A model generated the notes under the pieces. It had not been told where the DNA came from. It made no database searches and saw nothing but the letters and a program-made list of their open reading frames with translations. Of a stretch of 64,000 nucleotides of DNA, positions 1 through 64,000 are shown piece after piece (positions within the stretch are counted from its first letter, which is position 1; the number at the start of each line of letters is the position of its first letter). The position numbers and the translations under genes were made by a program. The stretch is from an uncultured Gammaproteobacteria bacterium (lineage in GTDB: Bacteria; Patescibacteriota; Microgenomatia; Levybacterales; UBA12049). The stretch spans positions 101,879-165,878 of the forward strand of contig OZ246394.1 of assembly GCA_965230895.1 (NCBI GenBank). The letters run 5' to 3'.

Positions 1-2
1 AG

Positions 3-320
3 TTGCTTGAAGAACGGGTATCATCAATTGAATCTATGTTTAGCGCATTTGGTGTGACATATGATGTCCATAAGCTTGTCAAAGATTTTGCAATTGCACA
101 TGGTATGCTTTCATATTCGGGTAAAAATGGGAAACAGCTTGCAACATATGCTGCAGAGCAGGCAAGACTGCAGGCGGATGATACAGACCAACGCATACGT
201 GCATTATATGCAATGCAGGAAATGCGAAAATCTCAAGAAGAAATGTATATAGATAGGGGCATTAATGAAATTGAACTGTATGTTAATAGAAAAGGAGAAG
301 ATTTAATACTTGCAAGTTAG
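3..320 (+). CDS. hypothetical protein, 5'-truncated at window edge (C-terminal 105 aa)
   Basis: Open frame running in from the window start and ending TAG at 318-320. Composition is protein-like, but I recognise no motif. Confidence 0.3.
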   Translation: MLEERVSSIESMFSAFGVTYDVHKLVKDFAIAHGMLSYSGKNGKQLATYAAEQARLQADDTDQRIRALYAMQEMRKSQEEMYIDRGINEIELYVNRKGEDLILAS

Positions 321-344
321 TTGCACTTGTGATAATATTGCATT

Positions 345-788
345 ATGGTTCACATACGAGCAGACCACGATTGTAAAGATGAATTAAACGAAGTAGAACT
401 TCGGGCAACTCCTGCGAGGATTGCTTTAATGCAGCTTCTTGAAACTACGGAAAAACCAGTAGATGTTCAGACAATGATTGATTTTCTTGAAAAGAAGGGG
501 ATTAAAACAGATCCTGCTACAGTATTTCGAATTGTTAATATGTTTACTGAAAAAGGACTCACGAAGCAAATTCAATTGCTCGAAGGAAAAGCTCGATACG
601 AATTAGCTGCTTCTTCTGATCACCATCATTTAGTCTGTTCTAAATGCGGAGACATTCAAGATATTTCTGATTGTAATATTGCTCTTTTGGAAAAAGATAT
701 TCAGACAAAAAAGAAATTTCGAGTAACAAGTCATTCTCTGGAGTTTTTTGGAATTTGCAATGACTGCCAGGAAAGAGGGTTGAAATGA
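345..788 (+). CDS. zur: Fur-family metalloregulator, probably zinc uptake regulator Zur
   Basis: Size (147 aa) and the HHHLVCSKCG...CNDCQ pattern match the Fur-family metal site with paired CxxC. It sits immediately upstream of a znuACB-type operon, overlapping it by 4 bp (ATGA). Confidence 0.7.
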   Translation: MVHIRADHDCKDELNEVELRATPARIALMQLLETTEKPVDVQTMIDFLEKKGIKTDPATVFRIVNMFTEKGLTKQIQLLEGKARYELAASSDHHHLVCSKCGDIQDISDCNIALLEKDIQTKKKFRVTSHSLEFFGICNDCQERGLK

Positions 789-1747
789 AAACTATTCTTC
801 GAGTGGTTCTTCTTATATCAATTATTATATTTGCATGTGTAGGGGTATACGCATTTACTCAAAATTCTTCATTGCAAAAAGACAATAAATTACAGGTAGC
901 TGCATCTTTTTATCCTATGTATTATTTTGCTTCTGAAATAGGTGGAGATCGTGCAACAGTCCGAAATATTACACCTTCAGGTGCTGAACCTCATGATTTC
1001 GAACCTACTGCAAAAGATATAGCTTCTATTGAAGCGAGTAAATTATTAGTTATCAATGGTGCGAACGTAGAAGCTTGGTATCCGAAAATTGAAAATGAAT
1101 TAAAACAGAATAGTGTTCAAATAGTTGTAGCATCAGAAGGGTTAACCACATTAGAGGGTACTGATGAACACGAGCATGAAGGGGAGGAACATAGTGCAGG
1201 TGAGCCAGAGGAGCATATCCAAGATCCGCATGTTTGGCTAAATCCTGTACTTGCTCAAAAAGAGGTTGAGAAAATTCGTGACGGATTTATCGCAGCTGAT
1301 CCTTCAGGAGAAGCTTATTATAACGCGAATACGCAATCATTGCTAGAAAGATTGCAATCTTTAGATAAAAAATATCGTGAAGGACTTGCAAGCTGTGAAC
1401 GTGAAGACATTGTTACTTCGCATACTGCTTTTGCCTACCTTGCAAAAGAGTATGGTTTGCATCAAGTTGCAATTTCAGGACTTTCGACGAGTGCTGAGCC
1501 TTCAACACAAGAATTAGCTGAAGTTGCGCAATTTGCAAGAGAACATCAAGTAAAGTATATCTTTTTTGAAAGTCTTATAAGTCCTAAATTATCCGAGACC
1601 ATTGCAACTGAGATAGGAGCAGAAACTTTGGTACTTGACCCAATTGAAGGAATACCAGATGATGAAATGGCGCAAGGCAAAAATTACTTTACAGTAATGG
1701 AAGATAATTTGACAAACTTGCAAACAGCTTTGGCATGCAGCAACTAA
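785..1747 (+). CDS. znuA: zinc ABC transporter substrate-binding lipoprotein/periplasmic protein ZnuA (cluster A-I SBP)
   Basis: N-terminal signal/TM segment. A His/Glu/Asp-rich flexible loop (DEHEHEGEEHSAGEPEEHIQDPH) is typical of Zn-specific ZnuA/AdcA SBPs. Operon context with ABC ATPase and permease genes. Confidence 0.8.
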   Translation: MKTILRVVLLISIIIFACVGVYAFTQNSSLQKDNKLQVAASFYPMYYFASEIGGDRATVRNITPSGAEPHDFEPTAKDIASIEASKLLVINGANVEAWYPKIENELKQNSVQIVVASEGLTTLEGTDEHEHEGEEHSAGEPEEHIQDPHVWLNPVLAQKEVEKIRDGFIAADPSGEAYYNANTQSLLERLQSLDKKYREGLASCEREDIVTSHTAFAYLAKEYGLHQVAISGLSTSAEPSTQELAEVAQFAREHQVKYIFFESLISPKLSETIATEIGAETLVLDPIEGIPDDEMAQGKNYFTVMEDNLTNLQTALACSN

Positions 1748-2484
1748 ACCACAAAGACACAATCATTGAACTTGAGAATGTCTGTTTCACATATACAAAT
1801 GAAGAAGTTATCAAAGATGTTTCTTTGGTAATACATAAAGGAGATTATCTTGGCATTGTAGGCCCAAATGGTGGTGGAAAAACAACATTACTAAAGCTTA
1901 TGTTAGGTCTTTTACGACCATATGATGGCCGAATTTCTCTCTTTAGTACTGAAATTTCAGTCTTTAAGCAATGGCCTCGAATTGGATATGTCCCTCAAAA
2001 AACTGTGTTCGCAACGAACTTTCCAATAACTGTTGAAGAAGTTGTTGCTATGGGAAGATATGGTAAAAGGGGTCTTTTTCATTTTTCCACAAAAGAAGAT
2101 AAAATAAAAACTCACAAGGCACTGGATCAAGTTGATATGCTTGAGTATAAAGATCGTCAAATAAGTGAACTTTCCGGTGGACAACAACAGCGCGTATTTA
2201 TAGCTCGAGCGCTTGCAACTGAACCTGAGATTATTTTTCTTGACGAGCCAACAGTTGGTGTTGATGTAAAAACCCAAAAGCAGTTTTACCAGTTACTTCG
2301 TAAATTAAACAAAGAGCTTAACCTTACTTTAGTTCTTGTTTCTCACGAATTAGATGTAGTAGCGCATGAGGCAACTGAACTTGTTTATATTAATAGAACA
2401 CTTGAGTATTATGGTGATCCAAATGAATTTCTTAAAGGAGCATATTTCCATGAACTTATAGAAAAAGGAGGGCTCCACCACTAA
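1735..2484 (+). CDS. znuC: zinc ABC transporter ATP-binding protein ZnuC
   Basis: Walker A GPNGGGKTT, ABC signature LSGGQQQR, Walker B IIFLDEPT, H-loop SHEL. Confidence 0.85.
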   Translation: MQQLNHKDTIIELENVCFTYTNEEVIKDVSLVIHKGDYLGIVGPNGGGKTTLLKLMLGLLRPYDGRISLFSTEISVFKQWPRIGYVPQKTVFATNFPITVEEVVAMGRYGKRGLFHFSTKEDKIKTHKALDQVDMLEYKDRQISELSGGQQQRVFIARALATEPEIIFLDEPTVGVDVKTQKQFYQLLRKLNKELNLTLVLVSHELDVVAHEATELVYINRTLEYYGDPNEFLKGAYFHELIEKGGLHH

Positions 2485-3284
2485 TGTTAGATATTTTTCA
2501 ATATGGATTTGTTCTACGGGGTTTCCAAGCAGGAATTATTATTGCCATAATAGCACCGCTTATCGGAATGTTCCTTGTATTACGACGATATTCTTTGATT
2601 GCTGATACTTTGTCTCATGTCTCCCTTGCAGGCGTAGCAGTTGGATTACTTCTGAAAGTTAACCCGCTTATTACAGCAATTATTGCGGCGGTTTTATCGT
2701 CAGTACTTATCGAACGGTTGCGAATGAGTAAAAGAATTTATGGAGAATCAGCACTTTCGATTTTTCTTTCTGGCAGCTTAGCACTTGCTATCATTTTAAT
2801 AAGTTTGGCTGGTGGTTTTGGAGTTGATCTGTTTAGTTATTTGTTTGGAAGTATTGTTACAGTAAGGCAAAATGATGTCTATATTATAGCTGGACTTGGA
2901 ATTGCTGTTATTGGAATAATTATTGCTTTTTATAAGGAGCTTGTTTATACAACATTCGATGAAGAAGCTGCCCAAGTAAGTGGGGTGCCGACTAAGTTTA
3001 TTAATATACTACTAATTGTCCTTGCTGCATTAACTGTTTCTTTATCAATTCCCATTGTAGGGGTCTTACTTATTGCTGCGCTTATCGTCATTCCAGTTGT
3101 TACTGCATTACAGTTTAGGTTGGGATTTCTGCAAACTATAATCGTTGCTGAAGTAATTTCGATTGTTTCTGTTATCGGAGGTATAATTGCTGCGTATTAT
3201 CTCAATGTCTCAACTGGTGGAACAATAGTGCTTTTTACAGTGCTCGTATTTATAACAGCATATATGCTCCAGAGGGTTAAATAA
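2484..3284 (+). CDS. znuB: zinc/manganese ABC transporter permease ZnuB
   Basis: About 8 hydrophobic helices, ABC-3 family permease-like (266 aa). Start overlaps the znuC stop (TAATG). Confidence 0.8.
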   Translation: MLDIFQYGFVLRGFQAGIIIAIIAPLIGMFLVLRRYSLIADTLSHVSLAGVAVGLLLKVNPLITAIIAAVLSSVLIERLRMSKRIYGESALSIFLSGSLALAIILISLAGGFGVDLFSYLFGSIVTVRQNDVYIIAGLGIAVIGIIIAFYKELVYTTFDEEAAQVSGVPTKFINILLIVLAALTVSLSIPIVGVLLIAALIVIPVVTALQFRLGFLQTIIVAEVISIVSVIGGIIAAYYLNVSTGGTIVLFTVLVFITAYMLQRVK

Positions 3285-3300
3285 TTTCGAAAAAGAGGAT

Positions 3301-3801
3301 TTAATTACCACTCTCACTGCTAATATTTTCAATATCCTTTTGTACATCGTCAATTGCTGATCCACTTGCACCTGTATCAACAGAATCAATCTCATCTTGG
3401 ACACTTTGCGTAGGTGCTACTGTTGGAACCTCAGTTGGTTGTTGTTCAACAGTAGTTGTTGGAGTTACATTAGTCTGACCCATTGGGTTTTGGGTAAGAA
3501 GTAATGCTGCAGATGCTGCTAAAAGCACAACAAATACAACCGCAGCGACTATAATACCAACTTTATTGCTTTTCTTTGGTGGTGTACTTCCATCTGCTGG
3601 AGGGGTTGTTGGAGCAGCTGTTCCAGGAGCTGGATTTGGCGCAGGCGGTGGAGGAGTGCCTGGTGTTATTGGATTTGCAGGTGAAGGTGTTTGTGGCCCT
3701 GTTTGCGCTGGCGCTGGATTAGGGTTTTGTGTTGGATTTGGATTCTGATTGTTATTTTGATTCTGGTCCATATTATTGTGCTGCTGTCGGCATTGGATCA
3801 T
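3301..3801 (-). CDS. Pro/Thr/Asn-rich low-complexity membrane-anchored protein
   Basis: Single hydrophobic segment (KVGIIVAAVVFVVLLAASAALLL). The N-terminal half is an extreme P/T/N/Q low-complexity stretch. Confidence 0.45.
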   Translation of the reverse strand: MIQCRQQHNNMDQNQNNNQNPNPTQNPNPAPAQTGPQTPSPANPITPGTPPPPAPNPAPGTAAPTTPPADGSTPPKKSNKVGIIVAAVVFVVLLAASAALLLTQNPMGQTNVTPTTTVEQQPTEVPTVAPTQSVQDEIDSVDTGASGSAIDDVQKDIENISSESGN

Positions 3802-4600
3802 TTGTCGCAGTTGGTTGGGATTCGAGCTTCATCAACTCTATTGCAACTTGTTTTACTGCGTCTTTAGATATTTTAACCTTTTCATGAGTCGTTTGTAAAT
3901 CACTTTTTAATTGTCCAAAAACTTCTTTAAAGCTAGGCTTTAAATTTGCTTCATCAGTGACATTTGCGGTATATGTTTTTGCAGCTTGGACGGCGATTGC
4001 TGATTGCGCATTTGTGATTGCCGCTTTTGCGTCTGTAATTGCTTTTTCAACAGCAGCGGTATCTTTGCCCGAAGCTTTTTGTTCATTTGTCCTGTCGATT
4101 AGCTTATTCAAGATTTCTTGTAACTTTGTGATAGCTTCACTCATTTTTGTAGTCTGTGCTTGGTTTGATGCCGCAAGTTTAGTATCTATTGTTTCAGCTG
4201 ACATTTTCTTTTTTTCATCTCTGATTGCTGCAATCTTTGCTTTGAAAGCGTCTTTTTCTGCTTGCATTTGAGATTTCATAGCGTCTCGTTTTGATTGTAC
4301 TTCTTTCATAAATTCAGTTTTTTGTTGTTGTATGTCTACTTTCATCTGATTTCTCATATCTTGAACGTTCTGCTTCATATCCATACGGAATTCCATTGTT
4401 GAGGGCGTGTTTTGGCCTTGCATTGTCCTTGGTTCTCCTTGGAAAGGTCTTGTTTGTTTTTCAGGACTTCCTTCAGGCCGAGCTTCCATAGTATTCATTT
4501 GGGGATTTGGATTATAGTTTTGGATATTCTCTGCATAAACAGGAGAGGCGATAACTCCAAAAAGCGTGAGGATTGCAATAACAAGCAGGTTTCTTTGCAT
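3773..4600 (-). CDS. secreted coiled-coil/helical protein (signal peptide)
   Basis: N-terminal signal peptide (MQRNLLVIAILTLFGVIASPVYA). Lys/Glu/Gln-rich heptad-like sequence. Overlaps the start of the upstream gene by ~29 bp. Confidence 0.5.
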   Translation of the reverse strand: MQRNLLVIAILTLFGVIASPVYAENIQNYNPNPQMNTMEARPEGSPEKQTRPFQGEPRTMQGQNTPSTMEFRMDMKQNVQDMRNQMKVDIQQQKTEFMKEVQSKRDAMKSQMQAEKDAFKAKIAAIRDEKKKMSAETIDTKLAASNQAQTTKMSEAITKLQEILNKLIDRTNEQKASGKDTAAVEKAITDAKAAITNAQSAIAVQAAKTYTANVTDEANLKPSFKEVFGQLKSDLQTTHEKVKISKDAVKQVAIELMKLESQPTATNDPMPTAAQ

Positions 4601-4631
4601 GTCTTTAGAGTAACTTTATAGGTATTTTTTG

Positions 4632-4838
4632 TCAAGTGTTCAGCATAGTTTCCATTGGATTTTCTTGAACTTCCCAATCTTGGATTAGTGTGCTTTCCTC
4701 CGTATCACTTGTGTAATCAGAAGAAGCTATTTCATACGTCGGAGCGCCAGTAGATTCTTCAAGATTCGTAAACCCAGCGGTCAGTGTAAATATCAAACCA
4801 ATAATGATGGTAAAAAATATAAGGATTGATTTTTTCAT
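4632..4838 (-). CDS. small secreted/membrane protein
   Basis: 68 aa, with an N-terminal hydrophobic signal/TM segment. Confidence 0.3.
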   Translation of the reverse strand: MKKSILIFFTIIIGLIFTLTAGFTNLEESTGAPTYEIASSDYTSDTEESTLIQDWEVQENPMETMLNT

Positions 4839-4901
4839 CGAGAATTTTGAGTTTATAGCGGCTTCCTTAATTAATCCTTAATGGCGCCTCTGTTATAATA
4901 G

Positions 4902-6293
4902 ATGTCGATGGTTAAACAGCATAAGATTATCGGAACATTAGCCCCAATTTTTTCTCTTCGCAGTAATCATCAACCACTTCAAGATCATGGAACGTTTGAA
5001 ACAGGATTGTATTTTCTCGATTGGCTAAAAAAGACAAAGCAGAATGCTTGGCAAATACTTCCATTTAATGAAACCCAGCTTGAAAAAAACTCTGCTACAA
5101 AGCACGTACCATCTCCATATAAAGGATATGGTATTGGTCTAGCGCCCAAATATCTTTCTTCACATTTTGCAAAACAAAAACCAGATACACAGACAAAAAA
5201 TAAGTTTATCTCACAACATAAAAATTGGCTTGAAGACTATGCAATATTCTGTTCAATTAGAGATTTCTATGGAACTGATGATTGGCGACTTTGGGAAAAA
5301 CCATTACGTTTAAGAGAAAAAGGTGTATTAACGGAATGGGCAAAAAAACATAAAGCAGAAATTGACTATTATATAGTGCAACAATGGCAACTCCATGAAT
5401 CGTATAGACAACTTCACAATAAGGCAAAAGACTTAGAGATTTCTCTCATTGGTGATATACCATTTTACTTATCAATACAAAGTCCGTTAGTCTGGGCAAA
5501 CCAAAAAGCATTTCAAATAAATAAGAATGGTTCCTTATCGATTGTTTCAGGAATTCCCCAAACAGCAGGAACATATTTTGGGAGGCAAGTCTGGGGACAC
5601 CCTCTTTATAATTGGGAGCATAAAGATGAAGTGATGAAATTGTGGAAGCTTCGCTTGTGGTACAAATCTCTATTATTTGAAAATATCCGTATTGATCATG
5701 CCCGAGCGTTTTTCGATTATGGAGCAATCGATACGAATCATCCAGAGAATGATTCGTATCTTGATGGTCCAGGGGGAGATGTCCTCGAAGAATTAATTGC
5801 TTTTAGTCAACAAAATGCTATGTCAGTTTTTGTAGAAGACAGTGGAGATGGAACAGGTAAGTTACGAGAAAGCATGCATAAATTAGATATACCGGGAATA
5901 AAAATTTATTACTTTGCGATACATCCAAATGGTGAAGATGTAAATGCTAAATATGCTTTTATAAAAGAATACCCAGAGAATTGCGTTGCTTATACGACCA
6001 CACATGATACATTAACTCTTCTTGGGTATATGCAACTTCTTAATGAAGAAAAGAAGAGTAAGCTGGCGAAAGCTGCAGATATTGTATTTGTTTCAGATGA
6101 GCAAATGGCTGAAACATTGAGACATAAGGTTATTCATTCTCCCGCGAAGATAGTCATAATACCTATTCAAGATTGGTTACTCACAACAGATCGGATTAAT
6201 GTCCCGGGGACTGAAAAAGAGATAGGAGATACAAATTGGCGCTTTAAGTTAGCTCAGACAATTGAAGATTTACCCACAAATATTAACTCTTGA
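4902..6293 (+). CDS. malQ: 4-alpha-glucanotransferase (amylomaltase, GH77)
   Basis: GH77 hallmarks: GYGIGL near the N-terminus, LIGDIPFYLS, catalytic-region IRIDHARAF, and the general (beta/alpha)8 amylomaltase layout. 463 aa. Confidence 0.8.
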   Translation: MSMVKQHKIIGTLAPIFSLRSNHQPLQDHGTFETGLYFLDWLKKTKQNAWQILPFNETQLEKNSATKHVPSPYKGYGIGLAPKYLSSHFAKQKPDTQTKNKFISQHKNWLEDYAIFCSIRDFYGTDDWRLWEKPLRLREKGVLTEWAKKHKAEIDYYIVQQWQLHESYRQLHNKAKDLEISLIGDIPFYLSIQSPLVWANQKAFQINKNGSLSIVSGIPQTAGTYFGRQVWGHPLYNWEHKDEVMKLWKLRLWYKSLLFENIRIDHARAFFDYGAIDTNHPENDSYLDGPGGDVLEELIAFSQQNAMSVFVEDSGDGTGKLRESMHKLDIPGIKIYYFAIHPNGEDVNAKYAFIKEYPENCVAYTTTHDTLTLLGYMQLLNEEKKSKLAKAADIVFVSDEQMAETLRHKVIHSPAKIVIIPIQDWLLTTDRINVPGTEKEIGDTNWRFKLAQTIEDLPTNINS

Positions 6294-6329
6294 TACTCCT
6301 GGTACTTTTGGTACACTGGATACTCAAAT

Positions 6330-7673
6330 ATGACACAAAAAGAAGCGCTTGATATGTTAAAACTGGGGCACAATGTCTTCCTCACTGGACCTGCTGGTTC
6401 AGGCAAAACTTTTCTCCTCAATCAATACATACAATATCTAAAAGACAATAAAATTCCTGTAGGGATTACAGCATCTACTGGTATTGCATCAACACATATG
6501 GGTGGGACGACAATTCATAGTTGGTCGGGGATTGGGATACGGGATATTTTGCACGAGAAAGATATTTCTGATTTGATGAAGCGTCAGTATTTGCGCAATC
6601 GATTTAAGAAGACTCGAGTTTTGATCATTGATGAGATTTCAATGTTACATGCACATCGATTAGATTTGGTTGATGCTATTTGTCGAGTTTTCAAACAAAA
6701 CTCAATTCCGTTTGGAGGAATGCAAGTCATTATGTGTGGTGATTTCTTTCAACTACCACCAGTTGTAAAGCGTGAGAAGGGAGAGAATGCAGTACAGATT
6801 TCCGAAGAGTCTCAGTTCGTTACAAACTCAAATATATGGAACAATATGCAGCTTGAAATTTGTTATCTTGAGGAGCAACATCGGCAAGATGATAGAGCTT
6901 TCCTCAGAGTGCTTAATGACATTCGAAATAGCGAAGTGACGGAAATGACATACGAATATTTAGCAGAGCGATTGGATAAAGATACAAATGGATACGCTAA
7001 TCCGACAAGATTATTTACACATAATGCAGATGTCGATGCAATAAATAAAAAACATTTAGAAGAGCTTGATGGTGAAGAACATGAGTATATGATGAATTGG
7101 CGAGGCAGTTTTGGTTTAACTGAAGTTTTGAAAAAAAGCTGTTTGGCACCAGAGACATTAGTTCTGAAAAAAGGTGCACAAGTTATGTTTGTAAAAAATA
7201 ACTATGAAGAAGGGTATGTTAATGGAACTCTTGGAGAAGTGATTAACTTTGATAAAAATGATCTGCCGATTGTCAGAACATTTGATGGATCAGAGATAAC
7301 GGTTCGTCAATCTGATTGGGAAGTGAAAGAAGATGATCGTGAAGTCGCGGCAATTTCACAGCTACCGTTAAGACTCGCTTGGGCGATTACCGTGCACAAA
7401 AGTCAGGGGATGAGCTTGGACGCAGCGGAAATTGATCTGAGTAGATCATTTATCCCAGGTATGGGGTACGTTGCGTTGTCTCGAGTGAGAAGTCTAGCAG
7501 GGCTCAAATTGATGGGACTCAATCAAATGGCATTGCAAGTAAATCAAGCCGTTGCAGAAATGGATCGTGAGTTTTTACAAAGATCGAATGAAGGAATTCT
7601 GTACCTAGCAAAATTAGATAAAGAGAAAAAAGCACAAAAGCAAATAGATTTTCTTCAATACTTAAAAAGCTAA
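6330..7673 (+). CDS. PIF1/RecD-like ATP-dependent DNA helicase (AAA_30 + UvrD_C-like)
   Basis: Walker A LTGPAGSGKTFLL, Walker B VLIIDEISM, and the motif near the C-terminus AITVHKSQGMSLD typical of PIF1/RecD/TraA helicases. Confidence 0.75.
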   Translation: MTQKEALDMLKLGHNVFLTGPAGSGKTFLLNQYIQYLKDNKIPVGITASTGIASTHMGGTTIHSWSGIGIRDILHEKDISDLMKRQYLRNRFKKTRVLIIDEISMLHAHRLDLVDAICRVFKQNSIPFGGMQVIMCGDFFQLPPVVKREKGENAVQISEESQFVTNSNIWNNMQLEICYLEEQHRQDDRAFLRVLNDIRNSEVTEMTYEYLAERLDKDTNGYANPTRLFTHNADVDAINKKHLEELDGEEHEYMMNWRGSFGLTEVLKKSCLAPETLVLKKGAQVMFVKNNYEEGYVNGTLGEVINFDKNDLPIVRTFDGSEITVRQSDWEVKEDDREVAAISQLPLRLAWAITVHKSQGMSLDAAEIDLSRSFIPGMGYVALSRVRSLAGLKLMGLNQMALQVNQAVAEMDREFLQRSNEGILYLAKLDKEKKAQKQIDFLQYLKS

Positions 7674-7785
7674 GTATATTCTTGTCGTATATTTTTTCTT
7701 CTTATTCTTTCTCTGTTCTTACCACGTTTTAGCATTCCTTTATACAGTCGGGTTTACACTTAAATACGTAAAGGAGGTGATGTCT

Positions 7786-7977
7786 ATGACAGATGTAAAA
7801 GCTATTGGGCAAAAGATTAATGGGCAGGTCATACAGTTAAAAGGTGAAATAAACCAACAAGAAGGGAAAGGTGTCAAAGGAGGTTTGCAAAAGATTTCAG
7901 GAAAACTTGATGAAGTGATGGCAGATGCAAAAATTAAATTAGATCAAGCAAAGCAGGAGAGACAATCAAAAAAATGA
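7786..7977 (+). CDS. CsbD-like small stress-response protein
   Basis: 63 aa with a Gly/Lys-rich repeat pattern (KGEINQQEGKGVKGGLQKISGKLDE) resembling the CsbD family. Strong SD AGGAGGTG 8 nt upstream of the ATG at 7786. The ORF track began at GTG 7777; start choice is uncertain by 2-3 codons. Confidence 0.5.
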   Translation: MTDVKAIGQKINGQVIQLKGEINQQEGKGVKGGLQKISGKLDEVMADAKIKLDQAKQERQSKK

Positions 7978-8006
7978 TTATTGTTTGGTTTAAAGACAAT
8001 ATAAAA

Positions 8007-8033
8007 GGGAGCGGCAAAGCCGCTCCCTTTATT
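8007..8033. terminator. bidirectional Rho-independent terminator between convergent genes
   Basis: GGGAGCGGC-AAA-GCCGCTCCC perfect 9-bp stem, followed by TTTATT on the + strand and preceded by TTTTAT read on the - strand. Confidence 0.75.
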
Positions 8034-8053
8034 CAAGGAATTACATTGCAATA

Positions 8054-8566
8054 TTATTTATTGCAATTATCTTGATGGTTCCAATTTCCGCCTTTAGCTT
8101 CATGCATCTTTTTCATATGATCCATGTGCCAGTTCTTAAAGTCATTCTTTTCCCAATCTTCGCTTCGATTGTCCCACCAATTTTTGTTATTATCCTTTGA
8201 CCATTTGTAATAGTCATTCCAATCATAGTCCATGTTACGATCATGGTCCCATTGATATCCTTTACTATTCATCCATTCATCGTATCGACCCCAATCGTTT
8301 CCGTATTGGTTCTTGTCATGGTTGTAATAGTTTGTTGCATACCAATTTTCACTACCTTTATGGTCATTCTTGGACCAGTCATTTCTGTCCCAAGCCTTTT
8401 TATCGTCATTCCACTTCCAGTCTGACTTCTGACCATATGAGTGATCGTTGTTTTGCCATGTATTGTGGCCGTTTCCATCATAAGTCGCCATTGCTGAACC
8501 TGTAAGTGACATGCCGAGCATTGCTACTGTTGCACCTGCTGTAATTAGTGTTTTTGTTAACGTCAT
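8054..8566 (-). CDS. secreted Trp/Asn/Asp/Lys/His-rich repeat protein
   Basis: Signal peptide (MTLTKTLITAGATVAMLGMSLTGSAMA). The mature part is W-N-D-K-H-rich with recurring NDW/WDN/DHD/KNW units. Strong SD (AAGGAGGTGAAAAA) before the ATG at 8566; the longer ORF from 8602 is probably not used. Confidence 0.6.
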   Translation of the reverse strand: MTLTKTLITAGATVAMLGMSLTGSAMATYDGNGHNTWQNNDHSYGQKSDWKWNDDKKAWDRNDWSKNDHKGSENWYATNYYNHDKNQYGNDWGRYDEWMNSKGYQWDHDRNMDYDWNDYYKWSKDNNKNWWDNRSEDWEKNDFKNWHMDHMKKMHEAKGGNWNHQDNCNK

Positions 8567-8758
8567 TTTTTCACCTCCTTTCTTAAAAATAATTAATCTC
8601 ATTAAGATTAATAGGACTTGATTATCTGTATTCTATGTAAGGTTTGCTTAAACAAAGTTAATAGACTTGTAATAGAGTTTATTAGAGCTTTATTTTTCAC
8701 TAGTATTTAAGCTTTCTATGCTTTAGGCATTAATATTTGTTATAATCACTAAGCTTTT

Positions 8759-9511
8759 ATGAGTGTTACAAATACTATTCCAAAAGAATTAGAGAAACAA
8801 AAAGAACAAGCACTTTCTCTTATGAAAGATGCAGGCTTTCCAGTTACAACTGAAGTAGGTGTTTTATTAGATAAAGAGTTGCCCTTCATGGGGTATACAA
8901 CAGAACAAAATGGGAAGCCAGTTATTGTTGTTTCTGAGCAAGCGTCGACTGGTGGGATGGCAATTAATTTATTGGTGCATGAATTAAGCCATGTCTATAG
9001 AATTCAATCCGGACACCCCTCACACAATTATTCTCTCATAACAAATATTATGAATTTTGTTGCACAGGGTAGAATAGTCTATTCGTATCAGGAAGAAATT
9101 GTCGGTACTATTATTAATCATTTACAAGACATTTATGCTGATGATATTTCATTTAAAATATTTGCAAAAACTGCGCAACATCAGGATCTCAATGAATTCT
9201 TCCTTACGTGGATTCACGAGCCAAGTACTGCAAAGGATTCTGTCCAACGTTCATGGGAAAATGCGGCAGGCTTTGTAAGCGCGGCTTTTGCCATATCAAA
9301 TCTTGAACGACATAAGGTGCATGATCAAAATGGAATTGTTGCGGATGCAGTCTCACAATACCTTGGAAAAGCAGGAAAGGGAAAAGAAAATTCATTCTAT
9401 TTCTTCAAAGAATTTATGACAAGAATGCCAGAGGAAGTCACTGATAAAGAATATGAAAAGCTACTTATCCATTACCTCAATGAGTTCTTTAAACTTACCA
9501 ACGTTTTATAA
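8759..9511 (+). CDS. putative zinc metallopeptidase (HExxH motif), function unknown
   Basis: LLVHELSHVY contains HExxH in a helical context. No further family assignment possible by eye. Confidence 0.4.
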   Translation: MSVTNTIPKELEKQKEQALSLMKDAGFPVTTEVGVLLDKELPFMGYTTEQNGKPVIVVSEQASTGGMAINLLVHELSHVYRIQSGHPSHNYSLITNIMNFVAQGRIVYSYQEEIVGTIINHLQDIYADDISFKIFAKTAQHQDLNEFFLTWIHEPSTAKDSVQRSWENAAGFVSAAFAISNLERHKVHDQNGIVADAVSQYLGKAGKGKENSFYFFKEFMTRMPEEVTDKEYEKLLIHYLNEFFKLTNVL

Positions 9512-9528
9512 TTTGGTATAATAACAGT

Positions 9529-10470
9529 ATGAAAAAACCGGAATATCAAGTATTGCTCTACTATAAATATGTCGACGTTGCTATACCTGAGAAAGTCAGA
9601 GAAGAGCAGCGAAGACTGTGTCGTGAACTCAATTTAAAGGGACGTATCATTGTCGCGAAAGAGGGGATTAATGGAACATTGGAAGGTTTAACTGAAGATA
9701 CGGAAAAGTATATTGAAGCGATGGAACAAAGTGAATACTTTAAAGGTATTCATTATAAAAAAAGTCCTGGTGATGGAAAGGGTTTTCCAAAACTTTCAGT
9801 TAAGGCACGAGATGAAGTTGTTACTGCTCGCATGGTTGACCTTAACCCAAATAAAGTAACGGGAAAATATCTTACAGCAGATGAACTTCACGAATGGTTT
9901 GAGAGCGGGAAAGAGTTCTATATTGTTGATATGCGAAATGATTATGAATATAGTTCAGGTCATTTTGAAGGATTTATTCCTTCAGGCTTACATAATTTCT
10001 TTGATCTTCCAGATGTCTTGCCAAAGATTGCTCATTTGAAAAATAAAACAGTTCTTACAGTCTGCACTGGTGGAATTCGTTGTGAAAAAGCTTCAGGATT
10101 TTTAGTAGAAAATGGTTTTAACGATGTCTATCAATTACTTGATGGAATTCAAACATATATGGAGAAATATCCTAATAAACATTTCAAAGGGAAGTTATAT
10201 GTGTTTGATGGACGAATGACATTGGGCTTTAATACTGATTCTCCGGAACATGAAATTGTGGGCAAATGTTTCCACTGTGGCAAAGCAGCTGACACGTATA
10301 CCAACTGTGAATATGATATGTGTCATTATCATTATATCTGCTGTGAAGATTGTCATGATGAAGAAACTGGAATGACATTTGATAAACCAGAGTGTAAGGT
10401 GAATTACTTTAAGTACCAAAAACCTAAGATGGACGCAAAAAAGCAAAAATCTTCTCAAGCTTCAGCATAA
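9529..10470 (+). CDS. trhO: rhodanese-domain tRNA uridine(34) hydroxylase TrhO (UPF0176/YceA family)
   Basis: N-terminus (YQVLLYYKYVDVAIPEKVREEQRRLC...GRIIVAKEGINGTLEG) is characteristic of YceA/TrhO. Rhodanese active-site loop CTGGIRCEKAS. Cys-rich C-terminal tail. Confidence 0.7.
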   Translation: MKKPEYQVLLYYKYVDVAIPEKVREEQRRLCRELNLKGRIIVAKEGINGTLEGLTEDTEKYIEAMEQSEYFKGIHYKKSPGDGKGFPKLSVKARDEVVTARMVDLNPNKVTGKYLTADELHEWFESGKEFYIVDMRNDYEYSSGHFEGFIPSGLHNFFDLPDVLPKIAHLKNKTVLTVCTGGIRCEKASGFLVENGFNDVYQLLDGIQTYMEKYPNKHFKGKLYVFDGRMTLGFNTDSPEHEIVGKCFHCGKAADTYTNCEYDMCHYHYICCEDCHDEETGMTFDKPECKVNYFKYQKPKMDAKKQKSSQASA

Positions 10471-10544
10471 GCCTCCATTGACAAATTGTTGAGATTACAC
10501 CATGATAAAGCTAACCTCGATTGGTTCGAAAGGGGGTGAGTATT

Positions 10545-10967
10545 GTGGATCTACAAATAAATTACTTGGCTGTTCTTCTTGCTGGAATTGGTTCAATGGT
10601 TGTTGGTTTTCTTTGGTATTCTCATCTTCTGTTTGCAAAACCTTGGATGAAGCAAATGGGCTATACAAAAGAGAGTATGGCAAAAGAGCAGAAACAAGCA
10701 GGCCCTTGGTATGCATTGAGTTTTATTGCGGCACTTGTTACAGCATTTATGCTTGCGCATGTGATGGCTCTTTCTGAACACTTTTACGGATATACACCAT
10801 TGACGACAGGATTAACCTCCGCCTTTTTTATGTGGTTAGGTTTCGTCGCTCCAGTGCAGTTAACTGACGTTATATTTGGAAGTAAAAAGACAAAGCTTTT
10901 CCTTATAAATACAGGATACCAACTTACAGCTTTGGTTGTGATGGGTGTTGTGCTTGGCATTCTATAG
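10545..10967 (+). CDS. DUF1761-family small membrane protein (copy 1)
   Basis: Motif INYLAVLLAGIGSMVVGFLWYS...KPWMKQMG plus 3-4 TM helices. Paralogous to 30477..30869. Probable GTG start 6 nt after SD AAGGGGGTGA; the ORF-track ATG at 10521 contains the SD itself. Confidence 0.5.
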   Translation: MDLQINYLAVLLAGIGSMVVGFLWYSHLLFAKPWMKQMGYTKESMAKEQKQAGPWYALSFIAALVTAFMLAHVMALSEHFYGYTPLTTGLTSAFFMWLGFVAPVQLTDVIFGSKKTKLFLINTGYQLTALVVMGVVLGIL

Positions 10968-11051
10968 TTACATACTTTACTATTTTTTAGAAGACACTCA
11001 AATGAGGGTAAATTGCGTGCTTTTTAGCCTTATCTGATTTATAATTGTAAC

Positions 11052-12176
11052 GTGGTACAATCTGTTGACCAAATGAGTCCAATATCTGAACCTTTGCCTT
11101 CGACGAAATGGTATCATCGTCGGTCTGTTTTACTGTTTTTTTCACTACTTTGTATTTGTGGTTTAGTAGGGCTTTTTATAATGCGAAACTCTTCTTCCCA
11201 ACCAGTCCAAAAAGTTACGAATACTATTAAAACTATGGCATCAATCCCGACTGATATTCCAAAACCAACTCCATATCCTTTTTATGACTTAACAATTCCA
11301 TATCTTCGTGAACAAACATACTTAAGTACCTTAAGTAATCTTGAAGAAGTTTCAAGTAATGATAGTTATACATCCTATGTGACGAGTTTTACATCTGATG
11401 GATTAAAAATAAATGGATGGTTAACACGTCCAGCTGGAGATATGCCTGAGGGTGGATGGCCAGCGATTGTATTCATCCATGGATATTTACCACCACGTTC
11501 ATATGAGACCTTGGGCCAACCATATTCAACATATGTAGATTATCTTGCGAAGAATGGATTTGTTGTCTACAAAATTGACCTTCGTGGACATGGTAATTCA
11601 CAGGGAGAGCCAGGTGGGGCTTACTATTCATCAGATTATGTTATTGATACGCTTAATGCGTACAGTGCTTTACAAAAAGCCGATTTTGTAAATCCTAAAA
11701 AAGTTGGAATCTGGGGACACAGTATGGCAGGAAATGTTTCAATGAGAGCTGTTGCTACGAAACCAGATATTCCAGCTGTTGTTATCTGGGGCGGGGCAGG
11801 ATATACATATACTGATTTAATTTCATATCGAATTACAGATTCAAGCTATGACCCTTCTCAAAGTAGTGCTACTCGAACTCGGAAAAGAGAGCAAATCCGC
11901 AAGCTTTACGGAGATCCTGATCCTACAAAAGTTTTTTGGCAACAAATGGCACCAACAAGTTATTTACGTGATATCACGGGAGCAATAGAGTTACATCATG
12001 CAGAGGACGATAATGTGGTTGATGTTCGTTATAGTCGTGACCTTAATGCACTTTTAGATAAAACTTCTGTGAATCATGAGTTTTATGAATATCCAACTGG
12101 AGGCCATAATATTTCTGGAGAAAGTTTTACTGTTGCTATGCAGCGAACAGTAGATTTTTTTAAGAAGTATTTGTAG
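11052..12176 (+). CDS. membrane-anchored alpha/beta-hydrolase (S9/dienelactone-hydrolase-like serine hydrolase)
   Basis: N-terminal TM. Nucleophile elbow GIWGHSMAG (GxSxG), with Asp and His candidates downstream (HAEDD, GGHN). Confidence 0.6.
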   Translation: MVQSVDQMSPISEPLPSTKWYHRRSVLLFFSLLCICGLVGLFIMRNSSSQPVQKVTNTIKTMASIPTDIPKPTPYPFYDLTIPYLREQTYLSTLSNLEEVSSNDSYTSYVTSFTSDGLKINGWLTRPAGDMPEGGWPAIVFIHGYLPPRSYETLGQPYSTYVDYLAKNGFVVYKIDLRGHGNSQGEPGGAYYSSDYVIDTLNAYSALQKADFVNPKKVGIWGHSMAGNVSMRAVATKPDIPAVVIWGGAGYTYTDLISYRITDSSYDPSQSSATRTRKREQIRKLYGDPDPTKVFWQQMAPTSYLRDITGAIELHHAEDDNVVDVRYSRDLNALLDKTSVNHEFYEYPTGGHNISGESFTVAMQRTVDFFKKYL

Positions 12177-12192
12177 TACTATTAAATAAGTT

Positions 12193-13176
12193 ATGATGCG
12201 TTATTATGATTTCAATGGTCCTCAAGCGAGGCGGCCATCCAGAAGAGTCAAAAGAAAAAGTATGAAAGTAGTGAGCTTTATGCTGCTTGCTTTTATCGTG
12301 CTACCAACAATAATTGGGACGTATGTCTTTAATCGTGATCAATTCTCTTCTAAGAAAGAGACATTGGCTATGACTATTGCTCCAACCGCAACTTCAATTC
12401 CTACAGCGACACCACCATTACAATCAGATGAGATTGATAAAATTGTGAAGGGAGAGCTTGAAGGTACAAAAGGAAAATATAGTGTTGTCGTCCGTAATTT
12501 AAATACTGGAGAAGCGTATGCATATAATGAACATCAGAAATACCAAGCAGCAAGTCTTTATAAATTGTGGGTTATGGCTGTTGCTTATAACCAAATCCAA
12601 GATGGTAAATTAAAAGAAAACGAAGTATTGGCGAGTGACGTTGCAACTATTAACGCAAAGTTTAACATTGGAACTGAATCTGCGGAGTTGAAAGAAGGTT
12701 CTGTATCGTTCCCAGTAAATCAAGCATTACAGCAGATGATAACAATTTCTCATAATTATGCAGCCTTACTTCTTGCACAGAAAGTAAAATTATCTAACAT
12801 TACAACTTTCTTAAAGGATCACAACTACACTGAATCAAAAGTAGGTTCTCCGCCACAAACGACTGCATATGATGTAGCGAATTTTATGGAGGATCTCTAT
12901 GATGGCAAGTTGGCAAACGCAGAAAAAACTTCAACTATGATTGATCTCTTAAAACGCCAACGTTTAAATAATAAATTACCAAAGAATCTTCCTGAGGGAA
13001 CTGTAATCGCTCATAAAACAGGCGAGCTCAGCGGAGTTACTCATGATGCTGGAATTGTATATACAGATAAGGGTAATTATATAATTGTTGTCATGTCTGA
13101 AAGTACTTTACCTGCGGCAGCAGAAGATCGGATAGCAAATATTTCAAAAGATATCTACGAGTATTTTGAGAAGTAA
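12193..13176 (+). CDS. class A beta-lactamase-like serine hydrolase, membrane-anchored
   Basis: N-terminal TM. S-x-x-K (AASLYK), a possible SDN-like element and KTG (AHKTGEL) in the order expected for class A beta-lactamase/PBP-like folds. Confidence 0.55.
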   Translation: MMRYYDFNGPQARRPSRRVKRKSMKVVSFMLLAFIVLPTIIGTYVFNRDQFSSKKETLAMTIAPTATSIPTATPPLQSDEIDKIVKGELEGTKGKYSVVVRNLNTGEAYAYNEHQKYQAASLYKLWVMAVAYNQIQDGKLKENEVLASDVATINAKFNIGTESAELKEGSVSFPVNQALQQMITISHNYAALLLAQKVKLSNITTFLKDHNYTESKVGSPPQTTAYDVANFMEDLYDGKLANAEKTSTMIDLLKRQRLNNKLPKNLPEGTVIAHKTGELSGVTHDAGIVYTDKGNYIIVVMSESTLPAAAEDRIANISKDIYEYFEK

Positions 13177-13177
13177 A

Positions 13178-13729
13178 TTAGTCTTCAGGCTCTGGAGGTA
13201 AAAATTCTTCGCCACCTGAATCAGCTTTTTGTGGATATTCGTTATATTTTAACCAATATACATAGGTACATCCAGTAGCTTTACGTGTTTTACTATCCCA
13301 ACCCGCTGTGCTGCATTTTTTCATTTTCTTTCCAGCATTTGTTGTAAAAAGTACTAATTTATTTCCACATTCAGGGCAATCTTCATCCAAAGGTTCGGTA
13401 CTTCCGTTGATCCATTCAACATAATCACATCCAACAACTTTTTTCGCAGCTGAATCCCAAGATCCTGCAGAGCATTTCTTCATCTTCTTTCCGAAGCGAG
13501 TTGTTGAAAGTATAAGCTTTGAACCACATTTAGGGCATTTCTCATCAAGTTCTTCTGGTTCAACTTCAAACCACTTTACATAGTCACATCCTACGTTCTT
13601 TTTTGTTTCTGGGTCCCAGGAACCTTTTGTGCATCTTTGAAGTTTTCGTCCTGTTTTTGTAACGGTTATTTCTCCAAGAGGAGCCCCACATTTAGGGCAA
13701 ACTTCATCTTTTTGTTTTTCTTCACTCAT
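13178..13729 (-). CDS. protein of three tandem topoisomerase-type C4 zinc-ribbon modules with acidic C-terminal tail
   Basis: Three ~55-aa repeats, each CP(K/E)CG-x11-13-G(R/K)K(L/M)(Q/K)(R/K)C-x3-(S/A)(G)WD-x6-K-x3-GC(D/T)YV(K/E/Y)W. Total 12 Cys. The tail ends ...GGEEFLPPEPED. Confidence 0.65.
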   Translation of the reverse strand: MSEEKQKDEVCPKCGAPLGEITVTKTGRKLQRCTKGSWDPETKKNVGCDYVKWFEVEPEELDEKCPKCGSKLILSTTRFGKKMKKCSAGSWDSAAKKVVGCDYVEWINGSTEPLDEDCPECGNKLVLFTTNAGKKMKKCSTAGWDSKTRKATGCTYVYWLKYNEYPQKADSGGEEFLPPEPED

Positions 13730-13882
13730 GAATACCTATGTTACTGGTTTTATAATTCAGAGTCAAGAGAGACAAAATATGATCAACTATCTCATCTTAG
13801 TATAATTTTATATTATATAAATATATGAGGATTGATGTATAATCTTAAGCAAACGTTAAGGAATCCATTCTACAATTGATTT

Positions 13883-14554
13883 ATGAGAATTTTGGTAGTC
13901 GAAGATGAAGAGAAAATAGCAAATGCAATGAAGCGTGCTTTAGAGCTCCAAAAGTATGCAGTGGATGTCGCATACAATGGAGATGATGGTTTGGACCTGG
14001 CAATAGGAGAAAAGTTTGATTTGATAATTCTTGATTTAATGTTACCTGGTGTTGATGGGTTAACTATATGCAAAAAAATCCGCTCAGAAGGTATTCATAC
14101 ACCTGTACTTATGCTCACTGCTAAAGGTCAGATATCAGATAAAGTGACTGGACTTGATATGGGTGCGGATGATTATATGCAGAAACCTTTTTCATTCGAG
14201 GAGCTCTTTGCACGAATTAGAGCTCTCGTTCGGCGACCTACACATGTAAGTGAGCCAGTATTAAAGATTGGAAATCTTTCTCTGGATCCAACGAACTTTG
14301 CAGTAAAAAGGGAGGGACAAAATATTATCCTCTCCGTTAAAGAATATTCTCTCCTAGAATACTTAATGAGAAATAAGAAAAATGTTTTATCCCGTGAACA
14401 GATAGTTTCTCATGTCTGGGATTATGATGCGGATATCTTGCCAACTACTGTTGAGGTGCATATGAAACATCTTCGTGATAAAGTAGATACACCTTTTGCC
14501 CATAAGTATATAAAGACAATCCGCGGCAGAGGGTACACGATAAACGAAGATTAA
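13883..14554 (+). CDS. OmpR-family two-component response regulator
   Basis: Receiver domain (DLIILDLMLPGVDG, phospho-acceptor Asp) plus winged-helix C-terminal domain (TIRGRGY). Confidence 0.85.
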   Translation: MRILVVEDEEKIANAMKRALELQKYAVDVAYNGDDGLDLAIGEKFDLIILDLMLPGVDGLTICKKIRSEGIHTPVLMLTAKGQISDKVTGLDMGADDYMQKPFSFEELFARIRALVRRPTHVSEPVLKIGNLSLDPTNFAVKREGQNIILSVKEYSLLEYLMRNKKNVLSREQIVSHVWDYDADILPTTVEVHMKHLRDKVDTPFAHKYIKTIRGRGYTINED

Positions 14555-14556
14555 TC

Positions 14557-15561
14557 ATGTTTGAATCAGCCCGTTTGAAATTAACTGCCTGGTATTTGCT
14601 CATAATCATGCTTATTAGCGTGTTTTTTAGCATAGCCTTTTATCATTCCTCGACACGTGAAATACAAATGCTTATCGATCGTATCAAGATGGACCAGCAA
14701 AGAACAAAAGATAGTGTATTTATATTTAGCAATAGACCCTCATTGCCATTTACACTGGATGAACTTGAAGATGCCAAACAAAGAATAATGATTAACTTAA
14801 CTATTCTTAATGGAATCATCCTTGTTTTTGCAGGCGCTGCTGGTTATTTTCTTGCTGGGAGAACATTGCGACCTATTAAGATAATGATCGATGAGCAAAA
14901 TCAATTTATTTCTAGCTCTTCGCACGAACTTCGTACTCCTATTACTTCAATGCGCGCTGAGATGGAAGGGAATCTCATGGAAAAACATATATCAGATAAA
15001 AGAGCACGTGCTCTTATAAAAAGCAATTTAGAAGAACTAGCAGAGCTTCAAGAGTTAACAAATAATCTCTTACAGCTTGCACAAGTGCATTCAATCCAAT
15101 TAGCAAAATACGATGAAGAGGTTTCAATAAAAAATACATTACTTTCTGTTCAGAAAAAGATTTCGCCTTTAGCAAAAAAGAAAAATATTCGGTGCGACTT
15201 TAATTTAGTTGATGGAATTGTTATTGGTCAGGAAAAAAATTTGAGGGAAGTTTTCGTGATCCTTTTGGAAAACGCGATTAAATATAGTCCAGAAAAATCG
15301 ACAATTAAAGTCGTTTCAAAAAAGATAAAAAATACAATTGAAGTTTCCGTAAAAGACAAGGGGATTGGTATCTCCGAAACAGACCTTCCAAGGATATTTG
15401 AACGATTCTATCGTGCTGATAAATCACGCCATAAAGATGGTTATGGACTTGGACTTTCGATCGCTAAAAAGATTGTAGAAATGCATGGTGGATCAATAAA
15501 AGCAGAAAGTAAAGAAGGCAAAGGTTCTCTATTTATTGTGACACTTCCGCTTAAAAAGTAA
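14557..15561 (+). CDS. sensor histidine kinase (HisKA + HATPase_c)
   Basis: Two N-terminal TM segments. H-box SSSSHELRTPITSM. N/G boxes (LENAIKYS, DKGIGIS, GYGLGLSIAK, HGGSI). Confidence 0.85.
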   Translation: MFESARLKLTAWYLLIIMLISVFFSIAFYHSSTREIQMLIDRIKMDQQRTKDSVFIFSNRPSLPFTLDELEDAKQRIMINLTILNGIILVFAGAAGYFLAGRTLRPIKIMIDEQNQFISSSSHELRTPITSMRAEMEGNLMEKHISDKRARALIKSNLEELAELQELTNNLLQLAQVHSIQLAKYDEEVSIKNTLLSVQKKISPLAKKKNIRCDFNLVDGIVIGQEKNLREVFVILLENAIKYSPEKSTIKVVSKKIKNTIEVSVKDKGIGISETDLPRIFERFYRADKSRHKDGYGLGLSIAKKIVEMHGGSIKAESKEGKGSLFIVTLPLKK

Positions 15562-15648
15562 TTTGTTCTAGCTCTCCAATAAAGCAATTATTAAGATTGT
15601 AAAGATACAATAACACAGTACTACATGAGAAAGGAGGTGAGTAATATC

Positions 15649-16191
15649 TTGAAGAAAAAAGCAATATTAACAGCTGCTGCAGTATCAGTCCTCGGCGCAG
15701 GAATTTTATCTGCATCCACAGCTTTTGCACAAACGACAACATCCACACAAGATCCGATGAATTCTATTGTGCAAAAAATAGCTGATAAGTTCAATCTCAA
15801 CAAGGATGATGTTCAAGCTGTGTTTGATGAGGCACATGAAGAGCAACATGCAAAAATGGAAGCAAATTTTGAATCGCAACTTTCCCAATATGTGAGCGAG
15901 GGAAAGATAACAGAGGCTCAAAAGAAGCTTATCATTGAAAAGCGAACTGAGATGGAATCTCAAATGAAAGCCGATCGGGATTCATTCAAGAATCTTTCGC
16001 AAGACGAGCGAAAGTCTCAGATGGAAACAAAGAGAGCGGAGCTTGAATCTTGGGCGAAAGAAAATAATATAGACCTTCAATATTTAATGCCAAAGTTCGG
16101 TAAAGGAGGTCCTGGAATGGGGGGACATAGAGGATTTGGTCAAGGCGCAGATGATCAACAATCTACTGTTGCTCCAACAGCAACCCAATAA
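15649..16191 (+). CDS. secreted helical protein (possible Spy/CpxP-like periplasmic protein) downstream of the two-component system
   Basis: Signal peptide (KKKAILTAAAVSVLGAGILSASTAFA), helical K/E/Q-rich body and a Gly-rich tail. SD AGGAGGTG lies inside the ORF-track ATG model at 15625; the probable start is TTG 15649, 9 nt after the SD. Confidence 0.45.
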   Translation: MKKKAILTAAAVSVLGAGILSASTAFAQTTTSTQDPMNSIVQKIADKFNLNKDDVQAVFDEAHEEQHAKMEANFESQLSQYVSEGKITEAQKKLIIEKRTEMESQMKADRDSFKNLSQDERKSQMETKRAELESWAKENNIDLQYLMPKFGKGGPGMGGHRGFGQGADDQQSTVAPTATQ

Positions 16192-16291
16192 AAGAGAAGT
16201 TCATAGGGAAAACTTCAAAGCAGCTCTCGACGAAACTCGGGAGCTGTTCTGGTGGAATTTGGAAAAAATATAATTTATAATACGAGTAAAG

Positions 16292-17743
16292 ATGAGTTTT
16301 GTTAAAAAAGATAAATACTATAAGCTTATTCTTATCCTAGTAACTCTTACATGTCTCACATTCTTCATTGCCTATGCAGTTTTATCAGTTGTTCGTCACG
16401 CTAATTATCAGTCATTTGGATATGATTTAGGTATAAACAATCAAGTAGTATGGCGGTACAGCACTTTCCAACCTCCGATTACTACTTCTGATCCTTTCCC
16501 TGGAGAAACAAAACTAGTGACTCATGTGGAATTCGTCTATGCGTTGCTAGCACCTTTTTATTGGATCTGGAGTACTGCACGCATGCTACTTATAGTTGAC
16601 GCTTTATTAATTAGTTTATCTGCTTTCGCAGTTTATTTACTTGCAAAAAAGTACAAGCTTCATGCAAGTTTATGTATAGCGTTACCATTTTCTTACCTTA
16701 TGTTTTATGGTGTGCAAAATGCTATGTGGTTTGATGTGCATAGTTCAAGTTTTGCAGCTGGATTCTTAGCATGGTTTTTATATTTCATTGATAGTAAAAA
16801 GTACAAATTTTCCTGGATTTTTCTTATTCTTGCTATAACTGCAAAAGAGAATATTGGTTTGCTCACATTGCTTATTTGTGTAATATATTTTTGGAAATAT
16901 CGAACAAAGCAAATTATCTGGATGGGTGTTCTATCTATCACGTATTTAATTTTTGTTTATCTCGTTTATTTCCCTTACGTAGTTCAAAAAGAATACTTAT
17001 ATCAGAACAATCAGGGGTTACTCTCAAATCTTAATCCAATAAGTCTTGTTGATTCTTCTGAAAAAAGAGAAGCGATATTTTATTCATTTGCATCTTTTGG
17101 TTTTCTTCCACTGTTGCTCCCTTTCTATCTTCTTCCTGCGATTGGAGATTTTGCGACCTATTTTATTCTCGCGAGTGATTTGACTGCCTCGCATGGAATT
17201 TACATGCACTACCGAGTGACTCTTGCACCATTGTTTCTTTGGGTACTTATACTAGTTCTTTCACGGTATAGACTTTTAAACAATAAATATATTGCAGTAT
17301 ATCTTGTAATTTGTGCATTCGCAGTTCAATATATGCTTCATCTACCGTTAAGTTACCTTACAAAGTCATGGTTTTGGACACCAGCCAGTGGTGTCCTGCA
17401 TATGGATAATGTTAAACATATTCTCCCAAATAATGTATCTGTCGTGGCTCAAAATAATATAGTTCCTCACATTAGCCAGAGAGATCAAATTTATACGTTA
17501 TACCCTGAAAAGAAGAAATTTTTACTGAAAGATTCACCATGTGGTGTTGAGATTTGTGATTGGTTCCGATGGGAGGGAAGACCAGCATTTCTTTTTGTTG
17601 ATACATCGCCGGAGTGGGATGCAAGGCATTTATTAACTGATAGAGATGCATATGTAAAAGGTTTAGAAAATATGAAGGCGAAGAAGATAATTGAAGCGTA
17701 TAGAGTTGACGGTAGTGCTGTGCTTTATAAGATAAATTACTAG
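16292..17743 (+). CDS. polytopic integral membrane protein (about 12 TM), possible GT-C-like glycosyltransferase/DUF2079-like
   Basis: Many hydrophobic helices across 483 aa. No soluble catalytic motif recognised. Confidence 0.45.
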   Translation: MSFVKKDKYYKLILILVTLTCLTFFIAYAVLSVVRHANYQSFGYDLGINNQVVWRYSTFQPPITTSDPFPGETKLVTHVEFVYALLAPFYWIWSTARMLLIVDALLISLSAFAVYLLAKKYKLHASLCIALPFSYLMFYGVQNAMWFDVHSSSFAAGFLAWFLYFIDSKKYKFSWIFLILAITAKENIGLLTLLICVIYFWKYRTKQIIWMGVLSITYLIFVYLVYFPYVVQKEYLYQNNQGLLSNLNPISLVDSSEKREAIFYSFASFGFLPLLLPFYLLPAIGDFATYFILASDLTASHGIYMHYRVTLAPLFLWVLILVLSRYRLLNNKYIAVYLVICAFAVQYMLHLPLSYLTKSWFWTPASGVLHMDNVKHILPNNVSVVAQNNIVPHISQRDQIYTLYPEKKKFLLKDSPCGVEICDWFRWEGRPAFLFVDTSPEWDARHLLTDRDAYVKGLENMKAKKIIEAYRVDGSAVLYKINY

Positions 17744-17780
17744 TTTTATTTTAGAAGTTTAACGTGTTATACTGACCACA

Positions 17781-18299
17781 ATGGACTTCTCCTTTAAAAC
17801 TATTATTGGAATCATCTTTGTCCTCATCGGCGTAAGCATTATTTTTAACTTTAATATTGGAAAATATCTATTTCCTGCATTTTTAATTATCCTCGGAATC
17901 AGTTTGCTTTTTGGACATAATGGACCGCACGGATTAGGGAATCAAAGTACTTCAAGTCAAAATGTTCTCAATGAATCAGCAGCATTTAGTTCAGTTAATA
18001 AAAAAGTAGAAACAAATGATTTTAAAGGGGGAAAAGTCGATATCGTCTTTGGTGGAGGTGAAATTGATCTCCGCAAAGCCAAAATTGCAAAAGGAGGTAC
18101 AGTTGATCTTGAAGTAAATGCAGTTTTTGGTGGAGTTAAAATCATTGTTCCAGAAAACTGGACAGTGAATAGTAACGTAACTGGAGTATTTGGAGGTTTT
18201 GAAAATCAGACAAAACTTCCTTCTTCAGGGAAAGAACAGGGAAGACTTAATCTTAAAGGCGCTGCTGTATTTGGTGGAGGTTCAGTAGTTAATAAATAA
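17781..18299 (+). CDS. LiaF-like / DUF2154-type membrane protein with C-terminal beta-helical repeat domain
   Basis: Two N-terminal TM helices, then repeated VFGG(V/G)-x-I motifs (VDIVFGGGEIDL, NAVFGGVKIIVPENW, TGVFGGFEN, AAVFGGGSVV). Confidence 0.45.
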   Translation: MDFSFKTIIGIIFVLIGVSIIFNFNIGKYLFPAFLIILGISLLFGHNGPHGLGNQSTSSQNVLNESAAFSSVNKKVETNDFKGGKVDIVFGGGEIDLRKAKIAKGGTVDLEVNAVFGGVKIIVPENWTVNSNVTGVFGGFENQTKLPSSGKEQGRLNLKGAAVFGGGSVVNK

Positions 18300-18300
18300 T

Positions 18301-18705
18301 ATGACAAAGCAAAAAATTACAGGTTTTGGTGGTTTTTTCTTCAGATCAAAAAATCCAGACAAATTAAGTGAATGGTACGAAAAGAACTTTGGAATTAATT
18401 CCATTAATAGCACGGAAGTTTGGATGCAACAGTCTGGTCCTACTGTTTTTGCTCCCTTCCCTGAAGACACAGATTATTTTGGCTCACCCAAACAACAAGC
18501 GATGTTAAATTTCCGAGTTAACGATCTTGATGCAATGCTCGCACAGCTTGCAGAAAATGATGTAAAAATTGATGAAAAACGGACAGAGGATTCAATTGGA
18601 AAATTTGCTTCTGTATATGACCTTGAAGGAAATAAAATAGAACTTTGGGAACCATCATCTAAATGGAAAGATTCCCAACCTGAAGATGCTTCAAAACGTT
18701 CTTAG
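18301..18705 (+). CDS. VOC/glyoxalase-like family protein
   Basis: 134 aa. Beta-alpha-beta-beta-beta-like pattern (ITGFGGFFFRSKNPDKLSEWYEKNFG, KIELWEP) consistent with the glyoxalase/bleomycin-resistance fold. Confidence 0.45.
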   Translation: MTKQKITGFGGFFFRSKNPDKLSEWYEKNFGINSINSTEVWMQQSGPTVFAPFPEDTDYFGSPKQQAMLNFRVNDLDAMLAQLAENDVKIDEKRTEDSIGKFASVYDLEGNKIELWEPSSKWKDSQPEDASKRS

Positions 18706-19034
18706 TGAGGCTTTTTCTTCTTCGGCTTTGGTAGAGGAAGCTCTGCAGCAGTCTCAGCGATAAGTGTACTTAAGTATCCTCGATCATCCCAATAATCTTC
18801 CGAAATAAGAAAATACATTCTTGCTCCAGGGTAGGGTGGGGCTTCTTGGAGATCTTCTATAAGTACTTTTCCTCGTTCTGTGGGTTTAACAAATAACTGA
18901 TCATCGCATACAAAAGCCACAACTTTTTCATTACAATAAATTGCGTATTCTCCAAACATTTTATGAAATCTAATAGTGCCTGCGCCAAGCATCTGTTCTG
19001 CAAGAAATTCTACAGTCGAAAGTTTGGAGGCCAT
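18702..19034 (-). CDS. TfoX N-terminal-domain protein (competence-regulator-like, N-domain only)
   Basis: MFGEYAIYCNEKVVAFVCDDQLFVKPT and the overall 110-aa length match the TfoX_N domain. Lys-rich tail. Confidence 0.55.
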   Translation of the reverse strand: MASKLSTVEFLAEQMLGAGTIRFHKMFGEYAIYCNEKVVAFVCDDQLFVKPTERGKVLIEDLQEAPPYPGARMYFLISEDYWDDRGYLSTLIAETAAELPLPKPKKKKPH

Positions 19035-19105
19035 AAAATAAGTATACTTGAATCATAAAATATTTGTAGAATAATTATTGCTAGTGTGCTATCTTAGTTC
19101 ATGCC

Positions 19106-19549
19106 ATGAATACTAAATCATCAAGAAATTTTGCACCAATATTTTTAATACTTATCATTATTCTCATTTTTACAGCAATTTTTCAGTACGTTAATAACAG
19201 TTCCAAACCTGGAGTAGATAACGCAAATACAACTGTCCCAACACTAGCTCCAACGCAAAAGGTTGAAGGATTACCAAAAGAACAACAATTAGAAGGAAAA
19301 GTATTGTGCCTTCCTCATAAAGATACCAGCGGTCCACAGACACTTGAATGTGCATTTGGTATACAAACTGATGATGGAAAGAATTATGCTTTAGATGCTG
19401 GAAGCACAAGTCCGTTGCCATATAATACTGGTGATCGTATCAGGGCAAACGGGGTGGTTACTCCAATCGAAGCATTAAGTAGTGATCATTGGCAAAAGTA
19501 TGATGTTGTAGGGATCTTCTCGATAAGAGATTCTTTAGAAGTTTTATAG
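19106..19549 (+). CDS. membrane-anchored hypothetical protein
   Basis: N-terminal TM (FAPIFLILIIILIFTAIF), then a small extracytoplasmic domain with 2 Cys. Confidence 0.4.
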   Translation: MNTKSSRNFAPIFLILIIILIFTAIFQYVNNSSKPGVDNANTTVPTLAPTQKVEGLPKEQQLEGKVLCLPHKDTSGPQTLECAFGIQTDDGKNYALDAGSTSPLPYNTGDRIRANGVVTPIEALSSDHWQKYDVVGIFSIRDSLEVL

Positions 19550-19578
19550 TGTAATTCCTTTACCTTCACACTAATTTT

Positions 19579-20595
19579 ATGACTCGAATTATGAAAAAAA
19601 TTACAATGATTTCTGCGTTGACGGTTTTGATAACCGTTTTTATTACAGCATTAAGTGCGGTGCTTTTTACTGTGAATAACCCTCGTTCTGTTATCGAATT
19701 GATTGAGCCACTTGTCCCGACTGTAACACCTGCACCAATTCATATGAAAGGAATTGCAGTGCTCGGCGATAGTCAATCAGATGAATATCGGGCTGATGAT
19801 AATAGAGGATATAACTATCCTGCGAGCACATTAAATTGGGTTGAAATTTTGCATAACGAACGAAAAGTAAATTTTGGTAAATGGGGAGTATGGGATGAAC
19901 CACGTAGAACAGGGTACGAATATAATTGGGCACGAACAGGGAATACTACTGCTTCAATGATTGAGAGCGATCATCCAAGTGGCGTTGCTCAGCAAATAAA
20001 GGAAGGAAAAGTGAATGTGGTTGTTATTTTTATAGGTGCAAATGATTTTGCTCCTTATATTACGTCAGATGGATATGATGCAATATATAATGAACAACTT
20101 TCTGAATCCGCAAAAAAAAGAAAAGTAAATCGTGTGATTGCGGATATTAAAACAGCAGTTTATACAGTTAAAGATGCTGGCGATGTCCGAATTCTTTTGG
20201 TAAAAGTTCCTGATTGGGGACAACATGTTGGAGTACAGGTCGCTTTTCCGTTCCCTGATCAACGCGCAGAAGTGAGTGCTGTTATCAATGATGTAAATAA
20301 AGAGTTGGATAAATTAGCACAAGATGAGAATCTTTTGACACTTGATCCAAATGGATTTTATAGTGATATCGTTTATAAAAATGAAGACAAAGGAACGACT
20401 ATTGATGGTGTAAAGCTTGAACGTTTACTCCTCAATAATAATCCAAAGAATTTTTACCTTGAAGATGGCGTGCATACCGGAACGGTTGTGAATGGTTTGT
20501 TGGCAAATGAAATCTTGAAGAAAATTAATCTCATGATAGATAATGATGTTCCACTTTTGACGCAAAAAGAGATTCGTCAAACAGCTGGATTATAA
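19579..20595 (+). CDS. SGNH/GDSL-family hydrolase, membrane-anchored
   Basis: Block I GIAVLGDSQSDEY (GDS nucleophile). Block III VVVIFIGANDFA. Candidate block V DGVHTG. Confidence 0.65.
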   Translation: MTRIMKKITMISALTVLITVFITALSAVLFTVNNPRSVIELIEPLVPTVTPAPIHMKGIAVLGDSQSDEYRADDNRGYNYPASTLNWVEILHNERKVNFGKWGVWDEPRRTGYEYNWARTGNTTASMIESDHPSGVAQQIKEGKVNVVVIFIGANDFAPYITSDGYDAIYNEQLSESAKKRKVNRVIADIKTAVYTVKDAGDVRILLVKVPDWGQHVGVQVAFPFPDQRAEVSAVINDVNKELDKLAQDENLLTLDPNGFYSDIVYKNEDKGTTIDGVKLERLLLNNNPKNFYLEDGVHTGTVVNGLLANEILKKINLMIDNDVPLLTQKEIRQTAGL

Positions 20596-20608
20596 AGGAG
20601 GTGAGCGT

Positions 20609-20872
20609 ATGGATAAGAAAAAGAATACAGCAGAGCTTGAAGTAAGTATCAATTTTGATACAACACCAATCCTTTATACAGATAGTATTTCAATGGCATC
20701 AAATGAAGATGGAATTGTTCTTGATGTTATGCAGCGAGTAGGGAGTACCAATAAAGTACGGGTAGTTTCAAGAATTGGTATGAGCCGCGAACATGCAAAA
20801 AAGTTTATAAAAGAGTGCGGAAATTTACTTGCAATAACAGAAGGTCAAAAGCAAACGGCAAAAACAAATTAA
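20609..20872 (+). CDS. DUF3467-like small protein
   Basis: 87 aa. ILYTDSISMASNEDGIVLDV...VVSRIGMSREHAKKFIKECGNLL resembles the DUF3467 family pattern. SD AAGGAGGTGA 5-6 nt upstream. Confidence 0.45.
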   Translation: MDKKKNTAELEVSINFDTTPILYTDSISMASNEDGIVLDVMQRVGSTNKVRVVSRIGMSREHAKKFIKECGNLLAITEGQKQTAKTN

Positions 20873-20934
20873 TTCTTACTCGATTGTAACAGCCTTTTTG
20901 TCTAAATCTTATTTCTAAGATTTAATATCATTTT

Positions 20935-21498
20935 ATGAATAATTCGTTAGCAGGCAAAAAAATAGCAATTCTTGCAACAAATGGAGTAGAACAATCAGAG
21001 CTTATAGAACCACGTAAAGCACTTGAAGAAGCAGGTGCAAAAACAGAATTACTCTCAATCCAAGAGGGTGAAATTAAAGCATGGGACAAAAAAGATTGGG
21101 GGGAAGCATTTTCAGTTAATAAGATTGTATCTTCCGTCAAAGTTGAAGATTATGATGGCTTAGTTTTGCCAGGAGGAGTTATGAATCCAGACTTTCTCCG
21201 TACGAATAAAGATGCTGTTACTTTCGTAAAACAGATATATAAATCAGGAAAGCCAATAGCGGCAATATGTCATGGACCTTGGACACTTATCGAAGCAAAT
21301 GTGGTTATAGGAAAGAAATTGACGTCATGGCCATCACTTCAAACAGACCTACGAAACGCAGGTGCAGAGTGGGTAGACGAAGAAGTAGTTGTTGATCAAG
21401 GACTTGTAACTTCTCGTAAACCTGATGACATTCCAGCATTTAATAAAAAGATGATTGAAGAGTTCGCAGAAGGGATTCATCATCACCAGTATAATTAA
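20935..21498 (+). CDS. DJ-1/PfpI-family protein (class I glutamine amidotransferase-like)
   Basis: Nucleophile elbow AAICHGPWTL, preceded by GLVLPGG and followed by VDQGLVTSRKPDD; typical PfpI/YhbO layout. Confidence 0.8.
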   Translation: MNNSLAGKKIAILATNGVEQSELIEPRKALEEAGAKTELLSIQEGEIKAWDKKDWGEAFSVNKIVSSVKVEDYDGLVLPGGVMNPDFLRTNKDAVTFVKQIYKSGKPIAAICHGPWTLIEANVVIGKKLTSWPSLQTDLRNAGAEWVDEEVVVDQGLVTSRKPDDIPAFNKKMIEEFAEGIHHHQYN

Positions 21499-21536
21499 TC
21501 GTTGACTCCGTATAGCTAGAGGTCCATAATCAGTAT

Positions 21537-23270
21537 ATGGAAGTACTGCTTTTATTTGCTTTTCTTTCCGGTCTTGTCACTATATTTGCCCCATGTATAT
21601 GGCCTCTGCTTCCGATTATTTTGTCCGCAAGTTCTAGCGGTGGACATAGAAAACCGCTAGGGATAACATTAGGAATTGTTATTAGTTTTGCAGTAATAAC
21701 CCTCACCATTTCCTACATCGTAAAAATTATTCCTTTCAATCCAGACGCTCTCAGATATTTTGCTGTTATCATTATTGGAATTCTTGGATTATCATTAGTA
21801 GTTCCAGCATTATCGAAAATATTGGAAGGATCAATGAGTCGCTTGAGTGGGAAGTTAGGTCTTGTTTCAGACCCTAATAAAACTGGATTTTGGGCAGGCT
21901 TTTTAACGGGATTTGCTTTGGGTATCGTTTGGACTCCTTGTGCTGGACCAATACTCGCGACGATAGCAACACTTGCTGCAACTCAAGCAGTTAATTTTAA
22001 TGTTGTCCTTGTAACAATTGTCTATGTCATTGGTGTCGGTATCCCATTATTCATTTTTGCAACTGCTGGGAGCGCTCTCTTTGCCCGAAGTCGCTTTCTC
22101 TCAAAATATACGGGGAGAATACAGCAAGTCTTTGGAGTTATTATGATTTTGACAGCAGTTGCTATCGCAACAGGCTATGATAAGACTTTGCAAGTGCAGC
22201 TCCTTAACACGTTTCCTTCCTATGGAAAATTCTTAACAAATTTAGAAAATAATGAAGCAGTTACTAAACAACTTAATTCTCTGAAAGGGAATGAAAATTC
22301 GCAATCAAATAATCCTATTCAAATAGTTGGTGAAAGTGGAGATCCTGCACCAGAATTTACAGGGATTACAAAATGGATAAATACAGATAATAAACAATTA
22401 ACAATGAATGATTTGAGGGGGAAAGTTGTCCTTATAGATTTCTGGACATATACCTGTATTACCTGTATTCGAACATTACCGTATGTTACGGGGTGGTACG
22501 AGAAGTATAAGGACGATGGATTCGTCGTCGTTGGTGTGCATGCTCCTGAGTTTGAATTCGAAAAGAATACAGATAATGTCCTTGATGCTATCAAGCGCTA
22601 TAAAATAAATTATCCAGTTGCACAAGATAATAATTTTGATACATGGAAAGCCTACAATAATCAATATTGGCCAGCTAAATATCTCATTGATGCCAATGGA
22701 AGAATACGCTACTCTCATTTTGGTGAAGGTGACTATGAAAAAACAGAACAGGCAATTCAACAGTTACTACGGGAGAATGGCAAAAAGGTAGATACAAGCA
22801 TTGATAAAGCCGATGAATCAGTCTATTCAAATCAAATGTCTCCTGAAACATATTTCGGTTCTGACAGAATGCAATATTTGGTGACACAAGGAAGAGTTGA
22901 TAATGGCGTACAAACATTTACAATTCAAAAAACACTTCCAAATAATAGATTCTCATTTGGTGGACAGTGGAATATTACAGATCAGTATGCCGAGACACAA
23001 GCAATTTCTGCTTTAGCGTATAAATTTACTGCAAAGAAAGTTTTTATCGTTCTTAAAAAAGGTACTTCTGTTAATGGAACTATTCGTGTTCTCGTGGATG
23101 GCAAAGTTGTAGACCAAAGTATTGCTGGCGCTGATGTCAAAAACGGGATTGTCTCAGTTGAAAAGGACAGACTTTATGAGCTCGTCAATCTTCAAGAGAT
23201 AGGGACTCACTTGCTTGAGTTACAATTTATGAAACCGGGAATTCAAGTCTATACTTTTACTTTCGGCTAA
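21537..23270 (+). CDS. DsbD/CcdA-type transmembrane thiol-disulfide transporter fused to a thioredoxin-like (TlpA/redoxin) domain and a C-terminal beta domain
   Basis: Six TM helices with Cys in TM1 (FAPCIWPLLP) and TM4 (WTPCAGPILA). Redoxin domain with WTYTCITC (CxxC). A further ~170 aa of unknown function. Confidence 0.7.
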   Translation: MEVLLLFAFLSGLVTIFAPCIWPLLPIILSASSSGGHRKPLGITLGIVISFAVITLTISYIVKIIPFNPDALRYFAVIIIGILGLSLVVPALSKILEGSMSRLSGKLGLVSDPNKTGFWAGFLTGFALGIVWTPCAGPILATIATLAATQAVNFNVVLVTIVYVIGVGIPLFIFATAGSALFARSRFLSKYTGRIQQVFGVIMILTAVAIATGYDKTLQVQLLNTFPSYGKFLTNLENNEAVTKQLNSLKGNENSQSNNPIQIVGESGDPAPEFTGITKWINTDNKQLTMNDLRGKVVLIDFWTYTCITCIRTLPYVTGWYEKYKDDGFVVVGVHAPEFEFEKNTDNVLDAIKRYKINYPVAQDNNFDTWKAYNNQYWPAKYLIDANGRIRYSHFGEGDYEKTEQAIQQLLRENGKKVDTSIDKADESVYSNQMSPETYFGSDRMQYLVTQGRVDNGVQTFTIQKTLPNNRFSFGGQWNITDQYAETQAISALAYKFTAKKVFIVLKKGTSVNGTIRVLVDGKVVDQSIAGADVKNGIVSVEKDRLYELVNLQEIGTHLLELQFMKPGIQVYTFTFG

Positions 23271-23276
23271 TTGCTC

Positions 23277-24179
23277 CTAATACTTTTTTAATTTTGCAAT
23301 CGCTACAAAGATTACACCTATTAATAACATCCCAATGCTTACATATATTTGTATCTTTGCATATTCTTGCATAAAAAGATTCATAAGTTGTAGCATAATT
23401 GGTGCAAACGTTGCCAGAAAATTTTCTGAGCTGATCAATGTTGACTTCAACAACTCTTTCACTGCGATTTGATTAAAAAATATCATCCCATATCCGAAAG
23501 CGCTTGCAGTAATAAATGAAGAACCGATCCATGTAAGTCGAGCCTTAGCGGAATTATTTATTCGTAGTTGTACTAAAAGAAGACCAATTAACAATGCAAT
23601 AAGTATCGGGGTAACGATTTTCATTATTCCATAGAATGTTTTTAAGCCTAAAAAGTATTCTCCAACTGGAACTGTAAAATCATTTTGTGCCAGTGTTGTT
23701 AGCGCGTCGGTATTTCCTTGAGCAGTTGGATCTCCTGAAGATTGCTCAAGCGCCTGCTCTCCGTTTCCTTGATTTTGATTTGCCAAATATCTAATTTGTG
23801 CAAACTGTTCTTCAAATTCCGGATTGGAAGTAAGCATATCTGCTTTTATATCAGTAAAGGAAAGAACAGGTGAAGGGCCGTCTTTTGTAATCCATATGTA
23901 TCCATCATCAATTAGTTTGTCTGTTTTTTCTTGAACATACGCTGGAGTGAATCTGTCATAAATTTGTTTGGAAAGAAAAGCGGTTTGATCATCTTGTTTC
24001 CCTTCAGGTTGTACTGAAATTAAAAAGTCACTTATATTTGCATAGACATCTGATTGGGCTAACCCCTTTTTTAGTTCTTGAGGGGTCGTCCCACCATACA
24101 TTAATTCAGCCACAAAGATTGTAAAAGGAGAGAGTATTGCAAAAATAAAAAGTATTGCAAGTTTCATGAGCTCATACAA
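23277..24179 (-). CDS. integral membrane protein, unknown function
   Basis: N-terminal TM plus a C-terminal cluster of 3-4 TM helices. No motif recognised. Confidence 0.4.
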   Translation of the reverse strand: MYELMKLAILFIFAILSPFTIFVAELMYGGTTPQELKKGLAQSDVYANISDFLISVQPEGKQDDQTAFLSKQIYDRFTPAYVQEKTDKLIDDGYIWITKDGPSPVLSFTDIKADMLTSNPEFEEQFAQIRYLANQNQGNGEQALEQSSGDPTAQGNTDALTTLAQNDFTVPVGEYFLGLKTFYGIMKIVTPILIALLIGLLLVQLRINNSAKARLTWIGSSFITASAFGYGMIFFNQIAVKELLKSTLISSENFLATFAPIMLQLMNLFMQEYAKIQIYVSIGMLLIGVIFVAIAKLKKY

Positions 24180-24312
24180 AGCATAGCAATTTCTCGAAGC
24201 TTTATCTAGCTGGTTCTACGAAATATGCGTTCGCAAGAAAACGGTAAGACTGAAGCTGATGATTTTTTGCTGACTTTGAAAATAATGTAAAGTAGTCCTA
24301 TACTTCCCACAA

Positions 24313-24810
24313 ATGGTAGAACACGAAGGAAAAGTAAGATTTACATATACTGCAAGTAGCGTTGCAGAGAAATTACTTCCCAATGAACGAGATGCTGAAG
24401 CGGGACATAATAGGGAAGGCGCAGATATATTGCGCGCGAGATTACCTATTGCAAAAGAGGAATCAGTTTATCCTGTTGGGGATCTGCTTTCAACAGTGGT
24501 CCGACATACAAATGGCAATATGAGCGGTATTGTTGCTGAATTTATATATACTCATGCTACCCGTCCTCCAAATGAACTTTCTGAAGAGGAGCAACGAGTA
24601 CTTCTACGCGGAGCATTAATTTTTGATATAAGTTGGCACAGTAGTAGGTACGCAAGAGATCGCAATGCAAAGACTCATGGCTTACCGGAACATCAAATAG
24701 TACGTATGAGGAGAGAACGGCTGATGGAACTTGATGAGACAACTCCTATTCTCTTTCATCCACAAACTCCACCTGAGCAGCCTGTTCAAAAGAAGAGGAA
24801 GAATAACTGA
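24313..24810 (+). CDS. hypothetical protein (Arg/Glu/His-rich, locally GC-richer)
   Basis: 165 aa in a clean ORF. No recognisable domain. Confidence 0.35.
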   Translation: MVEHEGKVRFTYTASSVAEKLLPNERDAEAGHNREGADILRARLPIAKEESVYPVGDLLSTVVRHTNGNMSGIVAEFIYTHATRPPNELSEEEQRVLLRGALIFDISWHSSRYARDRNAKTHGLPEHQIVRMRRERLMELDETTPILFHPQTPPEQPVQKKRKNN

Positions 24811-24844
24811 TCTCTTTAATGCTATTGCTACATGAAATGATCAG

Positions 24845-25327
24845 TTGTACAGCATTAGTTTACGTGATAAACTAATTGCGAACATGAGTAAGAATGAAGA
24901 TATCGAGACGCTTTTTAATACAATGATGCAGCTCGGTAAGCTCATGTCCCAAAGAACAAAAGAATCTTATGAGGAGCAGGCAGCTACATCTTTACAATTC
25001 TACGCACTTGGATATATCCGCGAAAATCAGAATGCGACTGTTACCGAAATTGCCGAGCGACTAAAACTTTCGAAGTCGTCTGCGACCCAGTTGATAGAAC
25101 GTTTAGCGACGGCAAATTCAGTCGAGCGTAAAAGCGATGAAAGTGATAAGAGAATTACTCGCTTAGCATTAACAGATAAAGGACTAGAAGAGCTGACGGT
25201 AATGAAAACAAAGTTCATCTCATCATTAAAAGAAGCCTTTGCGGATATACCAAAAAGCGATGTCTTAGAGTTAATCCGAATTCATACAAATATGATTGAA
25301 TCGTTGAAGAAGAGCAAGCATGAATAA
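24845..25327 (+). CDS. MarR-family transcriptional regulator
   Basis: Winged-HTH pattern (ATVTEIAERLKLSKSSATQLIERL...DKRITRLALTDKG), 160 aa. Directly upstream of the efflux genes, overlapping them by 8 bp. Confidence 0.7.
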   Translation: MYSISLRDKLIANMSKNEDIETLFNTMMQLGKLMSQRTKESYEEQAATSLQFYALGYIRENQNATVTEIAERLKLSKSSATQLIERLATANSVERKSDESDKRITRLALTDKGLEELTVMKTKFISSLKEAFADIPKSDVLELIRIHTNMIESLKKSKHE

Positions 25328-26663
25328 CGTTAAACATATAGTATCAAAAATAAAAAAACCGTTTATCTGGTTCAAAAATACTCGTAGACGAAATAAAGTG
25401 TTTACACTTGTTGGGCTCCTTATTGTTCTCAGTATAGTTGGAGGACAAATTGCTGATGCACTTGCACCATCTCCATATGTAACGCAAAAAGTAACAAGAG
25501 GAGATATTGAACAATTTGTTTCTGAAACAGGGAATGTTGCTACAGCCGGTCGGGTAGACGTAGATTCAACCGCAACAGGTATTATTGAAGCAATTTATGT
25601 TAACAATGGTGACACCGTAACAACAGGTCAGCAATTATTTGAAGTAAGAAGTACTGCAACTGACCAGGAAAAAGCTTCCGCAAATGCTACGTATCAGAAT
25701 GCGTTAAGCAACTTAGCAACTGCACAGCAAACAAAGGATAGTCTTGACGCTGCTATGTGGGCAAAACGCCAAGCATATCTTGATGCCCAAAATACCCAAA
25801 ACTATATGAACGATCACTCAAAGAACCCGTCTACAAATGCGGATTACACAGCACTTGAAAAGGAAAATGTTAAATCTTCTGTCGTAACGACAGAGAAAGA
25901 CTTCAAAGCATCCGAGAAAAAATACCAAGAAGCAGATATCGCTGTAAGAGCGGCTCAAGCACAAGTTACATCTGCTCAATTGTCTTACCAATCAACACAA
26001 GATGTTGTCGTGAAGGCCCCTGCCGAAGGGACAGTAACCAACTTATCGTTTAGAGTTGGAGATAAAGTCACATCAGGTGGTGGAGCAAGTCTAGGTGTTG
26101 CAGCAGCAGGGGGAGCTGAAGCATCAGCAGCAAGTCTCTCTTCTGGCGGCGGGGGAACACCTGTACTCACAATTGCAAACCTTGTTGATTACTCCATCAA
26201 AATTGCGGTCAATGAAGTTGATATCCCCAAGATTAAAGTTGCACAAAGAGCCGAAGTTACACTCGATGCTTTCTCCAATAGAAAATTTGATGGTATTATA
26301 ACGCACGTTGATTCTGTTGGGACAAACACACAAGGTGTTGTTACATACAATGTTGTTATCGATATTACAGATCCTATCGATACAATTCGTCCAGGTATGA
26401 CAGCAAATGTAGATATTACTGTTGATAAAGCAACTAATGTTTTGACTGTCTCAAATAGTTCTGTAAAGCCTTACAAGGGTGGAAGAGCAGTCCGCATTAT
26501 AGATCCAAATAATAAGAAAGAAATAAAATATGTTCCTGTTGAGATTGGTCTGAAGGGTGATGATAAAACAGAAATTATCAAAGGTGTCTCCGAAGGTCAA
26601 GAAGTTATTACTTCGCTTACAAATGACCAAGTGCAAAGACCAAGTTCCGGTGGTCCATTTTAA
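25320..26663 (+). CDS. HlyD/MacA-type periplasmic adaptor (membrane fusion protein)
   Basis: N-terminal TM, lipoyl-like hairpin (GIIEAIYVNNGDTVTTGQQLFEV), long coiled-coil, beta-barrel segments, and a Gly/Ala/Ser-rich linker. Confidence 0.7.
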   Translation: MNNVKHIVSKIKKPFIWFKNTRRRNKVFTLVGLLIVLSIVGGQIADALAPSPYVTQKVTRGDIEQFVSETGNVATAGRVDVDSTATGIIEAIYVNNGDTVTTGQQLFEVRSTATDQEKASANATYQNALSNLATAQQTKDSLDAAMWAKRQAYLDAQNTQNYMNDHSKNPSTNADYTALEKENVKSSVVTTEKDFKASEKKYQEADIAVRAAQAQVTSAQLSYQSTQDVVVKAPAEGTVTNLSFRVGDKVTSGGGASLGVAAAGGAEASAASLSSGGGGTPVLTIANLVDYSIKIAVNEVDIPKIKVAQRAEVTLDAFSNRKFDGIITHVDSVGTNTQGVVTYNVVIDITDPIDTIRPGMTANVDITVDKATNVLTVSNSSVKPYKGGRAVRIIDPNNKKEIKYVPVEIGLKGDDKTEIIKGVSEGQEVITSLTNDQVQRPSSGGPF

Positions 26664-26665
26664 TC

Positions 26666-27361
26666 ATGGCTAAAACTCCTCTTATTCATCTAGAAAATGT
26701 TATTAAGAACTATCCACTTGCTGATAGAGAATTTTATCAAGCTTTAAAAGGTGTTTCGTTAACAATCAATGAAGGAGAATTTGTCGCTATCATGGGTCCA
26801 TCTGGAAGTGGTAAATCTACTACAATGCATATTATTGGTGCTCTGGATAATCCAACAAGCGGCAAGTACGAATTAAAAGGGAAAGATATTGCGAGTTTTT
26901 CTCCTGATCAGTTATCAGATATTCGTAATAAAGAAATCGGTTTTGTTTTCCAATCATTTAATCTTCTTCCAAGAACAACTGTTCTTAAGAATGTAGAACG
27001 CCCGATGGTCTATGCGGGGATTCCTCCAGAAGAAAGAACAGCTCGGGCGATGAAGGCATTAGAATTAGTGCACATTGAGAATAAAGCAAATAATCTATCG
27101 AACCATATTTCAGGAGGACAAATTCAAAGAGTCGCTATCGCTCGTGCCATTGTTATGAATCCTTCAATTATTCTTGCGGATGAGCCAACAGGAAATTTGG
27201 ATACTGTCACTTCAAATGAAGTCATGGAGTATTTTACAAAATTAAATGAATCAGGAAAAACAATTATTGTCATTACCCATGAAGAAGATATCGCAAAATA
27301 TGTAAAGCGAGTTATTAGAATTGTTGACGGCAAGATCCTTTCAGATAAAAAACAAAAATAA
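26666..27361 (+). CDS. MacB/LolD-type ABC transporter ATP-binding protein
   Basis: Walker A GPSGSGKST, signature ISGGQIQR, Walker B ILADEPTGNLD, H-loop ITHEED. Confidence 0.85.
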   Translation: MAKTPLIHLENVIKNYPLADREFYQALKGVSLTINEGEFVAIMGPSGSGKSTTMHIIGALDNPTSGKYELKGKDIASFSPDQLSDIRNKEIGFVFQSFNLLPRTTVLKNVERPMVYAGIPPEERTARAMKALELVHIENKANNLSNHISGGQIQRVAIARAIVMNPSIILADEPTGNLDTVTSNEVMEYFTKLNESGKTIIVITHEEDIAKYVKRVIRIVDGKILSDKKQK

Positions 27362-27362
27362 T

Positions 27363-28574
27363 ATGGATTACAAAGAACTTATACAAACATCACTTCAGTC
27401 ATTGCGACGAAATGTTCTCCGAACATCATTAACAATGCTTGGTATTATCATAGGTATTACATCAGTTATCCTGATTGTTTCAATTGGTCGTGGTGCTGTA
27501 GCTTTTATTACGAATGAACTTTCAAGTTTTGGGACGGATTATTTCCAAATTAATCCTGGTCAAAGTAATTTTGATTCTTTTGCTGGTGCGAATACTTTGA
27601 CACTCGATGATGTTGAAGCAATAAAGAATGATAAATCATTTACTAACATTAGTAGGGTTGTTCCTATTGCATCTGCAGCGACAGTTGTTTCCGCAAATGG
27701 GGAAGAAGATAATATCAATGTCACAGGAACTGGTGCTGAGATTATCGAAATTCTTCGACCCGAAATGATCTATGGAGAATTTCTAACTGAAGAAAATGAT
27801 ATTACTGCTGAACGTGTTGCTGTCCTTGGATCAGATGCGGCGGAAACATTTTTTGGAGAGGAAACAAATCCTGTTGGAGAAAGAATTAGAATAAATAATA
27901 TTCCATTTCGTGTCATTGGTGTTGCCAAATCAGAAAGCGCACTTGCTGGAGCAGTTTTGAATAAATCAATTTATGTTCCCATAAATGTAGTCTTTAACGA
28001 AATTCAGGGAGAAGAAAAGATTCAAGAGATCGATGTCAGTGTCCATGATGAAAATCAAATTAACCAAACAATGGAAGACGTAGAAATTCTTTTGCGAGAC
28101 AGACATAATATAGCAGAGGATGAAGAAAATGATTTCCAAATTACGAGTGCGCAAGATATCCTGACCACAGTCCAAACAATTACCGGGCTTCTTACTACAA
28201 TGATTGCTGCAATTTCAGGTATTTCTCTTGTTGTTGGTGGAGTGGGTGTCATGAATATTATGTTGGTTTCTGTCACGGAACGTACAAGGGAAATTGGTTT
28301 GCTTAAAGCAATTGGTGCAAAGGAAAAAGATATCCTTACGCAATTTCTTATTGAAGCAGTAGTCATGACGGTGCTTGGCGGAATCATTGGAATTATTTTT
28401 GGTGTTGCTGGTGCATATCTTATATCGCAAGCGGTGAATATACCATTTGTTGTTGATTATGTAGGAATCCTTGTGGCAGTGGGTGTGTCTACAGCAGTAG
28501 GTCTGATTTTTGGATATTATCCTGCAAAAAGAGCGGCGAAGCTTTCTCCAATAGATGCGTTGAGACATGAATAA
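27363..28574 (+). CDS. MacB/FtsX-type ABC transporter permease
   Basis: N-terminal TM, large periplasmic MacB_PCD-like domain, then the C-terminal FtsX 3-TM bundle. The ATG at 27363 directly follows the upstream TAA. The ORF-track start 27321 overlaps the ATPase by 41 nt and is less likely. Confidence 0.8.
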   Translation: MDYKELIQTSLQSLRRNVLRTSLTMLGIIIGITSVILIVSIGRGAVAFITNELSSFGTDYFQINPGQSNFDSFAGANTLTLDDVEAIKNDKSFTNISRVVPIASAATVVSANGEEDNINVTGTGAEIIEILRPEMIYGEFLTEENDITAERVAVLGSDAAETFFGEETNPVGERIRINNIPFRVIGVAKSESALAGAVLNKSIYVPINVVFNEIQGEEKIQEIDVSVHDENQINQTMEDVEILLRDRHNIAEDEENDFQITSAQDILTTVQTITGLLTTMIAAISGISLVVGGVGVMNIMLVSVTERTREIGLLKAIGAKEKDILTQFLIEAVVMTVLGGIIGIIFGVAGAYLISQAVNIPFVVDYVGILVAVGVSTAVGLIFGYYPAKRAAKLSPIDALRHE

Positions 28575-28615
28575 ATTCTTGACGAAGCATAATAATTTGT
28601 TTACTATAAATTGCA

Positions 28616-29320
28616 ATGGAAGAGATACATACAAAAATTATTGCTACTATCGGGCCATCAACGTTAGAATTCAATACATTCCAAAAACTTATTGATGCTG
28701 GAATTGACTATATTCGTATTAATACTGCCTATGGTGATGAGTATCAGTATCAAACAATTCTTGATAATTTAGCGAAGGCAAATAAGCATAAAACGGTGAA
28801 GCCAATATTTGATTTAAAAGGAGAACAGATTATTCCATTTGCTCTTAGGAATAATGTTTATATGTACGCACTTTCATTCGCTGAGAATAAAGAGCAAATT
28901 GCAAAATATCGTTCGTTACTTCCTGAATCATTTCTCATTTCAAAGATAGAATCAAAAAGTGGAGTGGAGAACTTTGATGAAATATTACATGCATCTGACG
29001 GGATTATGATTGCGCGAGGAGATCTCGGCGTTGCTGAAACATTGGAGAAAGTTCCACCAATGCAAAAGGATTTTACAAATAAAGCAAAAGTGAAAGATAA
29101 GTTTCTTATCACCGCAACAGAAATGCTTTTGAGTATGGTCGATAATCCAGAGCCGACAAGAGCAGAAGTCTCTGATGTTGCAAATGCAGTTTTTGATAAT
29201 TCATCGGCAGTTATGCTTTCTGAAGAAACTGCAATTGGAAAGTATCCGATTGAAACAGTTATTATGATGAGGAAAATTATTGTTGAAGCCGAGAAATGGC
29301 AATACAGCCATCAGTATTAA
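28616..29320 (+). CDS. minimal pyruvate-kinase-like protein (A-domain barrel only; no B-lid or C-terminal allosteric domain)
   Basis: PK motifs in order: KIIATIGP, IRINTAYG, DLKGEQI, ALSF, KIES, MIARGDLGV, LITATEMLLSM, PTRAEVSDVANAV, MLSEETAIGKYP. Only 234 aa versus ~470 for canonical PK. Confidence 0.55.
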   Translation: MEEIHTKIIATIGPSTLEFNTFQKLIDAGIDYIRINTAYGDEYQYQTILDNLAKANKHKTVKPIFDLKGEQIIPFALRNNVYMYALSFAENKEQIAKYRSLLPESFLISKIESKSGVENFDEILHASDGIMIARGDLGVAETLEKVPPMQKDFTNKAKVKDKFLITATEMLLSMVDNPEPTRAEVSDVANAVFDNSSAVMLSEETAIGKYPIETVIMMRKIIVEAEKWQYSHQY

Positions 29321-29322
29321 AT

Positions 29323-29844
29323 CTACTTAGCGTTTTTCGGAAGGCTCTCACAAGCATTACCATCTTTGTCTCCATCAAGTCGATTCAGATCTTTATTTAC
29401 TCCACCAACTTTTAAGAAGAATGTTTGCGCTTCACCATTTGTGGCAAAGTCTGAACAATTGTAATTGTCAGCGGCCTTTCCTTTATCGCCATCTGTTGTA
29501 ACATTTCCGTATTTATCAAAAAGAATATTTCCTTCTGTATCTCTTGTTACTTTTGATTGTTCAAATGATTTTGTCTGCCAGAGCTTTCCTAGATCCCAAT
29601 CGTTCTGACTAACTTCAAGTCCAAGTGCTGCAAGCAGTGCAATTGCTGTAATTGCAAGAAGAATACGGAGTTTCTCAAAAAAGTAGAAAAGAACTCCTAC
29701 AATAATTAAAAGAACCACGATAAATCCAATTCTGAATTTATGATTGTTACGCAACTTAGTAAAAGTCGAGGGACCTTTCTTCTCGGAAGTTTCTTTCTCT
29801 TTCTCTATAGTTCTTTCAGATTCATTCATGCCGTCATAATACAC
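29323..29844 (-). CDS. membrane-anchored Excalibur calcium-binding-domain protein
   Basis: TM segment (FRIGFIVVLLIIVGVLFYFF). C-terminal DGDKDGNACE matches the Excalibur DxDxDGxxCE loop. Further Cys residues present. Confidence 0.55.
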   Translation of the reverse strand: MYYDGMNESERTIEKEKETSEKKGPSTFTKLRNNHKFRIGFIVVLLIIVGVLFYFFEKLRILLAITAIALLAALGLEVSQNDWDLGKLWQTKSFEQSKVTRDTEGNILFDKYGNVTTDGDKGKAADNYNCSDFATNGEAQTFFLKVGGVNKDLNRLDGDKDGNACESLPKNAK

Positions 29845-29867
29845 CAGAGAATAGCTTTTAACAAGAG

Positions 29868-30389
29868 CTATTTACTGGTTCTTGTTCGAAGAAATAATGT
29901 CGCAATAGCGCTATAAATAAGACCAAAGATAATCGAAGCCACAACTTGCGCTACCATATCAACGGCAATAACCATTTCGTTTGTCTGGCTTTGCATACCA
30001 TAAGCCATTTTTGCATAATCCAGAAGTGAAGGATTTACATAAAGGTAAAAGAAAAGGAAAACAAATGGAGAAACTAATGCATGAACGAGTGAAATCTTAA
30101 AACCCTCGACAAGTCCGTCTTTAAACGAAAGTTTATTCTTTCTTATTTTCTTGTAAGCTTTTATACCGAGATAGAGCAATGCTAATGGCATTAAAGCCAT
30201 GACAGTCATTTCAATAGGAGATTTTTCTTCAAACGACTGATGTTGGAGATACATTATTAGTAAACAGGCAGCTGTTATTGCGGTAGTAGCCAAACCATAT
30301 TTCAAATGATTTTGGGTTAAATATGTCATCAACTTCAGAATAATAGAAGAGTATACATTTGTAAAGAGGATAAATTCCATAATTCTCAA
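29868..30389 (-). CDS. integral membrane protein (4-5 TM), unknown
   Basis: Hydrophobic helices throughout the 173 aa. Confidence 0.4.
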   Translation of the reverse strand: MRIMEFILFTNVYSSIILKLMTYLTQNHLKYGLATTAITAACLLIMYLQHQSFEEKSPIEMTVMALMPLALLYLGIKAYKKIRKNKLSFKDGLVEGFKISLVHALVSPFVFLFFYLYVNPSLLDYAKMAYGMQSQTNEMVIAVDMVAQVVASIIFGLIYSAIATLFLRTRTSK

Positions 30390-30476
30390 GAAATTGAGAA
30401 TAAGCTAAATACCTATCCGTATACTCAAAAGAAAAAATCTTACTTTTCTTTCATCAAACTCTGCTATATTTTAAGT

Positions 30477-30869
30477 ATGCATGAGATAAATTATTTAGCT
30501 GTGCTTGTATGTGCCGTAGCAGGATTTGTCTTCAGTACTGTTTGGTATTCCGTGTGGGGTAAGCAAATGGGGAAATTGCATAAAGCATATGCTGGGAAAC
30601 AACAACCAAAACCATGGCAAATCCTTATCGAGTTTGCTCGCAATATAATCCTTGCACTAGTTATCTCTTTATTATTCGATTATATCGGCGTTTTTGATTG
30701 GATTGCTGGTATAGAATTCGGATTGATCCTCTGGCTTGGTTTCCCTTTGGTTTTACTAGCAGGATCTGTCCTGTGGGAGAAAGTGCCCGTAAAGCTTGCG
30801 ATGTTTCATTTGGGTGATTGGTTTGTAAAACTACTTCTTTTCTCTGTAATTATTGCTACTTGGAAGTAG
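30477..30869 (+). CDS. DUF1761-family small membrane protein (copy 2)
   Basis: INYLAVLVCAVAGFVFSTVWYSVWGKQMG mirrors copy 1 at 10545..10967. 130 aa, 4 TM. Confidence 0.5.
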   Translation: MHEINYLAVLVCAVAGFVFSTVWYSVWGKQMGKLHKAYAGKQQPKPWQILIEFARNIILALVISLLFDYIGVFDWIAGIEFGLILWLGFPLVLLAGSVLWEKVPVKLAMFHLGDWFVKLLLFSVIIATWK

Positions 30870-30901
30870 TTAGCGGAGGATTTAACTGCGGGCAAAATTG
30901 C

Positions 30902-31493
30902 TTATTGCGGAGTAACTTCACTCGTTGAGAATGGATAAAGATCAACCATTGTTATATCAGAATCACTACCGCATGATGGGATTGAGAGTGTGTCACTAGT
31001 TGCTGGCTTGAAGGAAACTGTATCTTTCGGAGAAATTGCATAAGAAACCATAGCATCAACTTGCGTTGCTTCACTTGAACATTGTGGACCATTTGGATAA
31101 TGGATTAAAGAATAAATTGTCTGATTTGGCTTTAAAGTAAATACTGGAGTGGATGCTTGTCCTTTTGTATCGGTTTTAAAATTAGTTACTGAATCTGGAT
31201 ATCCAACTTCCAAAGTATTATTTCCGATTACTTTACACTCTGCATCTGAAGTATTCTGCAAAGTAATTGTCGCATACAAATTTCCTGCTGCAATTTCAGG
31301 ATCCATGCTTGCTGCTAATTGTGAAGGAATACAATAGCCATCTACTGGTACATTTACCTGTGTCGGCGAAACTTGTGCTTGCTGCGTTAGACTTGGTGTT
31401 GGAGAAGAATTTTGAGATTGAGAATTTTGATAAAGAAGATAACCGGCTCCAAGTAAGAGGATGAGAAGGATAACTATAATGATTTTTCTTCAT
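30902..31493 (-). pseudogene. secreted Cys-containing protein (DUF4232-like) with frameshift between signal peptide and mature domain
   Basis: The ATG at 31493 (minus strand) opens MKKNHYSY... in one frame. Removing one A from the A5 run (plus-strand T5 at 31483-31487) gives MKKIIIVILLILLLGAGYLLYQNSQ...DGYCIPSQLAASMDPEIAAG..., continuous with the 134-aa ORF 30902..31306. In that frame a TGA sits immediately upstream. Confidence 0.45.
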
Positions 31494-31605
31494 GCTGACT
31501 CTTTTAATACTATACATCGTAAAAAAGTTGAAAACAAGTTACACCTTAGTTCTTAAGAATTTGAGAATAGCTCTACTATCTCTGCTATAATTTCCTCTAA
31601 CGAAA

Positions 31606-32400
31606 ATGAATTCTGAACGTTTACGAAAACTTCCAAGAGAATATGTCCTGAGAAATGGTGATTCCATGCGCTATGATCCTGACAAGCATCTGCTTCCTGA
31701 TCGAGTATCTGAAATCCTTGGAGCGGTGGAACTACCAAGGATGATTTCTCAGTATCGATCGTCAGCTGGAGATCCTGAAAAACCTGTTCGGATACTTATC
31801 CCTGGGATTGGTCCAGGAACGCTTGCGAGTGGTTTGATTTCAGGTTTGGAACTCGATGATCCGAGTCGTACTTCTGCGAAAAATGTCAATATCGATGCTT
31901 TCGATATCAATCCTGATGCTGTGGTAACTGCACAGGCAAATATCGATGAACAATTGCAGAATAAATGGGGAGAGGATGGACCTGTGACGTTTCGTGTTTT
32001 CCAAGGGGATTGGAAAGGTGGAGCAGTTTGGGATACCCTTCGCGAGGAAGATTCATATACGCATGTTATTGTAAATCCGCCGTATGCATTCCGGGATGAT
32101 TTCCGTGAACAAGTGCTTTTGCCTGGATATGATACTGTGCCGGAAAATGCTTTATATGGGAGACGTAATGGGGGAGAACATTATTATGTTTTGGCGCAAG
32201 AGCTGCAAACGGTTTTGAGTGAGGAATCTGATGCTGGAGTCATCTTCCGTTTTTCTGATTCAAATTTCGCGACAAGTTCTGTGCCGAGGATTGTTGATAG
32301 ATACTTTGCGGATGAGGATTTCACCAAAGAATTCCACTCAGAACTCTTCGACACGGCATCAGAACGTTGGGGAGCTTTTGCTAGGATTAGGAGGAAGTAA
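31606..32400 (+). CDS. HemK/PrmC-family SAM-dependent (glutamine-N5) methyltransferase-like protein
   Basis: Motif order matches HemK: Gly-rich SAM loop ILIPGIGPGTLASGL; DAFDINPDAV (cf. avDiSpeAL); VIVNPPYAF (NPPY); ALYGRRNGGEHYY (cf. ALdGGeDGLdfY). Confidence 0.55.
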   Translation: MNSERLRKLPREYVLRNGDSMRYDPDKHLLPDRVSEILGAVELPRMISQYRSSAGDPEKPVRILIPGIGPGTLASGLISGLELDDPSRTSAKNVNIDAFDINPDAVVTAQANIDEQLQNKWGEDGPVTFRVFQGDWKGGAVWDTLREEDSYTHVIVNPPYAFRDDFREQVLLPGYDTVPENALYGRRNGGEHYYVLAQELQTVLSEESDAGVIFRFSDSNFATSSVPRIVDRYFADEDFTKEFHSELFDTASERWGAFARIRRK

Positions 32401-32479
32401 GAAATTTAAGAATTCTACTTGATAAGATTTCGTAAAAAGTATATATTACTCATCAACTGCCGAAGAGGCAGTTTTTTGT

Positions 32480-33796
32480 ATGGAAAAAAAATTGAAGTAT
32501 ATCATCGATTCTATACCAGATTTTGAAATTAGACTAAAAGCGGGTAAAAGAATATTAAAGAAACTTGAGAAATATACTGCAACTATTGAAAAAATTGAGA
32601 AAAAAGTGTTTACAGGTGGAGAAGGGCTTACTGCTCAGCTGGAAGAAGCAAAGAGAATCAATAAAGAAATTGCTGCATATTACACAGAAGCAAGCGAAAA
32701 CCTATCGACTCTAAAAGAAACAGTAAAGAGTATTGATTTGCTGAAAGAGGCTTTCGAAACTTCTTTGGAAACTACGAATACTTTGATAAGTAATGTAAAT
32801 GATCCTGAAACGGGAATTCAATCAAAGTTGAATGCTGCTAATGAAGATAAAAATGAGACTAGGAGTATCCTCTTGTCTGCTGAAAACACAAAAAAAGAAT
32901 TAGATACTAAAGTGGAATCTATTCAAGGACAGTTGCAAGAAATGGAACAACTTTATGATGATTTTATCGAAATAAAAACTAAAATTGATGACCCTACGAA
33001 CGGATTAATTAAGGTACTTTCTTCATCAACTGCAAAAAGAGATGAAATATTTGCAATAAAGAAAAAGGCAGATACTCTATTTGCTGATATTTTAAAAACT
33101 CGAGATGAATCTGTCGCGTTCACTACTGAAATTAAGAAGTACAAGGATGAGACAGAGCTTAATACTGAAATTATTCGAGCGTACGCGAAAGAGAGTGAAG
33201 AAAACAATAGTAAGATTGCACAAATATATGATATAGCAACAGGTAGGGGACTCGCGGGATCTTTTGATAAACGGAAAAAGGAGCTTTTACTGTCTGTTTG
33301 GATATGGGGCGCAGTTCTAGTTGTAAGCGTAGCTTCATATGTATTTGTTTTAATGTGGATTTATCACGAAACATTCCAGAAAGGGATCCCAAATATAGAT
33401 GTAGCAGCTTGGTATCGCCTAACCTTAACGTTACCTATTTTAGGTCTGATTGCATTTGCCGCATATCAGTATTCACGTGAGCGCAATTTTTTAGAAAAGT
33501 ATGCTTTTAAATCTGCAACTGCAGTTGCTCTAGAGTCATATACAAAACTTCTCACAGATAAGTTTTCAATGCATGAAACTAAGATTGTTAGATTTGTATT
33601 GAATGCAATGACAATGATATATAGAGAGCCTCACGACATTGAAAAGAAATATAAATTCAATTTTGGTATCAATAAAATCTTTAATCTTGGTGTAGAGGAA
33701 GATAAAATGGAGGAGATAACTGACTTTATTGAGAAATCAGTTGATGATGCAGTGGATATTAAAAATGAGAAGAATAAAGGAAAACCAACAAGATAA
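32480..33796 (+). CDS. coiled-coil protein with two central TM helices and a C-terminal domain, unknown function
   Basis: About 270 aa of K/E-rich heptad sequence, two TM helices (LLLSVWIWGAVLVVSVASYVFVLMWIY; LTLTLPILGLIAFAAYQY), then a ~110-aa C-terminal domain. Confidence 0.45.
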   Translation: MEKKLKYIIDSIPDFEIRLKAGKRILKKLEKYTATIEKIEKKVFTGGEGLTAQLEEAKRINKEIAAYYTEASENLSTLKETVKSIDLLKEAFETSLETTNTLISNVNDPETGIQSKLNAANEDKNETRSILLSAENTKKELDTKVESIQGQLQEMEQLYDDFIEIKTKIDDPTNGLIKVLSSSTAKRDEIFAIKKKADTLFADILKTRDESVAFTTEIKKYKDETELNTEIIRAYAKESEENNSKIAQIYDIATGRGLAGSFDKRKKELLLSVWIWGAVLVVSVASYVFVLMWIYHETFQKGIPNIDVAAWYRLTLTLPILGLIAFAAYQYSRERNFLEKYAFKSATAVALESYTKLLTDKFSMHETKIVRFVLNAMTMIYREPHDIEKKYKFNFGINKIFNLGVEEDKMEEITDFIEKSVDDAVDIKNEKNKGKPTR

Positions 33797-33833
33797 AGTT
33801 TTTTTTCCCTCAGCCACCTGATATAATGGCTTC

Positions 33834-34937
33834 ATGAATCTATCAGTTGGTATTGTTGGGCTTCCAAACGTTGGGAAATCTACTTTGTTTAATGCGCTTC
33901 TCAAGAAGCAGGCGGCTTTGGCGGCTAATTATCCTTTTGCGACCATCGAACCAAATGTTGGGGTTGTCCCGGTTCCTGATTCTCGATTAACCAAACTTGG
34001 TGAGGTTACAAAGGAAGAAGAAAAGATGGCAGAATTGCCTCCGTTGAAGCCGGCATTGATCGAATTTGTGGACATCGCGGGTTTGGTGAAGGGTGCTTCA
34101 GAAGGTGCTGGACTTGGAAATAAATTTCTTTCTCACATCCGTGAAGTAAAGATCATTTCTCATGTTGTCCGTGCATTTGAAGATCCTGATGTCATCAAAG
34201 AAGGTGCAGTCGATCCGCAGGCTGATTACGAAGTTATCCAAGCGGAATTAATCATCGCCGATCTCCAAACAGTTGAAAAGCAGCGAGATGCAAAGGCTGT
34301 GAAGACTGATGCCAAGAAGAAATCCGCGGTTGAGAAACTTCTGAAAGGATTAAATGAAGGCAAAGCTGCGCGAGACATCAGTTTGACGGATGATGAAGCG
34401 GCATTTGCACAGGAACTCTTTTTGCTTTCCAATAAGCCTGAAATTATTGTCCTCAATGTCTCTGAAGATCAATATAGTCCTGAAGGGATTGCTGAAGTTA
34501 CCAAGAAATTTGCAGAACTTTTAAATCAACCAGAAGATAAGTTGGTTGTGATTTGTGCAAAGATCGAATCAGAACTTGCAACACTTTCCGATGAAGAAGC
34601 GAAGGAATATTTGGGTGATTTGGGGCTCGAAGCTTCAGGCTTGGAGCGATTGATTCAAAAGGCATATGACAAATTAGGATTGATCTCATTCCTTACAGCA
34701 GGGGAGAAGGAAGTCAAAGCATGGACCATTAAAAAGGAAACCGATGCTCCAAATGCTGCCGGAGCAATCCATACTGATTTTACAAAGAAGTTTATTAAAG
34801 CGGAAGTGATTAGTTTTGATGACTATGTCACGACTGGTGGACGCAAAAAGGCGAGGGAAGTAGGCAAAGCTCGTCTTGAAGGAAGAGACTACATCGTACA
34901 AGATGGCGACATCATCGAATTTAAAATTGGTGCCTAA
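33834..34937 (+). CDS. ychF: ribosome-binding ATPase YchF (Obg-family GTPase-like)
   Basis: G1 GIVGLPNVGKSTLFNAL, G2/G3 regions, the characteristic coiled-coil insert and C-terminal TGS domain (DFTKKFIKAEVISFDDYV). 367 aa. Confidence 0.9.
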   Translation: MNLSVGIVGLPNVGKSTLFNALLKKQAALAANYPFATIEPNVGVVPVPDSRLTKLGEVTKEEEKMAELPPLKPALIEFVDIAGLVKGASEGAGLGNKFLSHIREVKIISHVVRAFEDPDVIKEGAVDPQADYEVIQAELIIADLQTVEKQRDAKAVKTDAKKKSAVEKLLKGLNEGKAARDISLTDDEAAFAQELFLLSNKPEIIVLNVSEDQYSPEGIAEVTKKFAELLNQPEDKLVVICAKIESELATLSDEEAKEYLGDLGLEASGLERLIQKAYDKLGLISFLTAGEKEVKAWTIKKETDAPNAAGAIHTDFTKKFIKAEVISFDDYVTTGGRKKAREVGKARLEGRDYIVQDGDIIEFKIGA

Positions 34938-34993
34938 TCCTCACGAAATTCTCACTTGATAGTCCCAAGTTCATACTGTATGCTTAGGCTGTT

Positions 34994-36637
34994 ATGCCTA
35001 TCGAACGATTTCGTCAAGGAGCAGAGCGAAGAAAACGCAAACATTTGATCGATTCTGCGCTTGCTCAAAAAGATGAACAATCTGGGTCCTCTTCAGTAGC
35101 GAGTGAACCTCAACAAGCTTCAGGAAAAGAAGCGCCATTCTTTTCTGGTAAACGTAAAGGAGTTATCTTAACGACAGCTCTGGGTGCAGCAGCAGTCTTT
35201 CTTGGTAACAAAGTATATCGAGATAAGGAAACAGGTGAATTCCAAAAAGAAGCGTTAGCAAAGTCAGTAAAGAAGGCTGCGACTATTGGTCCTGTTGAAG
35301 GATTGATCGGTGTTGCGGGTATTACAATCCGTGATCATCGAGAATTAACGCATCGCAGTGTTGAGCTTGCTCCGTGGTTGCAAAAGGTACTGGATTTTGA
35401 GCAACGTTCTTTGGGCGTCCGTGAACCATACACTTGGGCATCTGTGCATCGAATTCATCATGAAATGACAGATGCTTCCTTATATCCTTTCTACCTGGCG
35501 TACCATGCTGTCAAATCTGCTGAAGCAAATGGTGCTCCTGTAGCCCCTGAACATAAATTTAAAAATTTTGATCCATTTGTAGAGCATTTTGATTTGAAAA
35601 CAGTTATGGATATAGGAGAAAGTGCTGATGCTGTTGTCAAAAAACGTATGGGAGATCTCTACGAACCTCCAATATTTGATAATCCGGAACAAATTAAAGA
35701 CGTGATTGAAGCCGAAAAACCTTTGTATTGGTATCCTGATTACAGCAAGAAAAAAGGGAGAGACGAATATGAGCCAAATGATATTGCCAGAATTCTACTT
35801 ACTGACCCGCATTCTCCAGCATTAGTTCGTCGCGAAAATGGAGTGCAAGGTGTGGCAATGACAAATATAAGTCTCTATCAGACCGCTGCTGCAATGTTCC
35901 GACATTTTCCTGAGATAAAACCTGAAGATCTTCAACGACCAGAGGATTTCGATCCTACTTACCAAGAACGCCATAAAAATGATGCGAAGAAAACATTTTA
36001 TGCTGGTTTTGTAGGACAAGCTGCTGCAATGTATGTCGTAAATCGGGATTATACATGGAGAGGTGCAGGAAGAGCAGTTTTGGAAGGAGCAGCTATCAAT
36101 GGTCTCAGAGCAGCGACAGAATTAGTTGGAGGAAATGTCACAAATTCAGCTGGGCATATGGGAGATCCTGTCCAAACAGAACTTGCTCAAGCATTCTTAA
36201 ATAGGATTTATGATATAAAACTCAAGCCTGATGGATCAATATCTACAAATACAGTAGGTAAAGGAGTTGTCGGGAGAGTTGCAAGTTGGGCGACGCTTGA
36301 TGAAGTTGGTGGGCAAGAAGTCCATCATCGAGCGCCTTGGAAGGTACGATATACAGATGCAGAGGGAAGACAGGCCGTTGTCGAGGCTCCATGGGGAAGC
36401 TTCCTTGAGTATCTCGCCAAAAATGAACATGTCAGTGCAATTAACGAAGGTGCAGGATTTGCTGGTGAAGAAAATGATCGTCCTGATGTTGTACATCGTG
36501 CTGTACGAAAAATTCAAGATGCAAGAGCTGAGCAGTATCAAAGAGATTATCCTGATGGAGAACCTGAGGAAGAACCTCCACTTTCAGGTGGAATAAGTCG
36601 TCTTGGTAGAACTCTTTTTAGCCGATTCCGCAGATAA
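34994..36637 (+). CDS. Delta9-desaturase-family (acyl-CoA/acyl-lipid desaturase-like) di-iron His-box protein, atypical: reduced TM content and a large hydrophilic insertion
   Basis: Box 1 DHRELTHRS (cf. HRLWSHRS). Exactly 29 aa later, box 2 YTWASVHRIHHEM (cf. YEWARDHRAHHKF). Box 3 GGQEVHHRAPW (cf. GEGWHNYHHAFP). One clear TM (GVILTTALGAAAVFLG) before box 1. About 300 aa between boxes 2 and 3 versus ~130 in known enzymes. Confidence 0.55.
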   Translation: MPIERFRQGAERRKRKHLIDSALAQKDEQSGSSSVASEPQQASGKEAPFFSGKRKGVILTTALGAAAVFLGNKVYRDKETGEFQKEALAKSVKKAATIGPVEGLIGVAGITIRDHRELTHRSVELAPWLQKVLDFEQRSLGVREPYTWASVHRIHHEMTDASLYPFYLAYHAVKSAEANGAPVAPEHKFKNFDPFVEHFDLKTVMDIGESADAVVKKRMGDLYEPPIFDNPEQIKDVIEAEKPLYWYPDYSKKKGRDEYEPNDIARILLTDPHSPALVRRENGVQGVAMTNISLYQTAAAMFRHFPEIKPEDLQRPEDFDPTYQERHKNDAKKTFYAGFVGQAAAMYVVNRDYTWRGAGRAVLEGAAINGLRAATELVGGNVTNSAGHMGDPVQTELAQAFLNRIYDIKLKPDGSISTNTVGKGVVGRVASWATLDEVGGQEVHHRAPWKVRYTDAEGRQAVVEAPWGSFLEYLAKNEHVSAINEGAGFAGEENDRPDVVHRAVRKIQDARAEQYQRDYPDGEPEEEPPLSGGISRLGRTLFSRFRR

Positions 36638-36687
36638 AGTCTTTTCCCACTTGAGTTCAAACTTAAACCTGTGGTACAATAGCATCC

Positions 36688-37005
36688 ATGAGAACGTATG
36701 AATTAACACTTGTTTTGCGTCCAACGCTTAAAGAAGCAGATCGAAAGAAACTTCTTGAAACCATCAAAGATTGGTTGGGACATGTTAAAATTGCAAAGGA
36801 AAACGATTGGGGTCAAAAAGCTTTGGCATATCCAATCAAAAAAGAAGACGCTGGATATTACGTTATGTTGGAACTTGAAGTTGAAGATGCAAAGGTTTCA
36901 GCAAAAGATAAAGTAAGTAAACCAACAGGCGTTCCAGAGGATTTGGAACAAAGAATAATTCGAACAGACAATATTCTAAGACATTTGTTATTGAGAACTA
37001 AGTAA
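36688..37005 (+). CDS. rpsF: 30S ribosomal protein S6
   Basis: MRTYELTLVLRPTL... is the classic bS6 N-terminus. rpsF-ssb-rpsR operon. Confidence 0.9.
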   Translation: MRTYELTLVLRPTLKEADRKKLLETIKDWLGHVKIAKENDWGQKALAYPIKKEDAGYYVMLELEVEDAKVSAKDKVSKPTGVPEDLEQRIIRTDNILRHLLLRTK

Positions 37006-37490
37006 TGGCAAGAAGCTTAAATAGAGTACAATTAATTGGAAATCTGACCCGTGATCCAGAATTGCGTTATACACCAGCTGGAAATGCGGTTTGTACTTTT
37101 GGCTTAGCTACCAATAGATCTTGGACAACAGATGCAGGAGAAAAAAGAGAAGAAGTAGACTTTCACAGGGTTGTGGCTTGGAACAAATTGGCTGAATTAT
37201 GTAGTCAATTTTTGGTAAAAGGTCGCAAAGTGTATGTCGAAGGACGACTTTCAACTCGAAACTGGACAGCTCAAGATGGAGCTCAGAAATCTACAACAGA
37301 AGTTGTGATTGATGATATGATTCTTCTTGATAACAAAGGCGGTTCAGGATCAGGAGAAAATCAACCAGAAGAACACTTTAATCCAGAGGAAGATGCAAAG
37401 CCAGCAAAGAAAGCTGCGCCAAAGCATGAAGAAGCTCCTTCATCAAACAGTAAAGAAGATGAAGTAGCACCGGATGATATTCCGTTTTAA
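37005..37490 (+). CDS. ssb: single-stranded DNA-binding protein
   Basis: OB-fold N-terminus (NRVQLIGNLTRDPELRYTPAGNAVCTFGLA). Gly/Ser-rich linker. Acidic C-terminal tail ending DDIPF. Confidence 0.9.
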   Translation: MARSLNRVQLIGNLTRDPELRYTPAGNAVCTFGLATNRSWTTDAGEKREEVDFHRVVAWNKLAELCSQFLVKGRKVYVEGRLSTRNWTAQDGAQKSTTEVVIDDMILLDNKGGSGSGENQPEEHFNPEEDAKPAKKAAPKHEEAPSSNSKEDEVAPDDIPF

Positions 37491-37509
37491 TAAAGAAAGA
37501 TAAAAAAAT

Positions 37510-37752
37510 ATGGCTGAAAAGAAAAGATTACCAAAGAAGAAGATAGTTGTACCAAAGACATGTTATTTCTGTGCTGAAAAGAAAACACCTTGGTACTCAG
37601 ATACTGCAAGTTTGCAAAAGTTTGTTACTGATCGAGGCAAGATCATTGTCCGAACACGATCAGGACTTTGTGCAAAGCATCAGCGTCGTTTGACCACAGC
37701 TATTAAGAATGCACGTCATTTGGCATTAATGGCTTTCGTTAACCGCACATAG
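37510..37752 (+). CDS. rpsR: 30S ribosomal protein S18
   Basis: CYFC...[20 protein letters not shown]...[17 protein letters not shown] is bS18-like. 80 aa. Confidence 0.9.
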
Positions 37753-37772
37753 CCTCAACTTGCCATACTGTC

Positions 37773-37800
37773 ATTCCGGACTTGATCCGGAATCTTTCAT
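37773..37800 (+). terminator. candidate intrinsic terminator after rpsR (hairpin ATTCCGGA-CTTGA-TCCGGAAT followed by CTTTCATT); a second hairpin CCTGAAC-AAG-TTCAGG lies at 37808..37824
   Basis: Perfect 8-bp inverted repeat with a 5-nt loop and a U-rich tail, directly downstream of a highly expressed operon. Confidence 0.5.
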
Positions 37801-37882
37801 TAAAGATCCTGAAACAAGTTCAGGATGACAAAAGAACATTTACTCATAGAAAAGTTCAGCTATTCCATGGTACAGTTATAGT

Positions 37883-38650
37883 ATGATATCTTTGCCCATC
37901 AAACTTCCTGCAGGGTATGTTTGTATTGTCTCAACAGGAGATCGAATAACCGCAGGACAATCGATCGCGCAAACCTCAGGACCCAATGAAGAATTTGTAA
38001 ATGTTCCAGAACATCTTGATGTCTCCCTTTCAAAAGCACCAAAATATATTGTCAAAAATCCTGGCGATACTATTGAGGAAGGGGATATCCTCGCAATTCG
38101 TAAGAACTTTTTCGGAAAAACAAAAGCAGCTATTATCAGTGAAGTAAAAGGAACAGTAATTAGGTACGAAAGAAATACAGGGAATTTAGTTGTAACAACA
38201 GGGGAAACGGAGAATACAGATGATATTGTTTCGCCTGTTGATGGCATGATTGAATTGTGTAATAATAAAGAAATTGTTATCCATACGGGTAATGCTGTTA
38301 TTGGCAAACGTGTAATCGCAGGTTCAAGAGGTGAAGGCGAATTATCTGTAATGAAAGTTTCGTTCAACGAAACTTCACCACAAAATGTTCTTTTCTATCT
38401 CGACAAACATGTAGCTGGAAAAATTGTTTTGGGAGATACATTTACACGAGATGTTATCATAAAGGGATCGACAATTGGTGTCGCTGGCTTTATCGCCGAA
38501 ACAATACCTGACGCAGATATCGATTATCTCCAGGATAAAAATATTTCTATACCAGTTATAGAAGTTGATGAAGAATCGGTAGAAAAGCTGAGGAAGATGG
38601 AAGGGGAACAAATTACAATTGATCCTCAAGCAAATATCATTTTATTTTAA
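37883..38650 (+). CDS. hypothetical beta-rich protein (possibly beta-helical/bactofilin-like or barrel-sandwich-hybrid-like)
   Basis: Repetitive short beta-strand/turn units rich in G, D, V, I, T (GDRITAGQSIAQ; PGDTIEEGDILAI; SPVDGMIEL; TGNAVIGKRVIAGS). No TM. The opposite-strand ORF 37876..38367 has antisense-like S/P/T/I composition and is rejected. Confidence 0.4.
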   Translation: MISLPIKLPAGYVCIVSTGDRITAGQSIAQTSGPNEEFVNVPEHLDVSLSKAPKYIVKNPGDTIEEGDILAIRKNFFGKTKAAIISEVKGTVIRYERNTGNLVVTTGETENTDDIVSPVDGMIELCNNKEIVIHTGNAVIGKRVIAGSRGEGELSVMKVSFNETSPQNVLFYLDKHVAGKIVLGDTFTRDVIIKGSTIGVAGFIAETIPDADIDYLQDKNISIPVIEVDEESVEKLRKMEGEQITIDPQANIILF

Positions 38651-38651
38651 T

Positions 38652-39935
38652 ATGTTGAAATCAGAAAAACTTCGAATTGCTTTACTTGTAATCATAGCTG
38701 GATTTATTGGTTATTACATTGGTGTCAGTAAGATAGCGTTTGATTGGAACAACTTCAAACCCCATATTGAGATTTCCAGTAAAGAACCTCCACCAAGTCT
38801 CCAAACAGGTGATGCAAGTATGTTGTGGCAAGTCTTAGCAAAGATTGAAGCTACATATTATGACAAAGAATCTATTACTGCAGAAAAGATCATGAACGGC
38901 GCTATCCAAGGTATGGTTAGTAGTTTAGATGATCCTTACACTGTCTATCTTCCACCACAGCAAAATGATGACTTCAAGCAAAGTATGGCTGGGAAGTTTG
39001 AAGGTATCGGCGCTGAATTAGGTTTGAAAGAGAAGAATGTTATCGTCGTAGCACCAATTGATGGAAGTCCTGCTAAGAAAGCTGGTATCAAAGCAGGAGA
39101 TCTTATCGTCAAAGTAAATGGACAATATATAAGTGGACTTACGTTGAATCAAGTTGTTGAAAAAATTCGTGGACCAAAAGGCACTGAAGTCATCTTAAAT
39201 GTTCAACAAAAGTCTGGTGAAGAACCAAAAGATATTAAAATTGTTCGTGATGAAATCACTGTAAAGAGTTTGACAACTTGGACAAAGAAGGTTAAAGACA
39301 TTGAGGGTATCAAGAAAGATGCACAAGGAATTGCCGGTGGAGCAGAGAACAAAGTAATTTATATCCGATTGTCACAATTTGGTGATAGTACCAATGAAGA
39401 ATGGACTAACGTTGCAAGTTCTGTCAGAAAGCAACTTGATGCAGATAAAACAATTAAAGGAATAGTATTTGATTTGCGAAATAATCCAGGTGGATATCTC
39501 AATGATGCAGTCTATATTGAATCTGAATTTGTTCCATCAGGAAACGCAGTCCAACAGGAAGATAAGAATAAAAAGAGAACACCATATCCTGTCTCAGGAA
39601 AGGGCGTACTTACTGATGTCCCTGTCATAGTCCTCATCAATAAAGGCTCTGCGTCAGCGAGTGAAATCGTCGCTGGTGGACTTCGAGATAATGGGCGAGC
39701 AACATTGGTCGGAGATAAATCATTTGGTAAAGGTACAATTCAGCAAGCAGAAGATCTTGGTGGGGGAGCAGGCCTTCATGTCACGATTGCAAAGTGGCTC
39801 ACCCCAAATGGTACATGGGTTGGTAATGGGAAAGATGGACAAGGATTAACACCTGATGTTCTCGTCGAAGTTGATAAAGAAGATCCGACACATGATATCC
39901 AACTTGAAAAAGCAGTTGCAGAGTTGCTAAAATAA
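38652..39935 (+). CDS. ctpA: carboxyl-terminal processing protease (S41, PDZ-containing)
   Basis: N-terminal TM. PDZ (GIGAELGLKEKNVIVVAPIDGSPAKKAGIKAGDLIVKVNG). S41 catalytic region (IKGIVFDLRNNPGG...VLINKGSASASEIVAGGLRDNGRATLVGDKSFGKGTIQ). The ATG at 38652 follows the upstream stop; the alternative start 38619 overlaps by 32 nt. Confidence 0.85.
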   Translation: MLKSEKLRIALLVIIAGFIGYYIGVSKIAFDWNNFKPHIEISSKEPPPSLQTGDASMLWQVLAKIEATYYDKESITAEKIMNGAIQGMVSSLDDPYTVYLPPQQNDDFKQSMAGKFEGIGAELGLKEKNVIVVAPIDGSPAKKAGIKAGDLIVKVNGQYISGLTLNQVVEKIRGPKGTEVILNVQQKSGEEPKDIKIVRDEITVKSLTTWTKKVKDIEGIKKDAQGIAGGAENKVIYIRLSQFGDSTNEEWTNVASSVRKQLDADKTIKGIVFDLRNNPGGYLNDAVYIESEFVPSGNAVQQEDKNKKRTPYPVSGKGVLTDVPVIVLINKGSASASEIVAGGLRDNGRATLVGDKSFGKGTIQQAEDLGGGAGLHVTIAKWLTPNGTWVGNGKDGQGLTPDVLVEVDKEDPTHDIQLEKAVAELLK

Positions 39936-40011
39936 CCTCAAAAGAGTAAGCTTGACTTGTTTCAGAGATTCTTAAGCATTAATTAAGAATCGAGTATCAC
40001 AATTAGCAATT

Positions 40012-41160
40012 ATGCGTAGATTAATTCTTCTAATTATTGTTTTGATCGGAGTTCTTTTCCTTATCAATGTTGCACAAAAGCATTTGCCGGGCATGTTGAA
40101 ACTCGACCCAGCGAAATTCTCCCAAACATCACGATCAGATGATAATGTCAGGGTTGTTACCGAAGAATCGGTGACAATTGATATTGTGAAAAAAGCAGGT
40201 CCATCAGTTGTCACAATTGCTGAATCACGTAATGCTCCAAGTCAGCAGTCACCATTTAATTTTGAACCATTTTTCAATCAACCAGATGATGAACAATCAA
40301 ATCAGCCACAGAGTATTGGGTCTGGATTTATCATTGGGAATGAAGGACTTGTGGTTACAAACAAACACGTTGTATCTGATACAGATGGAGAATACAAAGT
40401 TATAACTACGAATGAAAAAGAATATGATGTTAAGAGAATTTACAGAGATCCATTAAATGACATTGCTCTTTTGCAAATTGATTTAAATCAGAATCCAGGA
40501 AATACATTAAAACCATTAGAGCTTGGAGATTCTTCCAAACTTCAGGCTGGACAATATGTCGCAGCAATTGGTACATCATTGGGTGAGTTCCGGAATAGTG
40601 TAACGACAGGAGTTATCTCTGGACTTGGTCGAGGTATAACAGCTGGAAGTCCGTATGAAGGTTCTGTAGAGCGTTTGGATAATGTTATCCAGACTGATGC
40701 TGCAATCAATCCAGGGAATAGTGGAGGACCATTATTTAATTCTTCAGGACAGGTGGTCGGGGTAAATACCGCAGTGTCTGCGAGTGGACAGAATATTGGT
40801 TTTGCAATTCCTATTAATATTATTAAAGATTCTCTGAATAACTTTAATCAGACAGGTCAATTTGACAGACCATATCTTGGAGTGTCATATCGTATTGTTT
40901 CAAGTGATTTGGCAAAACTTAATGATGTTCCGGAAGGAGCATACGTCCAGGATGTTATCCAAGGATCATCTGCAGAAGAAGCAGGAATTAAAAGTGGCGA
41001 TATCTTGACTAAGGTTGATGGGCAAGCAGTTAACGAATCCACCCCATTGTCTGCACTAATCGCGAAGAAAAAAATAGGGGATACACTAAAAATTACTTTG
41101 GTCCGGGATGGACAATCTCAAGACGTAGAAGCAGTATTGAAAGTGGCACCTGAAGAATAA
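40012..41160 (+). CDS. htrA: HtrA/DegP-family serine protease with one C-terminal PDZ domain
   Basis: Catalytic His (VVTNKHVV), Asp (NDIALLQI), Ser (GNSGGPLFN) in trypsin-fold order. PDZ (GAYVQDVIQGSSAEEAGIKSGDILTKVDG). Confidence 0.85.
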   Translation: MRRLILLIIVLIGVLFLINVAQKHLPGMLKLDPAKFSQTSRSDDNVRVVTEESVTIDIVKKAGPSVVTIAESRNAPSQQSPFNFEPFFNQPDDEQSNQPQSIGSGFIIGNEGLVVTNKHVVSDTDGEYKVITTNEKEYDVKRIYRDPLNDIALLQIDLNQNPGNTLKPLELGDSSKLQAGQYVAAIGTSLGEFRNSVTTGVISGLGRGITAGSPYEGSVERLDNVIQTDAAINPGNSGGPLFNSSGQVVGVNTAVSASGQNIGFAIPINIIKDSLNNFNQTGQFDRPYLGVSYRIVSSDLAKLNDVPEGAYVQDVIQGSSAEEAGIKSGDILTKVDGQAVNESTPLSALIAKKKIGDTLKITLVRDGQSQDVEAVLKVAPEE

Positions 41161-41246
41161 ATTGCATCATTAAAATTTATTTAGCTTGCAAACTAAGTCA
41201 AAATGCCTCTTGCAAAAACAATCCGGATCAGTTTATAATAAAACAC

Positions 41247-42050
41247 ATGGCAACACGATCATCAAAAAATACATCAGCAAAGAAAACAACGACTGCTTCA
41301 GCAACAAAAGCAGTTTCTACAAAGTCTACAGCAAAAAGAACATCAAGACCATCTCGATCAACTTCAAGAGCAGCAGCAAAAACAACAGTTGCAACTTCAA
41401 CTCCAGTTGAAAAACAGGAACCAAAAACAACTTCATCTTCAACAAGTACAACAACAAAGAAACCAACAACAGTTAAAAAATCTTATGTTGCTCTTATCGC
41501 AGTAATCCTTCTTCTTGGAGCAGCACTTTATTACTTCAGAGGTCTTTTCGTTGCGGCAGTTGTAAATGGGCAACCAATTAGTAGACTTGAAGTTGTACGC
41601 CAAACAGAACAACAAAGCGGAAAGCAAACATTGGATACATTAGTTCGAAACGCTTTGATCGAACAAAAAGCAAAGCAACAAAACGTCACAGTTAGTGATC
41701 AAGAAATAAATGATGAAATCAAAAAGTTAAATGATAATCTTTCAAAGCAAGGCCAAAACCTTGATCAAGTTTTGCAAGCACAAGGCATGACACAAGATGA
41801 TTTGAAGAAGCTTATCAGACTTGATAAATTAGTTTCAAAGATGGTTGGTAAAGATGTAAAAGTTACTGATGAAGAAGTAAGTGCATACATCGAACAGAAT
41901 AAAGATGCACTTCCACAAGACACAAATGAAGATGAATTGAAGAAGCAAGTTACAGAGCAATTAAAGCAGCAAAAGACAAATGAAAAAGTTCGAACTTGGT
42001 TAGCAGATCTTCAAAAGGAAGCAAACGTTGTTTACTTCGTTCAATATTAA
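41247..42050 (+). CDS. SurA-N-like periplasmic chaperone-domain protein with Ser/Thr/Lys-rich N-terminal region and a TM anchor
   Basis: Low-complexity T/S/K/A-rich N-terminus. TM (YVALIAVILLLGAALYYF). Helical SurA_N-like region (TLDTLVRNALIEQKAKQQNVTVSDQEINDEIKKL). Confidence 0.5.
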   Translation: MATRSSKNTSAKKTTTASATKAVSTKSTAKRTSRPSRSTSRAAAKTTVATSTPVEKQEPKTTSSSTSTTTKKPTTVKKSYVALIAVILLLGAALYYFRGLFVAAVVNGQPISRLEVVRQTEQQSGKQTLDTLVRNALIEQKAKQQNVTVSDQEINDEIKKLNDNLSKQGQNLDQVLQAQGMTQDDLKKLIRLDKLVSKMVGKDVKVTDEEVSAYIEQNKDALPQDTNEDELKKQVTEQLKQQKTNEKVRTWLADLQKEANVVYFVQY

Positions 42051-42199
42051 ATTCTCCTCAGCTCGCTAACACCTTTTCACGACTAATTTTCCTCTTGACA
42101 ATACGTACCACTAATACTGTACTATAGATATAGATACAAAGACTTTTCACAGAAAAAGCGGGTCGCCTTTGGCGAACCTCGCCGAAGGCGGGTGATGGT

Positions 42200-42364
42200 A
42201 TGAAAAAAACAGTTAAGAAATCAGTAAAGACAAGTAAATCAAAAACAACAAAGCGTAAAGGAGCTATTCATACTGCACTATACGCAACCGAACATGATTT
42301 CATCATAATAGCTGGTGGAGGATTAGTAGTACTTATGTTAACAGTCTTCTTATTCCTTCAATAA
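42200..42364 (+). CDS. small basic tail-anchored membrane protein (54 aa), candidate
   Basis: MKKTVKKSVKTSKSKTTKRKG...IIIAGGGLVVLMLTVFLFLQ; below the ORF-track length cutoff. Preceded by a TTGACA..N19..TACTAT-like promoter and a GC-rich structured leader containing a degenerate SD (AAGGCGGGTGA). Confidence 0.3.
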   Translation: MKKTVKKSVKTSKSKTTKRKGAIHTALYATEHDFIIIAGGGLVVLMLTVFLFLQ

Positions 42365-43942
42365 TCAATCTTGCAGCTGTCCCAAGTAATTCTCAGTAGG
42401 TAAAGTATTATTCATCTGGTATCGTTGGATTCTTTTCCGGTTCTTAGAGCTCTTAATATATTGCTTTAATATTTTGTACATATCTAAATCAAACGTGACT
42501 TTCTGGATAAGATCATCTTTTATATTTCCTTCAGCATCGACATGAACATTCCCGATATAACACCAATTATCAATGATAAAAAACTCTTTTGTTCCATCAA
42601 TTGCATCTTCTTGAATAGTAATTGGACCGCTAAATGGCCATGGCAGAATCCTGGATTCATTCAAAGATGTTTCTAACCTTAGATTATAAATCTCTGGTCT
42701 CTCAATATTTACACATGCACCCTTACATCGCTCAAGACGATGTGCAAAGCATGCAGCACTTGTTTTCTCTAAGCCCAAAAGTTTCTCGCAGAGTGCATGC
42801 TCCTTTGCAATGTTTGCCAGAAAAGATTTTGCCTGTTTGCGAGAACGGAAAAACCCTAAGAAGTTTTCAAGTCCATCTGGTGAAATTGTCGTGATTGGTT
42901 CAATAAAACACTCTTTATATCCTTGGTTATTTAGCTTGCTTTTTAAGGCAATTAACTCATGCTTTATCCGAGAACGTTTGTTGTAGATCGGCAGCATTTC
43001 TTTGATCATTCTCGATTCAAGAAAGAGCGCTCCAAGCTCTCCTGCAGTTGTTATCGTTTCAATGCTTTCAATCTGTTGCGAAATCTTCATTTCAGTTGTT
43101 GAAGCAATATCTGCAGAGAAGTGGCTCAAAACACGATTACGGATGTTAATACTTTTACCAACATAAAGGGGGATGAGGCTTTTTGTTTCGTATTTTGGTT
43201 TATCTCCAAGCTTCATTTGATCCTTCACTGTATCATCAGGTCCATAAAAGATATAGACACCAGGTTTATCAGGTAGTTTTTCTAATTCTTCCATTGGAAG
43301 TTTGATTGGCAATGACGGCTTCTTCATTGTCTTTGCCAGCGCTTGTTTCACAATCTCTGGATCGACATTTTTCTGGATATGCTTGTAAAATTCAAATAGT
43401 ACCTTCGCGTCATCAAAGGCTCTGTGGCGGCTGTCACAAGTTATATTGCACTGTTGAATTACGGCATCAAGATTGTGCCGTGGCCATTGAGGATAAAGCA
43501 TTCTTGAAAGTCTCACTGTGCAAAAATGCTTCGCATTGTATGTGATGTTCTCTCGCATGAGTTCTTGTTTCAAAAAGCTGTAATCAAACCGAACATTATG
43601 CGCGACAAAAGTACAATCTGCGAGGATTTCAATTATGTCGTCCTTCACTGCACGAAATGTTGGGGCATTTTCTAAATCCTTTCCTGTAATTCCAGTAAGT
43701 GATGTAATTTCTTGGGGGATATAGGTTTGCGGATTAATTAACGTTTGGAATGTATCTACTAGTTCACCATCTTCAACTCTGAGGATTCCAATTTCAATAA
43801 TTCGATTTCGAGAAGCACTTATTCCTGTAGTTTCAATATCGACGAAGGCTAACTTTGAAGGCAGCATAGGAAAGAAATAATAGCAAATTCGTATTTTGTT
43901 TGCAATCTCAACCATTGCTTTGCTTACAAGCATATGCGACAA
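42365..43942 (-). CDS. DnaQ-like DEDDh 3'-5' exonuclease fused to a GIY-YIG endonuclease domain (Cho/UvrC-N-terminal-like)
   Basis: Exo I FVDIETTG, Exo II VAHNVRFDYSFL, Exo III YxxxD-like region with HRAFDDAK. GIY-YIG: GVYIFYG...PLYVGKSINIRNRVLSHF. Cys/His-rich C-terminal region. Confidence 0.7.
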   Translation of the reverse strand: MSHMLVSKAMVEIANKIRICYYFFPMLPSKLAFVDIETTGISASRNRIIEIGILRVEDGELVDTFQTLINPQTYIPQEITSLTGITGKDLENAPTFRAVKDDIIEILADCTFVAHNVRFDYSFLKQELMRENITYNAKHFCTVRLSRMLYPQWPRHNLDAVIQQCNITCDSRHRAFDDAKVLFEFYKHIQKNVDPEIVKQALAKTMKKPSLPIKLPMEELEKLPDKPGVYIFYGPDDTVKDQMKLGDKPKYETKSLIPLYVGKSINIRNRVLSHFSADIASTTEMKISQQIESIETITTAGELGALFLESRMIKEMLPIYNKRSRIKHELIALKSKLNNQGYKECFIEPITTISPDGLENFLGFFRSRKQAKSFLANIAKEHALCEKLLGLEKTSAACFAHRLERCKGACVNIERPEIYNLRLETSLNESRILPWPFSGPITIQEDAIDGTKEFFIIDNWCYIGNVHVDAEGNIKDDLIQKVTFDLDMYKILKQYIKSSKNRKRIQRYQMNNTLPTENYLGQLQD

Positions 43943-43953
43943 TGCTTTGAATT

Positions 43954-44601
43954 ATGTCAAATATTGAATCATACCGTTCAAATGCAAAAGTTACTTTTAA
44001 AGAACGGGTAATCCAAGCGAAGAAGCAATATGATATTTTCATGTATGATCACGGACGTGATATTGCAGATGCTGCAACAGAAGCTCGTAGAGTAGGTGGA
44101 ATGGTAGAAACTGGACTAGTCCTGTTCAATAAGCCAAAGTGGGCAAGATCTGTAAGTTTGCCTATCTTAGCGACAGATCTGATCGATGGTCATTCTGCAA
44201 GAAAACATAAAGACGGAGCAACAACAGATGGAGGTCGTCGTGATCAGGAAATTGATAAACAGCGATCATTAATGGTTGAGATGGCATTGGTTGTAAGAGG
44301 GCGAATGGATTGGCGTCACTTTGCGTTGAGGACTGGTTCTGACATTGTTATGAATAAAGTTGTTCGTCCGTACTTCCAAGAGCGGGGGATTGATACGAAG
44401 GCAGGTTGGGCTGGAAAGGCAAGCTCAGCAACTGTTGCGGTAGCAGAAGTTTCAGCAATGGGTGAGCGTAATCCTAGTAGTATTCAACATATTGCCACAG
44501 GAGCAAAAATCGGAAGAGTGGGGATTTATACTGTGCAGTGGGGGAGAGAGTTGTTTAAAAAAAGAAGAGAGAAAGGGTCAGAACTACCTTTGGCGGCTTA
44601 A
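43954..44601 (+). CDS. hypothetical protein with a CDP-alcohol-phosphatidyltransferase-like Asp motif but little hydrophobicity
   Basis: DLIDGHSARKHKDGATTDGGRRDQEID approximates DG-x2-AR-x8-G-x3-D-x3-D with one extra residue. Locally GC-richer. Confidence 0.3.
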   Translation: MSNIESYRSNAKVTFKERVIQAKKQYDIFMYDHGRDIADAATEARRVGGMVETGLVLFNKPKWARSVSLPILATDLIDGHSARKHKDGATTDGGRRDQEIDKQRSLMVEMALVVRGRMDWRHFALRTGSDIVMNKVVRPYFQERGIDTKAGWAGKASSATVAVAEVSAMGERNPSSIQHIATGAKIGRVGIYTVQWGRELFKKRREKGSELPLAA

Positions 44602-45485
44602 GCGTCTTGATTAAGTGCTTCTAGTTCTTCTTTTGCATCTGGGATATCTCCAGCAAGAATAATCGGTAAGTTCTTCCATGATTTATTGATACGATGATCT
44701 GTTAGTCGATCTTGCGGGAAATTATATGTTTTTATCTTTTCAGATCTGTCACCACGCCCAACCTGCGTTGATCTGAGGGATGAGATTTCATTTTCTCGTT
44801 TTGTAATTTCAATTTCCCAAAGTTTCGCACGAAGTAATTGCATTGCGATTTCCCTATTTTGTAGTTGTGATCGTTCAACAGAAGTTGTTACCACAAGTCC
44901 TGACGGTACGTGTTTCAGACGAACAGCTGTTGAAACTTTGTTTACATTTTGGCCTCCATGTCCACCTGAACGGAATGCTTCAAATTCTATATCATCAGGA
45001 TTGATATGCAAATCAATATCATCAAGTTCTGGAAGGATTGAAATAGTTGCGGTAGAGGTATGAACTCTGCCTTTCTTTTCTGTTACAGGAATTCTCTGAA
45101 CTCGGTGTACACCAGCTTCATACTTGAAATCACCAAATGCACCACGACCAATTATCTTGATAACATTTTCTTCCAACTGTTCAACTTGATATCCTTTTTT
45201 TTGAGCGGCGCGAACATACATTCGCATTAATTCCTCTGCCCAGATTTTGGCTTCGTCACCACCAGCTGCTCCACTTAATTCGAGAATAATATTTCTATGA
45301 TCGTAACTATCTTGCTCTTTTGCGTTGGAAGCGGCGATACTGTCTTCAATTACTTTCTTCTGCTCTTCGAGCTCAGCAATCTCTAATTCTGCTAATTCTT
45401 TCATTGCAGGATCTTCAAGAAGCGCTTTTGTTTCTTCAATCTTTGCTTCAAGTTCTTGGATTTGTGTATAACGGTAGTCGTTCAT
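44598..45485 (-). CDS. prfA: peptide chain release factor 1 (short N-terminus)
   Basis: GGQ motif (RSGGHGGQNVNKVSTAVRL). Stop-recognition tripeptide region RIPVTEKKGRVHTS (PxT, RF1-type; no SPF). 295 aa, lacking the first ~60 residues of canonical RF1. Confidence 0.75.
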   Translation of the reverse strand: MNDYRYTQIQELEAKIEETKALLEDPAMKELAELEIAELEEQKKVIEDSIAASNAKEQDSYDHRNIILELSGAAGGDEAKIWAEELMRMYVRAAQKKGYQVEQLEENVIKIIGRGAFGDFKYEAGVHRVQRIPVTEKKGRVHTSTATISILPELDDIDLHINPDDIEFEAFRSGGHGGQNVNKVSTAVRLKHVPSGLVVTTSVERSQLQNREIAMQLLRAKLWEIEITKRENEISSLRSTQVGRGDRSEKIKTYNFPQDRLTDHRINKSWKNLPIILAGDIPDAKEELEALNQDA

Positions 45486-45530
45486 GGTGAGGTAAGCCGT
45501 AGAAACGGTTTAGAACAAGTTAAAGCGTGG

Positions 45531-45830
45531 CTATTTAAGGCCCATGAGCATTTCGCGGAGAGACTTTGGTCCTGATTGGCTTCGTTTCTTATCTTCAACT
45601 TTTTTTGTAACAGTCGCTTTATATTCAGTAGCTTTTTGCTGTTTTGTTTGGAACTTCTGGATACGTGAAGCACTATCTACAAATCGCTGTTCACCTGTAT
45701 AGAATGGATGACAGTTGTAGCACAATTCAACGTTGATCCGTTCTTGTGTGGATCCAACGTGAAATTGATTACCGCAAACGCATGTTACTTGCGCGTTACT
45801 AAAATATTTTGGGTGTACATTTGCCTTCAT
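45531..45830 (-). CDS. rpmE: 50S ribosomal protein L31 (Zn-ribbon type) with basic C-terminal extension
   Basis: MKANVHPKY...CVCG...CYNCHPFYTG matches bL31 type A with CxxC...CxxC. About 30 extra Lys-rich C-terminal residues. The ORF-track start 45839 adds 3 codons. Confidence 0.8.
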   Translation of the reverse strand: MKANVHPKYFSNAQVTCVCGNQFHVGSTQERINVELCYNCHPFYTGEQRFVDSASRIQKFQTKQQKATEYKATVTKKVEDKKRSQSGPKSLREMLMGLK

Positions 45831-45891
45831 GAAACCCATTATAGCCTAAATGAACCTAATTGACAAGTGCTTGAACCTAAGCGCAATTGTG

Positions 45892-46800
45892 TTATTTCTT
45901 CACATGATGGAGCTTGTGGAATGGGAATTTCCCTTCCGCTGCAAATATTCCGATAAAGACAAGGAGAGAACCAAATAAGAATGTTGGTGTAATTTGTTCC
46001 CCAAGCAGGGGGACCGCAACAACAAGTGTTGCGAGCGTTGCAATATAAAGAAAAATACCCGATTCATTGGCTTTTATATATTTTAATCCGTAAGAAAAGA
46101 GGAGATATGCAATCCCTGAAGAGAAGATAATGCCATAACTTAAACCGATAACTCCTTGATAATTAATATTTGTGAGGAAACCATACTGATATGTTTCAGA
46201 CAACGCCATTGGCAAGACAGCGATTGAACCAATGAGAAAACTCCAGAATGTTAGCCCTAATGGATGATATTTATCTACAATATTCTTTACAAGTAATGTA
46301 TGGGCCATTGCGGAAAGCGCTGCGAGGAGAAAGAAAAAATTCCCCACAAGGTAATTAGCTGACCCTTGTTCCAAGAGTGGGCGAAGTATAATCAAGAGAA
46401 CTCCCGCAAGGCTAATTAATGTACCAATAGCTGTCTTAAACTTAATTTTTTCATGAAGGAAAATGACAGCAAACAGCATCAGGAAAATAGGTGTTGTGGC
46501 ATCAATGACAGCGCCGTTGATACTTGGAGCAAGTTTCAGTCCCAAGAACCAGAATGTGACGGTTAAAGATACTCCCGTTAGTGAAAGGACAACAAGTTTG
46601 CCATAATCTTTCGTAGCAATATGTAATTTGTTGATAGCAAATGGAAGGATTAAAAGTGCAGCTATAAAGAATCGAAGAAAGAGAAATGTAAACGGCTGGA
46701 TATTTTCAAGAGCCCATTTATAGATAGGGAAAGCTGCTCCCCAAATAATATTCGTAAGCGTTAAGGCTATAATTGCCAAATGCACCTTGGACAGTTTCAT
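45892..46800 (-). CDS. EamA/DMT-family transporter (10 TM)
   Basis: Two EamA-like repeats. N-terminal IIALTLTNIIWGAAFPIYKWAL. 302 aa. Confidence 0.75.
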   Translation of the reverse strand: MKLSKVHLAIIALTLTNIIWGAAFPIYKWALENIQPFTFLFLRFFIAALLILPFAINKLHIATKDYGKLVVLSLTGVSLTVTFWFLGLKLAPSINGAVIDATTPIFLMLFAVIFLHEKIKFKTAIGTLISLAGVLLIILRPLLEQGSANYLVGNFFFLLAALSAMAHTLLVKNIVDKYHPLGLTFWSFLIGSIAVLPMALSETYQYGFLTNINYQGVIGLSYGIIFSSGIAYLLFSYGLKYIKANESGIFLYIATLATLVVAVPLLGEQITPTFLFGSLLVFIGIFAAEGKFPFHKLHHVKK

Positions 46801-46853
46801 AAATTTATAGATTCAATTTAAGTATATACCTGTAGAGTTCAATTGCGAAGAGC

Positions 46854-48065
46854 TTATTTAAGAATATTTATTACCTCATCCAGAGTAGCTTGCTTCTGTT
46901 CTCGCGTTTGCATGTTTTTGAAGTTAAGGATATTCTTTTCTGCTTCTTCAGGACCTATGACGATAATATAAGGAATATTCTTTTGTAAGGCGTATTTTAA
47001 TTGTTTTTCCAAAGGATTTTTTTCTTTGATTTCCCCGAGATAGACTTCAGCATTGATATGATTTCGACGCAATTGTGCTGTTACTTCAATTGATTTTGTT
47101 TTGAGTTCATCCGAAAAAATAGTAGTGAGAACTTTGGCTTTTGCTTGCTCAACTTCCTCAGGGAAGAGGTTTAATTCTGTCATTGCTTCAATAATCCGAT
47201 CAAATCCAAATGCTACTCCTACTGCTGGAACTTGCTGGCCAGTAAATGATCCGAGGAGTTTATCATATCTTCCGCCTCCCGCAACAGATCCAGAAGCATA
47301 TGATGGAATTTCAACTTCAACGATCATGCCGGTATAATAATCTAAACCTCGAGCAAGGGTTGGCTCAAAGAAAATATTGTTCTCATTTACTCCGAGTAAT
47401 TTTGCATTATCAATAATTTCCATAGTGCTTTCTGTCATTGTGGCATTCTGTATTAATTCCAGATCCTTCCGTGCAAAACCTTTTTCTTCCAATTCCTTAA
47501 CAACGCCTTCAACTCCAACTTTCTTTAACTTATCAATTGAGATAATTGCATCAATAGGTAAATTACCAAAAACACTTCGGTCGTTGATAAGAATTCGATA
47601 ATCTTTAAAGCCGAGTGTTTCAAGTGATTGAGCGATCACCGCAATGATTTCTGAATCAACAGTAAGTGAGGTTGCGCCTACAGTATCGATATCGCATTGG
47701 AGAAATTCTCGATATCGGCCCTTTTGAGGTTTGTCTGCGCGCCATACAGGTTGAATTTGATATCGTTTGAACGGAGTAGGGAATTCGTCCTGATATTGTG
47801 CTACCACGCGTGCCAATGGAACGGTCTGATCATATCGCATTGCAACCCGACGTTTCCCGTTATCTTCAAAACGATACATTAACTTTTCGCCTTCCTCGCC
47901 ATATTTACCAGCAAGAACTTCTTCGTACTCGAGAGTAGGGGTTTCTAATGGTTCAAAACCAAATGATTCAAAAATGCGTCTTAGCTTATCAATAACATAT
48001 TGACGTTTTTTTGCTTCTTGCGGTAAGAAGTCTCGGAAACCTTTTAATGTTTGTGTCTTTATCAT
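46854..48065 (-). CDS. hisS: histidyl-tRNA synthetase
   Basis: Class II aaRS motif 1 region (FRDFLPQEA...). HisRS-specific GGGRYDKL. C-terminal anticodon-binding domain. 403 aa. Confidence 0.85.
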   Translation of the reverse strand: MIKTQTLKGFRDFLPQEAKKRQYVIDKLRRIFESFGFEPLETPTLEYEEVLAGKYGEEGEKLMYRFEDNGKRRVAMRYDQTVPLARVVAQYQDEFPTPFKRYQIQPVWRADKPQKGRYREFLQCDIDTVGATSLTVDSEIIAVIAQSLETLGFKDYRILINDRSVFGNLPIDAIISIDKLKKVGVEGVVKELEEKGFARKDLELIQNATMTESTMEIIDNAKLLGVNENNIFFEPTLARGLDYYTGMIVEVEIPSYASGSVAGGGRYDKLLGSFTGQQVPAVGVAFGFDRIIEAMTELNLFPEEVEQAKAKVLTTIFSDELKTKSIEVTAQLRRNHINAEVYLGEIKEKNPLEKQLKYALQKNIPYIIVIGPEEAEKNILNFKNMQTREQKQATLDEVINILK

Positions 48066-48110
48066 GGCTTTATAATACCATATTGTTGAGGATTTACGAA
48101 CTGATGATTA

Positions 48111-49385
48111 CTATCTTTGTCCAGCTTTTGCAGCCATTTTAGTTCCAGCAATCGTTGCCACACTTGGCGCCGCAACAACTGCCGCAGCCGCAGCTGTTGC
48201 GGCTAGAAGGGCTACACCAAGAGCTTTCAAAAGAGTCTTAAGGAATCCTAATCTCTTTTTTTCATTTTCATCTCCATCCTTTTCAGCTTGTGCCATCTTG
48301 TCATCCAGTGAATCCGCCATTGCATTAGCAGCTGCGGCTGCACCTTCTGGGCCTGCGATATTTGCATTTACATTTGCGGCTTCAAGAACTGTTTTTACAT
48401 CTTCCACATACGCAGGATTTTCTGCTATTGTATCAAGCACAGATTTAAAATCTGTTCCAAGATCAGCTAATTCTTTTACATTCTCAGCTAATCGTTTCGT
48501 TGCTTGCTGTTCTGGCGTCAATTCAGAATCCGCCTTATTCTCAGTATCCGCAACTTCCTGGGCAATTTGTTCTGCTTCTGCATTTACTGTCGCAGGAGTA
48601 GCTTCTGGAGGAGGAGCAGAGTTATTTGTTGCTTCAACTGTTGCCCCTTGAGCTCTTTCATCAGCTGATGGTTCTTTGTATTGAGCTTGACCTTCCCAGT
48701 CTTTCCAATCTTTTTTCACTTGCTCAGCAGTTGCTTGTTCTCCTGTTTGGGGCGCTGGTGGTGTTTGCTCCGGTGCTTGAGGTGCTGTTGGTTGCGCCTG
48801 CTCTGCGGTTTGATTAGTTTGAGGTGCGGTGTCAGCTTGTTGCTTGAGCATATCCTCTGCGCCTTGAGATACTTGCTTTTCCATATCACTTAACGCCTTT
48901 TTGGCTGCTTCATTTCCACCATCTGCAAGGGCCTTGAGCTCTTCTGGAGTTTTGTTCATCATGTCATTGATTTGGTCTTGTTGAGCATCCAAGTTCTGAT
49001 TCTCTTGCGCAGGGGGTTGGTCACCTGGTTGCTCTGATCCTGACTCAGGCGGATTTGGATTTTCTACAGCTGGATTTGTTCCTTCTGGGGTAGTTTGTGC
49101 TGCACCTTGTTCCTTTTGCATCGTATCAACTAAATTATCACCTTGATTTAATTCATTTGCGAAATTTTTGACAGTATCTTCAATGTCTTGAGGGGTTTTT
49201 GCTGAATCTACAGTATTCTGTAAGTTTTCAGCTGCAGCAGATCCTGCATTTTGATTCTCTTGTCCGGCTGGATTTGTCGCTGGTGAGCCAGCTTCTACTT
49301 GTGGAGCAGCAGATGATTCAGGTTTTGAAACCGGAGGTGGAGTTGCTTCTGGTGTTGGTTGTGGCCCTGATGGCGCTTCAGCCAT
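48111..49385 (-). CDS. intrinsically disordered Ala/Gln/Pro/Glu-rich protein with C-terminal TM anchor
   Basis: About 390 aa of low-complexity sequence, then LGVALLAATAAAAAVVAAPSVATIAG. GC-richer than its surroundings. Translationally coupled (8-bp overlap) to the upstream 113-aa ORF. Confidence 0.5.
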   Translation of the reverse strand: MAEAPSGPQPTPEATPPPVSKPESSAAPQVEAGSPATNPAGQENQNAGSAAAENLQNTVDSAKTPQDIEDTVKNFANELNQGDNLVDTMQKEQGAAQTTPEGTNPAVENPNPPESGSEQPGDQPPAQENQNLDAQQDQINDMMNKTPEELKALADGGNEAAKKALSDMEKQVSQGAEDMLKQQADTAPQTNQTAEQAQPTAPQAPEQTPPAPQTGEQATAEQVKKDWKDWEGQAQYKEPSADERAQGATVEATNNSAPPPEATPATVNAEAEQIAQEVADTENKADSELTPEQQATKRLAENVKELADLGTDFKSVLDTIAENPAYVEDVKTVLEAANVNANIAGPEGAAAAANAMADSLDDKMAQAEKDGDENEKKRLGFLKTLLKALGVALLAATAAAAAVVAAPSVATIAGTKMAAKAGQR

Positions 49386-49719
49386 TGACTGGTACTCCTT
49401 TCGCTACATTTAATGCATGCTCTATATTTCCATTTTGGATATGTTGGCTCATAAGTTCAAGTTTCTTCAGTCGATCTTCTTCTTCATATGGTTTTGCGTA
49501 CTTCAAATACATTGCCTTTGCTTCAACATGTTCCTGGCTAAATTTATAAAGCTTATCTAAAAGATCTTTTTTATCTTGAAGAGGTAAGAGTGCCAAGAAT
49601 TCCTGCGCCATTGCTCGACCTTGTTCTTCAGTGATACGGTTTTCCTTGAGGTTTGAGATGATTGCATCAAGAAGATCTTTTTCTACATCTGTAGTGAGGG
49701 TCTGCATTGATTGATCCAT
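49378..49719 (-). CDS. hypothetical helical protein (113 aa)
   Basis: Clean ORF. No motif recognised. Confidence 0.4.
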   Translation of the reverse strand: MDQSMQTLTTDVEKDLLDAIISNLKENRITEEQGRAMAQEFLALLPLQDKKDLLDKLYKFSQEHVEAKAMYLKYAKPYEEEDRLKKLELMSQHIQNGNIEHALNVAKGVPVNG

Positions 49720-49746
49720 ACTTCTACTATAAGGAAAGTTTGCAGC

Positions 49747-50853
49747 TTATGCAAGCGGATTATATATTGAAATTAAGCTATTCTTTGAATGGGTTAACTT
49801 TATCAACTTATTGTTTTTGATAGTAAAAAGATCTTCTATTCGTACGCCGACCTCATCGGGTAGGTAAATTCCTGGTTCAATTGAAAAAACCATTCCATTT
49901 TTAAATGTATTCTTCGAATTTGGTGCAATTCTAATACCCTCGTGTACCTCTAATCCAATACCGTGACCAAGCGTGTGGGGGATTGAAGGGTAGCTCTGTG
50001 CAAGTATATATTCACGTGCTATCGCATCGATGTCTTTTACCGCAATTGCTGTTGGCATATCTGTCTGCAACTTCTTTTCTAATTCATCAATTGCAAGTTG
50101 TTGAGCTTCTTTAACAGTTTTGTAAATGTGCTCGTGTCTTTTATCAGGTTTTCCAAAAAAAATAGTTCTTGTCATGTCAGAGCAATAATTTTCAAAACGG
50201 ACGCCGTAATCTAAAAGGACAACCATATTTCTTTCTAACGTAGTATTGCCTGATAAGTGATGGGGAACCGCTGCATTTGTTCCAAAGGCTGCAATTGTTC
50301 TAAAAGAAATATCATATCCTACATTTTTAATGAATAATTCTAATTTATTTGCAAGTTCTATCTCACTTATTCCTTCTATCAACTGTGTTTGAATATAGGT
50401 AAAGGCTTTATCGCCAATAGCACAAGCTTGTTGAATCTTTTCGAGCTCATCTTCAGATTTTTCTTCACGTAATGTGTCTAATGTAATAGCGTTAAATACG
50501 ATGTCATCTGATGGAAAAGTTTTGTATTCAGCTACGGTTATATTATCTTCTTCGTAACCACAATCTTTGACCTTTTCAGACTTTATAATTTTTCCAAGAA
50601 TATCTTTCAGCAAATTATTGCGTGATGATTCGATCGCTTTAACATGTTTTATTTGTTTTGCTGCAGTAATATAAAGCGCATTTGTGATAAGGTAGGCATT
50701 CTTTTTTGTTACAAAAAGATATGCATCACGTTCTTCTGAAGAAAATCCTTGATACCCAGTTAAGTAAATAATATTTGGAACTGAAGATATGAGTACGGCA
50801 TCGAAAGATTGTTTAATAAAGAGTTTGCGGAGGTTTTCTAGACGAGAATCCAT
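49747..50853 (-). CDS. pepP: Xaa-Pro aminopeptidase/prolidase (M24B, with creatinase-like N-domain)
   Basis: Metal-ligand context: HGIGLEVHE, the FSIEPGIY region, and an Asp pair in DYGVRFENYCSDMTR. 368 aa. Confidence 0.8.
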   Translation of the reverse strand: MDSRLENLRKLFIKQSFDAVLISSVPNIIYLTGYQGFSSEERDAYLFVTKKNAYLITNALYITAAKQIKHVKAIESSRNNLLKDILGKIIKSEKVKDCGYEEDNITVAEYKTFPSDDIVFNAITLDTLREEKSEDELEKIQQACAIGDKAFTYIQTQLIEGISEIELANKLELFIKNVGYDISFRTIAAFGTNAAVPHHLSGNTTLERNMVVLLDYGVRFENYCSDMTRTIFFGKPDKRHEHIYKTVKEAQQLAIDELEKKLQTDMPTAIAVKDIDAIAREYILAQSYPSIPHTLGHGIGLEVHEGIRIAPNSKNTFKNGMVFSIEPGIYLPDEVGVRIEDLFTIKNNKLIKLTHSKNSLISIYNPLA

Positions 50854-50855
50854 GT

Positions 50856-51629
50856 TTAACGAGTTGTTCGAACTGTAGGAGTTGGGGAAGTCGTCGTTGT
50901 TGCTGCAGAACTGGCTGTTGCAGCTGAGACATTAATTCGAGGATCTTTAGGAATTCCGATAAAGTCTACAAGTCTACTTGCAGCAATGACAGTTGCATCA
51001 GTTCGGCTAGCTGATCCCGCAAATGAAATTCTATCGCCAACTGCTATCTTTGAAAATCCATATTTAACCAAACCATCTTCAGGAGTATATGAAGAGAGCT
51101 TGGTTGTTGTTGCGATATCTACCTTTACTTCTTTTTGTTCCGGAGTCATTACTGTTAACTGGAAACCCTTTGCGTCAATTGCTGTTACAGCGCCACTATA
51201 AATGGTTGGAGTTGCGTAAGTATTGATATATCGAGCTAAGAGTCTTTTCGATTGTTTATTATAAATTCCTAAAACACTTATTTTTGTACCTTTCGTAATA
51301 TCTGAAATGCCGAAGTTTTTATTACCAGTTGATGCAAACTTTGTAATCTCATCCACATCAACAAAGCGGTTATTTCCTTCATTGTCTGTTAACGTGATTT
51401 GATTGCTTTTTACCTCTGCAACAGTTCCTATCAATCCTCGCTTCTCAACAAGATTTAACTCAGAAACTCTTGAAGCAATTTTTTCTTTCAATTGATTGAT
51501 CTGATTATCAAGCTTTTCTTTCACAGCTGCGTCGGTAGTAGTTGGAGCGGGTGTTGCGGTCGTTGCATATGCTTGTCCTGCTGAGAGGCCAAAGAAAACA
51601 ACTGTACTGATTATTAATGCTTTTTTCAT
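50856..51629 (-). CDS. secreted protein (signal peptide), unknown function
   Basis: N-terminal MKKALIISTVVFFGLSAGQAYA. Thr/Ala-rich C-terminal tail. Confidence 0.45.
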   Translation of the reverse strand: MKKALIISTVVFFGLSAGQAYATTATPAPTTTDAAVKEKLDNQINQLKEKIASRVSELNLVEKRGLIGTVAEVKSNQITLTDNEGNNRFVDVDEITKFASTGNKNFGISDITKGTKISVLGIYNKQSKRLLARYINTYATPTIYSGAVTAIDAKGFQLTVMTPEQKEVKVDIATTTKLSSYTPEDGLVKYGFSKIAVGDRISFAGSASRTDATVIAASRLVDFIGIPKDPRINVSAATASSAATTTTSPTPTVRTTR

Positions 51630-51633
51630 AAAC

Positions 51634-52077
51634 TTAGAAACTTTCTGTTGAATAGGTCACTGTGCGTGAAATTCTTTTTTCCTGTCCATCAGGAAAAATA
51701 GCGGAAACTTGTAATACACTTGTACCATCCGGGATAGCTTGTGTCAAGGTAAAATCACCATTATCAGCTGGCTTTACGACTTGGTCTGTTTCATCCGTTG
51801 AGATTGTTACTGTTGCTCCTTTGACAGCCTTACCTTTAATAGTAATGATTTGCTTATCAAAAACTTGTTCGTCAGTTGGTGTATCAAGAGAAAGGACATT
51901 TGTATCTGGCTGGGTAGGCGATGGTACTACTTTTTGTTGCTGATCATTTATTGTTACTGGAGCTGATTCCTCGGGCGGGAGGGTTCGAGTTGTTTGATAA
52001 ATATAGAAAGCAAATCCTGCAGCAACTAAACCGACAAAGACGGCAACAAATGATAATATGACTTTTTCAGCTTTCAT
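51634..52077 (-). CDS. membrane-anchored Ig-like (Big-like) domain protein
   Basis: N-terminal TM. Beta-sandwich-like TVTISTDETDQVV...FTLTQAIPDGTSVLQVSAIF. Confidence 0.4.
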   Translation of the reverse strand: MKAEKVILSFVAVFVGLVAAGFAFYIYQTTRTLPPEESAPVTINDQQQKVVPSPTQPDTNVLSLDTPTDEQVFDKQIITIKGKAVKGATVTISTDETDQVVKPADNGDFTLTQAIPDGTSVLQVSAIFPDGQEKRISRTVTYSTESF

Positions 52078-52249
52078 GGGGGCGGGCCTGCCTGTCGGCA
52101 GACAGGTAACTCAGGTTATGATACGATAAATGATATATCTTGTCAAGAAATTCGCGAAGCTAGTTTACCTTGATTTGACAGGATAAGTCATGGATGAGCT
52201 GATAATTGGTCTTTGCAAAATTCAAGTGACATGATATAGTATCATTTAC

Positions 52250-52756
52250 ATGGAAATTGCTCTACTAAATAAATCTGCTTTACGAATTAAAGGAAAATTC
52301 GTTACCTTCGTTGTGAATCCTCTTGATGCAACTACTGCCAATGCAGCGTTTCTTCTTGATGATTCAATTGAAGATGTACAGACAGAAGAATCAGTTATTG
52401 TACGAGGTCCAGGAGATTATGAAATTGGAGGCGTTAAGATTGTTGGCACACGTGGAAATAAGGGTATTGTTTATAGCATGAATATTGATGGAATGGATGT
52501 ACTTGTAGGGAAAATTGGAACACTTTCAGCTATGCAGCATAAGTTGAAAGAGCATAATATTGTCATCGGGCTCTGTAGTGAGCAACTTGATGCGGCGTTT
52601 TTGACTTCTCTCACAACAAATGTTGTCGTTTTCTATGGAGAAAAAGCAGCAGAAGATGCACAAGGATTTGAAAAAGAGAAAGTTCAACAAATGAACAAAT
52701 ATTCTGTCGCCCTCGGTAAGTTACCAACGGAAGTAGAAACAATACTGCTTGCTTAA
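52250..52756 (+). CDS. hypothetical protein upstream of dnaB
   Basis: 168 aa. No motif recognised; not L9-like. Confidence 0.4.
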   Translation: MEIALLNKSALRIKGKFVTFVVNPLDATTANAAFLLDDSIEDVQTEESVIVRGPGDYEIGGVKIVGTRGNKGIVYSMNIDGMDVLVGKIGTLSAMQHKLKEHNIVIGLCSEQLDAAFLTSLTTNVVVFYGEKAAEDAQGFEKEKVQQMNKYSVALGKLPTEVETILLA

Positions 52757-52792
52757 ATTTCCAATCGCTAGTAATATAAATTTCACCTCGTT

Positions 52793-54127
52793 ATGGCAAT
52801 TAAAGTTTTACCTCACAATGAAGAAGCTGAGCAAAGTGTTTTAGGTGCGATTCTTATCGATAAAAATGCGATTGTTCCAGTATCTGAAGTTCTTCGAACA
52901 GAAGATTTCTACAGCGATATCAATGGAATGATTTATAGTGCGATGTTAATCTTATATGAAGCTCGTCGTCCAATTGATCTGCTAACCCTCACAGAGCAAC
53001 TTAAAAAGAATAAGGATCTTAAAAAAATTGATTCCGCATATTTAACTGATTTGGTTGAAAAAGTTCCAACCGCTGCAAACGTGAAGCATTATGCAGATAT
53101 CGTCAAAGAAGAAGCTACAAAACGGTTTCTCATTACAGCTGGAACTGAAATTGCTGAAATGGGATATACAGAAAATAGTGAAGTCAAAGAGATTTTAGAT
53201 AAAGCAGAATCTTCAATCTTTTCAATTTCTCAAGGACATATGACACGAGGTTTTCTGCCAATCAAAGATACACTCGCGGATAGTTTTGATCGTATTGATG
53301 AACTACAGAAAGTGGGAAGTGGACTCCGTGGAGTAAGAACTGGTTTTACAGATTTAGATAATCTTCTTTCTGGAATGCAAAAGAATAACTTGATTATCCT
53401 TGCAGCCCGTCCAGGACAAGGTAAAACTGCTTTCATGTTAAATATCGCGCAGAATGTAGCGGTGCGAGACAAAAAGGCTGTCGGTATCTTCTCTCTTGAA
53501 ATGAGTAAAGAGGAATTGGTTGACCGTATGCTCGTCGGGCAAGCTGATGTTGATGCATGGCGCTTGAAGACAGGTAAATTGTCTGAAGAAGACTTTAGCA
53601 AAATCTCAGATGCAATGGGACAATTGGCTGAAGCGCCAATTTATATTGATGATACACCAGGTATTAATTTGGTAGAAATGCGAAGTAAAGCTCGCCGATT
53701 ACAAATGGAGCATGATCTTTCATTGCTCGTTGTCGACTATCTTCAATTGATTGACCCAGGCAAAAAGTATGACAATCGTGTACAGGAAGTAGCTATGATT
53801 TCTTCTGCACTGAAGAATCTTGCCCGTGAATTGGGGATTCCGGTGCTTTCCGCTTCACAGCTTTCCCGTGCGGTTGAGCACAGAACAGGGGACAAAAGAC
53901 CACAACTTGCTGACCTTCGTGAATCCGGTACGATTGAACAGGACGCTGACGTTGTTATGTTTATTTATAGACCAGAGGTAGAAGTAGTAACACCGATGAT
54001 TCCTGTAAAAGTTTTGGTCGCGAAACATAGAAACGGTGCGACAGGTGATGTAGATCTTATGTTCCAAGGCAACAGAGTCCGATTCATGAATCTAGAAAAA
54101 GCCCACACAGATCCACATGGTGCGTAA
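52793..54127 (+). CDS. dnaB: replicative DNA helicase DnaB
   Basis: N-terminal EAEQSVLGAIL. Walker A ARPGQGKTAF. RecA-like H2/H3/H4 motifs (LLVVDYLQL, SQLSR). Confidence 0.9.
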   Translation: MAIKVLPHNEEAEQSVLGAILIDKNAIVPVSEVLRTEDFYSDINGMIYSAMLILYEARRPIDLLTLTEQLKKNKDLKKIDSAYLTDLVEKVPTAANVKHYADIVKEEATKRFLITAGTEIAEMGYTENSEVKEILDKAESSIFSISQGHMTRGFLPIKDTLADSFDRIDELQKVGSGLRGVRTGFTDLDNLLSGMQKNNLIILAARPGQGKTAFMLNIAQNVAVRDKKAVGIFSLEMSKEELVDRMLVGQADVDAWRLKTGKLSEEDFSKISDAMGQLAEAPIYIDDTPGINLVEMRSKARRLQMEHDLSLLVVDYLQLIDPGKKYDNRVQEVAMISSALKNLARELGIPVLSASQLSRAVEHRTGDKRPQLADLRESGTIEQDADVVMFIYRPEVEVVTPMIPVKVLVAKHRNGATGDVDLMFQGNRVRFMNLEKAHTDPHGA

Positions 54128-54129
54128 TA

Positions 54130-54777
54130 CTACTTTTCAGATTGAGGCTGCGATGCTTGATGCAACTCTTCATATCTTGAAACTACTTGTTCTAATTGTT
54201 CGACTTCTGTACGTCCTTCATCACAAATAACGTCCTTGAAACCTGGAATCATATCTACTCCTGCTTTCATTCTTCTTAACGTTTCTACATCTTCGTTGGC
54301 TAACGAATTTTCATTTTTCTCTTCTCTTCGCAAGATGGTTCTTAATCTTGCTCGTGCTCTCATTTGGTCGTTAAATTCATCAACTATTTCGTATGGATCT
54401 TCAATTGTCTTTGACCCATCAAGCGACTTATAGACAGGTTCTCCTTGGTTTATCACAATCGCTAATCCTGGCTCCATATTTCCGCTCATCATTTCCTGCA
54501 TATGCATTGCTGTATCCATTCCTGCTTGAAATCCTGATGTAAATGCTTCTTGAAGCTCTCCACGTCTCTGTCTTCTTCTTGCAAGATAATCATTTGTCAT
54601 GAGCGCTCCAGTTGTAACAGCGCATACTGTTGCACTAATTTTATCTCCATCGTTATATGCAGCACCTGTCATGCCTGCGGTAGCAACTGTCCCAAGATTT
54701 CTCTTTTGGTCGACTACGCATTCACTGGCACGGAAAGTGCCTCTTAAAATTTTCCCTCGAATGTCTCTTTCTTTCAT
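54130..54777 (-). CDS. hypothetical protein (GC-richer, Arg/Glu-rich), convergent with dnaB
   Basis: 215 aa. No motif recognised. Confidence 0.35.
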   Translation of the reverse strand: MKERDIRGKILRGTFRASECVVDQKRNLGTVATAGMTGAAYNDGDKISATVCAVTTGALMTNDYLARRRQRRGELQEAFTSGFQAGMDTAMHMQEMMSGNMEPGLAIVINQGEPVYKSLDGSKTIEDPYEIVDEFNDQMRARARLRTILRREEKNENSLANEDVETLRRMKAGVDMIPGFKDVICDEGRTEVEQLEQVVSRYEELHQASQPQSEK

Positions 54778-54865
54778 AAATTGGGATTATAATATCTTAT
54801 AATATTAAAGTCAATGCACGTCCGAGCTAAACATTTCATTTTGTCTCTGCTAAAATAAACATGTT

Positions 54866-56128
54866 ATGGTTGAGAATCTTAAAAAAGCACTTTATTTCCA
54901 GATTGCATCGTATTTTAAATTCTTTGCTGCTATTCGTTTAAAGAAATGGAATCCGAAGATTATCGTTGTGACCGGTTCCAATGGAAAAACGACATTACTT
55001 CATATGCTTGAATCTCAGCTTGGTTCTAACGCGAAAGTTTCACATCATGCAAACAGTGCTTATGGCGTACCATTTGATATTTTGGACCTTCATCGGTCGA
55101 CAATGTCGGGGAATGAATGGATTCAATTATTTATAAATGCTCCTCGCAATGTATTTAAACCTCTTCCAAAAGAAAAGATTTATGTCGTGGAAGCCGATGC
55201 AGATAGACCTTTTGAAGGCGTATTCCTTGCAACATTATTAAAACCTGATGTAGTACTTTGGGTAAGTACTGGACGGACTCATAGCATGAATTTTGATTAT
55301 CTTGTGACAGAAGAAGAATTCAAATCTGTCGAAGAAGCAATTGCATATGAATATGGGTATTTCTTAAAGTATTGTCGTGAGCTAGCTGTAATAGATGGCG
55401 ATTCTGATCTTGAAACTGAACAAATTGGACGAACTAAGGTAAAAGTAAAAGCTATTACTAAGAAGGATTTTCTCAAGGGTTATTATGTTGAGAAAAATGA
55501 GACAAAGTTTCAGATAAAAAATAATTCGTATTCTTTCAAAGGTCTTTTACCTGAAGAGATTTATCTTTCAATTGCCATGTGTCGAGAGGCCGTAGCATAT
55601 TTGGGAGAGCCATTTGATGAGAATTTTACAAATTTTGAATTACCTCCCGGTAGAGGAACTCTCTTAAAAGGTAAAAAAGATACGATATTGATTGATAGTT
55701 CATACAATGGAAATCTTGGTTCCATTAAAGCGATGCTTACGATGTTTGATAAATTCCCAGCGAAGAAAAAATGGGTTGTAATAGGGGATATGAAGGAACT
55801 TGGAAAAGAAGAGAAAGAAGAACATGAAGCATTGGCAGTTTTATTAAAAGAAATGGATTTAGAAAAAGTGATTTTAATCGGAAAACTTGTACAGCAATAT
55901 ACATTGCCAAAATTGAAAAACGCAAAAGGGTTTAAGAAATCACCAGATGCAGCTAAGTATTTAGAAGAAAATATAAAAGGTGAAGAATCAATCCTTTTTA
56001 AGGGATCACAGTCAATCTATTTGGAGGGCTTGATAGAGCCATTACTCGAAGATCCAAACGATTCTAAAAAATTACCGAGACAGACAACCTTTTGGAATAG
56101 TCAACGAAAGAAAATAGGTTTTAATTGA
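54866..56128 (+). CDS. murF: Mur-ligase-family protein, probably UDP-MurNAc-tripeptide--D-Ala-D-Ala ligase (MurF) with reduced N-domain
   Basis: P-loop VVTGSNGKTTLL. Mur ligase middle/C-domain pattern (DSSYNGN...). Immediately followed by ddl and alr. Confidence 0.55.
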   Translation: MVENLKKALYFQIASYFKFFAAIRLKKWNPKIIVVTGSNGKTTLLHMLESQLGSNAKVSHHANSAYGVPFDILDLHRSTMSGNEWIQLFINAPRNVFKPLPKEKIYVVEADADRPFEGVFLATLLKPDVVLWVSTGRTHSMNFDYLVTEEEFKSVEEAIAYEYGYFLKYCRELAVIDGDSDLETEQIGRTKVKVKAITKKDFLKGYYVEKNETKFQIKNNSYSFKGLLPEEIYLSIAMCREAVAYLGEPFDENFTNFELPPGRGTLLKGKKDTILIDSSYNGNLGSIKAMLTMFDKFPAKKKWVVIGDMKELGKEEKEEHEALAVLLKEMDLEKVILIGKLVQQYTLPKLKNAKGFKKSPDAAKYLEENIKGEESILFKGSQSIYLEGLIEPLLEDPNDSKKLPRQTTFWNSQRKKIGFN

Positions 56129-56152
56129 CTCTTCATATGAGAAAGTATATTA

Positions 56153-57244
56153 TTGCTTAGCATGAAAAAGACTCGTGTAGCTATCCTCTTTGGCGGTAAA
56201 TCTGCAGAGCATGAAGTTTCCCTCCAGTCTGCAAAAAGTATTATCGATGCTATCGATAAAGATAAATACGAAGTAATAAAAATTGGAATCGACAAGCAAG
56301 GTAAATGGCTCCTCAATGATCAAAGTGACTTTCTCCTCAATGCTGAGGATCCTAAATTAATCAGCTTAAATAATTCCAATAAAGAGCTTGCAGTCTTGCC
56401 AGGAGATGAAAGACAAATGGTTGGCCTGCATCAAGAAGAAGTGGGAAAAGTTGATGTCGTTTTTCCGGTTTTGCATGGCACACTTGGTGAAGATGGAGCA
56501 ATGCAGGGGTTACTTAAATTAATGGATGTAGCATTTGTAGGAGCAGATGTCTTGGGCTCAGCCGTAGGAATGGACAAAGATATAATGAAGCGTTTACTTC
56601 GTGATGCGGGGATACCAATTGGTAAATTTATTTCTTTAACAAAAGGAAATACGATTAGTTTTGCTGACGCGAAAGAGAAAGTTGGTGCACCAATGTTTGT
56701 TAAACCAGCGAATCAAGGATCCTCAGTTGGTGTCCACAAAGCACATGATGAAGTCGAGTTTGATAAAGCAATTGCAGATGCATTTCTTTATGATACAAAG
56801 ATTCTTATTGAAGAATTTATTGAAGGTCGTGAAATTGAATGTTCAGTTTTAGGAAATGAAGATCCACACTGTTCTGTTCCTGGAGAAATCATTCCGCACC
56901 ATGAATTTTATTCATATGAAGCAAAGTATATCGATGAAGATGGGGCAGGATTAAAAATACCAGCAGAACTATCAGAAAGTTTGGTGCATGAAATTCAAGA
57001 GATTGCTATCAAAACATTTATGACATTAAATTGTGAAGGAATGGCAAGAGTAGATTGTTTCTTAACAAAAGATAATAAAGTTTTTGTAAACGAAATTAAT
57101 ACAATTCCTGGTTTTACAAAAATTAGTATGTATCCAAAACTTTGGGAAGCAAGTGGTATATCTTATGCAGATTTAATTGATACGCTAATTCAATTAGCTA
57201 TTGCTCGACATGATCGCCAAAAAGGCTTGAAGACCTCATTCTAA
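56153..57244 (+). CDS. ddl: D-alanine--D-alanine ligase
   Basis: N-terminus VAILFGGKSAEHEVSLQSA. ATP-grasp motifs (FVKPANQGSSVG, EINTIPG). Confidence 0.9.
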   Translation: MLSMKKTRVAILFGGKSAEHEVSLQSAKSIIDAIDKDKYEVIKIGIDKQGKWLLNDQSDFLLNAEDPKLISLNNSNKELAVLPGDERQMVGLHQEEVGKVDVVFPVLHGTLGEDGAMQGLLKLMDVAFVGADVLGSAVGMDKDIMKRLLRDAGIPIGKFISLTKGNTISFADAKEKVGAPMFVKPANQGSSVGVHKAHDEVEFDKAIADAFLYDTKILIEEFIEGREIECSVLGNEDPHCSVPGEIIPHHEFYSYEAKYIDEDGAGLKIPAELSESLVHEIQEIAIKTFMTLNCEGMARVDCFLTKDNKVFVNEINTIPGFTKISMYPKLWEASGISYADLIDTLIQLAIARHDRQKGLKTSF

Positions 57245-57247
57245 TCT

Positions 57248-58363
57248 ATGGATTTATTTGCTCGCTTTCGTAAACAATATCATTCGTTGAACACTATTGA
57301 AGTTTCAAAAAAGGCTTTAGTTCATAATTATAAGTATCTTAATGAATTAACTGACTTAACTGTTGCTCCGGTTTTCAAAAGTAATGCCTATGGACATGGG
57401 TTTGAAATTGCAAAGATTCTCGATAAGGTAAAAGCCCCATTTTTTTGTGTAGACAGTATTTATGAAGCCTACGAACTTCTCAAGCAAGGTGTTAAAACGC
57501 CGATTCTTATCATGGGCTATGTTGATCCACGAAATTTAAAAGTAAAGAAACTGCCTTTTATGTATGCTATATCAACAAAGGAAATGCTTGATGCTGTCAG
57601 TAAATATCAGCCGGATGCTTCAGTACATGTTTTTGTAGATACAGGAATGCACAGGGAAGGTGTGCCGATGGAGGAGCTTGCATCATTTATTGAGATACTT
57701 CGCGCAAAAAAGCATTTAAAAGTGGATGGACTTATGGCTCATTTTGCTGCGTCAGATAATTTTAATGATTTGACGCAGCTGCAAGTAAAGAATTTCCAAA
57801 TTGCCCAAGCTTTGTTTAAAACTGCAGGATTCAATTTAAAATGGATTCATCATGCAAATTCTTCGGCGCTGTTAAATTATAAAAACTACAAAGGAAAAAT
57901 TGGGAATGTTGCACGTGTTGGAATAGCATTGTCTGGAAATGATCCTGAGGCAAAAAATAAAAAGATTAAACCCACATTACAATTTATTTCAACAATTGCG
58001 CAAATTAAGGATTTAGCAAAAGGAGAATCGACTGGATATGATTTTACATTTACTGCAAAGAACGACATGAGAATTGCGGTTGTTCCTGCTGGTTACAACG
58101 ATGGGGTTGATCGACGGCTTTCAAATCTAGGGTGCATGAAAGTAGGGAAGACAGATTGTCCAATAATTGGACGAGTTAGCATGAATCTCACAATGATTAA
58201 TATATCTAATGGTAAGAATATAAAAGTTGGAGATAAAGTCGTTATTTATTCGCATGATTCTCAAGATAAAAACTCAGTGGCAAAAGCTGCAGCAATTTGT
58301 AAAACAATTCCATATGACTTATTAGTTAAGTTGGCGAACTCTACAAAAAGAGTTATGGTTTAG
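57248..58363 (+). CDS. alr: alanine racemase
   Basis: PLP-lysine region VAPVFKSNAYGHG, ...SMN (VSMNL). 371 aa. Confidence 0.85.
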   Translation: MDLFARFRKQYHSLNTIEVSKKALVHNYKYLNELTDLTVAPVFKSNAYGHGFEIAKILDKVKAPFFCVDSIYEAYELLKQGVKTPILIMGYVDPRNLKVKKLPFMYAISTKEMLDAVSKYQPDASVHVFVDTGMHREGVPMEELASFIEILRAKKHLKVDGLMAHFAASDNFNDLTQLQVKNFQIAQALFKTAGFNLKWIHHANSSALLNYKNYKGKIGNVARVGIALSGNDPEAKNKKIKPTLQFISTIAQIKDLAKGESTGYDFTFTAKNDMRIAVVPAGYNDGVDRRLSNLGCMKVGKTDCPIIGRVSMNLTMINISNGKNIKVGDKVVIYSHDSQDKNSVAKAAAICKTIPYDLLVKLANSTKRVMV

Positions 58364-58400
58364 AACTGTTAAATTCTGCAAAGTAGTTTATAATTGGGTA

Positions 58401-58982
58401 ATGAAAAAGCTTATCTTAGCATCCGCTTCTCCGCGAAGGAAACAATTATTAAAACAAGTCGGTTTAGACTTTGAAGTATTAGCCAGCAATATTGATGAAA
58501 AATTAAATCCTCGGTTTAAACCGTTACATCAAGTAGAAGTCTTGTCTCAGCAGAAGGCAGAAGCGACAGCACAAATGAAAGAAGCAAAAAATGCAGTTAT
58601 TTTGGCAGCTGATTCGATGGTTGCTGTTGATGATGAGATTATGGGAAAACCTAAAAACGAGAAAGATGCTAAGAGAATGTTACGTAAATTAAGTGGGACG
58701 ACACATTCTATTGTCACCGGTTTTACAATACTTGATACAGCGACAAAAAAACATGTTACGAAATCGGTTGAAACAAAAGTATGGTTCAAAAAACTTTCTC
58801 CACAAGAAATCTCTGCATACGTGAAAACTGGCGAGCCAATGGATAAGGCAGGAGCTTATGCAATCCAAGATATTGGATCTATTTTCGTTGAAAGAATTGA
58901 GGGTGATTATCAGGGTGCAGTTGGTTTACCTCTTTTTGCAGTTGCAAAAGAATTAAAGAAGTTCGGGATTACCGTTTTATGA
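58401..58982 (+). CDS. maf: Maf-family nucleoside triphosphate pyrophosphatase (septum formation protein Maf)
   Basis: LILASASPRRKQLL N-terminus. 193 aa. Confidence 0.85.
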   Translation: MKKLILASASPRRKQLLKQVGLDFEVLASNIDEKLNPRFKPLHQVEVLSQQKAEATAQMKEAKNAVILAADSMVAVDDEIMGKPKNEKDAKRMLRKLSGTTHSIVTGFTILDTATKKHVTKSVETKVWFKKLSPQEISAYVKTGEPMDKAGAYAIQDIGSIFVERIEGDYQGAVGLPLFAVAKELKKFGITVL

Positions 58983-58985
58983 TAT

Positions 58986-59729
58986 ATGCAATATAAAGCA
59001 CTCATGTTAGATATGGATGGGACCACTATTCCTAATGAACGGCACGGATTACCTTCCAAAAAAGTTATTGAAGCAATTAGTAAAGCAAATAAAAAGATAA
59101 AGGTTGGAGCTGTAACCGGAAGACCATTTTTTGCTGCAAAAGAAGTCGCTGATATTCTCCATTATAATTGTCCGCTCATTGTTAGTGGCGGCGCACAAAT
59201 TGTTACCAGTGATGGTAAAGTGTTATGGGAAAAAAAGATTAGGAAGCAAGATACTGCTAGGATTTGTACTATTTTGAAAAAGCATACAATGCGTGCACTT
59301 ATCCAGGAAGATGGAGAAAAAGATGTGCAATATACAAATGATTATGTGGCTCGAGATGTTATCTCAATTGCTGTCGCAGACCTCACCGAGAAACAAGCGG
59401 ATCAACTATTGGAAGATTTAAAACCGTTCTCCGAAGTTACCGGACATAAGATTCTCGGATGGATATCAGGGACAACTTGGGTGCAAATCAATCATTCTGA
59501 AGCAACGAAGCAACATGCTATTCTCGTTATTGCTGAATTGCTTGGGATAAAAACACAGGAAATTATTGGGGTGGGCGAAGGGTACAATGATTTCCCACTT
59601 CTTATGGCATGCGGTTTAAAAGTTGCAATGGGAAATGCAGTTTCAGAGCTTAAAGAGATAGCAGATTATGTTGCGCCGAGTGTTGATGATGATGGAGTAG
59701 CAGATGTTATTGAGAAATATATTTTGTAA
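58986..59729 (+). CDS. HAD-superfamily hydrolase, Cof-like subfamily IIB
   Basis: Motif I LDMDGTT. Motif IV GEGYNDFPLL (GDGxND-like). Confidence 0.75.
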   Translation: MQYKALMLDMDGTTIPNERHGLPSKKVIEAISKANKKIKVGAVTGRPFFAAKEVADILHYNCPLIVSGGAQIVTSDGKVLWEKKIRKQDTARICTILKKHTMRALIQEDGEKDVQYTNDYVARDVISIAVADLTEKQADQLLEDLKPFSEVTGHKILGWISGTTWVQINHSEATKQHAILVIAELLGIKTQEIIGVGEGYNDFPLLMACGLKVAMGNAVSELKEIADYVAPSVDDDGVADVIEKYIL

Positions 59730-59778
59730 GCCAATCTATTGTTTTTATTGATTTCGTTTGCTATTCTTGTAGCGTTTT

Positions 59779-61584
59779 ATGGCAGCACTAAAAATCAAAC
59801 ACACTTCCTGGAATTTAAAACCTCTGTTCAAATCAGATAATGATCCTGCAATTACAAAACAGCGCGAAGAAGTAGAAAAAGCAAATAAAAAGTTTGTCGC
59901 CAAATGGTCAAAAAGAGAAGATTATTTAACCGATCCAAAAGTACTCAAAAATGCTTTGGATGAATACGAGCTGCTGTCGAAAAACTATGGAACTGATGGT
60001 AACGAAGGGTATTATTTCTGGCTTCGTTCACAACAAGATCAAAACGACCAAGCGATTAAAGCAAAGTTTGCAAAAGTTTTAGATTTCAGTAATAAGCTTC
60101 GAAATGAACTTCAGTTCTTTGAATTACGTTTGGCGAAGGTAGAAAAAGCAAAGCAAAAAGCATTTCTTAAAGATCCTCAATTGAAAGAATACAAGCATTT
60201 TCTTGAAAAGATTTTCCGACAAGCAGATTACTTGTTGAGTGAAGCAGAAGAGAAGATTATGAATTTGAAATCCGATCCAGCGCACATGAAATGGGAGCAA
60301 ATGCTTTCAGGATTTTTATCGAAAGAAGAACGCGAAGTTCTCACCGAATCAGGAAAGAAAGAAAAATTAAATTTTGAGCAATTGATTAGTTTGACCGCAA
60401 GCAAAAAGAAAAGGGTGCGTGATGATGCAGCGAAAGCAGTGAATGAGGTTTTTGAAAAATTGGTAGAAACTGCAGAAGCTGAAATAAATGCAATCCTTGC
60501 GAATAAAAAGATTGACGATGAATTACGCAAAATGCCTCGTCCAGATTTCTCCCGACATTTAGCAGATGATATGGAGAGTGAAGTCGTCGACGCTATAGTC
60601 GAAACAGTATCAAAGCGCTACAAAATTTCACAGAAGTATTACCAGTTTAAAGCAAAGCTGATGGGTGTTTCGAAAATGGAATACCATGAACGGAGTGTCC
60701 CTTTTGGCAAAGTCGATAAAGCATATTCTTTTGAAGATGGAGCTGCGCTTGTTCATAAAGTATTTACCGATTTAGACCAGGAATTTGCAGATGCTCTTTC
60801 ACGATTCTTGGAAAACGGCCAAATAGATGTCTATCCTGCAAAAGGGAAAAGGGGAGGGGCATTTTGTGTTTATTGGCAAGTCGACCAACCTACTTATGTC
60901 ATGTTAAATTATACTAATAAGTTACGTGATATTGAGACTTTAGCACATGAAATGGGGCATGGTATCAATGATGAATTAATGAAAAAGCAAAACGCGTTGA
61001 ATTTTGGGACTCCGACATCAACTGCCGAAGTTGCAAGTACGTTCATGGAAGATTTTGTTTTGCAAGAGATCCTTAAAACAGCGGATGAAGAAACACGTTT
61101 TGGATTGATGATTTCAAAACTTGATACTGAGGTCGCAACAATTTTCCGTCAGATTGCATGTTATCAATTCGAAGCAGATCTGCATCAGCAGTTTCGCGAA
61201 AAAGGATATCTTTCTCATCAGGAGATTGGGAAGATCTTCCAAAAGCATATGGCTGCATATATGGGACCAGGGGTAGAGCAGTCAAAGGGTTCTGAGAATT
61301 GGTGGGTTTATTGGTCACACATAAGAACGTTCTTTTATGTCTATTCATATGCAAGCGGTTTACTCATCTCAAAGTCAATGCAAAATGGTGTGAAAGCTGA
61401 TCCCAAGTTTATTGATAAAGTGAAAGAATTTTTATCCGCTGGGACATCCGCATCACCAAAGGATATTTTCAAGAATGTGGGCATAGATATTACTGATACA
61501 GCATTCTGGGACAATGGTCTTGATGAGGTAGAAAACTTATTGAAAGAGACGCAAAAACTGGCAAAGAAGATGGGCAAGATCTAG
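59779..61584 (+). CDS. pepF: oligoendopeptidase F (M3B family)
   Basis: HEMGHGIND (HExxH) with downstream E; the 601 aa length and helical architecture fit M3B. Confidence 0.8.
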   Translation: MAALKIKHTSWNLKPLFKSDNDPAITKQREEVEKANKKFVAKWSKREDYLTDPKVLKNALDEYELLSKNYGTDGNEGYYFWLRSQQDQNDQAIKAKFAKVLDFSNKLRNELQFFELRLAKVEKAKQKAFLKDPQLKEYKHFLEKIFRQADYLLSEAEEKIMNLKSDPAHMKWEQMLSGFLSKEEREVLTESGKKEKLNFEQLISLTASKKKRVRDDAAKAVNEVFEKLVETAEAEINAILANKKIDDELRKMPRPDFSRHLADDMESEVVDAIVETVSKRYKISQKYYQFKAKLMGVSKMEYHERSVPFGKVDKAYSFEDGAALVHKVFTDLDQEFADALSRFLENGQIDVYPAKGKRGGAFCVYWQVDQPTYVMLNYTNKLRDIETLAHEMGHGINDELMKKQNALNFGTPTSTAEVASTFMEDFVLQEILKTADEETRFGLMISKLDTEVATIFRQIACYQFEADLHQQFREKGYLSHQEIGKIFQKHMAAYMGPGVEQSKGSENWWVYWSHIRTFFYVYSYASGLLISKSMQNGVKADPKFIDKVKEFLSAGTSASPKDIFKNVGIDITDTAFWDNGLDEVENLLKETQKLAKKMGKI

Positions 61585-61669
61585 TGCCGGGAGGGGGAGT
61601 CGAACCCCCACGAGGTATAATCCTCAAAGGTTTTTGAGACCTTCGTGTCTGCCATTCCACCACCCCGGC
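61585..61669 (-). tRNA. tRNA-Leu (anticodon CAA)
   Basis: The reverse complement folds as a cloverleaf: acceptor GCCGGGG/CCCGGCA, D-arm, anticodon stem AAGGT/ACCTT with loop CTCAAAA (anticodon CAA), a long variable arm (class II, Leu-type), and T-arm GGGGG-TTCGACT-CCCCC. No encoded CCA. Confidence 0.8.
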
Positions 61670-61725
61670 AAATTTGTTATTGTTCAACCTTGAAAATAAC
61701 GCTTTCCTATTATATACTGCATTGT

Positions 61726-62688
61726 ATGACTATTCAAGAAATATATGACCTCGCAATTGAAATGGCTATAAAAGCTGACCCACGCGGAGCAAGTTTCGTT
61801 AAAAAAAGACTCGAGAAAGCAAACAAAGAATATAAAGATCTCCCAGAAAAGAAGAAAAAATACTTTGATGTTGAAACCCTCACAAATCCATATTCAGATA
61901 CAAGAATGTATCACGGAAATCCAAAGCAACAGGTAAAAAAGATTTTGGCTGGAATCGATATCTCAAGCGCAGAAGTCTTACTCTTTGACCGACTGAATGA
62001 AAAAGGAAAGGGATTAGATCTCCTTATTGCGCATCATCCAGAAGGAATGGCATTGACAGCACTTCATGAAGTTATGGATCTGCAAACAGATATGTACGGA
62101 GTGAATGGAATGCCGCTTAATGTGTCTCATGCTTTGATGCAGGGACGAATGGTGGATGTACAACGAAAGATTCATCCAACTAATTATAATCAGGCAATTG
62201 ATACCGCAAAGCTTTTGGATGTACCTTTCATGTCACTTCATACAATTTGGGACAATCTCGGTAATCAATTTATTTTGGATTATATAAAGGGTAAAGATTA
62301 CGACACAGTTGGAGAAATCATGGAAGATTTGATGAAGATTCCTGAGTATATAGCAGCTACAAAAGAGAAGGCTGGTCCATTGGTTATTTCCGGAAGTGAA
62401 AAGAGTAGAGCAGGTAAAGTTGCTGTTTTCTATACTGGCGGGACAAATCCGGCAAAAGAAATTTATATCGAACTTGCAAAGACAGGTATTGGTACAATCA
62501 TTGATATGCATATGCCAGATGATGCAGTGAAAGAAATGAAGAAGCTTCATGTGAATGTCATCAATGCTGGACATATGTCGAGTGATTCAATCGGAGCAAA
62601 CCTCTTCTTTGACACTCTTGAAAAGAAGGGTGTAGACGTGGTAGCATGTTCTGGGTTCATCCGAGTTCCAGGAAAGGATCGAAAATAA
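61726..62688 (+). CDS. NIF3-family (YqfO/YbgI-like) dinuclear-metal-centre protein
   Basis: LLIAHHPEG (HHP motif) and C-terminal NAGHMSSDS metal-ligand region. The ATG at 61726 was chosen because the longer ORF-track model overlaps the tRNA. Confidence 0.5.
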   Translation: MTIQEIYDLAIEMAIKADPRGASFVKKRLEKANKEYKDLPEKKKKYFDVETLTNPYSDTRMYHGNPKQQVKKILAGIDISSAEVLLFDRLNEKGKGLDLLIAHHPEGMALTALHEVMDLQTDMYGVNGMPLNVSHALMQGRMVDVQRKIHPTNYNQAIDTAKLLDVPFMSLHTIWDNLGNQFILDYIKGKDYDTVGEIMEDLMKIPEYIAATKEKAGPLVISGSEKSRAGKVAVFYTGGTNPAKEIYIELAKTGIGTIIDMHMPDDAVKEMKKLHVNVINAGHMSSDSIGANLFFDTLEKKGVDVVACSGFIRVPGKDRK

Positions 62689-62689
62689 T

Positions 62690-63253
62690 ATGATAGGAGT
62701 TACTGATTTACGAGCAGGTACAGCATTTGAAGAAGACGGACAATCATTTATTGTGGTTTCATACGAACACATTAAAATGGGTCGTGGTTCAGCAAACATT
62801 AAAGTAAAAGTCCGAAACATTAAAACAGGTGCACTTGTCGAAAAGAGTTATATAAATGGAGCCAAGGTCAAATCTGTTTCCGTTTCAAAAAAGGAAATGC
62901 AATATCTCTACAAAGATGAAGATAATGCATTTTTCATGGACCCGGCAACATATGAACAAGTCACAATTCCATTGGACGTTTTCCCTGACGAACACATTTA
63001 CCTCAGAGAAGGAGATACCTATCCAATTAACATGCTAAAAGATGAGCCAATTGGAATATTATTACCTCCTAAAATGACCTTTATGGTAGCTGAAACTGCT
63101 CCAGGTGCCAAAGGAAACTCAGCGACGAATGTTTTTAAAGAAGCGATTCTTGAAAACGGACTCAAAACTAAGGTTCCTCTCTTTATCGATACGGGTGATA
63201 AGATCCGTGTAGATACCCGTACCGGCGCATATTCAGAAAAAGCATCAGCTTAG
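62690..63253 (+). CDS. efp: translation elongation factor P
   Basis: MIGVTDLRAGTAFEEDGQSFIVVSYEHIKMGRGSANIKVKVRNIKTG is typical EF-P domain I, with the modification-loop tip KMGRGSA (Arg). 187 aa. Confidence 0.9.
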   Translation: MIGVTDLRAGTAFEEDGQSFIVVSYEHIKMGRGSANIKVKVRNIKTGALVEKSYINGAKVKSVSVSKKEMQYLYKDEDNAFFMDPATYEQVTIPLDVFPDEHIYLREGDTYPINMLKDEPIGILLPPKMTFMVAETAPGAKGNSATNVFKEAILENGLKTKVPLFIDTGDKIRVDTRTGAYSEKASA

Positions 63254-63255
63254 CA

Positions 63256-64000
63256 TGAACACATATATCCTTCGTGTTTTATCAGAAAGATCCTTTTTGT
63301 ATCTTTGGATTGGGGAAATTTTTACCCAAATTTCAACGCACTTATTTAACTTCTTCTTAATACTTATTGTCTATAAGCTCACAGAATCGAATACTGCTGT
63401 TTCTATCGCAGTACTTTCTTTTACTGTTCCTTCAATCCTTTTTGGTACATTAGCTGGTGCATATGTAGACCGTTGGGATAAGAAAAAGGTACTTATTATT
63501 ACGACAATTCTTCGAGCACTTTTACTTATTTTGCTTGCCTTCTTCCTAAATAATCTGGTAATGGTTTATTTAATCTCGTTTGTTTTTAATGTACTTGTAC
63601 AATTCTTTATACCAGCTGAAAGCCCAATCATCCCGGCAATTGTACGCAATAAATATCTTATGGGAGCAAATGCACTCTTTGGGCTTGCGATTTATGGATC
63701 AATGCTCGTTGCATATGTCCTTTCAGGTCCTTTATTAATTGCACTCAAACCGTTTACTCTGGCTGTAAGTTTGGGAGTAACGTTAATGTTTGGAGCATTA
63801 TTCATAAGCTTCATCAAGCCATCGTATGAAAAAGCAAAACCTACAGAAGACGAAGAGAAAGAACTCAATCTTGTGAAGGATATTAAAAAAGCATTTAATC
63901 TCATGTCTAAAACTTCAGAAATTTTCAGATCGCTTTTTCTACTTGCACTTTCACAAATCCTTATCCTTACGCTCGCAACAATTGCTCCTGGGTACGCATC
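63256..64000 (+). CDS. MFS-type transporter, 3'-truncated at window edge
   Basis: Successive TM helices, with a D-R-x-G-R-K-like motif region (GAYVDRWDKKKVLII) between TM2 and TM3. Confidence 0.55.

Follow-up and report, generated by a model that had tools for sequence, protein, structure and literature searches.

The closest described counterparts of the protein considered here are the C-terminal zinc ribbons of DNA topoisomerase I (TopA) from Escherichia coli and the stand-alone protein YrdD. The tail ribbons of TopA bind both ssDNA and RNA polymerase (PMC4678816; review PMC10969213). Single-stranded DNA is bound mainly by stacking on an aromatic residue of strand beta3 (F616, Y728), whereas domain D6, which has a leucine at this site, does not bind ssDNA and is engaged in protein contacts with the catalytic core (PMC4678816). 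Ribbons without beta3 aromatics may fail to bind ssDNA, and a second nucleotide site has been described that consists of either a G(R/K)(Y/F)G motif on the beta2-beta3 turn or an aromatic residue on the beta3-beta4 loop (review PMC10969213). For YrdD, Zn-dependent binding of ssDNA is given as a secondary citation in PMC4678816.

The gene under study lies in a stretch of 64,000 nucleotides, hereafter the window. An identical protein exists in public collections, and gene callers predict the same gene. Its parts are as follows.

13178..13729, minus strand: whole gene with ATG start (from the list of open reading frames), encoding a stand-alone 183-aa protein with three TopA-type zinc ribbons
13562..13723, minus strand: ribbon 1 (residues 3-56), putative Zn ligands C11, C14, C33 and C48
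13403..13561, minus strand: ribbon 2 (residues 57-109), putative Zn ligands C65, C68, C86 and C101
13241..13402, minus strand: ribbon 3 (residues 110-163), putative Zn ligands C118, C121, C139 and C154
13214..13240, minus strand: variable linker EYPQKADSG (residues 164-172), predicted to be disordered from low pLDDT, with columns of alignment A1 that vary in length and sequence
13187..13213, minus strand: short linear motif GEEFLPPEP at the C-terminus (residues 173-181), which by its conservation may be a partner-docking peptide
13181-13186, minus strand: variable acidic residues after GEEFLPPEP
13178-13180, minus strand: stop codon TAA
13730..13882, no strand assigned: divergent intergenic region of 25.5% G+C, common to the triple-ribbon and response-regulator genes

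Repeats and ribbon subtype

The twelve cysteines of the window protein (11/14/33/48, 65/68/86/101 and 118/121/139/154) fall into three modules of the form CPxCG-x17/18-C-x14-C(D/T)YVxW that recur every 53-54 aa. At offset 53 the self-offset BLOSUM62 score is 243, whereas 500 shuffles reach no more than 25, which places the repeat far beyond chance. When aligned by codon, the copies are 55-58% identical in DNA, close to the ~60% given in an earlier note on this locus, and 38-57% identical in protein. These identities point to an old triplication and, together with a dN/dS of 0.04 (see below), agree with the view taken there that the triplication is old and under selection.

The assignment to topoisomerase-type ribbons was examined with sequence profiles. 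PF01396 (Zn_ribbon_Top1) matches the protein with 36.6 bits (gathering cut-off 32, E 3.9e-9); its best stretch, residues 62-81, covers only positions 1-20 of the 39 in the profile, namely the first knuckle and the hairpin. A profile of W-type ribbons (A2) was compared by hhalign with a profile of classic TopA/YrdD ribbons (A3), giving a probability of 97.8% and E 1.1e-12. Both results bear out the three topoisomerase-type C4 ribbons proposed in the earlier note, and the first supplies a zf-C4_Topoisom-type match, a check suggested there. The C4 pattern of Topo_C_ZnRpt (CxxC plus two cysteines with a variable spacer) occurs three times, with a Cys3-Cys4 spacer that is 9 residues longer. As judged from these profiles and from the modelled fold, the repeats are TopA-type zinc ribbons of a distinct subtype, termed here W-loop, each of which probably binds one Zn(II).

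The hhalign alignment of A2 with A3 locates the differences between the two subtypes. Between Cys3 and Cys4 there is a 9-residue insertion that starts with W-D and carries an invariant Trp, and the classic 'YP' before Cys4 is missing in the W-type ribbons. Methionine, or leucine in ribbon 1, is aligned with the classic beta3 Phe/Tyr, and L30, M83 and M136 at this position of ribbons 1, 2 and 3 are invariant. In each of the three ribbons the beta3-beta4 loop has an invariant Trp, placed at Cys3+5 and not at Cys3+3. According to alignment A1, W38 and W53 are invariant in ribbon 1 and W91 and W106 in ribbon 2; their counterparts in ribbon 3, W144 and W159, are invariant as well. An invariant R-F-G (R78-F79-G80) is limited to ribbon 2 and resembles the G(R/K)(Y/F)G motif that serves TopA ribbons as a second nucleotide site.

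AlphaFold2, run with 52 homologues, yielded an all-beta model with a mean pLDDT of 78, in which residues 1-6 and 170-177 are disordered; confidence in the models of the window protein is moderate only. The block mean falls to 69 for residues 161-170 and to 47 for residues 171-180, and values below 50 at 170-177 reach into the tail motif. The predicted strands of ribbon 1 span residues 17-23, 29-33, 37-39, 44-46 and 51-54, and the small four-stranded antiparallel beta-sheet typical of Topo_C_ZnRpt, similar to D5-D7, is present in the model. A single repeat modelled separately (pLDDT 83) is likewise all-beta, in keeping with the ribbon fold suggested earlier, and has two additional short strands within the insertion, so that the insertion is predicted to form an extra beta-hairpin. 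In a Foldseek comparison of the whole model with the PDB, the top two matches were E. coli TopA (9gda and 4rul, probability 0.92-0.93). The matches to TopA in sequence and profile searches of the PDB were not significant, and the best alignment of the ribbon profile fell on segment D6 of the E. coli protein (E 0.18); by sequence, these searches found no solved structure of the W-loop subtype. A fold search of viral models in BFVD gave nothing significant. Membership in the zf-GRF family was considered and rejected, as PF23549 scored 20.2 bits against a cut-off of 27 and the structural score was no better than that of generic ribbons.

The charge distribution departs from the earlier description in two respects. 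Lys-rich stretches do not flank the modules, as had been stated, but lie within each ribbon (the beta3 strand KKMKK and the Cys3-Cys4 loop), whereas the inter-ribbon segments are acidic (EVEPEELDE, STEPLDED). The protein is also not a basic array: with K+R = 31 and D+E = 30 it is approximately neutral overall. The acidic tail GGEEFLPPEPED, on the other hand, is found at the C-terminus as described, the window protein ending in ...SGGEEFLPPEPED.

Distribution, conservation and genomic context

A word-indexed search found 2094 homologous clusters at E <= 1e-3, the best 120 of which are 177-199 aa long and 72-85% identical to the window protein. Where these 120 clusters are named, they appear as 'topoisomerase DNA-binding C4 zinc finger domain-containing protein [Candidatus Levybacteria]' or under the JGI name for COG0551, 'ssDNA-binding Zn-finger/Zn-ribbon topoisomerase 1'. 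In a scan of one genome per species, relatives were present in at least 486 species genomes, with an intact open reading frame of ~176-225 aa; the best 80 of 486 are 70-94% identical and lie on low-G+C contigs. Reliable-looking titles are mostly Levybacteria, which are very small bacteria not yet in culture, Microgenomates or Patescibacteria, and many other titles are clearly wrong. An exhaustive search of 1.84 billion representatives clustered at 50% identity retained 231 at E <= 1e-3 and 7 at 1e-30, nearly all of the latter being fragments. One match, P0144 (3045 aa, 16 matched stretches), is Cys-free and was discarded as a compositional false positive. The full-length three-ribbon protein is thus one tight family. 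Phage and defence collections gave no assignment: PADLOC matched no anti-phage defence family, PHROGs returned only weak matches to families without known function, the collection of cultured phages (50,697 phage records) had no match by tblastn with the window protein and P0174, and IMG/VR had none with P0174 and the ribbon profile.

All 12 cysteines and 6 tryptophans are invariant in alignment A1 (52 homologues), and exactly three ribbons were found in 79 of 80 loci, with no ribbons elsewhere in them. The dN/dS is 0.04 against the closest orthologue, L001, and synonymous sites are saturated against the others; over 76 orthologues, the median pN is 0.17 and the median pS 0.79. In syntenic loci the triple-ribbon protein is 81-85% identical, compared with 34-71% for its neighbours. 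It is therefore under strong purifying selection, beyond that of all neighbour genes compared. The motif GEEFLPP, placed behind the variable linker, occurs in 76 of 76 locus-derived orthologues and is nearly invariant in A1; it was found in no other open reading frame in six frames of the window and the 80 loci.

In contrast to the protein, its surroundings vary. A convergent gene of the beta-lactamase family (12193..13176) ends one base away, stop codon to stop codon, and the divergent neighbours encode an OmpR-type response regulator (13883..14554) and a histidine kinase (14557..15561). The other window genes are ordinary housekeeping genes, including those for DnaB, HisRS, Ddl, alanine racemase, a Pif1-like helicase and SSB. 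The 153-bp divergent spacer falls, at 25.5% G+C, among the lowest 0.4% of 153-bp windows (37.7% G+C for the whole window), as expected from the extreme AT-richness noted before, and presumably holds the promoters of both divergent genes. On its minus strand, sigma-70-like hexamers are found at 13841-13812 (TATACA-18-TATAAT) and 13766-13738 (TTGACT-17-TAACAT); the count of such hexamers in 13730-13882 was not above that in shuffles, and the terminator scan gave the same outcome.

Conservation of the neighbourhood was assessed by tblastn of 19 window proteins and by de novo clustering of open reading frames within 8 kb in 76 loci. No conserved gene neighbour emerged, and any one family adjoins the gene in at most 18 of 76 loci. 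Only 9-11 of 80 loci have the two-component system within a distance of 3 kb, and all of these are closely related to the window, so the association with it that the earlier note had implied is not supported; nor did the comparison across related loci find the linkage with topA or primase considered there. The surroundings of the most divergent full-length orthologue (65% identity) fit this pattern. Since the neighbours are mostly on the opposite strand, the gene looks monocistronic.

The possibility that the gene is part of a split topA was addressed directly. Neither Toprim nor Topoisom_bac is present in the protein, in agreement with the earlier observation that it has no catalytic domain. 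The flanking genes carry no TopA catalytic domain, tblastn with four TopA cores found none within 10 kb of the gene in the window or the 80 loci, none is listed for the genes called near the most divergent orthologue, and none of the open reading frames in the 64 kb of the window is long or similar enough to encode TopA. The stand-alone character of the protein thus survives the refutation named in the earlier note, a split topA with its catalytic domain next to the gene.

W-loop ribbons on other proteins and candidate roles

Among the 150 matches listed, W-loop ribbons were found at the C-terminus of four TopA representatives, P0150, P0153, P0165 and P0187, which combine Toprim and Topoisom_bac with one or two such ribbons that Pfam misses. 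P0150 and P0187 come from lineages that appear to read UGA as glycine, judging by Trp at conserved Gly positions, and P0153 is titled Mycoplasma sp. The two ribbons of P0150 are collinear with ribbons 1 and 2 of the window protein (51% identity over 102 residues), its first ribbon being closest to ribbon 1 (49%) and its second to ribbons 2 and 3. This order argues that the levybacterial protein may descend from such a W-loop TopA tail, with ribbon 3 as a later duplicate.

About 70 further representatives have a single W-loop ribbon behind another domain. It follows an annealing domain in the Erf protein P0161 and in the Rad52/22-like protein P0189, which sits in a phage contig, and it was also found on the phrog_11717-like proteins P0168, P0181 and P0205 and, fused to a Rho_N domain, in the single-ribbon protein P0148. 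A family of 47 clusters joins one W-loop ribbon to an unknown N-domain; it includes the single-ribbon protein P0172, encoded directly downstream of a Prim-Pol/DnaB_C primase-helicase. Several single-ribbon proteins end in acidic tails with aromatic or Pro residues (…DETPDF, …EEEDYPFPEEEL) that recall GEEFLPPEPEE. The W-loop subtype thus appears to travel with enzymes that handle single-stranded DNA.

The explanation that we prefer, with a probability of about 0.5, is that of a TopA-tail-derived accessory protein whose binding to exposed or unwound nucleic acid would be modified from that of TopA and whose GEEFLPP peptide would dock on, or be regulated by, a partner. In this scheme, a small Levybacteria-specific protein made of three TopA C-terminal-type ribbons would bind single-stranded or unwound nucleic acid as an array; the contacts would come from the Lys-rich beta3 strands, from the R-F-G turn in ribbon 2 and from invariant Trp and Tyr residues. 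The acidic-hydrophobic tail would dock onto a partner in DNA transactions, such as TopA, RNA polymerase or a replication/repair protein; alternatively, it may fold back on the basic ribbons and act as an autoinhibitor. Overall, the protein would work like a TopA C-terminal domain that stands on its own, which has also been proposed for E. coli YrdD. A role in ssDNA/RNA binding or protein recruitment, as the earlier note suggested, is plausible, and the occurrence of the ribbon subtype on TopA and on annealing proteins of the Erf and Rad52-like types supports it indirectly. What weakens it is that none of the three ribbons has the beta3 aromatic needed for ssDNA stacking in E. coli TopA. The near-neutral charge and the lack of a conserved neighbour that points to a pathway also speak against this reading.

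The missing stacking aromatic also bears on a second explanation, which we consider unlikely: that the protein is an adaptor or regulator of other proteins that does not bind nucleic acid at all and whose ribbons present a D6-like or RNA-polymerase-binding face. All three ribbons share this absence with D6, the very segment that gave the best, non-significant PDB alignment of the ribbon profile (E 0.18), and an invariant motif on a disordered linker is typical for docking peptides. The small zinc-finger protein YacG binds gyrase, and ribbon-bearing annealing proteins cooperate with the host SSB. Candidate partners would range from RNA polymerase, topoisomerase and gyrase (in a YacG-like manner) to the DDIPF tail of SSB, with GEEFLPP as a second docking site. 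Binding of TopA zinc ribbons to RNA polymerase has been reported (PMC4678816, PMC10969213). However, the invariant Lys-rich beta3, the R-F-G of ribbon 2 and the exposed invariant Trp/Tyr would fit a nucleic-acid surface equally well, the gene neighbourhood links no partner to the protein, and the likeness to YacG amounts to the CxxC knuckle (NCBIfam E 0.1).

The kinship with the TopA tails raises a third, rather doubtful explanation, in which the protein would be a detached C-terminal domain of TopA that acts in trans and forms a two-subunit type IA topoisomerase, perhaps through GEEFLPP, the levybacterial TopA having lost its own ribbons. The C-terminus of P0150, from a UGA-recoded lineage, has the same subtype in the same order (R1-like, then R2-like), and one W-type ribbon suffices for E ~1e-8 to 1e-11 in the all-protein search. 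As the four TopA representatives among the 150 matches listed include none that is evidently levybacterial, levybacterial TopA would seem to be without these ribbons, and the very high conservation of the triple-ribbon protein fits an essential housekeeping role. Products of gene fission usually remain adjacent, however, and no TopA catalytic domain was found within 10 kb in the window or the 80 loci, nor is one listed for the genes called near the most divergent orthologue. W-type ribbons are moreover rare among TopA proteins (four representative clusters) and not clearly ancestral, and W-loop TopA proteins end directly after the last ribbon without a tail.

We regard as improbable the explanation that the protein binds RNA rather than DNA, in association with ribosomes, transcripts or R-loops. 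The general ribbon fold is known from proteins that act in transcription elongation or bind RNA; the weak structural and sequence matches include Elf1, TFIIS and RPA12, single-ribbon P0148 is fused to a Rho_N domain, and the strength of conservation resembles that of translation and transcription components. Finally, a topA pseudogene remnant or frameshift fragment, or a chance Cys-rich open reading frame, is effectively refuted, in keeping with the earlier note, by an open reading frame intact in at least 486 species genomes, dN/dS values of 0.04-0.13, no TopA core nearby and an AT-rich upstream region of its own, and beyond the domain type it has in its favour just the automatic JGI name 'DNA topoisomerase-1' on one homologue.

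A bolder proposal, to which we give a low probability, is that in Levybacteria the TopA C-terminal domain has become a separate, essential trans polypeptide. Docked through GEEFLPP, this polypeptide would complete a type IA topoisomerase of two subunits, or else it would be a general hub without an OB fold, marking unwound DNA and bringing in enzymes as the SSB tail does, and the W-loop ribbon would be an undescribed module for binding nucleic acid or the SSB tail, common to TopA, phage annealing proteins and the triple-ribbon protein.

If the preferred reading, a TopA-tail-derived accessory protein, is true, Levybacteria keep a free-standing copy of the topoisomerase I module that recognises unwound DNA, and hold it under stronger constraint than all neighbour genes compared. 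Only half of the W-loop ribbon is recognised by Pfam, and a residue thought essential for ssDNA stacking is replaced in it; the subtype, for which the PDB searches found no solved structure, offers a way to test how such ribbons really recognise their ligand. Its presence on Erf and Rad52-like proteins hints at a common role in ssDNA transactions or at contact with SSB. The relevance lies mainly with specialists in topoisomerases and candidate phyla, and there is no pointer to a new kind of system.

Comparison with known systems

Compared with domains D5-D7 of E. coli TopA (Topo_C_ZnRpt, PF01396; PDB 4RUL and 9GDA), the window protein lacks the Toprim/Topoisom_bac core and has an added acidic GEEFLPP tail. 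Its ribbons differ from those of TopA by the 9-residue Cys3-Cys4 insertion with an invariant Trp and a predicted extra hairpin, by Met/Leu in place of the beta3 stacking Phe/Tyr, as in D6, and by C-x-Y-V-x-W after Cys4 and no 'YP' before it. The W-loop ribbons of the TopA proteins P0150, P0187, P0153 and P0165 belong to the same subtype and are 42-60% identical to the window ribbons; they are in cis with a full catalytic core, number one or two rather than three, and have no acidic tail. The mobile-element annealing proteins (Erf P0161, Rad52-like P0189 and the phrog_11717-like proteins) and the P0172 family share the ribbon subtype at 52-62% identity, whereas these proteins have a single ribbon on an annealing or unknown N-terminal domain and come from phage-like contigs. 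Another group of zinc ribbons, zf-GRF, is mainly eukaryotic and occurs in APE2, NEIL3 and TOP3A.

Bacterial SSB offers an analogy of layout only: a body that binds nucleic acid is followed by a disordered linker and, towards the C-terminus, by a conserved acidic-hydrophobic peptide. It differs in its OB fold and DDIPF tip, while the window protein has no OB fold and a different motif that is not at the extreme C-terminus. Replacement of SSB by the triple-ribbon protein was rejected, as a canonical SSB ending in ...APDDIPF is encoded in the window at 37005-37490.

The nearest parallel in architecture is YrdD of E. coli (b3283, 180 aa, 'putative DNA topoisomerase', COG0551), which is also stand-alone and consists only of tandem TopA-type Cys4 ribbons. 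YrdD of E. coli K-12 aligns with the window protein at ribbon level (BLASTP E 5e-7, 27% identity, many gaps). It has four classic ribbons with G(K/R)(F/Y)G and 'YP' motifs, no W-loop insertion and no GEEFLPP tail, and its gene belongs to a smf-smg-yrdD-tsaC-aroE cluster, whereas the levybacterial gene stands alone with variable neighbours. By sequence there is no sign of orthology, and the likeness is at the domain level only. In the best reading, the triple-ribbon protein would be an analogue of YrdD.

Stand-alone arrays of TopA ribbons are therefore already known from YrdD, and the family itself carries generic names from NCBI and JGI. What is new is the W-loop subtype with its altered ligand-contact residues and its spread over TopA, annealing proteins and the triple-ribbon protein, as well as a fixed three-ribbon architecture with an invariant tail motif that is strongly conserved in one candidate-phylum lineage.

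Single-ribbon proteins and their neighbors

Proteins with a single ribbon were found at three loci:

L089:1778-4178: P0172, a single W-loop-ribbon protein, next to a Prim-Pol + DnaB_C primase-helicase
L090:7902-8522: P0189, a Rad52-like protein with a ribbon, on a phage contig
L093:464-925: P0148, 153 aa, in which a Rho_N domain is joined by a linker to one ribbon

The P0172 gene lies directly 3' of the primase-helicase gene, and NinG-like and RNA-ligase genes are located close to this pair. The phage contig encoding P0189 also holds terminase, ParB_N, YopX and Acb2/Tad1-like genes. The ribbon of P0148 demonstrates 69% identity to ribbon 3, the third repeat of the window protein, and P0148 ends in GGEPAEE at its C-terminus; this architecture may be a sister form that belongs to a related lineage.

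Search matches and public records

Two public TopA proteins with C-terminal W-loop ribbons, P0150 and P0187, have Trp at conserved Gly positions (CPKCW..., ESLWIWRPSTY). These substitutions indicate that their source genomes read UGA as Gly (code 25), whereas the public collections translated both proteins with UGA as Trp. The match at rank 24 of the all-protein search, P0144 (3045 aa, E 2e-18, 16 matched 'stretches'), is a Cys-free repeat protein and a compositional false positive.

Among the related loci carrying the zinc-ribbon gene (L001-L080), Levybacteria-like features, namely 34–46% G+C and syntenic genes, were observed in many records titled 'uncultured Gammaproteobacteria', 'Methylomirabilota', 'Acidiferrales', 'Eisenbacteria', etc. 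The titles given to these MAG records cannot be relied on.

Zinc-ribbon gene end, SSB and other window genes

The zinc-ribbon gene and a beta-lactamase-family gene have convergent stops (13176-13180), with one base between the end of the latter (13176) and the zinc-ribbon TAA (13178-13180); no terminator-like hairpin was found between them. Other features of the window include:

32480-33796, +: large ORF, 438 aa
34994-36637, +: large ORF, 547 aa
37005-37490, +: canonical SSB (OB-fold region, linker, C-terminal tip)
42365-43942, -: protein of 525 aa, the N-terminal part of which (residues 33-184) is an exonuclease domain of the RNase_T/DnaQ type
48111-49385, -: low-complexity protein, 424 aa, Ala/Glu/Gln/Pro-rich, with a hydrophobic C-terminal anchor
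61584-61669, -: tRNA-Leu(CAA) (ARAGORN and Rfam)

Neither of the two large ORFs has a Pfam match; G+C reaches 0.41–0.42 over 34–38 kb, above the rest of the window. The ~340 residues following the exonuclease domain of the 525-aa protein resemble, by eye, a candidate GIY-YIG/UvrC-type nuclease. The gene of the low-complexity protein, which also lacks a Pfam match, explains why G+C rises locally (to 0.425) and why the AT skew is strong (-0.295) at 48–50 kb. ORF 61645..62688 (+), as listed mechanically, begins with a GTG that falls within the overlap with this tRNA; the true start of the gene must lie further downstream.

An SSB gene is located at most 10 kb from the zinc-ribbon gene in four related loci (L013, L025, L051 and L056). 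In the window SSB, a linker rich in Lys/Glu is followed by the C-terminal tip ...EVAPDDIPF, and the OB-fold region shares 51% identity with E. coli SSB.

What the first reader, a model, noticed from the sequence alone, without database searches (positions are those of the whole stretch)
28616..29320. A 234-aa pyruvate kinase consisting only of the catalytic barrel
What the sequence shows: the canonical PK motifs are all present in order (KIIATIGP, IRINTAYG, DLKGEQI, ALSF, KIES, MIARGDLGV, LITATEMLLSM, PTRAEVSDVANAV, MLSEETAIGKYP). However, the ~100-aa B (lid) domain that normally interrupts the barrel after the DTKGPEIR-like motif is missing, and so is the whole C-terminal effector domain. Canonical PKs are ~470 aa.

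Inference: this is either a degraded, non-functional remnant or a minimal PK-like enzyme with altered substrate access and no allostery. Reduced-genome symbionts often keep glycolysis patchily, so which of these applies matters for the metabolic model.
Basis: partly seen in the sequence, partly recalled or inferred. Interest (0 to 1): 0.55.

Follow-up and report, generated by a model that had tools for sequence, protein, structure and literature searches.

The report
Natural barrel-only pyruvate kinase family
This 234-residue protein is not a broken gene: it belongs to a conserved family of stripped-down pyruvate kinases in ultra-small bacteria that keep the whole catalytic barrel but have no lid and no regulatory domain, and nobody has yet tested what it does.

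Summary
Observation confirmed. ORF 28616-29320 (+) encodes a 234-aa protein that matches the pyruvate kinase (PK) barrel (Pfam PF00224, E=1e-59). About 105 residues of lid (B domain) are missing cleanly between strand 3 and helix 3, and there is no C domain. It is not an artefact or pseudogene. The identical protein was assembled from four sequencing runs. At least 120 database clusters of 219-300 aa (median 235) exist in CPR/Patescibacteria. dN/dS against an 88%-identical ortholog is about 0.04. All barrel catalytic residues are invariant in 122 family members. AlphaFold gives a closed eight-stranded barrel (pLDDT 94.7) that superposes on PK A domains (TM-score up to 0.93). The host is a Levybacteria-like CPR bacterium. 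Lid-less PKs arose at least three times: A-only forms, A+C forms and one fusion to a LOG-type domain. No separate lid or C-domain gene and no conserved neighbour was found. The most likely function is a minimal, unregulated PEP-to-pyruvate kinase with an open active site. Engineered lid-less PKs are a precedent. Activity, phosphoryl acceptor, oligomeric state and whether the genome also has a full-length PK are untested. I found no paper describing natural lid-less PKs. I rate it a new variant of a known kind, of moderate to high interest.

The parts
28616..29320 (+). Complete gene for the 234-aa A-domain-only pyruvate kinase homolog (stop codon 29318-29320)
   Evidence: ORF; PF00224 E=1e-59; identical protein in 4 independent assemblies; dN/dS 0.044 against the ortholog in L006; AF2 pLDDT 94.7, closed 8-stranded barrel; Foldseek TM 0.88-0.93 to PK A domains
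28715..28732 (+). R34-I-N36-T-A38-Y39 = rabbit-muscle R72/N74/S76/H77 (phosphate-binding Arg, K+ ligands, adenine-pocket residue)
   Evidence: R and N invariant in 122/122 family members; position 76 is S(58)/A(49); position 77 is Y in 121/122. The H77 adenine-pocket role is from PMC8835810
28811..28831 (+). Lid-deletion junction D66-L67-K68 | G69-E70-Q71-I72: the end of strand 3 joins directly to helix 3 where canonical PKs insert the ~100-aa B domain
   Evidence: PykF 69-173 has no counterpart; D66 invariant, K68 121/122; model has strand 62-67 and helix 70-78 at pLDDT ~96
28943..28951 (+). K110-I-E112 = catalytic Lys269 and Mg2+ ligand Glu271
   Evidence: Both invariant, 122/122
29012..29023 (+). 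A133-R134-G135-D136 = A292-R293-G294-D295 (PEP and Mg2+ binding)
   Evidence: All four invariant, 122/122
29117..29122 (+). T168-E169 = proton-donor Thr327 plus the Q328->E substitution
   Evidence: T and E invariant in the family. E328 is found in 22/23 lid-less versus 24/150 lidded sequences, and is shared with full-length CPR PKs
29213..29233 (+). M200-L-S202-E203-E204-T-A = MLS(G->E)ETA: S361 and E363 retained; E at position 362 is a signature of domain-reduced PKs
   Evidence: Invariant in the family. E362 frequency: A-only 19/19, A+C 3/4, A+B 7/17, full-length 11/128
29246..29317 (+). Long C-terminal helix 8 (residues 211-231) ending in the conserved EAEKW motif; the protein stops where the C domain would begin
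   Evidence: Helix 211-231 in the model; A225 invariant, E224/E226/W228 at >=90%; no PF02887 hit

Best explanation
The gene encodes a functional, minimal, non-allosteric enzyme of the pyruvate kinase type. It consists of the (beta/alpha)8 A domain alone. The barrel binds PEP and Mg2+ with the canonical residues and most probably still transfers the phosphoryl group to a nucleoside diphosphate, then protonates enolpyruvate to give pyruvate (Thr327/Ser361/Glu363 relay). It would do this on a permanently open active site, because the lid and its nucleotide contacts (R119, K206, D177) and hinge residue 117 are gone. With no C domain it cannot respond to sugar-phosphate or AMP effectors, so it would be constitutive. 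Shown here: homology, a clean domain excision, conservation, purifying selection, a complete fold, stand-alone gene organisation, and repeated independent lid loss in ultra-small-genome lineages. Inferred, not shown: catalytic activity, the phosphoryl acceptor, rate, cation requirement and oligomeric state.
For: 1. It is real. The identical protein occurs in four independent assemblies. An ortholog of the same length sits in the same gene neighbourhood on a 1.32-Mb contig.
2. It is a family. The best 120 hit clusters are 219-300 aa (median 235) at 59-90% identity, from Woesebacteria, Microgenomates, Saccharimonadales and Patescibacteria bins. More distant A-only forms of 221-267 aa occur in Nealsonbacteria, Shapirobacteria, CPR3, Paceibacterota and Woesearchaeota-labelled bins.
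3. It is under selection. dN/dS is 0.044, against 0.026-0.040 for the neighbouring transporter genes.
4. The chemistry is kept. R72, N74, D112, K269, E271, A292-R293-G294-D295, T327, S361 and E363 are invariant in 122/122 sequences. R72 and K269 act on the phosphoryl group, so their invariance argues that PEP phosphate chemistry is retained.
5. An aromatic residue is kept at the adenine-pocket position (H77->Y, 121/122).
6. The AF2 model is a closed 8-stranded barrel (pLDDT 94.7, pTM 0.91) with TM 0.88-0.93 to PK A domains. The matches include 7QDN, human liver PK with the B domain deleted.
7. Lid loss recurred. P0183 (A+C) groups with full-length Saccharibacteria PKs at 100/100 bootstraps and P0130 (A+C) with full-length P0151 at 83/100, while all lid-less forms together get 0/100. 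Repeated retention after loss argues that the lid-less enzyme is useful.
8. Precedent: the title of Sugrue et al. [quoted passage not shown]
Against: The lid normally supplies R119 (beta-phosphate), K206 (ribose) and D177 (a water on the nucleotide Mg2+), and the hinge supplies residue 117, which sets K+ dependence (PMC8835810). All four are absent. From my memory of its abstract, the engineered lid-less E. coli enzyme keeps only low activity; I could not read that paper. An open site could favour hydrolysis of PEP over transfer to ADP. The protein scores below the curated equivalog cut-off (TIGR01064: 261.6 bits against 306.4). The K+ ligand S76 is Ala in this protein. No enolase or other glycolytic gene lies in the 64-kb window. 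Whether the genome also has a full-length PK could not be tested. There are no expression or activity data.
Confidence: 0.55

Rival explanations
1. Neofunctionalised PEP-using enzyme. The barrel still binds PEP and Mg2+ but passes the phosphoryl group to water (a PEP phosphatase) or to an acceptor other than ADP (another nucleotide or a small molecule), because the nucleotide-clamping lid is gone.
For: Loss of R119, K206, D177 and residue 117. Family-specific fixed changes near the active site: H77->Y, Q328->E, G362->E. A subclade is fused to a LOG/SLOG-type nucleotide-binding domain. In one relative (L009) the gene sits beside phosphoribosyltransferase, nucleoside phosphorylase and NUDIX genes.
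Against: PEP hydrolysis would waste one of the few ATP-yielding steps open to an energy-poor symbiont. An aromatic residue is kept at the adenine-pocket position. Q328E also occurs in full-length CPR PKs, and E362 occurs in lidded PKs, so these changes do not define a new chemistry. No conserved neighbour points to another substrate.
Confidence: 0.2
2. The lid is supplied in trans. The barrel works as a normal PK only in complex with another protein, or with a neighbouring subunit of its own oligomer, that caps the active site and provides the nucleotide contacts.
For: The LOG-domain fusion in P0122 and P0102 shows that the barrel's C-terminus tolerates an attached nucleotide-binding domain. 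Canonical PKs oligomerise through A-A interfaces, which the barrel could retain.
Against: No B- or C-domain fragment lies within about 10 kb in any of 13 lid-less loci, and no neighbour family recurs across lineages (contexts). The closest unfused relative of the fusion has no LOG gene next door.
Confidence: 0.08
3. A nucleotide-independent side activity has become the function: oxaloacetate decarboxylase or pyruvate enolisation, which the PK active site can catalyse without ADP (my own knowledge of PK side reactions).
For: These reactions need only the barrel's Mg2+/pyruvate site and the proton relay, all of which is retained. There are weak, sub-threshold similarities to HpcH/HpaI aldolases of the same superfamily.
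Against: R72 and K269, which act on the phosphoryl group, are invariant in 122/122 sequences, which is unexpected if no phosphate is handled. The HpcH/HpaI hit is 18 bits against a 25-bit cut-off, while PK scores 203 bits.
Confidence: 0.07
4. Non-functional remnant, pseudogene, or assembly or frameshift artefact of a full-length PK.
For: The length is half that of canonical PKs. It scores below the TIGR01064 cut-off. One relative is labelled 'hypothetical protein' by NCBI (P0017).
Against: The identical ORF was assembled from four runs. Hundreds of relatives share the same length. dN/dS is 0.044. Catalytic residues are invariant. No B/C remnants occur in any frame. The barrel model is confident and complete.
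Confidence: 0.01

Closest known systems
Canonical bacterial pyruvate kinase (E. coli PykF, 470 aa; G. stearothermophilus PK, PDB 2E28)
   Same: Homologous (beta/alpha)8 A domain: 42-45% identity over the barrel, with the same PEP, Mg2+ and proton-relay residues in the same order.
   Different: Lacks the ~105-aa B/lid domain, including the G-P-E-I-R hinge, R119, D177 and K206. Lacks the ~125-aa C/effector domain. Carries Y77, E328 and E362.
Engineered lid-deleted PKs: human liver PK with the B domain deleted (PDB 7QDN and the 5SC8 series) and E. coli PykF 'TIM+Reg' (Sugrue et al. 2020)
   Same: The barrel lacks the lid. The AF2 model superposes on 7QDN with TM 0.93 normalised to the query and rmsd 1.7 A. 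The 2020 paper's title says the lid is not essential for catalysis.
   Different: Those are laboratory constructs that keep the C domain and the tetramer. This is a natural, selected protein that also lacks the C domain.
Natural lid-less A+C PKs found here (P0130, P0162, P0183, P0197; 349-387 aa)
   Same: Lid excised at the same place between strand 3 and helix 3. Found among the same ultra-small-genome relatives. E362 in 3 of 4.
   Different: They keep PF02887 (the C domain). They arose independently of the window's clade (bootstraps 100 and 83 with full-length sisters).
Naturally C-less PKs (A+B, ~320-350 aa; NCBIfam NF005234/PRK06739 type; 'can lack the C domain' in PMC10176505)
   Same: No effector domain. 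E362 is enriched (7/17).
   Different: They retain the lid. The window protein scores 147.5 bits against a 564-bit cut-off for NF005234.

Membership tests
Pyruvate kinase (EC 2.7.1.40; Pfam PF00224 + PF02887; TIGR01064) | Homologous (beta/alpha)8 A-domain barrel | tested here: met
   PF00224 202.8 bits against a cut-off of 30; PDB PKs at E=1e-45; AF2 barrel with Foldseek TM 0.88-0.93
Pyruvate kinase (EC 2.7.1.40; Pfam PF00224 + PF02887; TIGR01064) | A-domain catalytic residues R72, N74, D112, K269, E271, D295, T327, S361, E363 | tested here: met
   All present in the window protein and invariant in 122/122 family members
Pyruvate kinase (EC 2.7.1.40; Pfam PF00224 + PF02887; TIGR01064) | B (lid) domain between strand 3 and helix 3, carrying the nucleotide contacts R119, D177 and K206 and the hinge residue 117 | tested here: not met
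   PykF 69-173 has no counterpart; gaps at these positions in all 122 members; residue roles from PMC8835810
Pyruvate kinase (EC 2.7.1.40; Pfam PF00224 + PF02887; TIGR01064) | C-terminal alpha/beta effector domain (PF02887). Not universal: C-less PKs are known. | tested here: not met
   No PF02887 hit; the protein ends at about PykF 345; no C-domain fragment nearby
Pyruvate kinase (EC 2.7.1.40; Pfam PF00224 + PF02887; TIGR01064) | Score above the curated equivalog threshold | tested here: not met
   TIGR01064: 261.6 bits against 306.4; NF004491: 261.7 against 432
Pyruvate kinase (EC 2.7.1.40; Pfam PF00224 + PF02887; TIGR01064) | Catalyses PEP + ADP -> pyruvate + ATP | not testable with these tools
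   Needs a recombinant enzyme assay or genetic complementation
HpcH/HpaI aldolase / citrate lyase beta (PF03328), same PEP/pyruvate barrel superfamily | Profile score above the gathering threshold | tested here: not met
   18 bits against a cut-off of 25, over residues 104-143 only; aldolase equivalogs at E=0.014-0.16
C-less A+B pyruvate kinase (NCBIfam NF005234 / PRK06739) | Barrel plus lid, no C domain; profile score above cut-off | tested here: not met
   147.5 bits against 564; the lid is absent

The most novel reading that the evidence does not exclude
Barrel-only proteins of 221-267 aa are the smallest natural pyruvate kinases. On this reading they are catalytically competent without lid or effector domain, they arose repeatedly by clean lid excision in CPR bacteria and DPANN-labelled archaea, and substitutions such as E362, K76 and Y77 compensate for the lost lid contacts. 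If so, they may be the PEP-to-pyruvate ATP-yielding step in lineages where HMM thresholds currently score PK as absent or ambiguous.
Probability: 0.45. Interest if true: 0.75.

Novelty: new variant of a known kind. Interest (0 to 1): 0.6.

Why it matters
1. Enzymology. The lid is usually presented as the element that closes over the substrates and supplies nucleotide contacts. A large natural family under selection that lacks it would show what the bare TIM barrel can do, and would be a ready-made minimal scaffold.
2. Metabolic models of CPR and DPANN. PK is one of the few substrate-level ATP-yielding steps these organisms could have. Surveys report it as patchy, in about a third of CPR genomes (Jaffe et al. 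preprint). These short proteins fall below curated equivalog cut-offs and are labelled inconsistently as 'pyruvate kinase' or 'hypothetical protein'. Their status therefore changes whether lower glycolysis is called complete.
3. Evolution. At least three independent lid losses, plus C-domain loss, form a natural series of domain reduction during genome streamlining.

Tried and rejected
- Assembly artefact or frameshift: rejected. The ORF is identical in four assemblies, and there are no B/C fragments in any frame of the window.
- Split gene or trans-encoded lid or C domain: tblastn of B and C domains from four PKs against 13 lid-less loci found nothing. The best hit was E=0.31.
- Conserved partner gene: contexts differ between lineages. 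Neighbour clustering found only ABC/MacB synteny within Microgenomates.
- Weak PykF hit at 56474-56884 (E=0.039): it lies inside D-Ala-D-Ala ligase, so it is chance.
- 'The ancestor was a K+-independent PK in which lid closure is dispensable': rejected. The nearest lidded relatives carry D-[IV]-K-G-P-E, the E117 type.
- 'E362 is specific to lid loss': only partly true. It is also enriched in C-less A+B forms.
- Promoter and terminator scan: a TTGACG-17-TACTAT site ends 9 nt before the ATG, but the number of sites does not exceed shuffled controls, and no terminator was found.
- The MarR pair in the dN/dS script used wrong coordinates (22% identity) and should be ignored.
A Biopython BLOSUM bootstrap timed out and was redone with Kimura distances. 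Sugrue et al. 2020 and the Schormann 2019 review are not held. The closed genome Ch65 could not be linked to any held locus. The AF2 tool returns no coordinates, so the geometry of E203, A38 and Y39 could not be examined.
- Literature: six searches for natural lid-less or truncated PKs in CPR or DPANN found no description.

Full report

Yes. Pfam assigns it to the PK barrel family PF00224 (E=9.7e-60). The match is split into two stretches, and there is no hit to the C-terminal domain family PF02887. Against solved structures, residues 5-80 align to residues 4-81 of G. stearothermophilus PK (2E28), and residues 68-227 align to residues 174-338 (E=1.8e-45).

In a family alignment that includes E. 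coli PykF (sequence taken from NC_000913), PykF residues 69-173 have no counterpart, and the protein ends near PykF residue 345. So the B/lid domain (about 105 aa) and the C domain (about 125 aa) are both absent.

One detail needs correcting. 'DLKGEQI' is not a surviving DTKGPEIR motif. Only D66 and K68 correspond to it. The G-P-E-I-R hinge is deleted, and G69-E70-Q71 are unconserved residues that lead into helix 3.

**2. Artefact or pseudogene?**

No, for five reasons.
- The identical protein was assembled independently from four sequencing runs.
- tblastn with full-length PykF finds no B- or C-domain remnant anywhere in the 64-kb window, in any frame. The only other weak hit (E=0.039 at 56.5 kb) lies inside D-Ala-D-Ala ligase.
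- The next gene, on the opposite strand, ends 2 bp after the stop codon, so there is no room for a lost C domain.
- An 88%-identical ortholog of exactly 234 aa sits in the same MarR / RND-adaptor / ABC / MacB neighbourhood on a 294-kb contig and on a 1.32-Mb contig.
- Nei-Gojobori dN/dS between the two orthologs is 0.044 (dN 0.080; dS 1.83, near saturation, so the ratio is approximate). The three neighbouring transporter genes give 0.026-0.040.

**3. A conserved family.**

A search of 5.8 billion protein clusters returned 7,778 PK-family hits. The best 120 clusters are 219-300 aa (median 235) at 59-90% identity. Where sources name them, the names are Woesebacteria, Microgenomates, Saccharimonadales and Patescibacteria. 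Most are labelled 'pyruvate kinase' and one is labelled 'hypothetical protein'.

In 122 family members every A-domain catalytic position is invariant: R72, N74, D112, K269, E271, A292-R293-G294-D295, T327, S361 and E363 (rabbit-muscle numbering). Family-specific fixed changes are H77->Y (121/122), Q328->E and G362->E. The K+ ligand S76 is Ser or Ala, and it is Ala in this protein.

A profile search of 1.84 billion 50%-identity representatives, together with a scan of one genome per GTDB species, found more distant A-only forms of 221-267 aa. They occur in Saccharibacteria, Nealsonbacteria, Shapirobacteria, CPR3 and Paceibacterota, and in two bins labelled Woesearchaeota.

**4. Structure.**

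AlphaFold2 with an 83-sequence family alignment gives mean pLDDT 94.7 and pTM 0.91. The model is a complete eight-stranded beta/alpha barrel. Strand 3 (residues 62-67) connects to helix 3 (70-78) through a two-residue turn where the lid would be inserted. A long helix 8 (211-231) ends the protein.

Foldseek against the PDB returns only pyruvate kinases at the top, with TM-scores of 0.88-0.93 normalised to the query and rmsd 1.4-3 A. Among them is 7QDN, 'human liver pyruvate kinase from which the B domain has been deleted'. The C-terminal motif EAEKW (A225 invariant; E224, E226 and W228 at 90% or more) is conserved, so the helix that would normally abut the C domain is itself constrained.

**5. 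Organism and context.**

The window's DnaB is 100% identical to a protein on a 1.61-Mb NCBI contig. Its nearest named relatives are Candidatus Levybacteria at 90% and 83% identity.

The window otherwise carries ordinary housekeeping genes: DnaB, HisRS, a release factor, Ddl, Alr, a Mur ligase, S6-SSB-S18, YchF and EF-P. It also has a GH77 4-alpha-glucanotransferase. It has no other glycolytic gene and no second PK.

Gene neighbourhoods of distant family members differ from one another. Clustering the neighbours across 13 lid-less loci gave no recurrent partner. tblastn with B and C domains from four PKs found no separately encoded fragment within about 10 kb. The gene stands alone.

**6. Lid loss is recurrent.**

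Several lid-less representatives keep a C domain (PF00224 + PF02887): P0130, P0162, P0183 and P0197, at 349-387 aa.

In a bootstrapped NJ tree on the 234 barrel columns:
- P0183 groups with full-length Saccharibacteria PKs (100/100).
- P0130 groups with a full-length PK (83/100).
- The hypothesis that all lid-less forms are monophyletic gets 0/100.

So the lid was lost at least three times. This is NJ on short sequences and needs ML confirmation.

Two short-linker forms (L034 and P0186) keep G-P-R and about 20 residues in place of the lid, a less complete excision.

Three positions co-vary with architecture:

| Position | A | A+C | A+B | A+B+C |
|---|---|---|---|---|
| E362 | 19/19 | 3/4 | 7/17 | 11/128 |
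| K76 (the K+ ligand position) | 10/19 | 3/4 | 0/17 | 3/128 |
| Y77 | 14/19 | 1/4 | 0/17 | 5/128 |

These counts are not phylogenetically corrected, and the sample is biased towards the PKs most similar to the query.

**7. How it most likely works.**

According to PMC8835810, the lid of rabbit muscle PK contributes R119 (to the beta-phosphate), K206 (to the ribose hydroxyls) and D177 (to a water on the nucleotide Mg2+). The hinge carries residue 117, which sets K+ dependence. The adenine pocket is bounded by H77 of the A domain.

The mini-PK has lost all four lid and hinge residues. It keeps every barrel residue that binds PEP, Mg2+ and the phosphoryl group, keeps the proton relay, and keeps an aromatic residue at position 77.

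My best-supported reading is a constitutive, non-allosteric PK-type enzyme that converts PEP to pyruvate and still phosphorylates a nucleoside diphosphate, on an open and probably slower active site (confidence 0.55). The invariance of R72 and K269 argues that phosphoryl chemistry is retained. Recurrent independent lid loss followed by retention argues that the lid-less state is useful. The title of Sugrue et al. 2020 provides an engineered precedent; as I recall its abstract, residual activity was low, but I could not read the paper.

Two hypotheses remain untested. E362 might replace the D177 carboxylate. K76, in the clades that have it, might place a positive charge in the monovalent-cation site. 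The nearest lidded relatives are of the E117 (K+-dependent) type, so cation dependence cannot be predicted.

**8. Rival explanations.**

- A changed phosphoryl acceptor or a PEP phosphatase (0.20).
- A lid supplied in trans or by an oligomer partner (0.08). No conserved partner was found.
- A nucleotide-independent activity such as oxaloacetate decarboxylation (0.07). The invariant R72 and K269 argue against this.
- A remnant or artefact (0.01).

I could not test whether these genomes also encode a full-length PK or enolase. That is the most important open computational question.

**9. Comparison with what is known, and novelty.**

By homology and active site it is a pyruvate kinase derivative. 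By architecture it fails two of the classical features (lid and C domain) and falls below the curated equivalog cut-offs (TIGR01064: 261.6 bits against 306.4). I therefore file it as a new architectural variant, not a canonical member.

C-less PKs are known (PMC10176505), and lid-less PKs have been engineered (7QDN; Sugrue 2020). Six full-text searches found no description of natural lid-less or barrel-only PKs. CPR metabolic surveys treat PK only as present or absent, and as patchy. The searchable library omits most subscription journals, so prior description cannot be excluded.

**10. Verdict.**

The 'degraded remnant' reading is refuted, and the 'minimal PK-like enzyme without allostery' reading is supported but not proven. 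Novelty: a new variant of a known kind. Interest: 0.6.

Noticed in passing
L094:1376-2722 (P0122, 448 aa); also P0102 (300 aa, cut at a contig end): A barrel-only PK fused at its C-terminus to a LOG / 'Lysine_decarbox' SLOG-type nucleotide-binding domain (PF03641, PF18306). Two diverged sequences from different sources share the same junction, so the fusion looks real. The closest unfused relative (P0082, L095) has no LOG gene adjacent.
   Followed up: partly
P0130, P0162, P0183, P0197 (349-387 aa; representatives): Natural lid-less PKs that keep the C domain (PF00224 + PF02887). They are natural counterparts of the engineered delta-B constructs. At least two arose independently of the window's clade (bootstraps 100 and 83 with full-length sisters).
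   Followed up: partly
L017:5867-6577 and L018:9956-10663: Barrel-only PKs (221-230 aa, 44-48% identical to the window protein) on contigs labelled Candidatus Woesearchaeota archaeon (DPANN). With P0125, P0128 and P0161 they form a sister clade to the CPR family. Either the gene moved between CPR and DPANN, or the bins are mislabelled.
   Followed up: no
L012 (CAZDOJ010000001.1, 1.32 Mb): The record is titled 'uncultured Gammaproteobacteria bacterium', yet it carries the 88%-identical mini-PK. The same protein (P0003) sits in window-like synteny on Logan contigs (L006), and the window's markers are Levybacteria-like. The taxonomic label is probably wrong. L056 carries the same label.
   Followed up: partly
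P0137, P0145, L056, L019 (A-only, 259-261 aa): A second A-only clade (bootstrap 86). Three members (P0137, P0145, L056) carry a conserved C-terminal tail after helix 8 (consensus roughly W-x-K/R-x-G-H-x-x-I-F-S-x-K-x-E-K-F-x-F-G) of unknown role.
   Followed up: no
window 4902-6293 (+) and 6330-7673 (+): A GH77 4-alpha-glucanotransferase (amylomaltase) lies next to a PIF1-like helicase. The glucanotransferase indicates some alpha-glucan handling in this small genome.
   Followed up: no
window 32480-33796, 34994-36637, 48111-49385(-), 31606-32400, 50856-51629(-), 3773-4600(-): Six sizeable ORFs (256-547 aa) have no Pfam family at E<=1e-5. The 547-aa ORF between YchF and ribosomal protein S6 has a no-Pfam counterpart of 537 aa at the same position in the relative L006, so it is conserved but unannotated.
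   Followed up: no
window 61585-61669 (-) and 61645-62688 (+): An 85-nt tRNA on the minus strand overlaps the mechanically listed GTG start of the NIF3-like ORF. Gene calls on a contig with the same genes (L092) give 320 aa, not 347, so the ORF's true start is probably downstream of the tRNA.
   Followed up: partly
L009:7007-9973, upstream of its mini-PK: In a Microgenomates relative on a 1.13-Mb contig, the mini-PK follows a phosphoribosyltransferase, a PNP/UDP-type nucleoside phosphorylase and an unannotated 538-aa protein, with several NUDIX genes nearby. This may link it to nucleotide salvage feeding lower glycolysis, but the arrangement is not seen in other lineages.
   Followed up: no

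What the first reader, a model, noticed from the sequence alone, without database searches (positions are those of the whole stretch)
34994..36637. Delta9-desaturase His-box protein rebuilt as a largely hydrophilic protein with a ~300-aa insertion
What the sequence shows: the 547-aa product has the three diagnostic histidine boxes of membrane Delta9 acyl-CoA/acyl-lipid desaturases. Box 1 is DHRELTHRS (cf. HRLWSHRS). Box 2, YTWASVHRIHHEM (cf. YEWARDHRAHHKF), falls exactly 29 residues after box 1, as in stearoyl-CoA desaturases. Box 3 is EVHHRAPW (cf. NYHHTFP). The re-entrant/TM segments that normally surround the boxes are mostly replaced by polar sequence; only one clear TM precedes box 1. About 300 hydrophilic residues sit between boxes 2 and 3, versus ~130 mostly hydrophobic residues in known enzymes.

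Inference: the di-iron centre is probably retained, but the membrane topology and possibly the substrate are different. In a reduced genome with no fatty-acid synthesis genes in view, an oxygen-dependent di-iron desaturase/hydroxylase-like enzyme is unexpected. It could act on scavenged lipids or on a non-lipid substrate.
Basis: partly seen in the sequence, partly recalled or inferred. Interest (0 to 1): 0.78.

Follow-up and report, generated by a model that had tools for sequence, protein, structure and literature searches.

The report
Divergent desaturase-like protein of ultrasmall bacteria
This gene encodes a real but highly remodelled relative of membrane fatty-acid Δ9 desaturases, found only in a few ultrasmall (CPR/Patescibacteria) bacteria; it keeps the iron-binding residues, has lost most membrane-spanning character and carries a new 100-residue domain, and its substrate is unknown.

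Summary

These show that the "~300-aa insertion" is mostly desaturase core. The new part is one ~108-aa domain of unknown fold between box 2 and DPHSP, plus three smaller expansions.

Eight His and Asn384 are conserved family-wide. The first His of box 3 is always Gln, as in active front-end desaturases.

The family is much less hydrophobic than classical enzymes (GRAVY -0.43 vs +0.05; 0.8 vs 3.3 TM-grade segments). It is unnamed and below the Pfam and NCBIfam cut-offs. Full-length members occur in about 18 CPR species among 185,579 genomes.

No conserved lipid or redox partner gene was found. The best reading is an O2-dependent di-iron enzyme, peripherally membrane-associated, acting on scavenged acyl chains. 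Catalysis and substrate are inferred, not shown. Verdict: a new variant of a known kind, of moderate interest.

The parts
34994..36637 (+). Complete CDS, 547 aa: a divergent Δ9-desaturase-fold (FADS-like) protein
34997..35080 (+). N-terminal basic helix (res 2-29), followed by a disordered linker (res 33-53). Part of the long N-terminal region found only in the window's subclade.
   Evidence: DSSP and pLDDT; alignment A1.
35159..35215 (+). Extra N-terminal hydrophobic helix GVILTTALGAAAVFLGNKV (res 56-74, KD 1.50). Probable membrane anchor, present only in long-N forms.
   Evidence: Hydropathy; helix H49-74 in the model.
35273..35329 (+). Pre-box-1 helix (res 94-112, KD 1.24). Equivalent to TM2 of SCD1; Ala/Gly/Val-rich.
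   Evidence: Aligned to SCD1 residues 63-80 and to classical Δ9 TM2; hydropathy.
35336..35353 (+). His box 1, HRELTH (H115, H120)
   Evidence: H120 is invariant. H115 is present in all non-truncated members. Aligned to HRLWSH / HRLLTH.
35447..35461 (+). His box 2, HRIHH (H152, H155, H156)
   Evidence: Invariant. Aligned to HRAHH of SCD1 with identical spacing from box 1.
35483..35791 (+). Family-specific inserted domain (about res 164-266), a small alpha/beta domain with no recognisable relatives
35804..35818 (+). DPHSP motif (D271-P275), the Δ9-desaturase motif that normally follows box 2 by 7 residues
   Evidence: Invariant. Aligns to DPHSP of the classical profile at the correct position. 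Seen as 'HHKYTDAERDPHSP' in classical relatives.
35960..36151 (+). Helical hairpin (H323-350 and H355-386) equivalent to TM3/TM4. Weakly hydrophobic here (best KD 0.86), with 5 charged residues in the last 30.
   Evidence: DSSP; collinear hhalign alignment; hydropathy comparison.
36143..36157 (+). NSAGH motif (N384, H388), counterpart of SCD1 Asn265/His269
   Evidence: N384 and H388 are invariant. Aligned to LVNSATH. The SCD1 active-site residue list is in PMC8533217.
36314..36328 (+). His box 3 variant, QEVHH (Q441, H444, H445)
   Evidence: Invariant, with Q in 31/31 members versus H in 21/21 classical enzymes. Aligned to HNNHH. QXXHH is the normal box 3 of active front-end desaturases (PMC5215697).
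36584..36634 (+). C-terminal basic amphipathic tail, SGGISRLGRTLFSRFRR (res 531-547). Shared only with the closest relatives; a possible membrane-binding helix.
   Evidence: Alignment and tail comparison; helix H536-546 at low confidence. The membrane-binding role is inference only.

Best explanation
The gene encodes a CPR/Patescibacteria-restricted, strongly remodelled descendant of a Δ9 (SCD/DesA-type) membrane fatty-acid desaturase.

Shown:
- It has the desaturase fold.
- It keeps the complete set of residues that build the di-iron centre in SCD1. These are box 1 H115/H120, box 2 H152/H155/H156, N384/H388, and box 3 H444/H445 preceded by Q441 in place of the first His.
- A new ~108-aa domain is inserted between box 2 and the DPHSP motif.
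- The four transmembrane helices of the ancestor have been reduced to weakly hydrophobic Ala/Gly-rich helices.

Inferred:
- The protein still binds two iron ions.
- It is reduced by a separately encoded electron donor and activates O2 to remove hydrogens from a hydrocarbon chain.
- The most likely reaction is desaturation of acyl chains that these fatty-acid-auxotrophic cells scavenge. It would work as a peripheral or shallowly embedded enzyme at the cytoplasmic face of the membrane.
- The inserted domain would act as a cap for substrate head-group binding or as a donor-docking surface.

My confidence that it is a Δ9-desaturase homologue with a conserved metal site is about 0.9. My confidence in the full functional statement is about 0.45.
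For: Homology:
- NCBIfam DesA gives E=3.4e-6 for the query, and 28/32 family members match it.
- 12/32 members hit PF00487.
- The family profile hits SCD1 4zyo at E=1.2e-4 and 4ymk at 1.6e-3.
- hhalign against 24 classical Δ9 desaturases gives 97.5% probability and E=6.6e-12. With the insertion removed this becomes 98.5% and E=2.7e-15, collinear through DPHSP, NSxGH and box 3.

Fold:
- AlphaFold pLDDT 87.6, pTM 0.83.
- The top 4 Foldseek hits are all SCD1, with probability 0.99-1.00 and TM up to 0.61.

Ligand conservation:
- The ligand residues are invariant across relatives down to about 33% identity.
- QXXHH occurs in active front-end desaturases.

Context:
- Full-length relatives occur only in CPR MAGs.
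- CPR bacteria are reported to depend on external fatty acids (PMC6851277).
- The window has no FAS or Pls genes but does encode a GDSL lipase/acylhydrolase, an alpha/beta-hydrolase and a weak CDP-alcohol phosphatidyltransferase hit.
- A TrhO-type oxygen-dependent tRNA hydroxylase architecture in the window suggests O2 exposure.
- GC3 is native.
Against: - There is no experimental or structural proof of metal binding. His geometry could not be measured because model coordinates are not exposed.
- No ferredoxin, flavodoxin, rubredoxin, cytochrome b5 or reductase is in the window or in any of the 7 neighbourhoods examined.
- No lipid gene is consistently linked. The only recurrent neighbour is ychF.
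- The protein is below the Pfam and NCBIfam family thresholds.
- The TM4 equivalent carries 4-5 charged residues and the window protein has no TM-grade segment. Access to membrane-embedded acyl chains may therefore differ, or the substrate may not be a membrane lipid.
- The family is rare even within CPR (about 18 species), so it is not a general CPR solution.
- Desaturase folds can be reused non-catalytically, as in 8xks_K, a subunit of an FtsHi motor complex.
Confidence: 0.45

Rival explanations
1. The fold and di-iron site are the same, but the chemistry or substrate differs. The protein would be a hydroxylase or oxidase acting on a soluble or carrier-bound hydrophobic molecule, not a Δ9 desaturation of membrane acyl chains. 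Candidates include acyl-ACP or acyl-CoA with unusual regiochemistry, lysolipids, and isoprenoid or polyprenyl cell-envelope intermediates.
For: - Loss of TM-grade hydrophobicity and a charged TM4 equivalent.
- A new domain inserted next to the catalytic core.
- The His-to-Gln change in box 3.
- Some relatives sit next to envelope genes: PBP2/MreC/MreB for P0013, and Wzy_C plus a transglycosylase for P0042.
Against: - The closest sequence and fold relatives are specifically Δ9 desaturases.
- The Δ9-type auxiliary motifs DPHSP and NSxxH are kept.
- The envelope-gene neighbourhoods are not conserved across the family.
Confidence: 0.3
2. The protein is a non-catalytic derivative: a metal-binding (Fe/Mn/Zn) sensor, a scaffold or a regulatory protein that only reuses the desaturase fold.
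For: - No redox partner or lipid gene is linked.
- ychF, which encodes a ribosome-associated regulatory ATPase, is a recurrent neighbour.
- There is precedent for a desaturase-domain protein acting as a structural subunit (8xks_K).
- A Fur/ZnuA metal-homeostasis block lies in the same window.
Against: - Every first-shell ligand position, together with DPHSP and the Asn of NSxxH, is strictly invariant across the family down to about 33% identity. That is typical of retained catalysis.
- The ychF linkage looks like lineage synteny (ychF-rpsF-ssb-rpsR) and is absent in other clades.
Confidence: 0.15
3. The finding is a chance resemblance of His-rich motifs in an unrelated protein, or an assembly chimera that joins a desaturase N-terminus to unrelated sequence.
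For: - Pfam gives no hit for the query itself.
- Sequence-only matches cover only residues 105-166.
Against: - Motif alignment is collinear through the C-terminal half.
- The identical 547-aa protein is on three independent assemblies.
- The architecture is conserved in all relatives.
- GC3 is native.
Confidence: 0.02

Closest known systems
Stearoyl-CoA Δ9 desaturase SCD1 (PDB 4ymk, 4zyo, 6wf2); Pfam FA_desaturase PF00487
   Same: - Box 1 HxxxxH and box 2 HxxHH have identical 31-residue spacing.
- The NxxxH element matches Asn265/His269.
- The HH of box 3 is present, and the DPH motif is present.
   Different: - About 17% identity or less.
- A 108-aa domain is inserted between box 2 and DPH.
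- The first His of box 3 is Gln.
- There are 0-2 hydrophobic helices instead of 4 TM helices.
- The NxxxH to box 3 loop and the C-terminus are longer.
- The CoA-contacting Arg-Asp before box 2 (my own recollection of the SCD1 structure) is Ser-Val here.
- No cytochrome b5 system is known in these organisms.
Bacterial Δ9 desaturases: NCBIfam NF049918 'DesA family fatty acid desaturase', and compact ~250-300-aa actinobacterial or planctomycete acyl-CoA/acyl-lipid desaturases
   Same: - Nearest sequence relatives: hhalign E=6.6e-12 to 2.7e-15.
- 28/32 members hit NF049918.
- Shared 'GxxGITxxxHRxLTHRS', 'WAxVHRxHH', 'DPHSP' and 'NSxxH' strings.
- Acidimicrobiales versions also have a short N-terminus with a single helix before box 1.
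   Different: - The classical proteins have box 2 to DPHSP separated by 7 residues and HxxHH as box 3.
- Their TM3/TM4 hairpin is strongly hydrophobic and their GRAVY is about +0.05.
- The query scores 26 bits against a 400-bit family cut-off.
Front-end (Δ4/Δ5/Δ6/Δ8) desaturases
   Same: The third box has the QxxHH form (PMC5215697).
   Different: - Front-end enzymes carry a fused cytochrome b5 domain with HPGG and are integral membrane proteins.
- No sequence or fold match specific to them was seen.
- The shared Gln is probably convergent.
Alkane hydroxylase AlkB (PDB 8sbb)
   Different: A much weaker match than SCD1. AlkB uses different auxiliary motifs, six TM helices and a rubredoxin partner.

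Membership tests
Δ9 fatty-acid desaturase (SCD/DesA type; Pfam PF00487, NCBIfam NF049918) | Box 1 HxxxxH and box 2 HxxHH with the family-typical spacing | tested here: met
   H115-x4-H120 and H152-x2-H155-H156. There are 31 intervening residues, as in classical enzymes. The residues are invariant in the family.
Δ9 fatty-acid desaturase (SCD/DesA type; Pfam PF00487, NCBIfam NF049918) | Box 3 HxxHH | tested here: not met
   Box 3 is QEVHH. Q is at the first position in 31/31 family members, against H in 21/21 classical Δ9 enzymes. The two C-terminal His are kept.
Δ9 fatty-acid desaturase (SCD/DesA type; Pfam PF00487, NCBIfam NF049918) | Auxiliary Δ9 motifs: DPH(S/N) shortly after box 2, and NSxxH (SCD1 Asn265/His269) before box 3 | tested here: inconclusive
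   Both motifs are present, invariant and collinear. DPHSP, however, is displaced about 108 residues from box 2 by the insertion.
Δ9 fatty-acid desaturase (SCD/DesA type; Pfam PF00487, NCBIfam NF049918) | Score above the curated family threshold | tested here: not met
   Pfam gives no hit for the query, and only 12/32 relatives give weak PF00487 hits. NCBIfam gives 26.4 bits against a cut-off of 400.
Δ9 fatty-acid desaturase (SCD/DesA type; Pfam PF00487, NCBIfam NF049918) | Four transmembrane helices (two hairpins) carrying the cytosolic catalytic cap | tested here: not met
   The query has no segment at KD19 of 1.6 or more. The family mean is 0.8 such segments, against 3.3 in classical enzymes. 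The TM4 equivalent has 4-5 charged residues. The helices are present in the model but are not TM-grade.
Membrane di-iron FADS-like superfamily (fold level) | SCD1-like fold | tested here: met
   [not shown]
Membrane di-iron FADS-like superfamily (fold level) | Ligand side chains converge on a di-metal site | not testable with these tools
   Model coordinates are not exposed. Convergence is inferred from the fold match and from the homologous positions of all ligands.
Membrane di-iron FADS-like superfamily (fold level) | O2- and electron-donor-dependent oxidation of a hydrocarbon chain | not testable with these tools
   This needs biochemistry. No donor gene was found nearby.
Front-end desaturases | Fused cytochrome b5 domain with an HPGG haem motif, plus QxxHH | tested here: not met
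   QxxHH is present, but there is no cytochrome b5 domain or HPGG, and no Pfam hit.

The most novel reading that the evidence does not exclude
An integral-membrane di-iron desaturase has been converted in a few CPR lineages into a largely water-exposed, peripherally anchored enzyme with a new cap domain. This would give bacteria that cannot make fatty acids an oxygen-dependent way to re-tailor lipids stolen from their hosts. It would be a natural 'solubilised' SCD fold, with a new way of presenting substrate or docking an electron donor.
Probability: 0.3. Interest if true: 0.72.

Novelty: new variant of a known kind. Interest (0 to 1): 0.55.

Why it matters
How CPR/Patescibacteria build and tune their membranes without fatty-acid synthesis is an open question. 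A conserved desaturase-derived enzyme would be a concrete, testable candidate for lipid remodelling after scavenging, and it would imply that these lineages use O2.

For enzymology, the SCD/AlkB class is hard to study because its members are integral membrane proteins. A naturally hydrophilic relative that keeps the whole ligand set could be a tractable model of the nine-His-type di-iron site.

The family also defines an unannotated protein family and a new small domain. The family is rare, however, and its function is unproven, so the impact is moderate until it is tested.

Tried and rejected
- Pfam scan of the query gave no hit. Family-level and profile methods were needed.
- hhalign of the isolated C-terminal pieces gave only short or weak matches: DPHSP at E=4e-4 and box 3 at E=0.06. 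These persuade only because they are collinear with the other motifs and agree with the fold result.
- The word-indexed search with the insertion alignment returned no hits. It also failed to recover the parent family, so that negative is uninformative. The exhaustive phmmer search showed no protein matching only the insertion in a different architecture.
- The afdb50 fold library was unavailable.
- Seven gene neighbourhoods were examined for a reductase, ferredoxin or lipid operon, and none is conserved.
- Literature searches for a CPR or Saccharibacteria desaturase-like family found nothing relevant.
- Recent horizontal transfer was rejected: GC3 is at the window mean, and the GC excess lies in codon positions 1 and 2.
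- Assembly chimera was rejected.
- Acidimicrobiales proteins were considered as intermediates. They are ordinary compact desaturases without the insertion. Their prominence in the scan may reflect the search pattern used.
Full report
**1. Observation**

The window holds a 547-aa ORF at 34994-36637 on the + strand. It contains DHRELTHRS (H115, H120), YTWASVHRIHHEM (H152, H155, H156) and EVHHRAPW (H444, H445).

The protein is hydrophilic: GRAVY is -0.59, it has no Cys, and no 19-residue window reaches the classical Kyte-Doolittle value of 1.6. The two best segments are residues 56-74 (1.50) and 94-112 (1.24). So the bare observation is real.

Two details are imprecise. The box 1 to box 2 distance is 31 intervening residues (H120 to H152), not 29, although it is exactly the SCD1 and classical spacing. 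Two weak hydrophobic helices precede box 1, not one clear TM.

**2. Is the desaturase resemblance more than chance?**

Yes.
- For the query alone, Pfam is silent. NCBIfam's DesA-family desaturase model matches residues 105-166 at E=3.4e-6, and human SCD1 is the top PDB hit at E=0.79.
- There is a coherent family: 55 relatives by word-indexed search, and 90 cluster representatives out of 1.84 billion by exhaustive phmmer, 67 of them below 1e-10. None carries an informative name.
- A 32-member alignment (A1) lifts SCD1 to E=1.2e-4. Individually, 12/32 members hit PF00487 and 28/32 hit NF049918.
- Profile-profile comparison with 24 classical Δ9 desaturases (A2) gives 97.5% probability and E=6.6e-12 over the TM2, box 1 and box 2 block.

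**3.

The family alignment has further invariant motifs: D271-P-H273-S-P275, N384-S-x-G-H388 and G-G-Q441-x-x-H444-H445.

Classical Δ9 enzymes found here read 'HHKYTDAERDPHSP', 'LVNSATH' and 'EGWHNNHH'. The first two strings are therefore the auxiliary Δ9 motifs. The second corresponds to SCD1 Asn265/His269, which belong to the crystallographic metal site (PMC8533217).

- When residues 164-266 are removed computationally, hhalign improves to E=2.7e-15 and runs straight through DPHSP. In permissive and global modes the alignment is collinear through NVTNSxGH/LVNSATH and LDEVGGQxxHHxxP/FGEGWHNNHHAxP.
- Interval by interval, this family against classical enzymes:
  - box 1 to box 2: 31 vs 31
  - box 2 to DPH: 115 vs 7
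  - DPH to NxxxH: 105 vs 91
  - NxxxH to box 3: 52 vs 28
  - C-terminal tail: 79 vs 51 (102 in the window protein)
- The '~300-aa insertion' is therefore mostly desaturase core. The new piece is one ~108-aa domain plus three small expansions.

**4. Fold**

- AlphaFold2 run on A1 gives a confident model (pLDDT 87.6, pTM 0.83), and all ligand positions lie in blocks with pLDDT of about 84-99.
- Foldseek against the PDB returns SCD1 entries as the only credible hits (4zyo, 6wf2, 4ymk; probability 0.99-1.00; target-normalised TM up to 0.61). Everything else has probability of 0.06 or less.
- I could not measure His-metal geometry because coordinates are not exposed. Convergence of the ligands is inferred.

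**5. The insertion**

Residues 160-272 fold on their own with high confidence (pLDDT 92.4, pTM 0.86). The elements are a helix, two short strands, a long helix and two short helices.

A database search with the insertion alignment returned nothing, but it also failed to find the parent family, so it is uninformative. In the exhaustive search no protein matched the insertion alone in another architecture.

The domain has no Cys and no haem or Fe-S motif, so it is not an obvious built-in electron carrier.

**6. Membrane character**

| Measure | This family | Classical Δ9 |
|---|---|---|
| Mean GRAVY | -0.43 | +0.05 |
| TM-grade segments per protein | 0.8 | 3.3 |
| Pre-box-1 helix, best KD19 | 1.54 | 2.01 |
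| TM3/4-equivalent hairpin, best KD19 | 1.49 | 1.86 |
| Charged residues in last 30 before NSxGH | 4.1 | 1.5 |

- Many members still have one or two helices near TM grade. A peripheral, monotopic or shallow-hairpin association is therefore more likely than a fully soluble protein.
- The window protein is the hydrophilic extreme of the family, with a hairpin value of 0.86.
- Its subclade (long N-terminus, n=8) has gained an extra N-terminal hydrophobic helix (residues 56-74 here). It also has a weaker hairpin than the short forms (1.17 vs 1.60; Mann-Whitney p=0.003). Those eight members are a single clade and not independent observations.
- The closest relatives also share a basic amphipathic C-terminal tail.

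**7. Organism and context**

- A scan of one genome per species (185,579 species) finds full-length relatives in about 18 MAGs. They are labelled Levyibacteriota, Microgenomates, Saccharibacteria or Patescibacteria, plus a few automatic labels that look wrong for ~1-Mb genomes with this gene content.
- All other hits cover only boxes 1-2 and are ordinary desaturases, mostly from Acidimicrobiales and Planctomycetota. Two that were inspected are compact ~250-aa enzymes without the insertion.
- The window is 92% coding with about 37% GC.
- The target's higher GC lies in codon positions 1 and 2 only. Its GC3 is at the window mean (z=-0.55), so it is not a recent import.
- The identical protein is on three independent assemblies.
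- Neighbourhoods: ychF-gene-rpsF-ssb-rpsR in the window and close relatives, and ychF nearby in two more distant members. Elsewhere the gene sits between dprA and PBP2/mreC, or next to a response regulator and Wzy_C. No reductase, ferredoxin or lipid gene recurs.
- Pfam scans covered about 60 of the window's 70 called ORFs, and most of the remainder (the ABC/MacB pump, truncated pyruvate kinase, YchF, S6, SSB, S18 and several DUF proteins) carry precomputed Pfam hits. None is a FAS II, PlsX/Y/C, ferredoxin, flavodoxin, rubredoxin or cytochrome b5 gene. The window does have a GDSL lipase/acylhydrolase, an alpha/beta-hydrolase and a weak CDP-alcohol phosphatidyltransferase hit.
- It also has a TrhO-type architecture (UPF0176_N-Rhodanese-Rhodanese_C), a family shown to catalyse oxygen-dependent tRNA hydroxylation.
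- CPR bacteria are reported to depend on external fatty acids (PMC6851277).

**8. Mechanism**

Shown:
- Homology to and fold of Δ9 desaturases.
- Invariance of eight His plus Asn384 and Gln441 at the positions that build the SCD1 di-iron site.
- A new inserted domain.
- Loss of hydrophobicity.

Established knowledge: QxxHH is compatible with catalysis in front-end desaturases (PMC5215697).

Inferred: the protein binds two iron ions, is reduced by a separately encoded donor, activates O2, and abstracts hydrogens from a hydrocarbon chain. The most plausible substrate is a scavenged acyl chain at the cytoplasmic face of the membrane, with the insertion acting as a substrate cap or donor-docking surface.

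Rivals:
- The same site with other chemistry or another substrate (0.3).
- A non-catalytic metal-binding or scaffold protein (0.15).
- Chance resemblance or chimera (0.02, effectively refuted).

**9. Comparison and membership**

The protein works like, and descends from, Δ9 desaturases. It fails several defining tests for membership of the curated families:
- It is below the Pfam and NCBIfam thresholds.
- The first His of box 3 is replaced.
- DPHSP is displaced by an inserted domain.
- The four-TM architecture is not retained.

I therefore file it as a separate, undescribed CPR-restricted subfamily of the membrane di-iron FADS-like superfamily. I found no publication describing it.

**10. Verdict**

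The anatomy needs correcting: the insertion is ~108 aa, not ~300; two further conserved motifs are present; and box 3 carries Gln. Function remains unproven. This is a new variant of a known kind, with interest of about 0.55.

Noticed in passing
window 9529-10470 (+): A 313-aa protein with the UPF0176_N + Rhodanese + Rhodanese_C architecture, i.e. TrhO/YceA type. TrhO catalyses oxygen-dependent tRNA U34 hydroxylation (PMC6599085). This is a second probable O2-using enzyme in a CPR-type genome.
   Followed up: partly
window 33834-34937 (+), and loci L001, L080, L082: ychF lies immediately upstream of the desaturase-like gene here and within a few kb of it in several relatives, usually with rpsF-ssb-rpsR downstream. 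This is probably lineage synteny, but it is the only recurrent neighbour.
   Followed up: partly
window 32480-33796 (+): A 438-aa protein with a long coiled-coil-like N-terminal half and two hydrophobic helices near residues 270-330. It has no credible family hit.
   Followed up: no
window 48111-49385 (-): A 424-aa low-complexity protein rich in Ala, Pro, Gln, Glu and Thr, with one C-terminal hydrophobic helix (LLKALGVALLAATAAAAAVVAAP). It is the strongest GC outlier in the window (GC 0.46, GC1 0.67, GC3 normal) and has no Pfam family. It looks like a tail-anchored, disordered surface or envelope protein.
   Followed up: partly
window 21537-23270 (+): A 577-aa fusion of a DsbD-type transmembrane domain with Redoxin/AhpC-TSA and Thioredoxin_10 domains, next to a DJ-1/PfpI protein (20935-21498). 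This is a thiol-redox or oxidative-stress block.
   Followed up: no
window 345-3284 (+): A Fur-family regulator followed by a ZnuA/ABC/ABC-3 metal-uptake operon. It could supply Fe, Mn or Zn, but no link to the di-iron protein was tested.
   Followed up: no
window 19579-20595 (+), 11073-12176 (+), 43954-44601 (+): A GDSL lipase/acylhydrolase, an alpha/beta-hydrolase and a weak CDP-alcohol phosphatidyltransferase hit (27.6 bits). These are the only lipid-related genes in the 64 kb, and they fit lipid scavenging and head-group remodelling better than de novo synthesis.
   Followed up: partly
window 28616-29320 (+), also L001 1799-2503: A 234-aa ORF matching only part of pyruvate kinase (PF00224), conserved at the same place in a relative. 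It is a truncated or split PK.
   Followed up: no
window 36584-36634 (+) (protein residues 531-547): A basic amphipathic C-terminal tail, SGGISRLGRTLFSRFRR, shared only with the two closest relatives (P0001, P0002). It resembles a membrane-targeting helix.
   Followed up: partly
loci L007, L010-L013: Several MAGs carrying full-length relatives are titled 'uncultured Gammaproteobacteria bacterium' or 'Methylomirabilota'. Their gene content and ~1.3-Mb size look CPR-like, so the taxonomy labels in the public records are probably wrong.
   Followed up: no
window 10596-10967 (+) and 30477-30869 (+): Two DUF1761 paralogues lie in the window. One is also present near the relative's locus (L001 3033-3464).
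   Followed up: no
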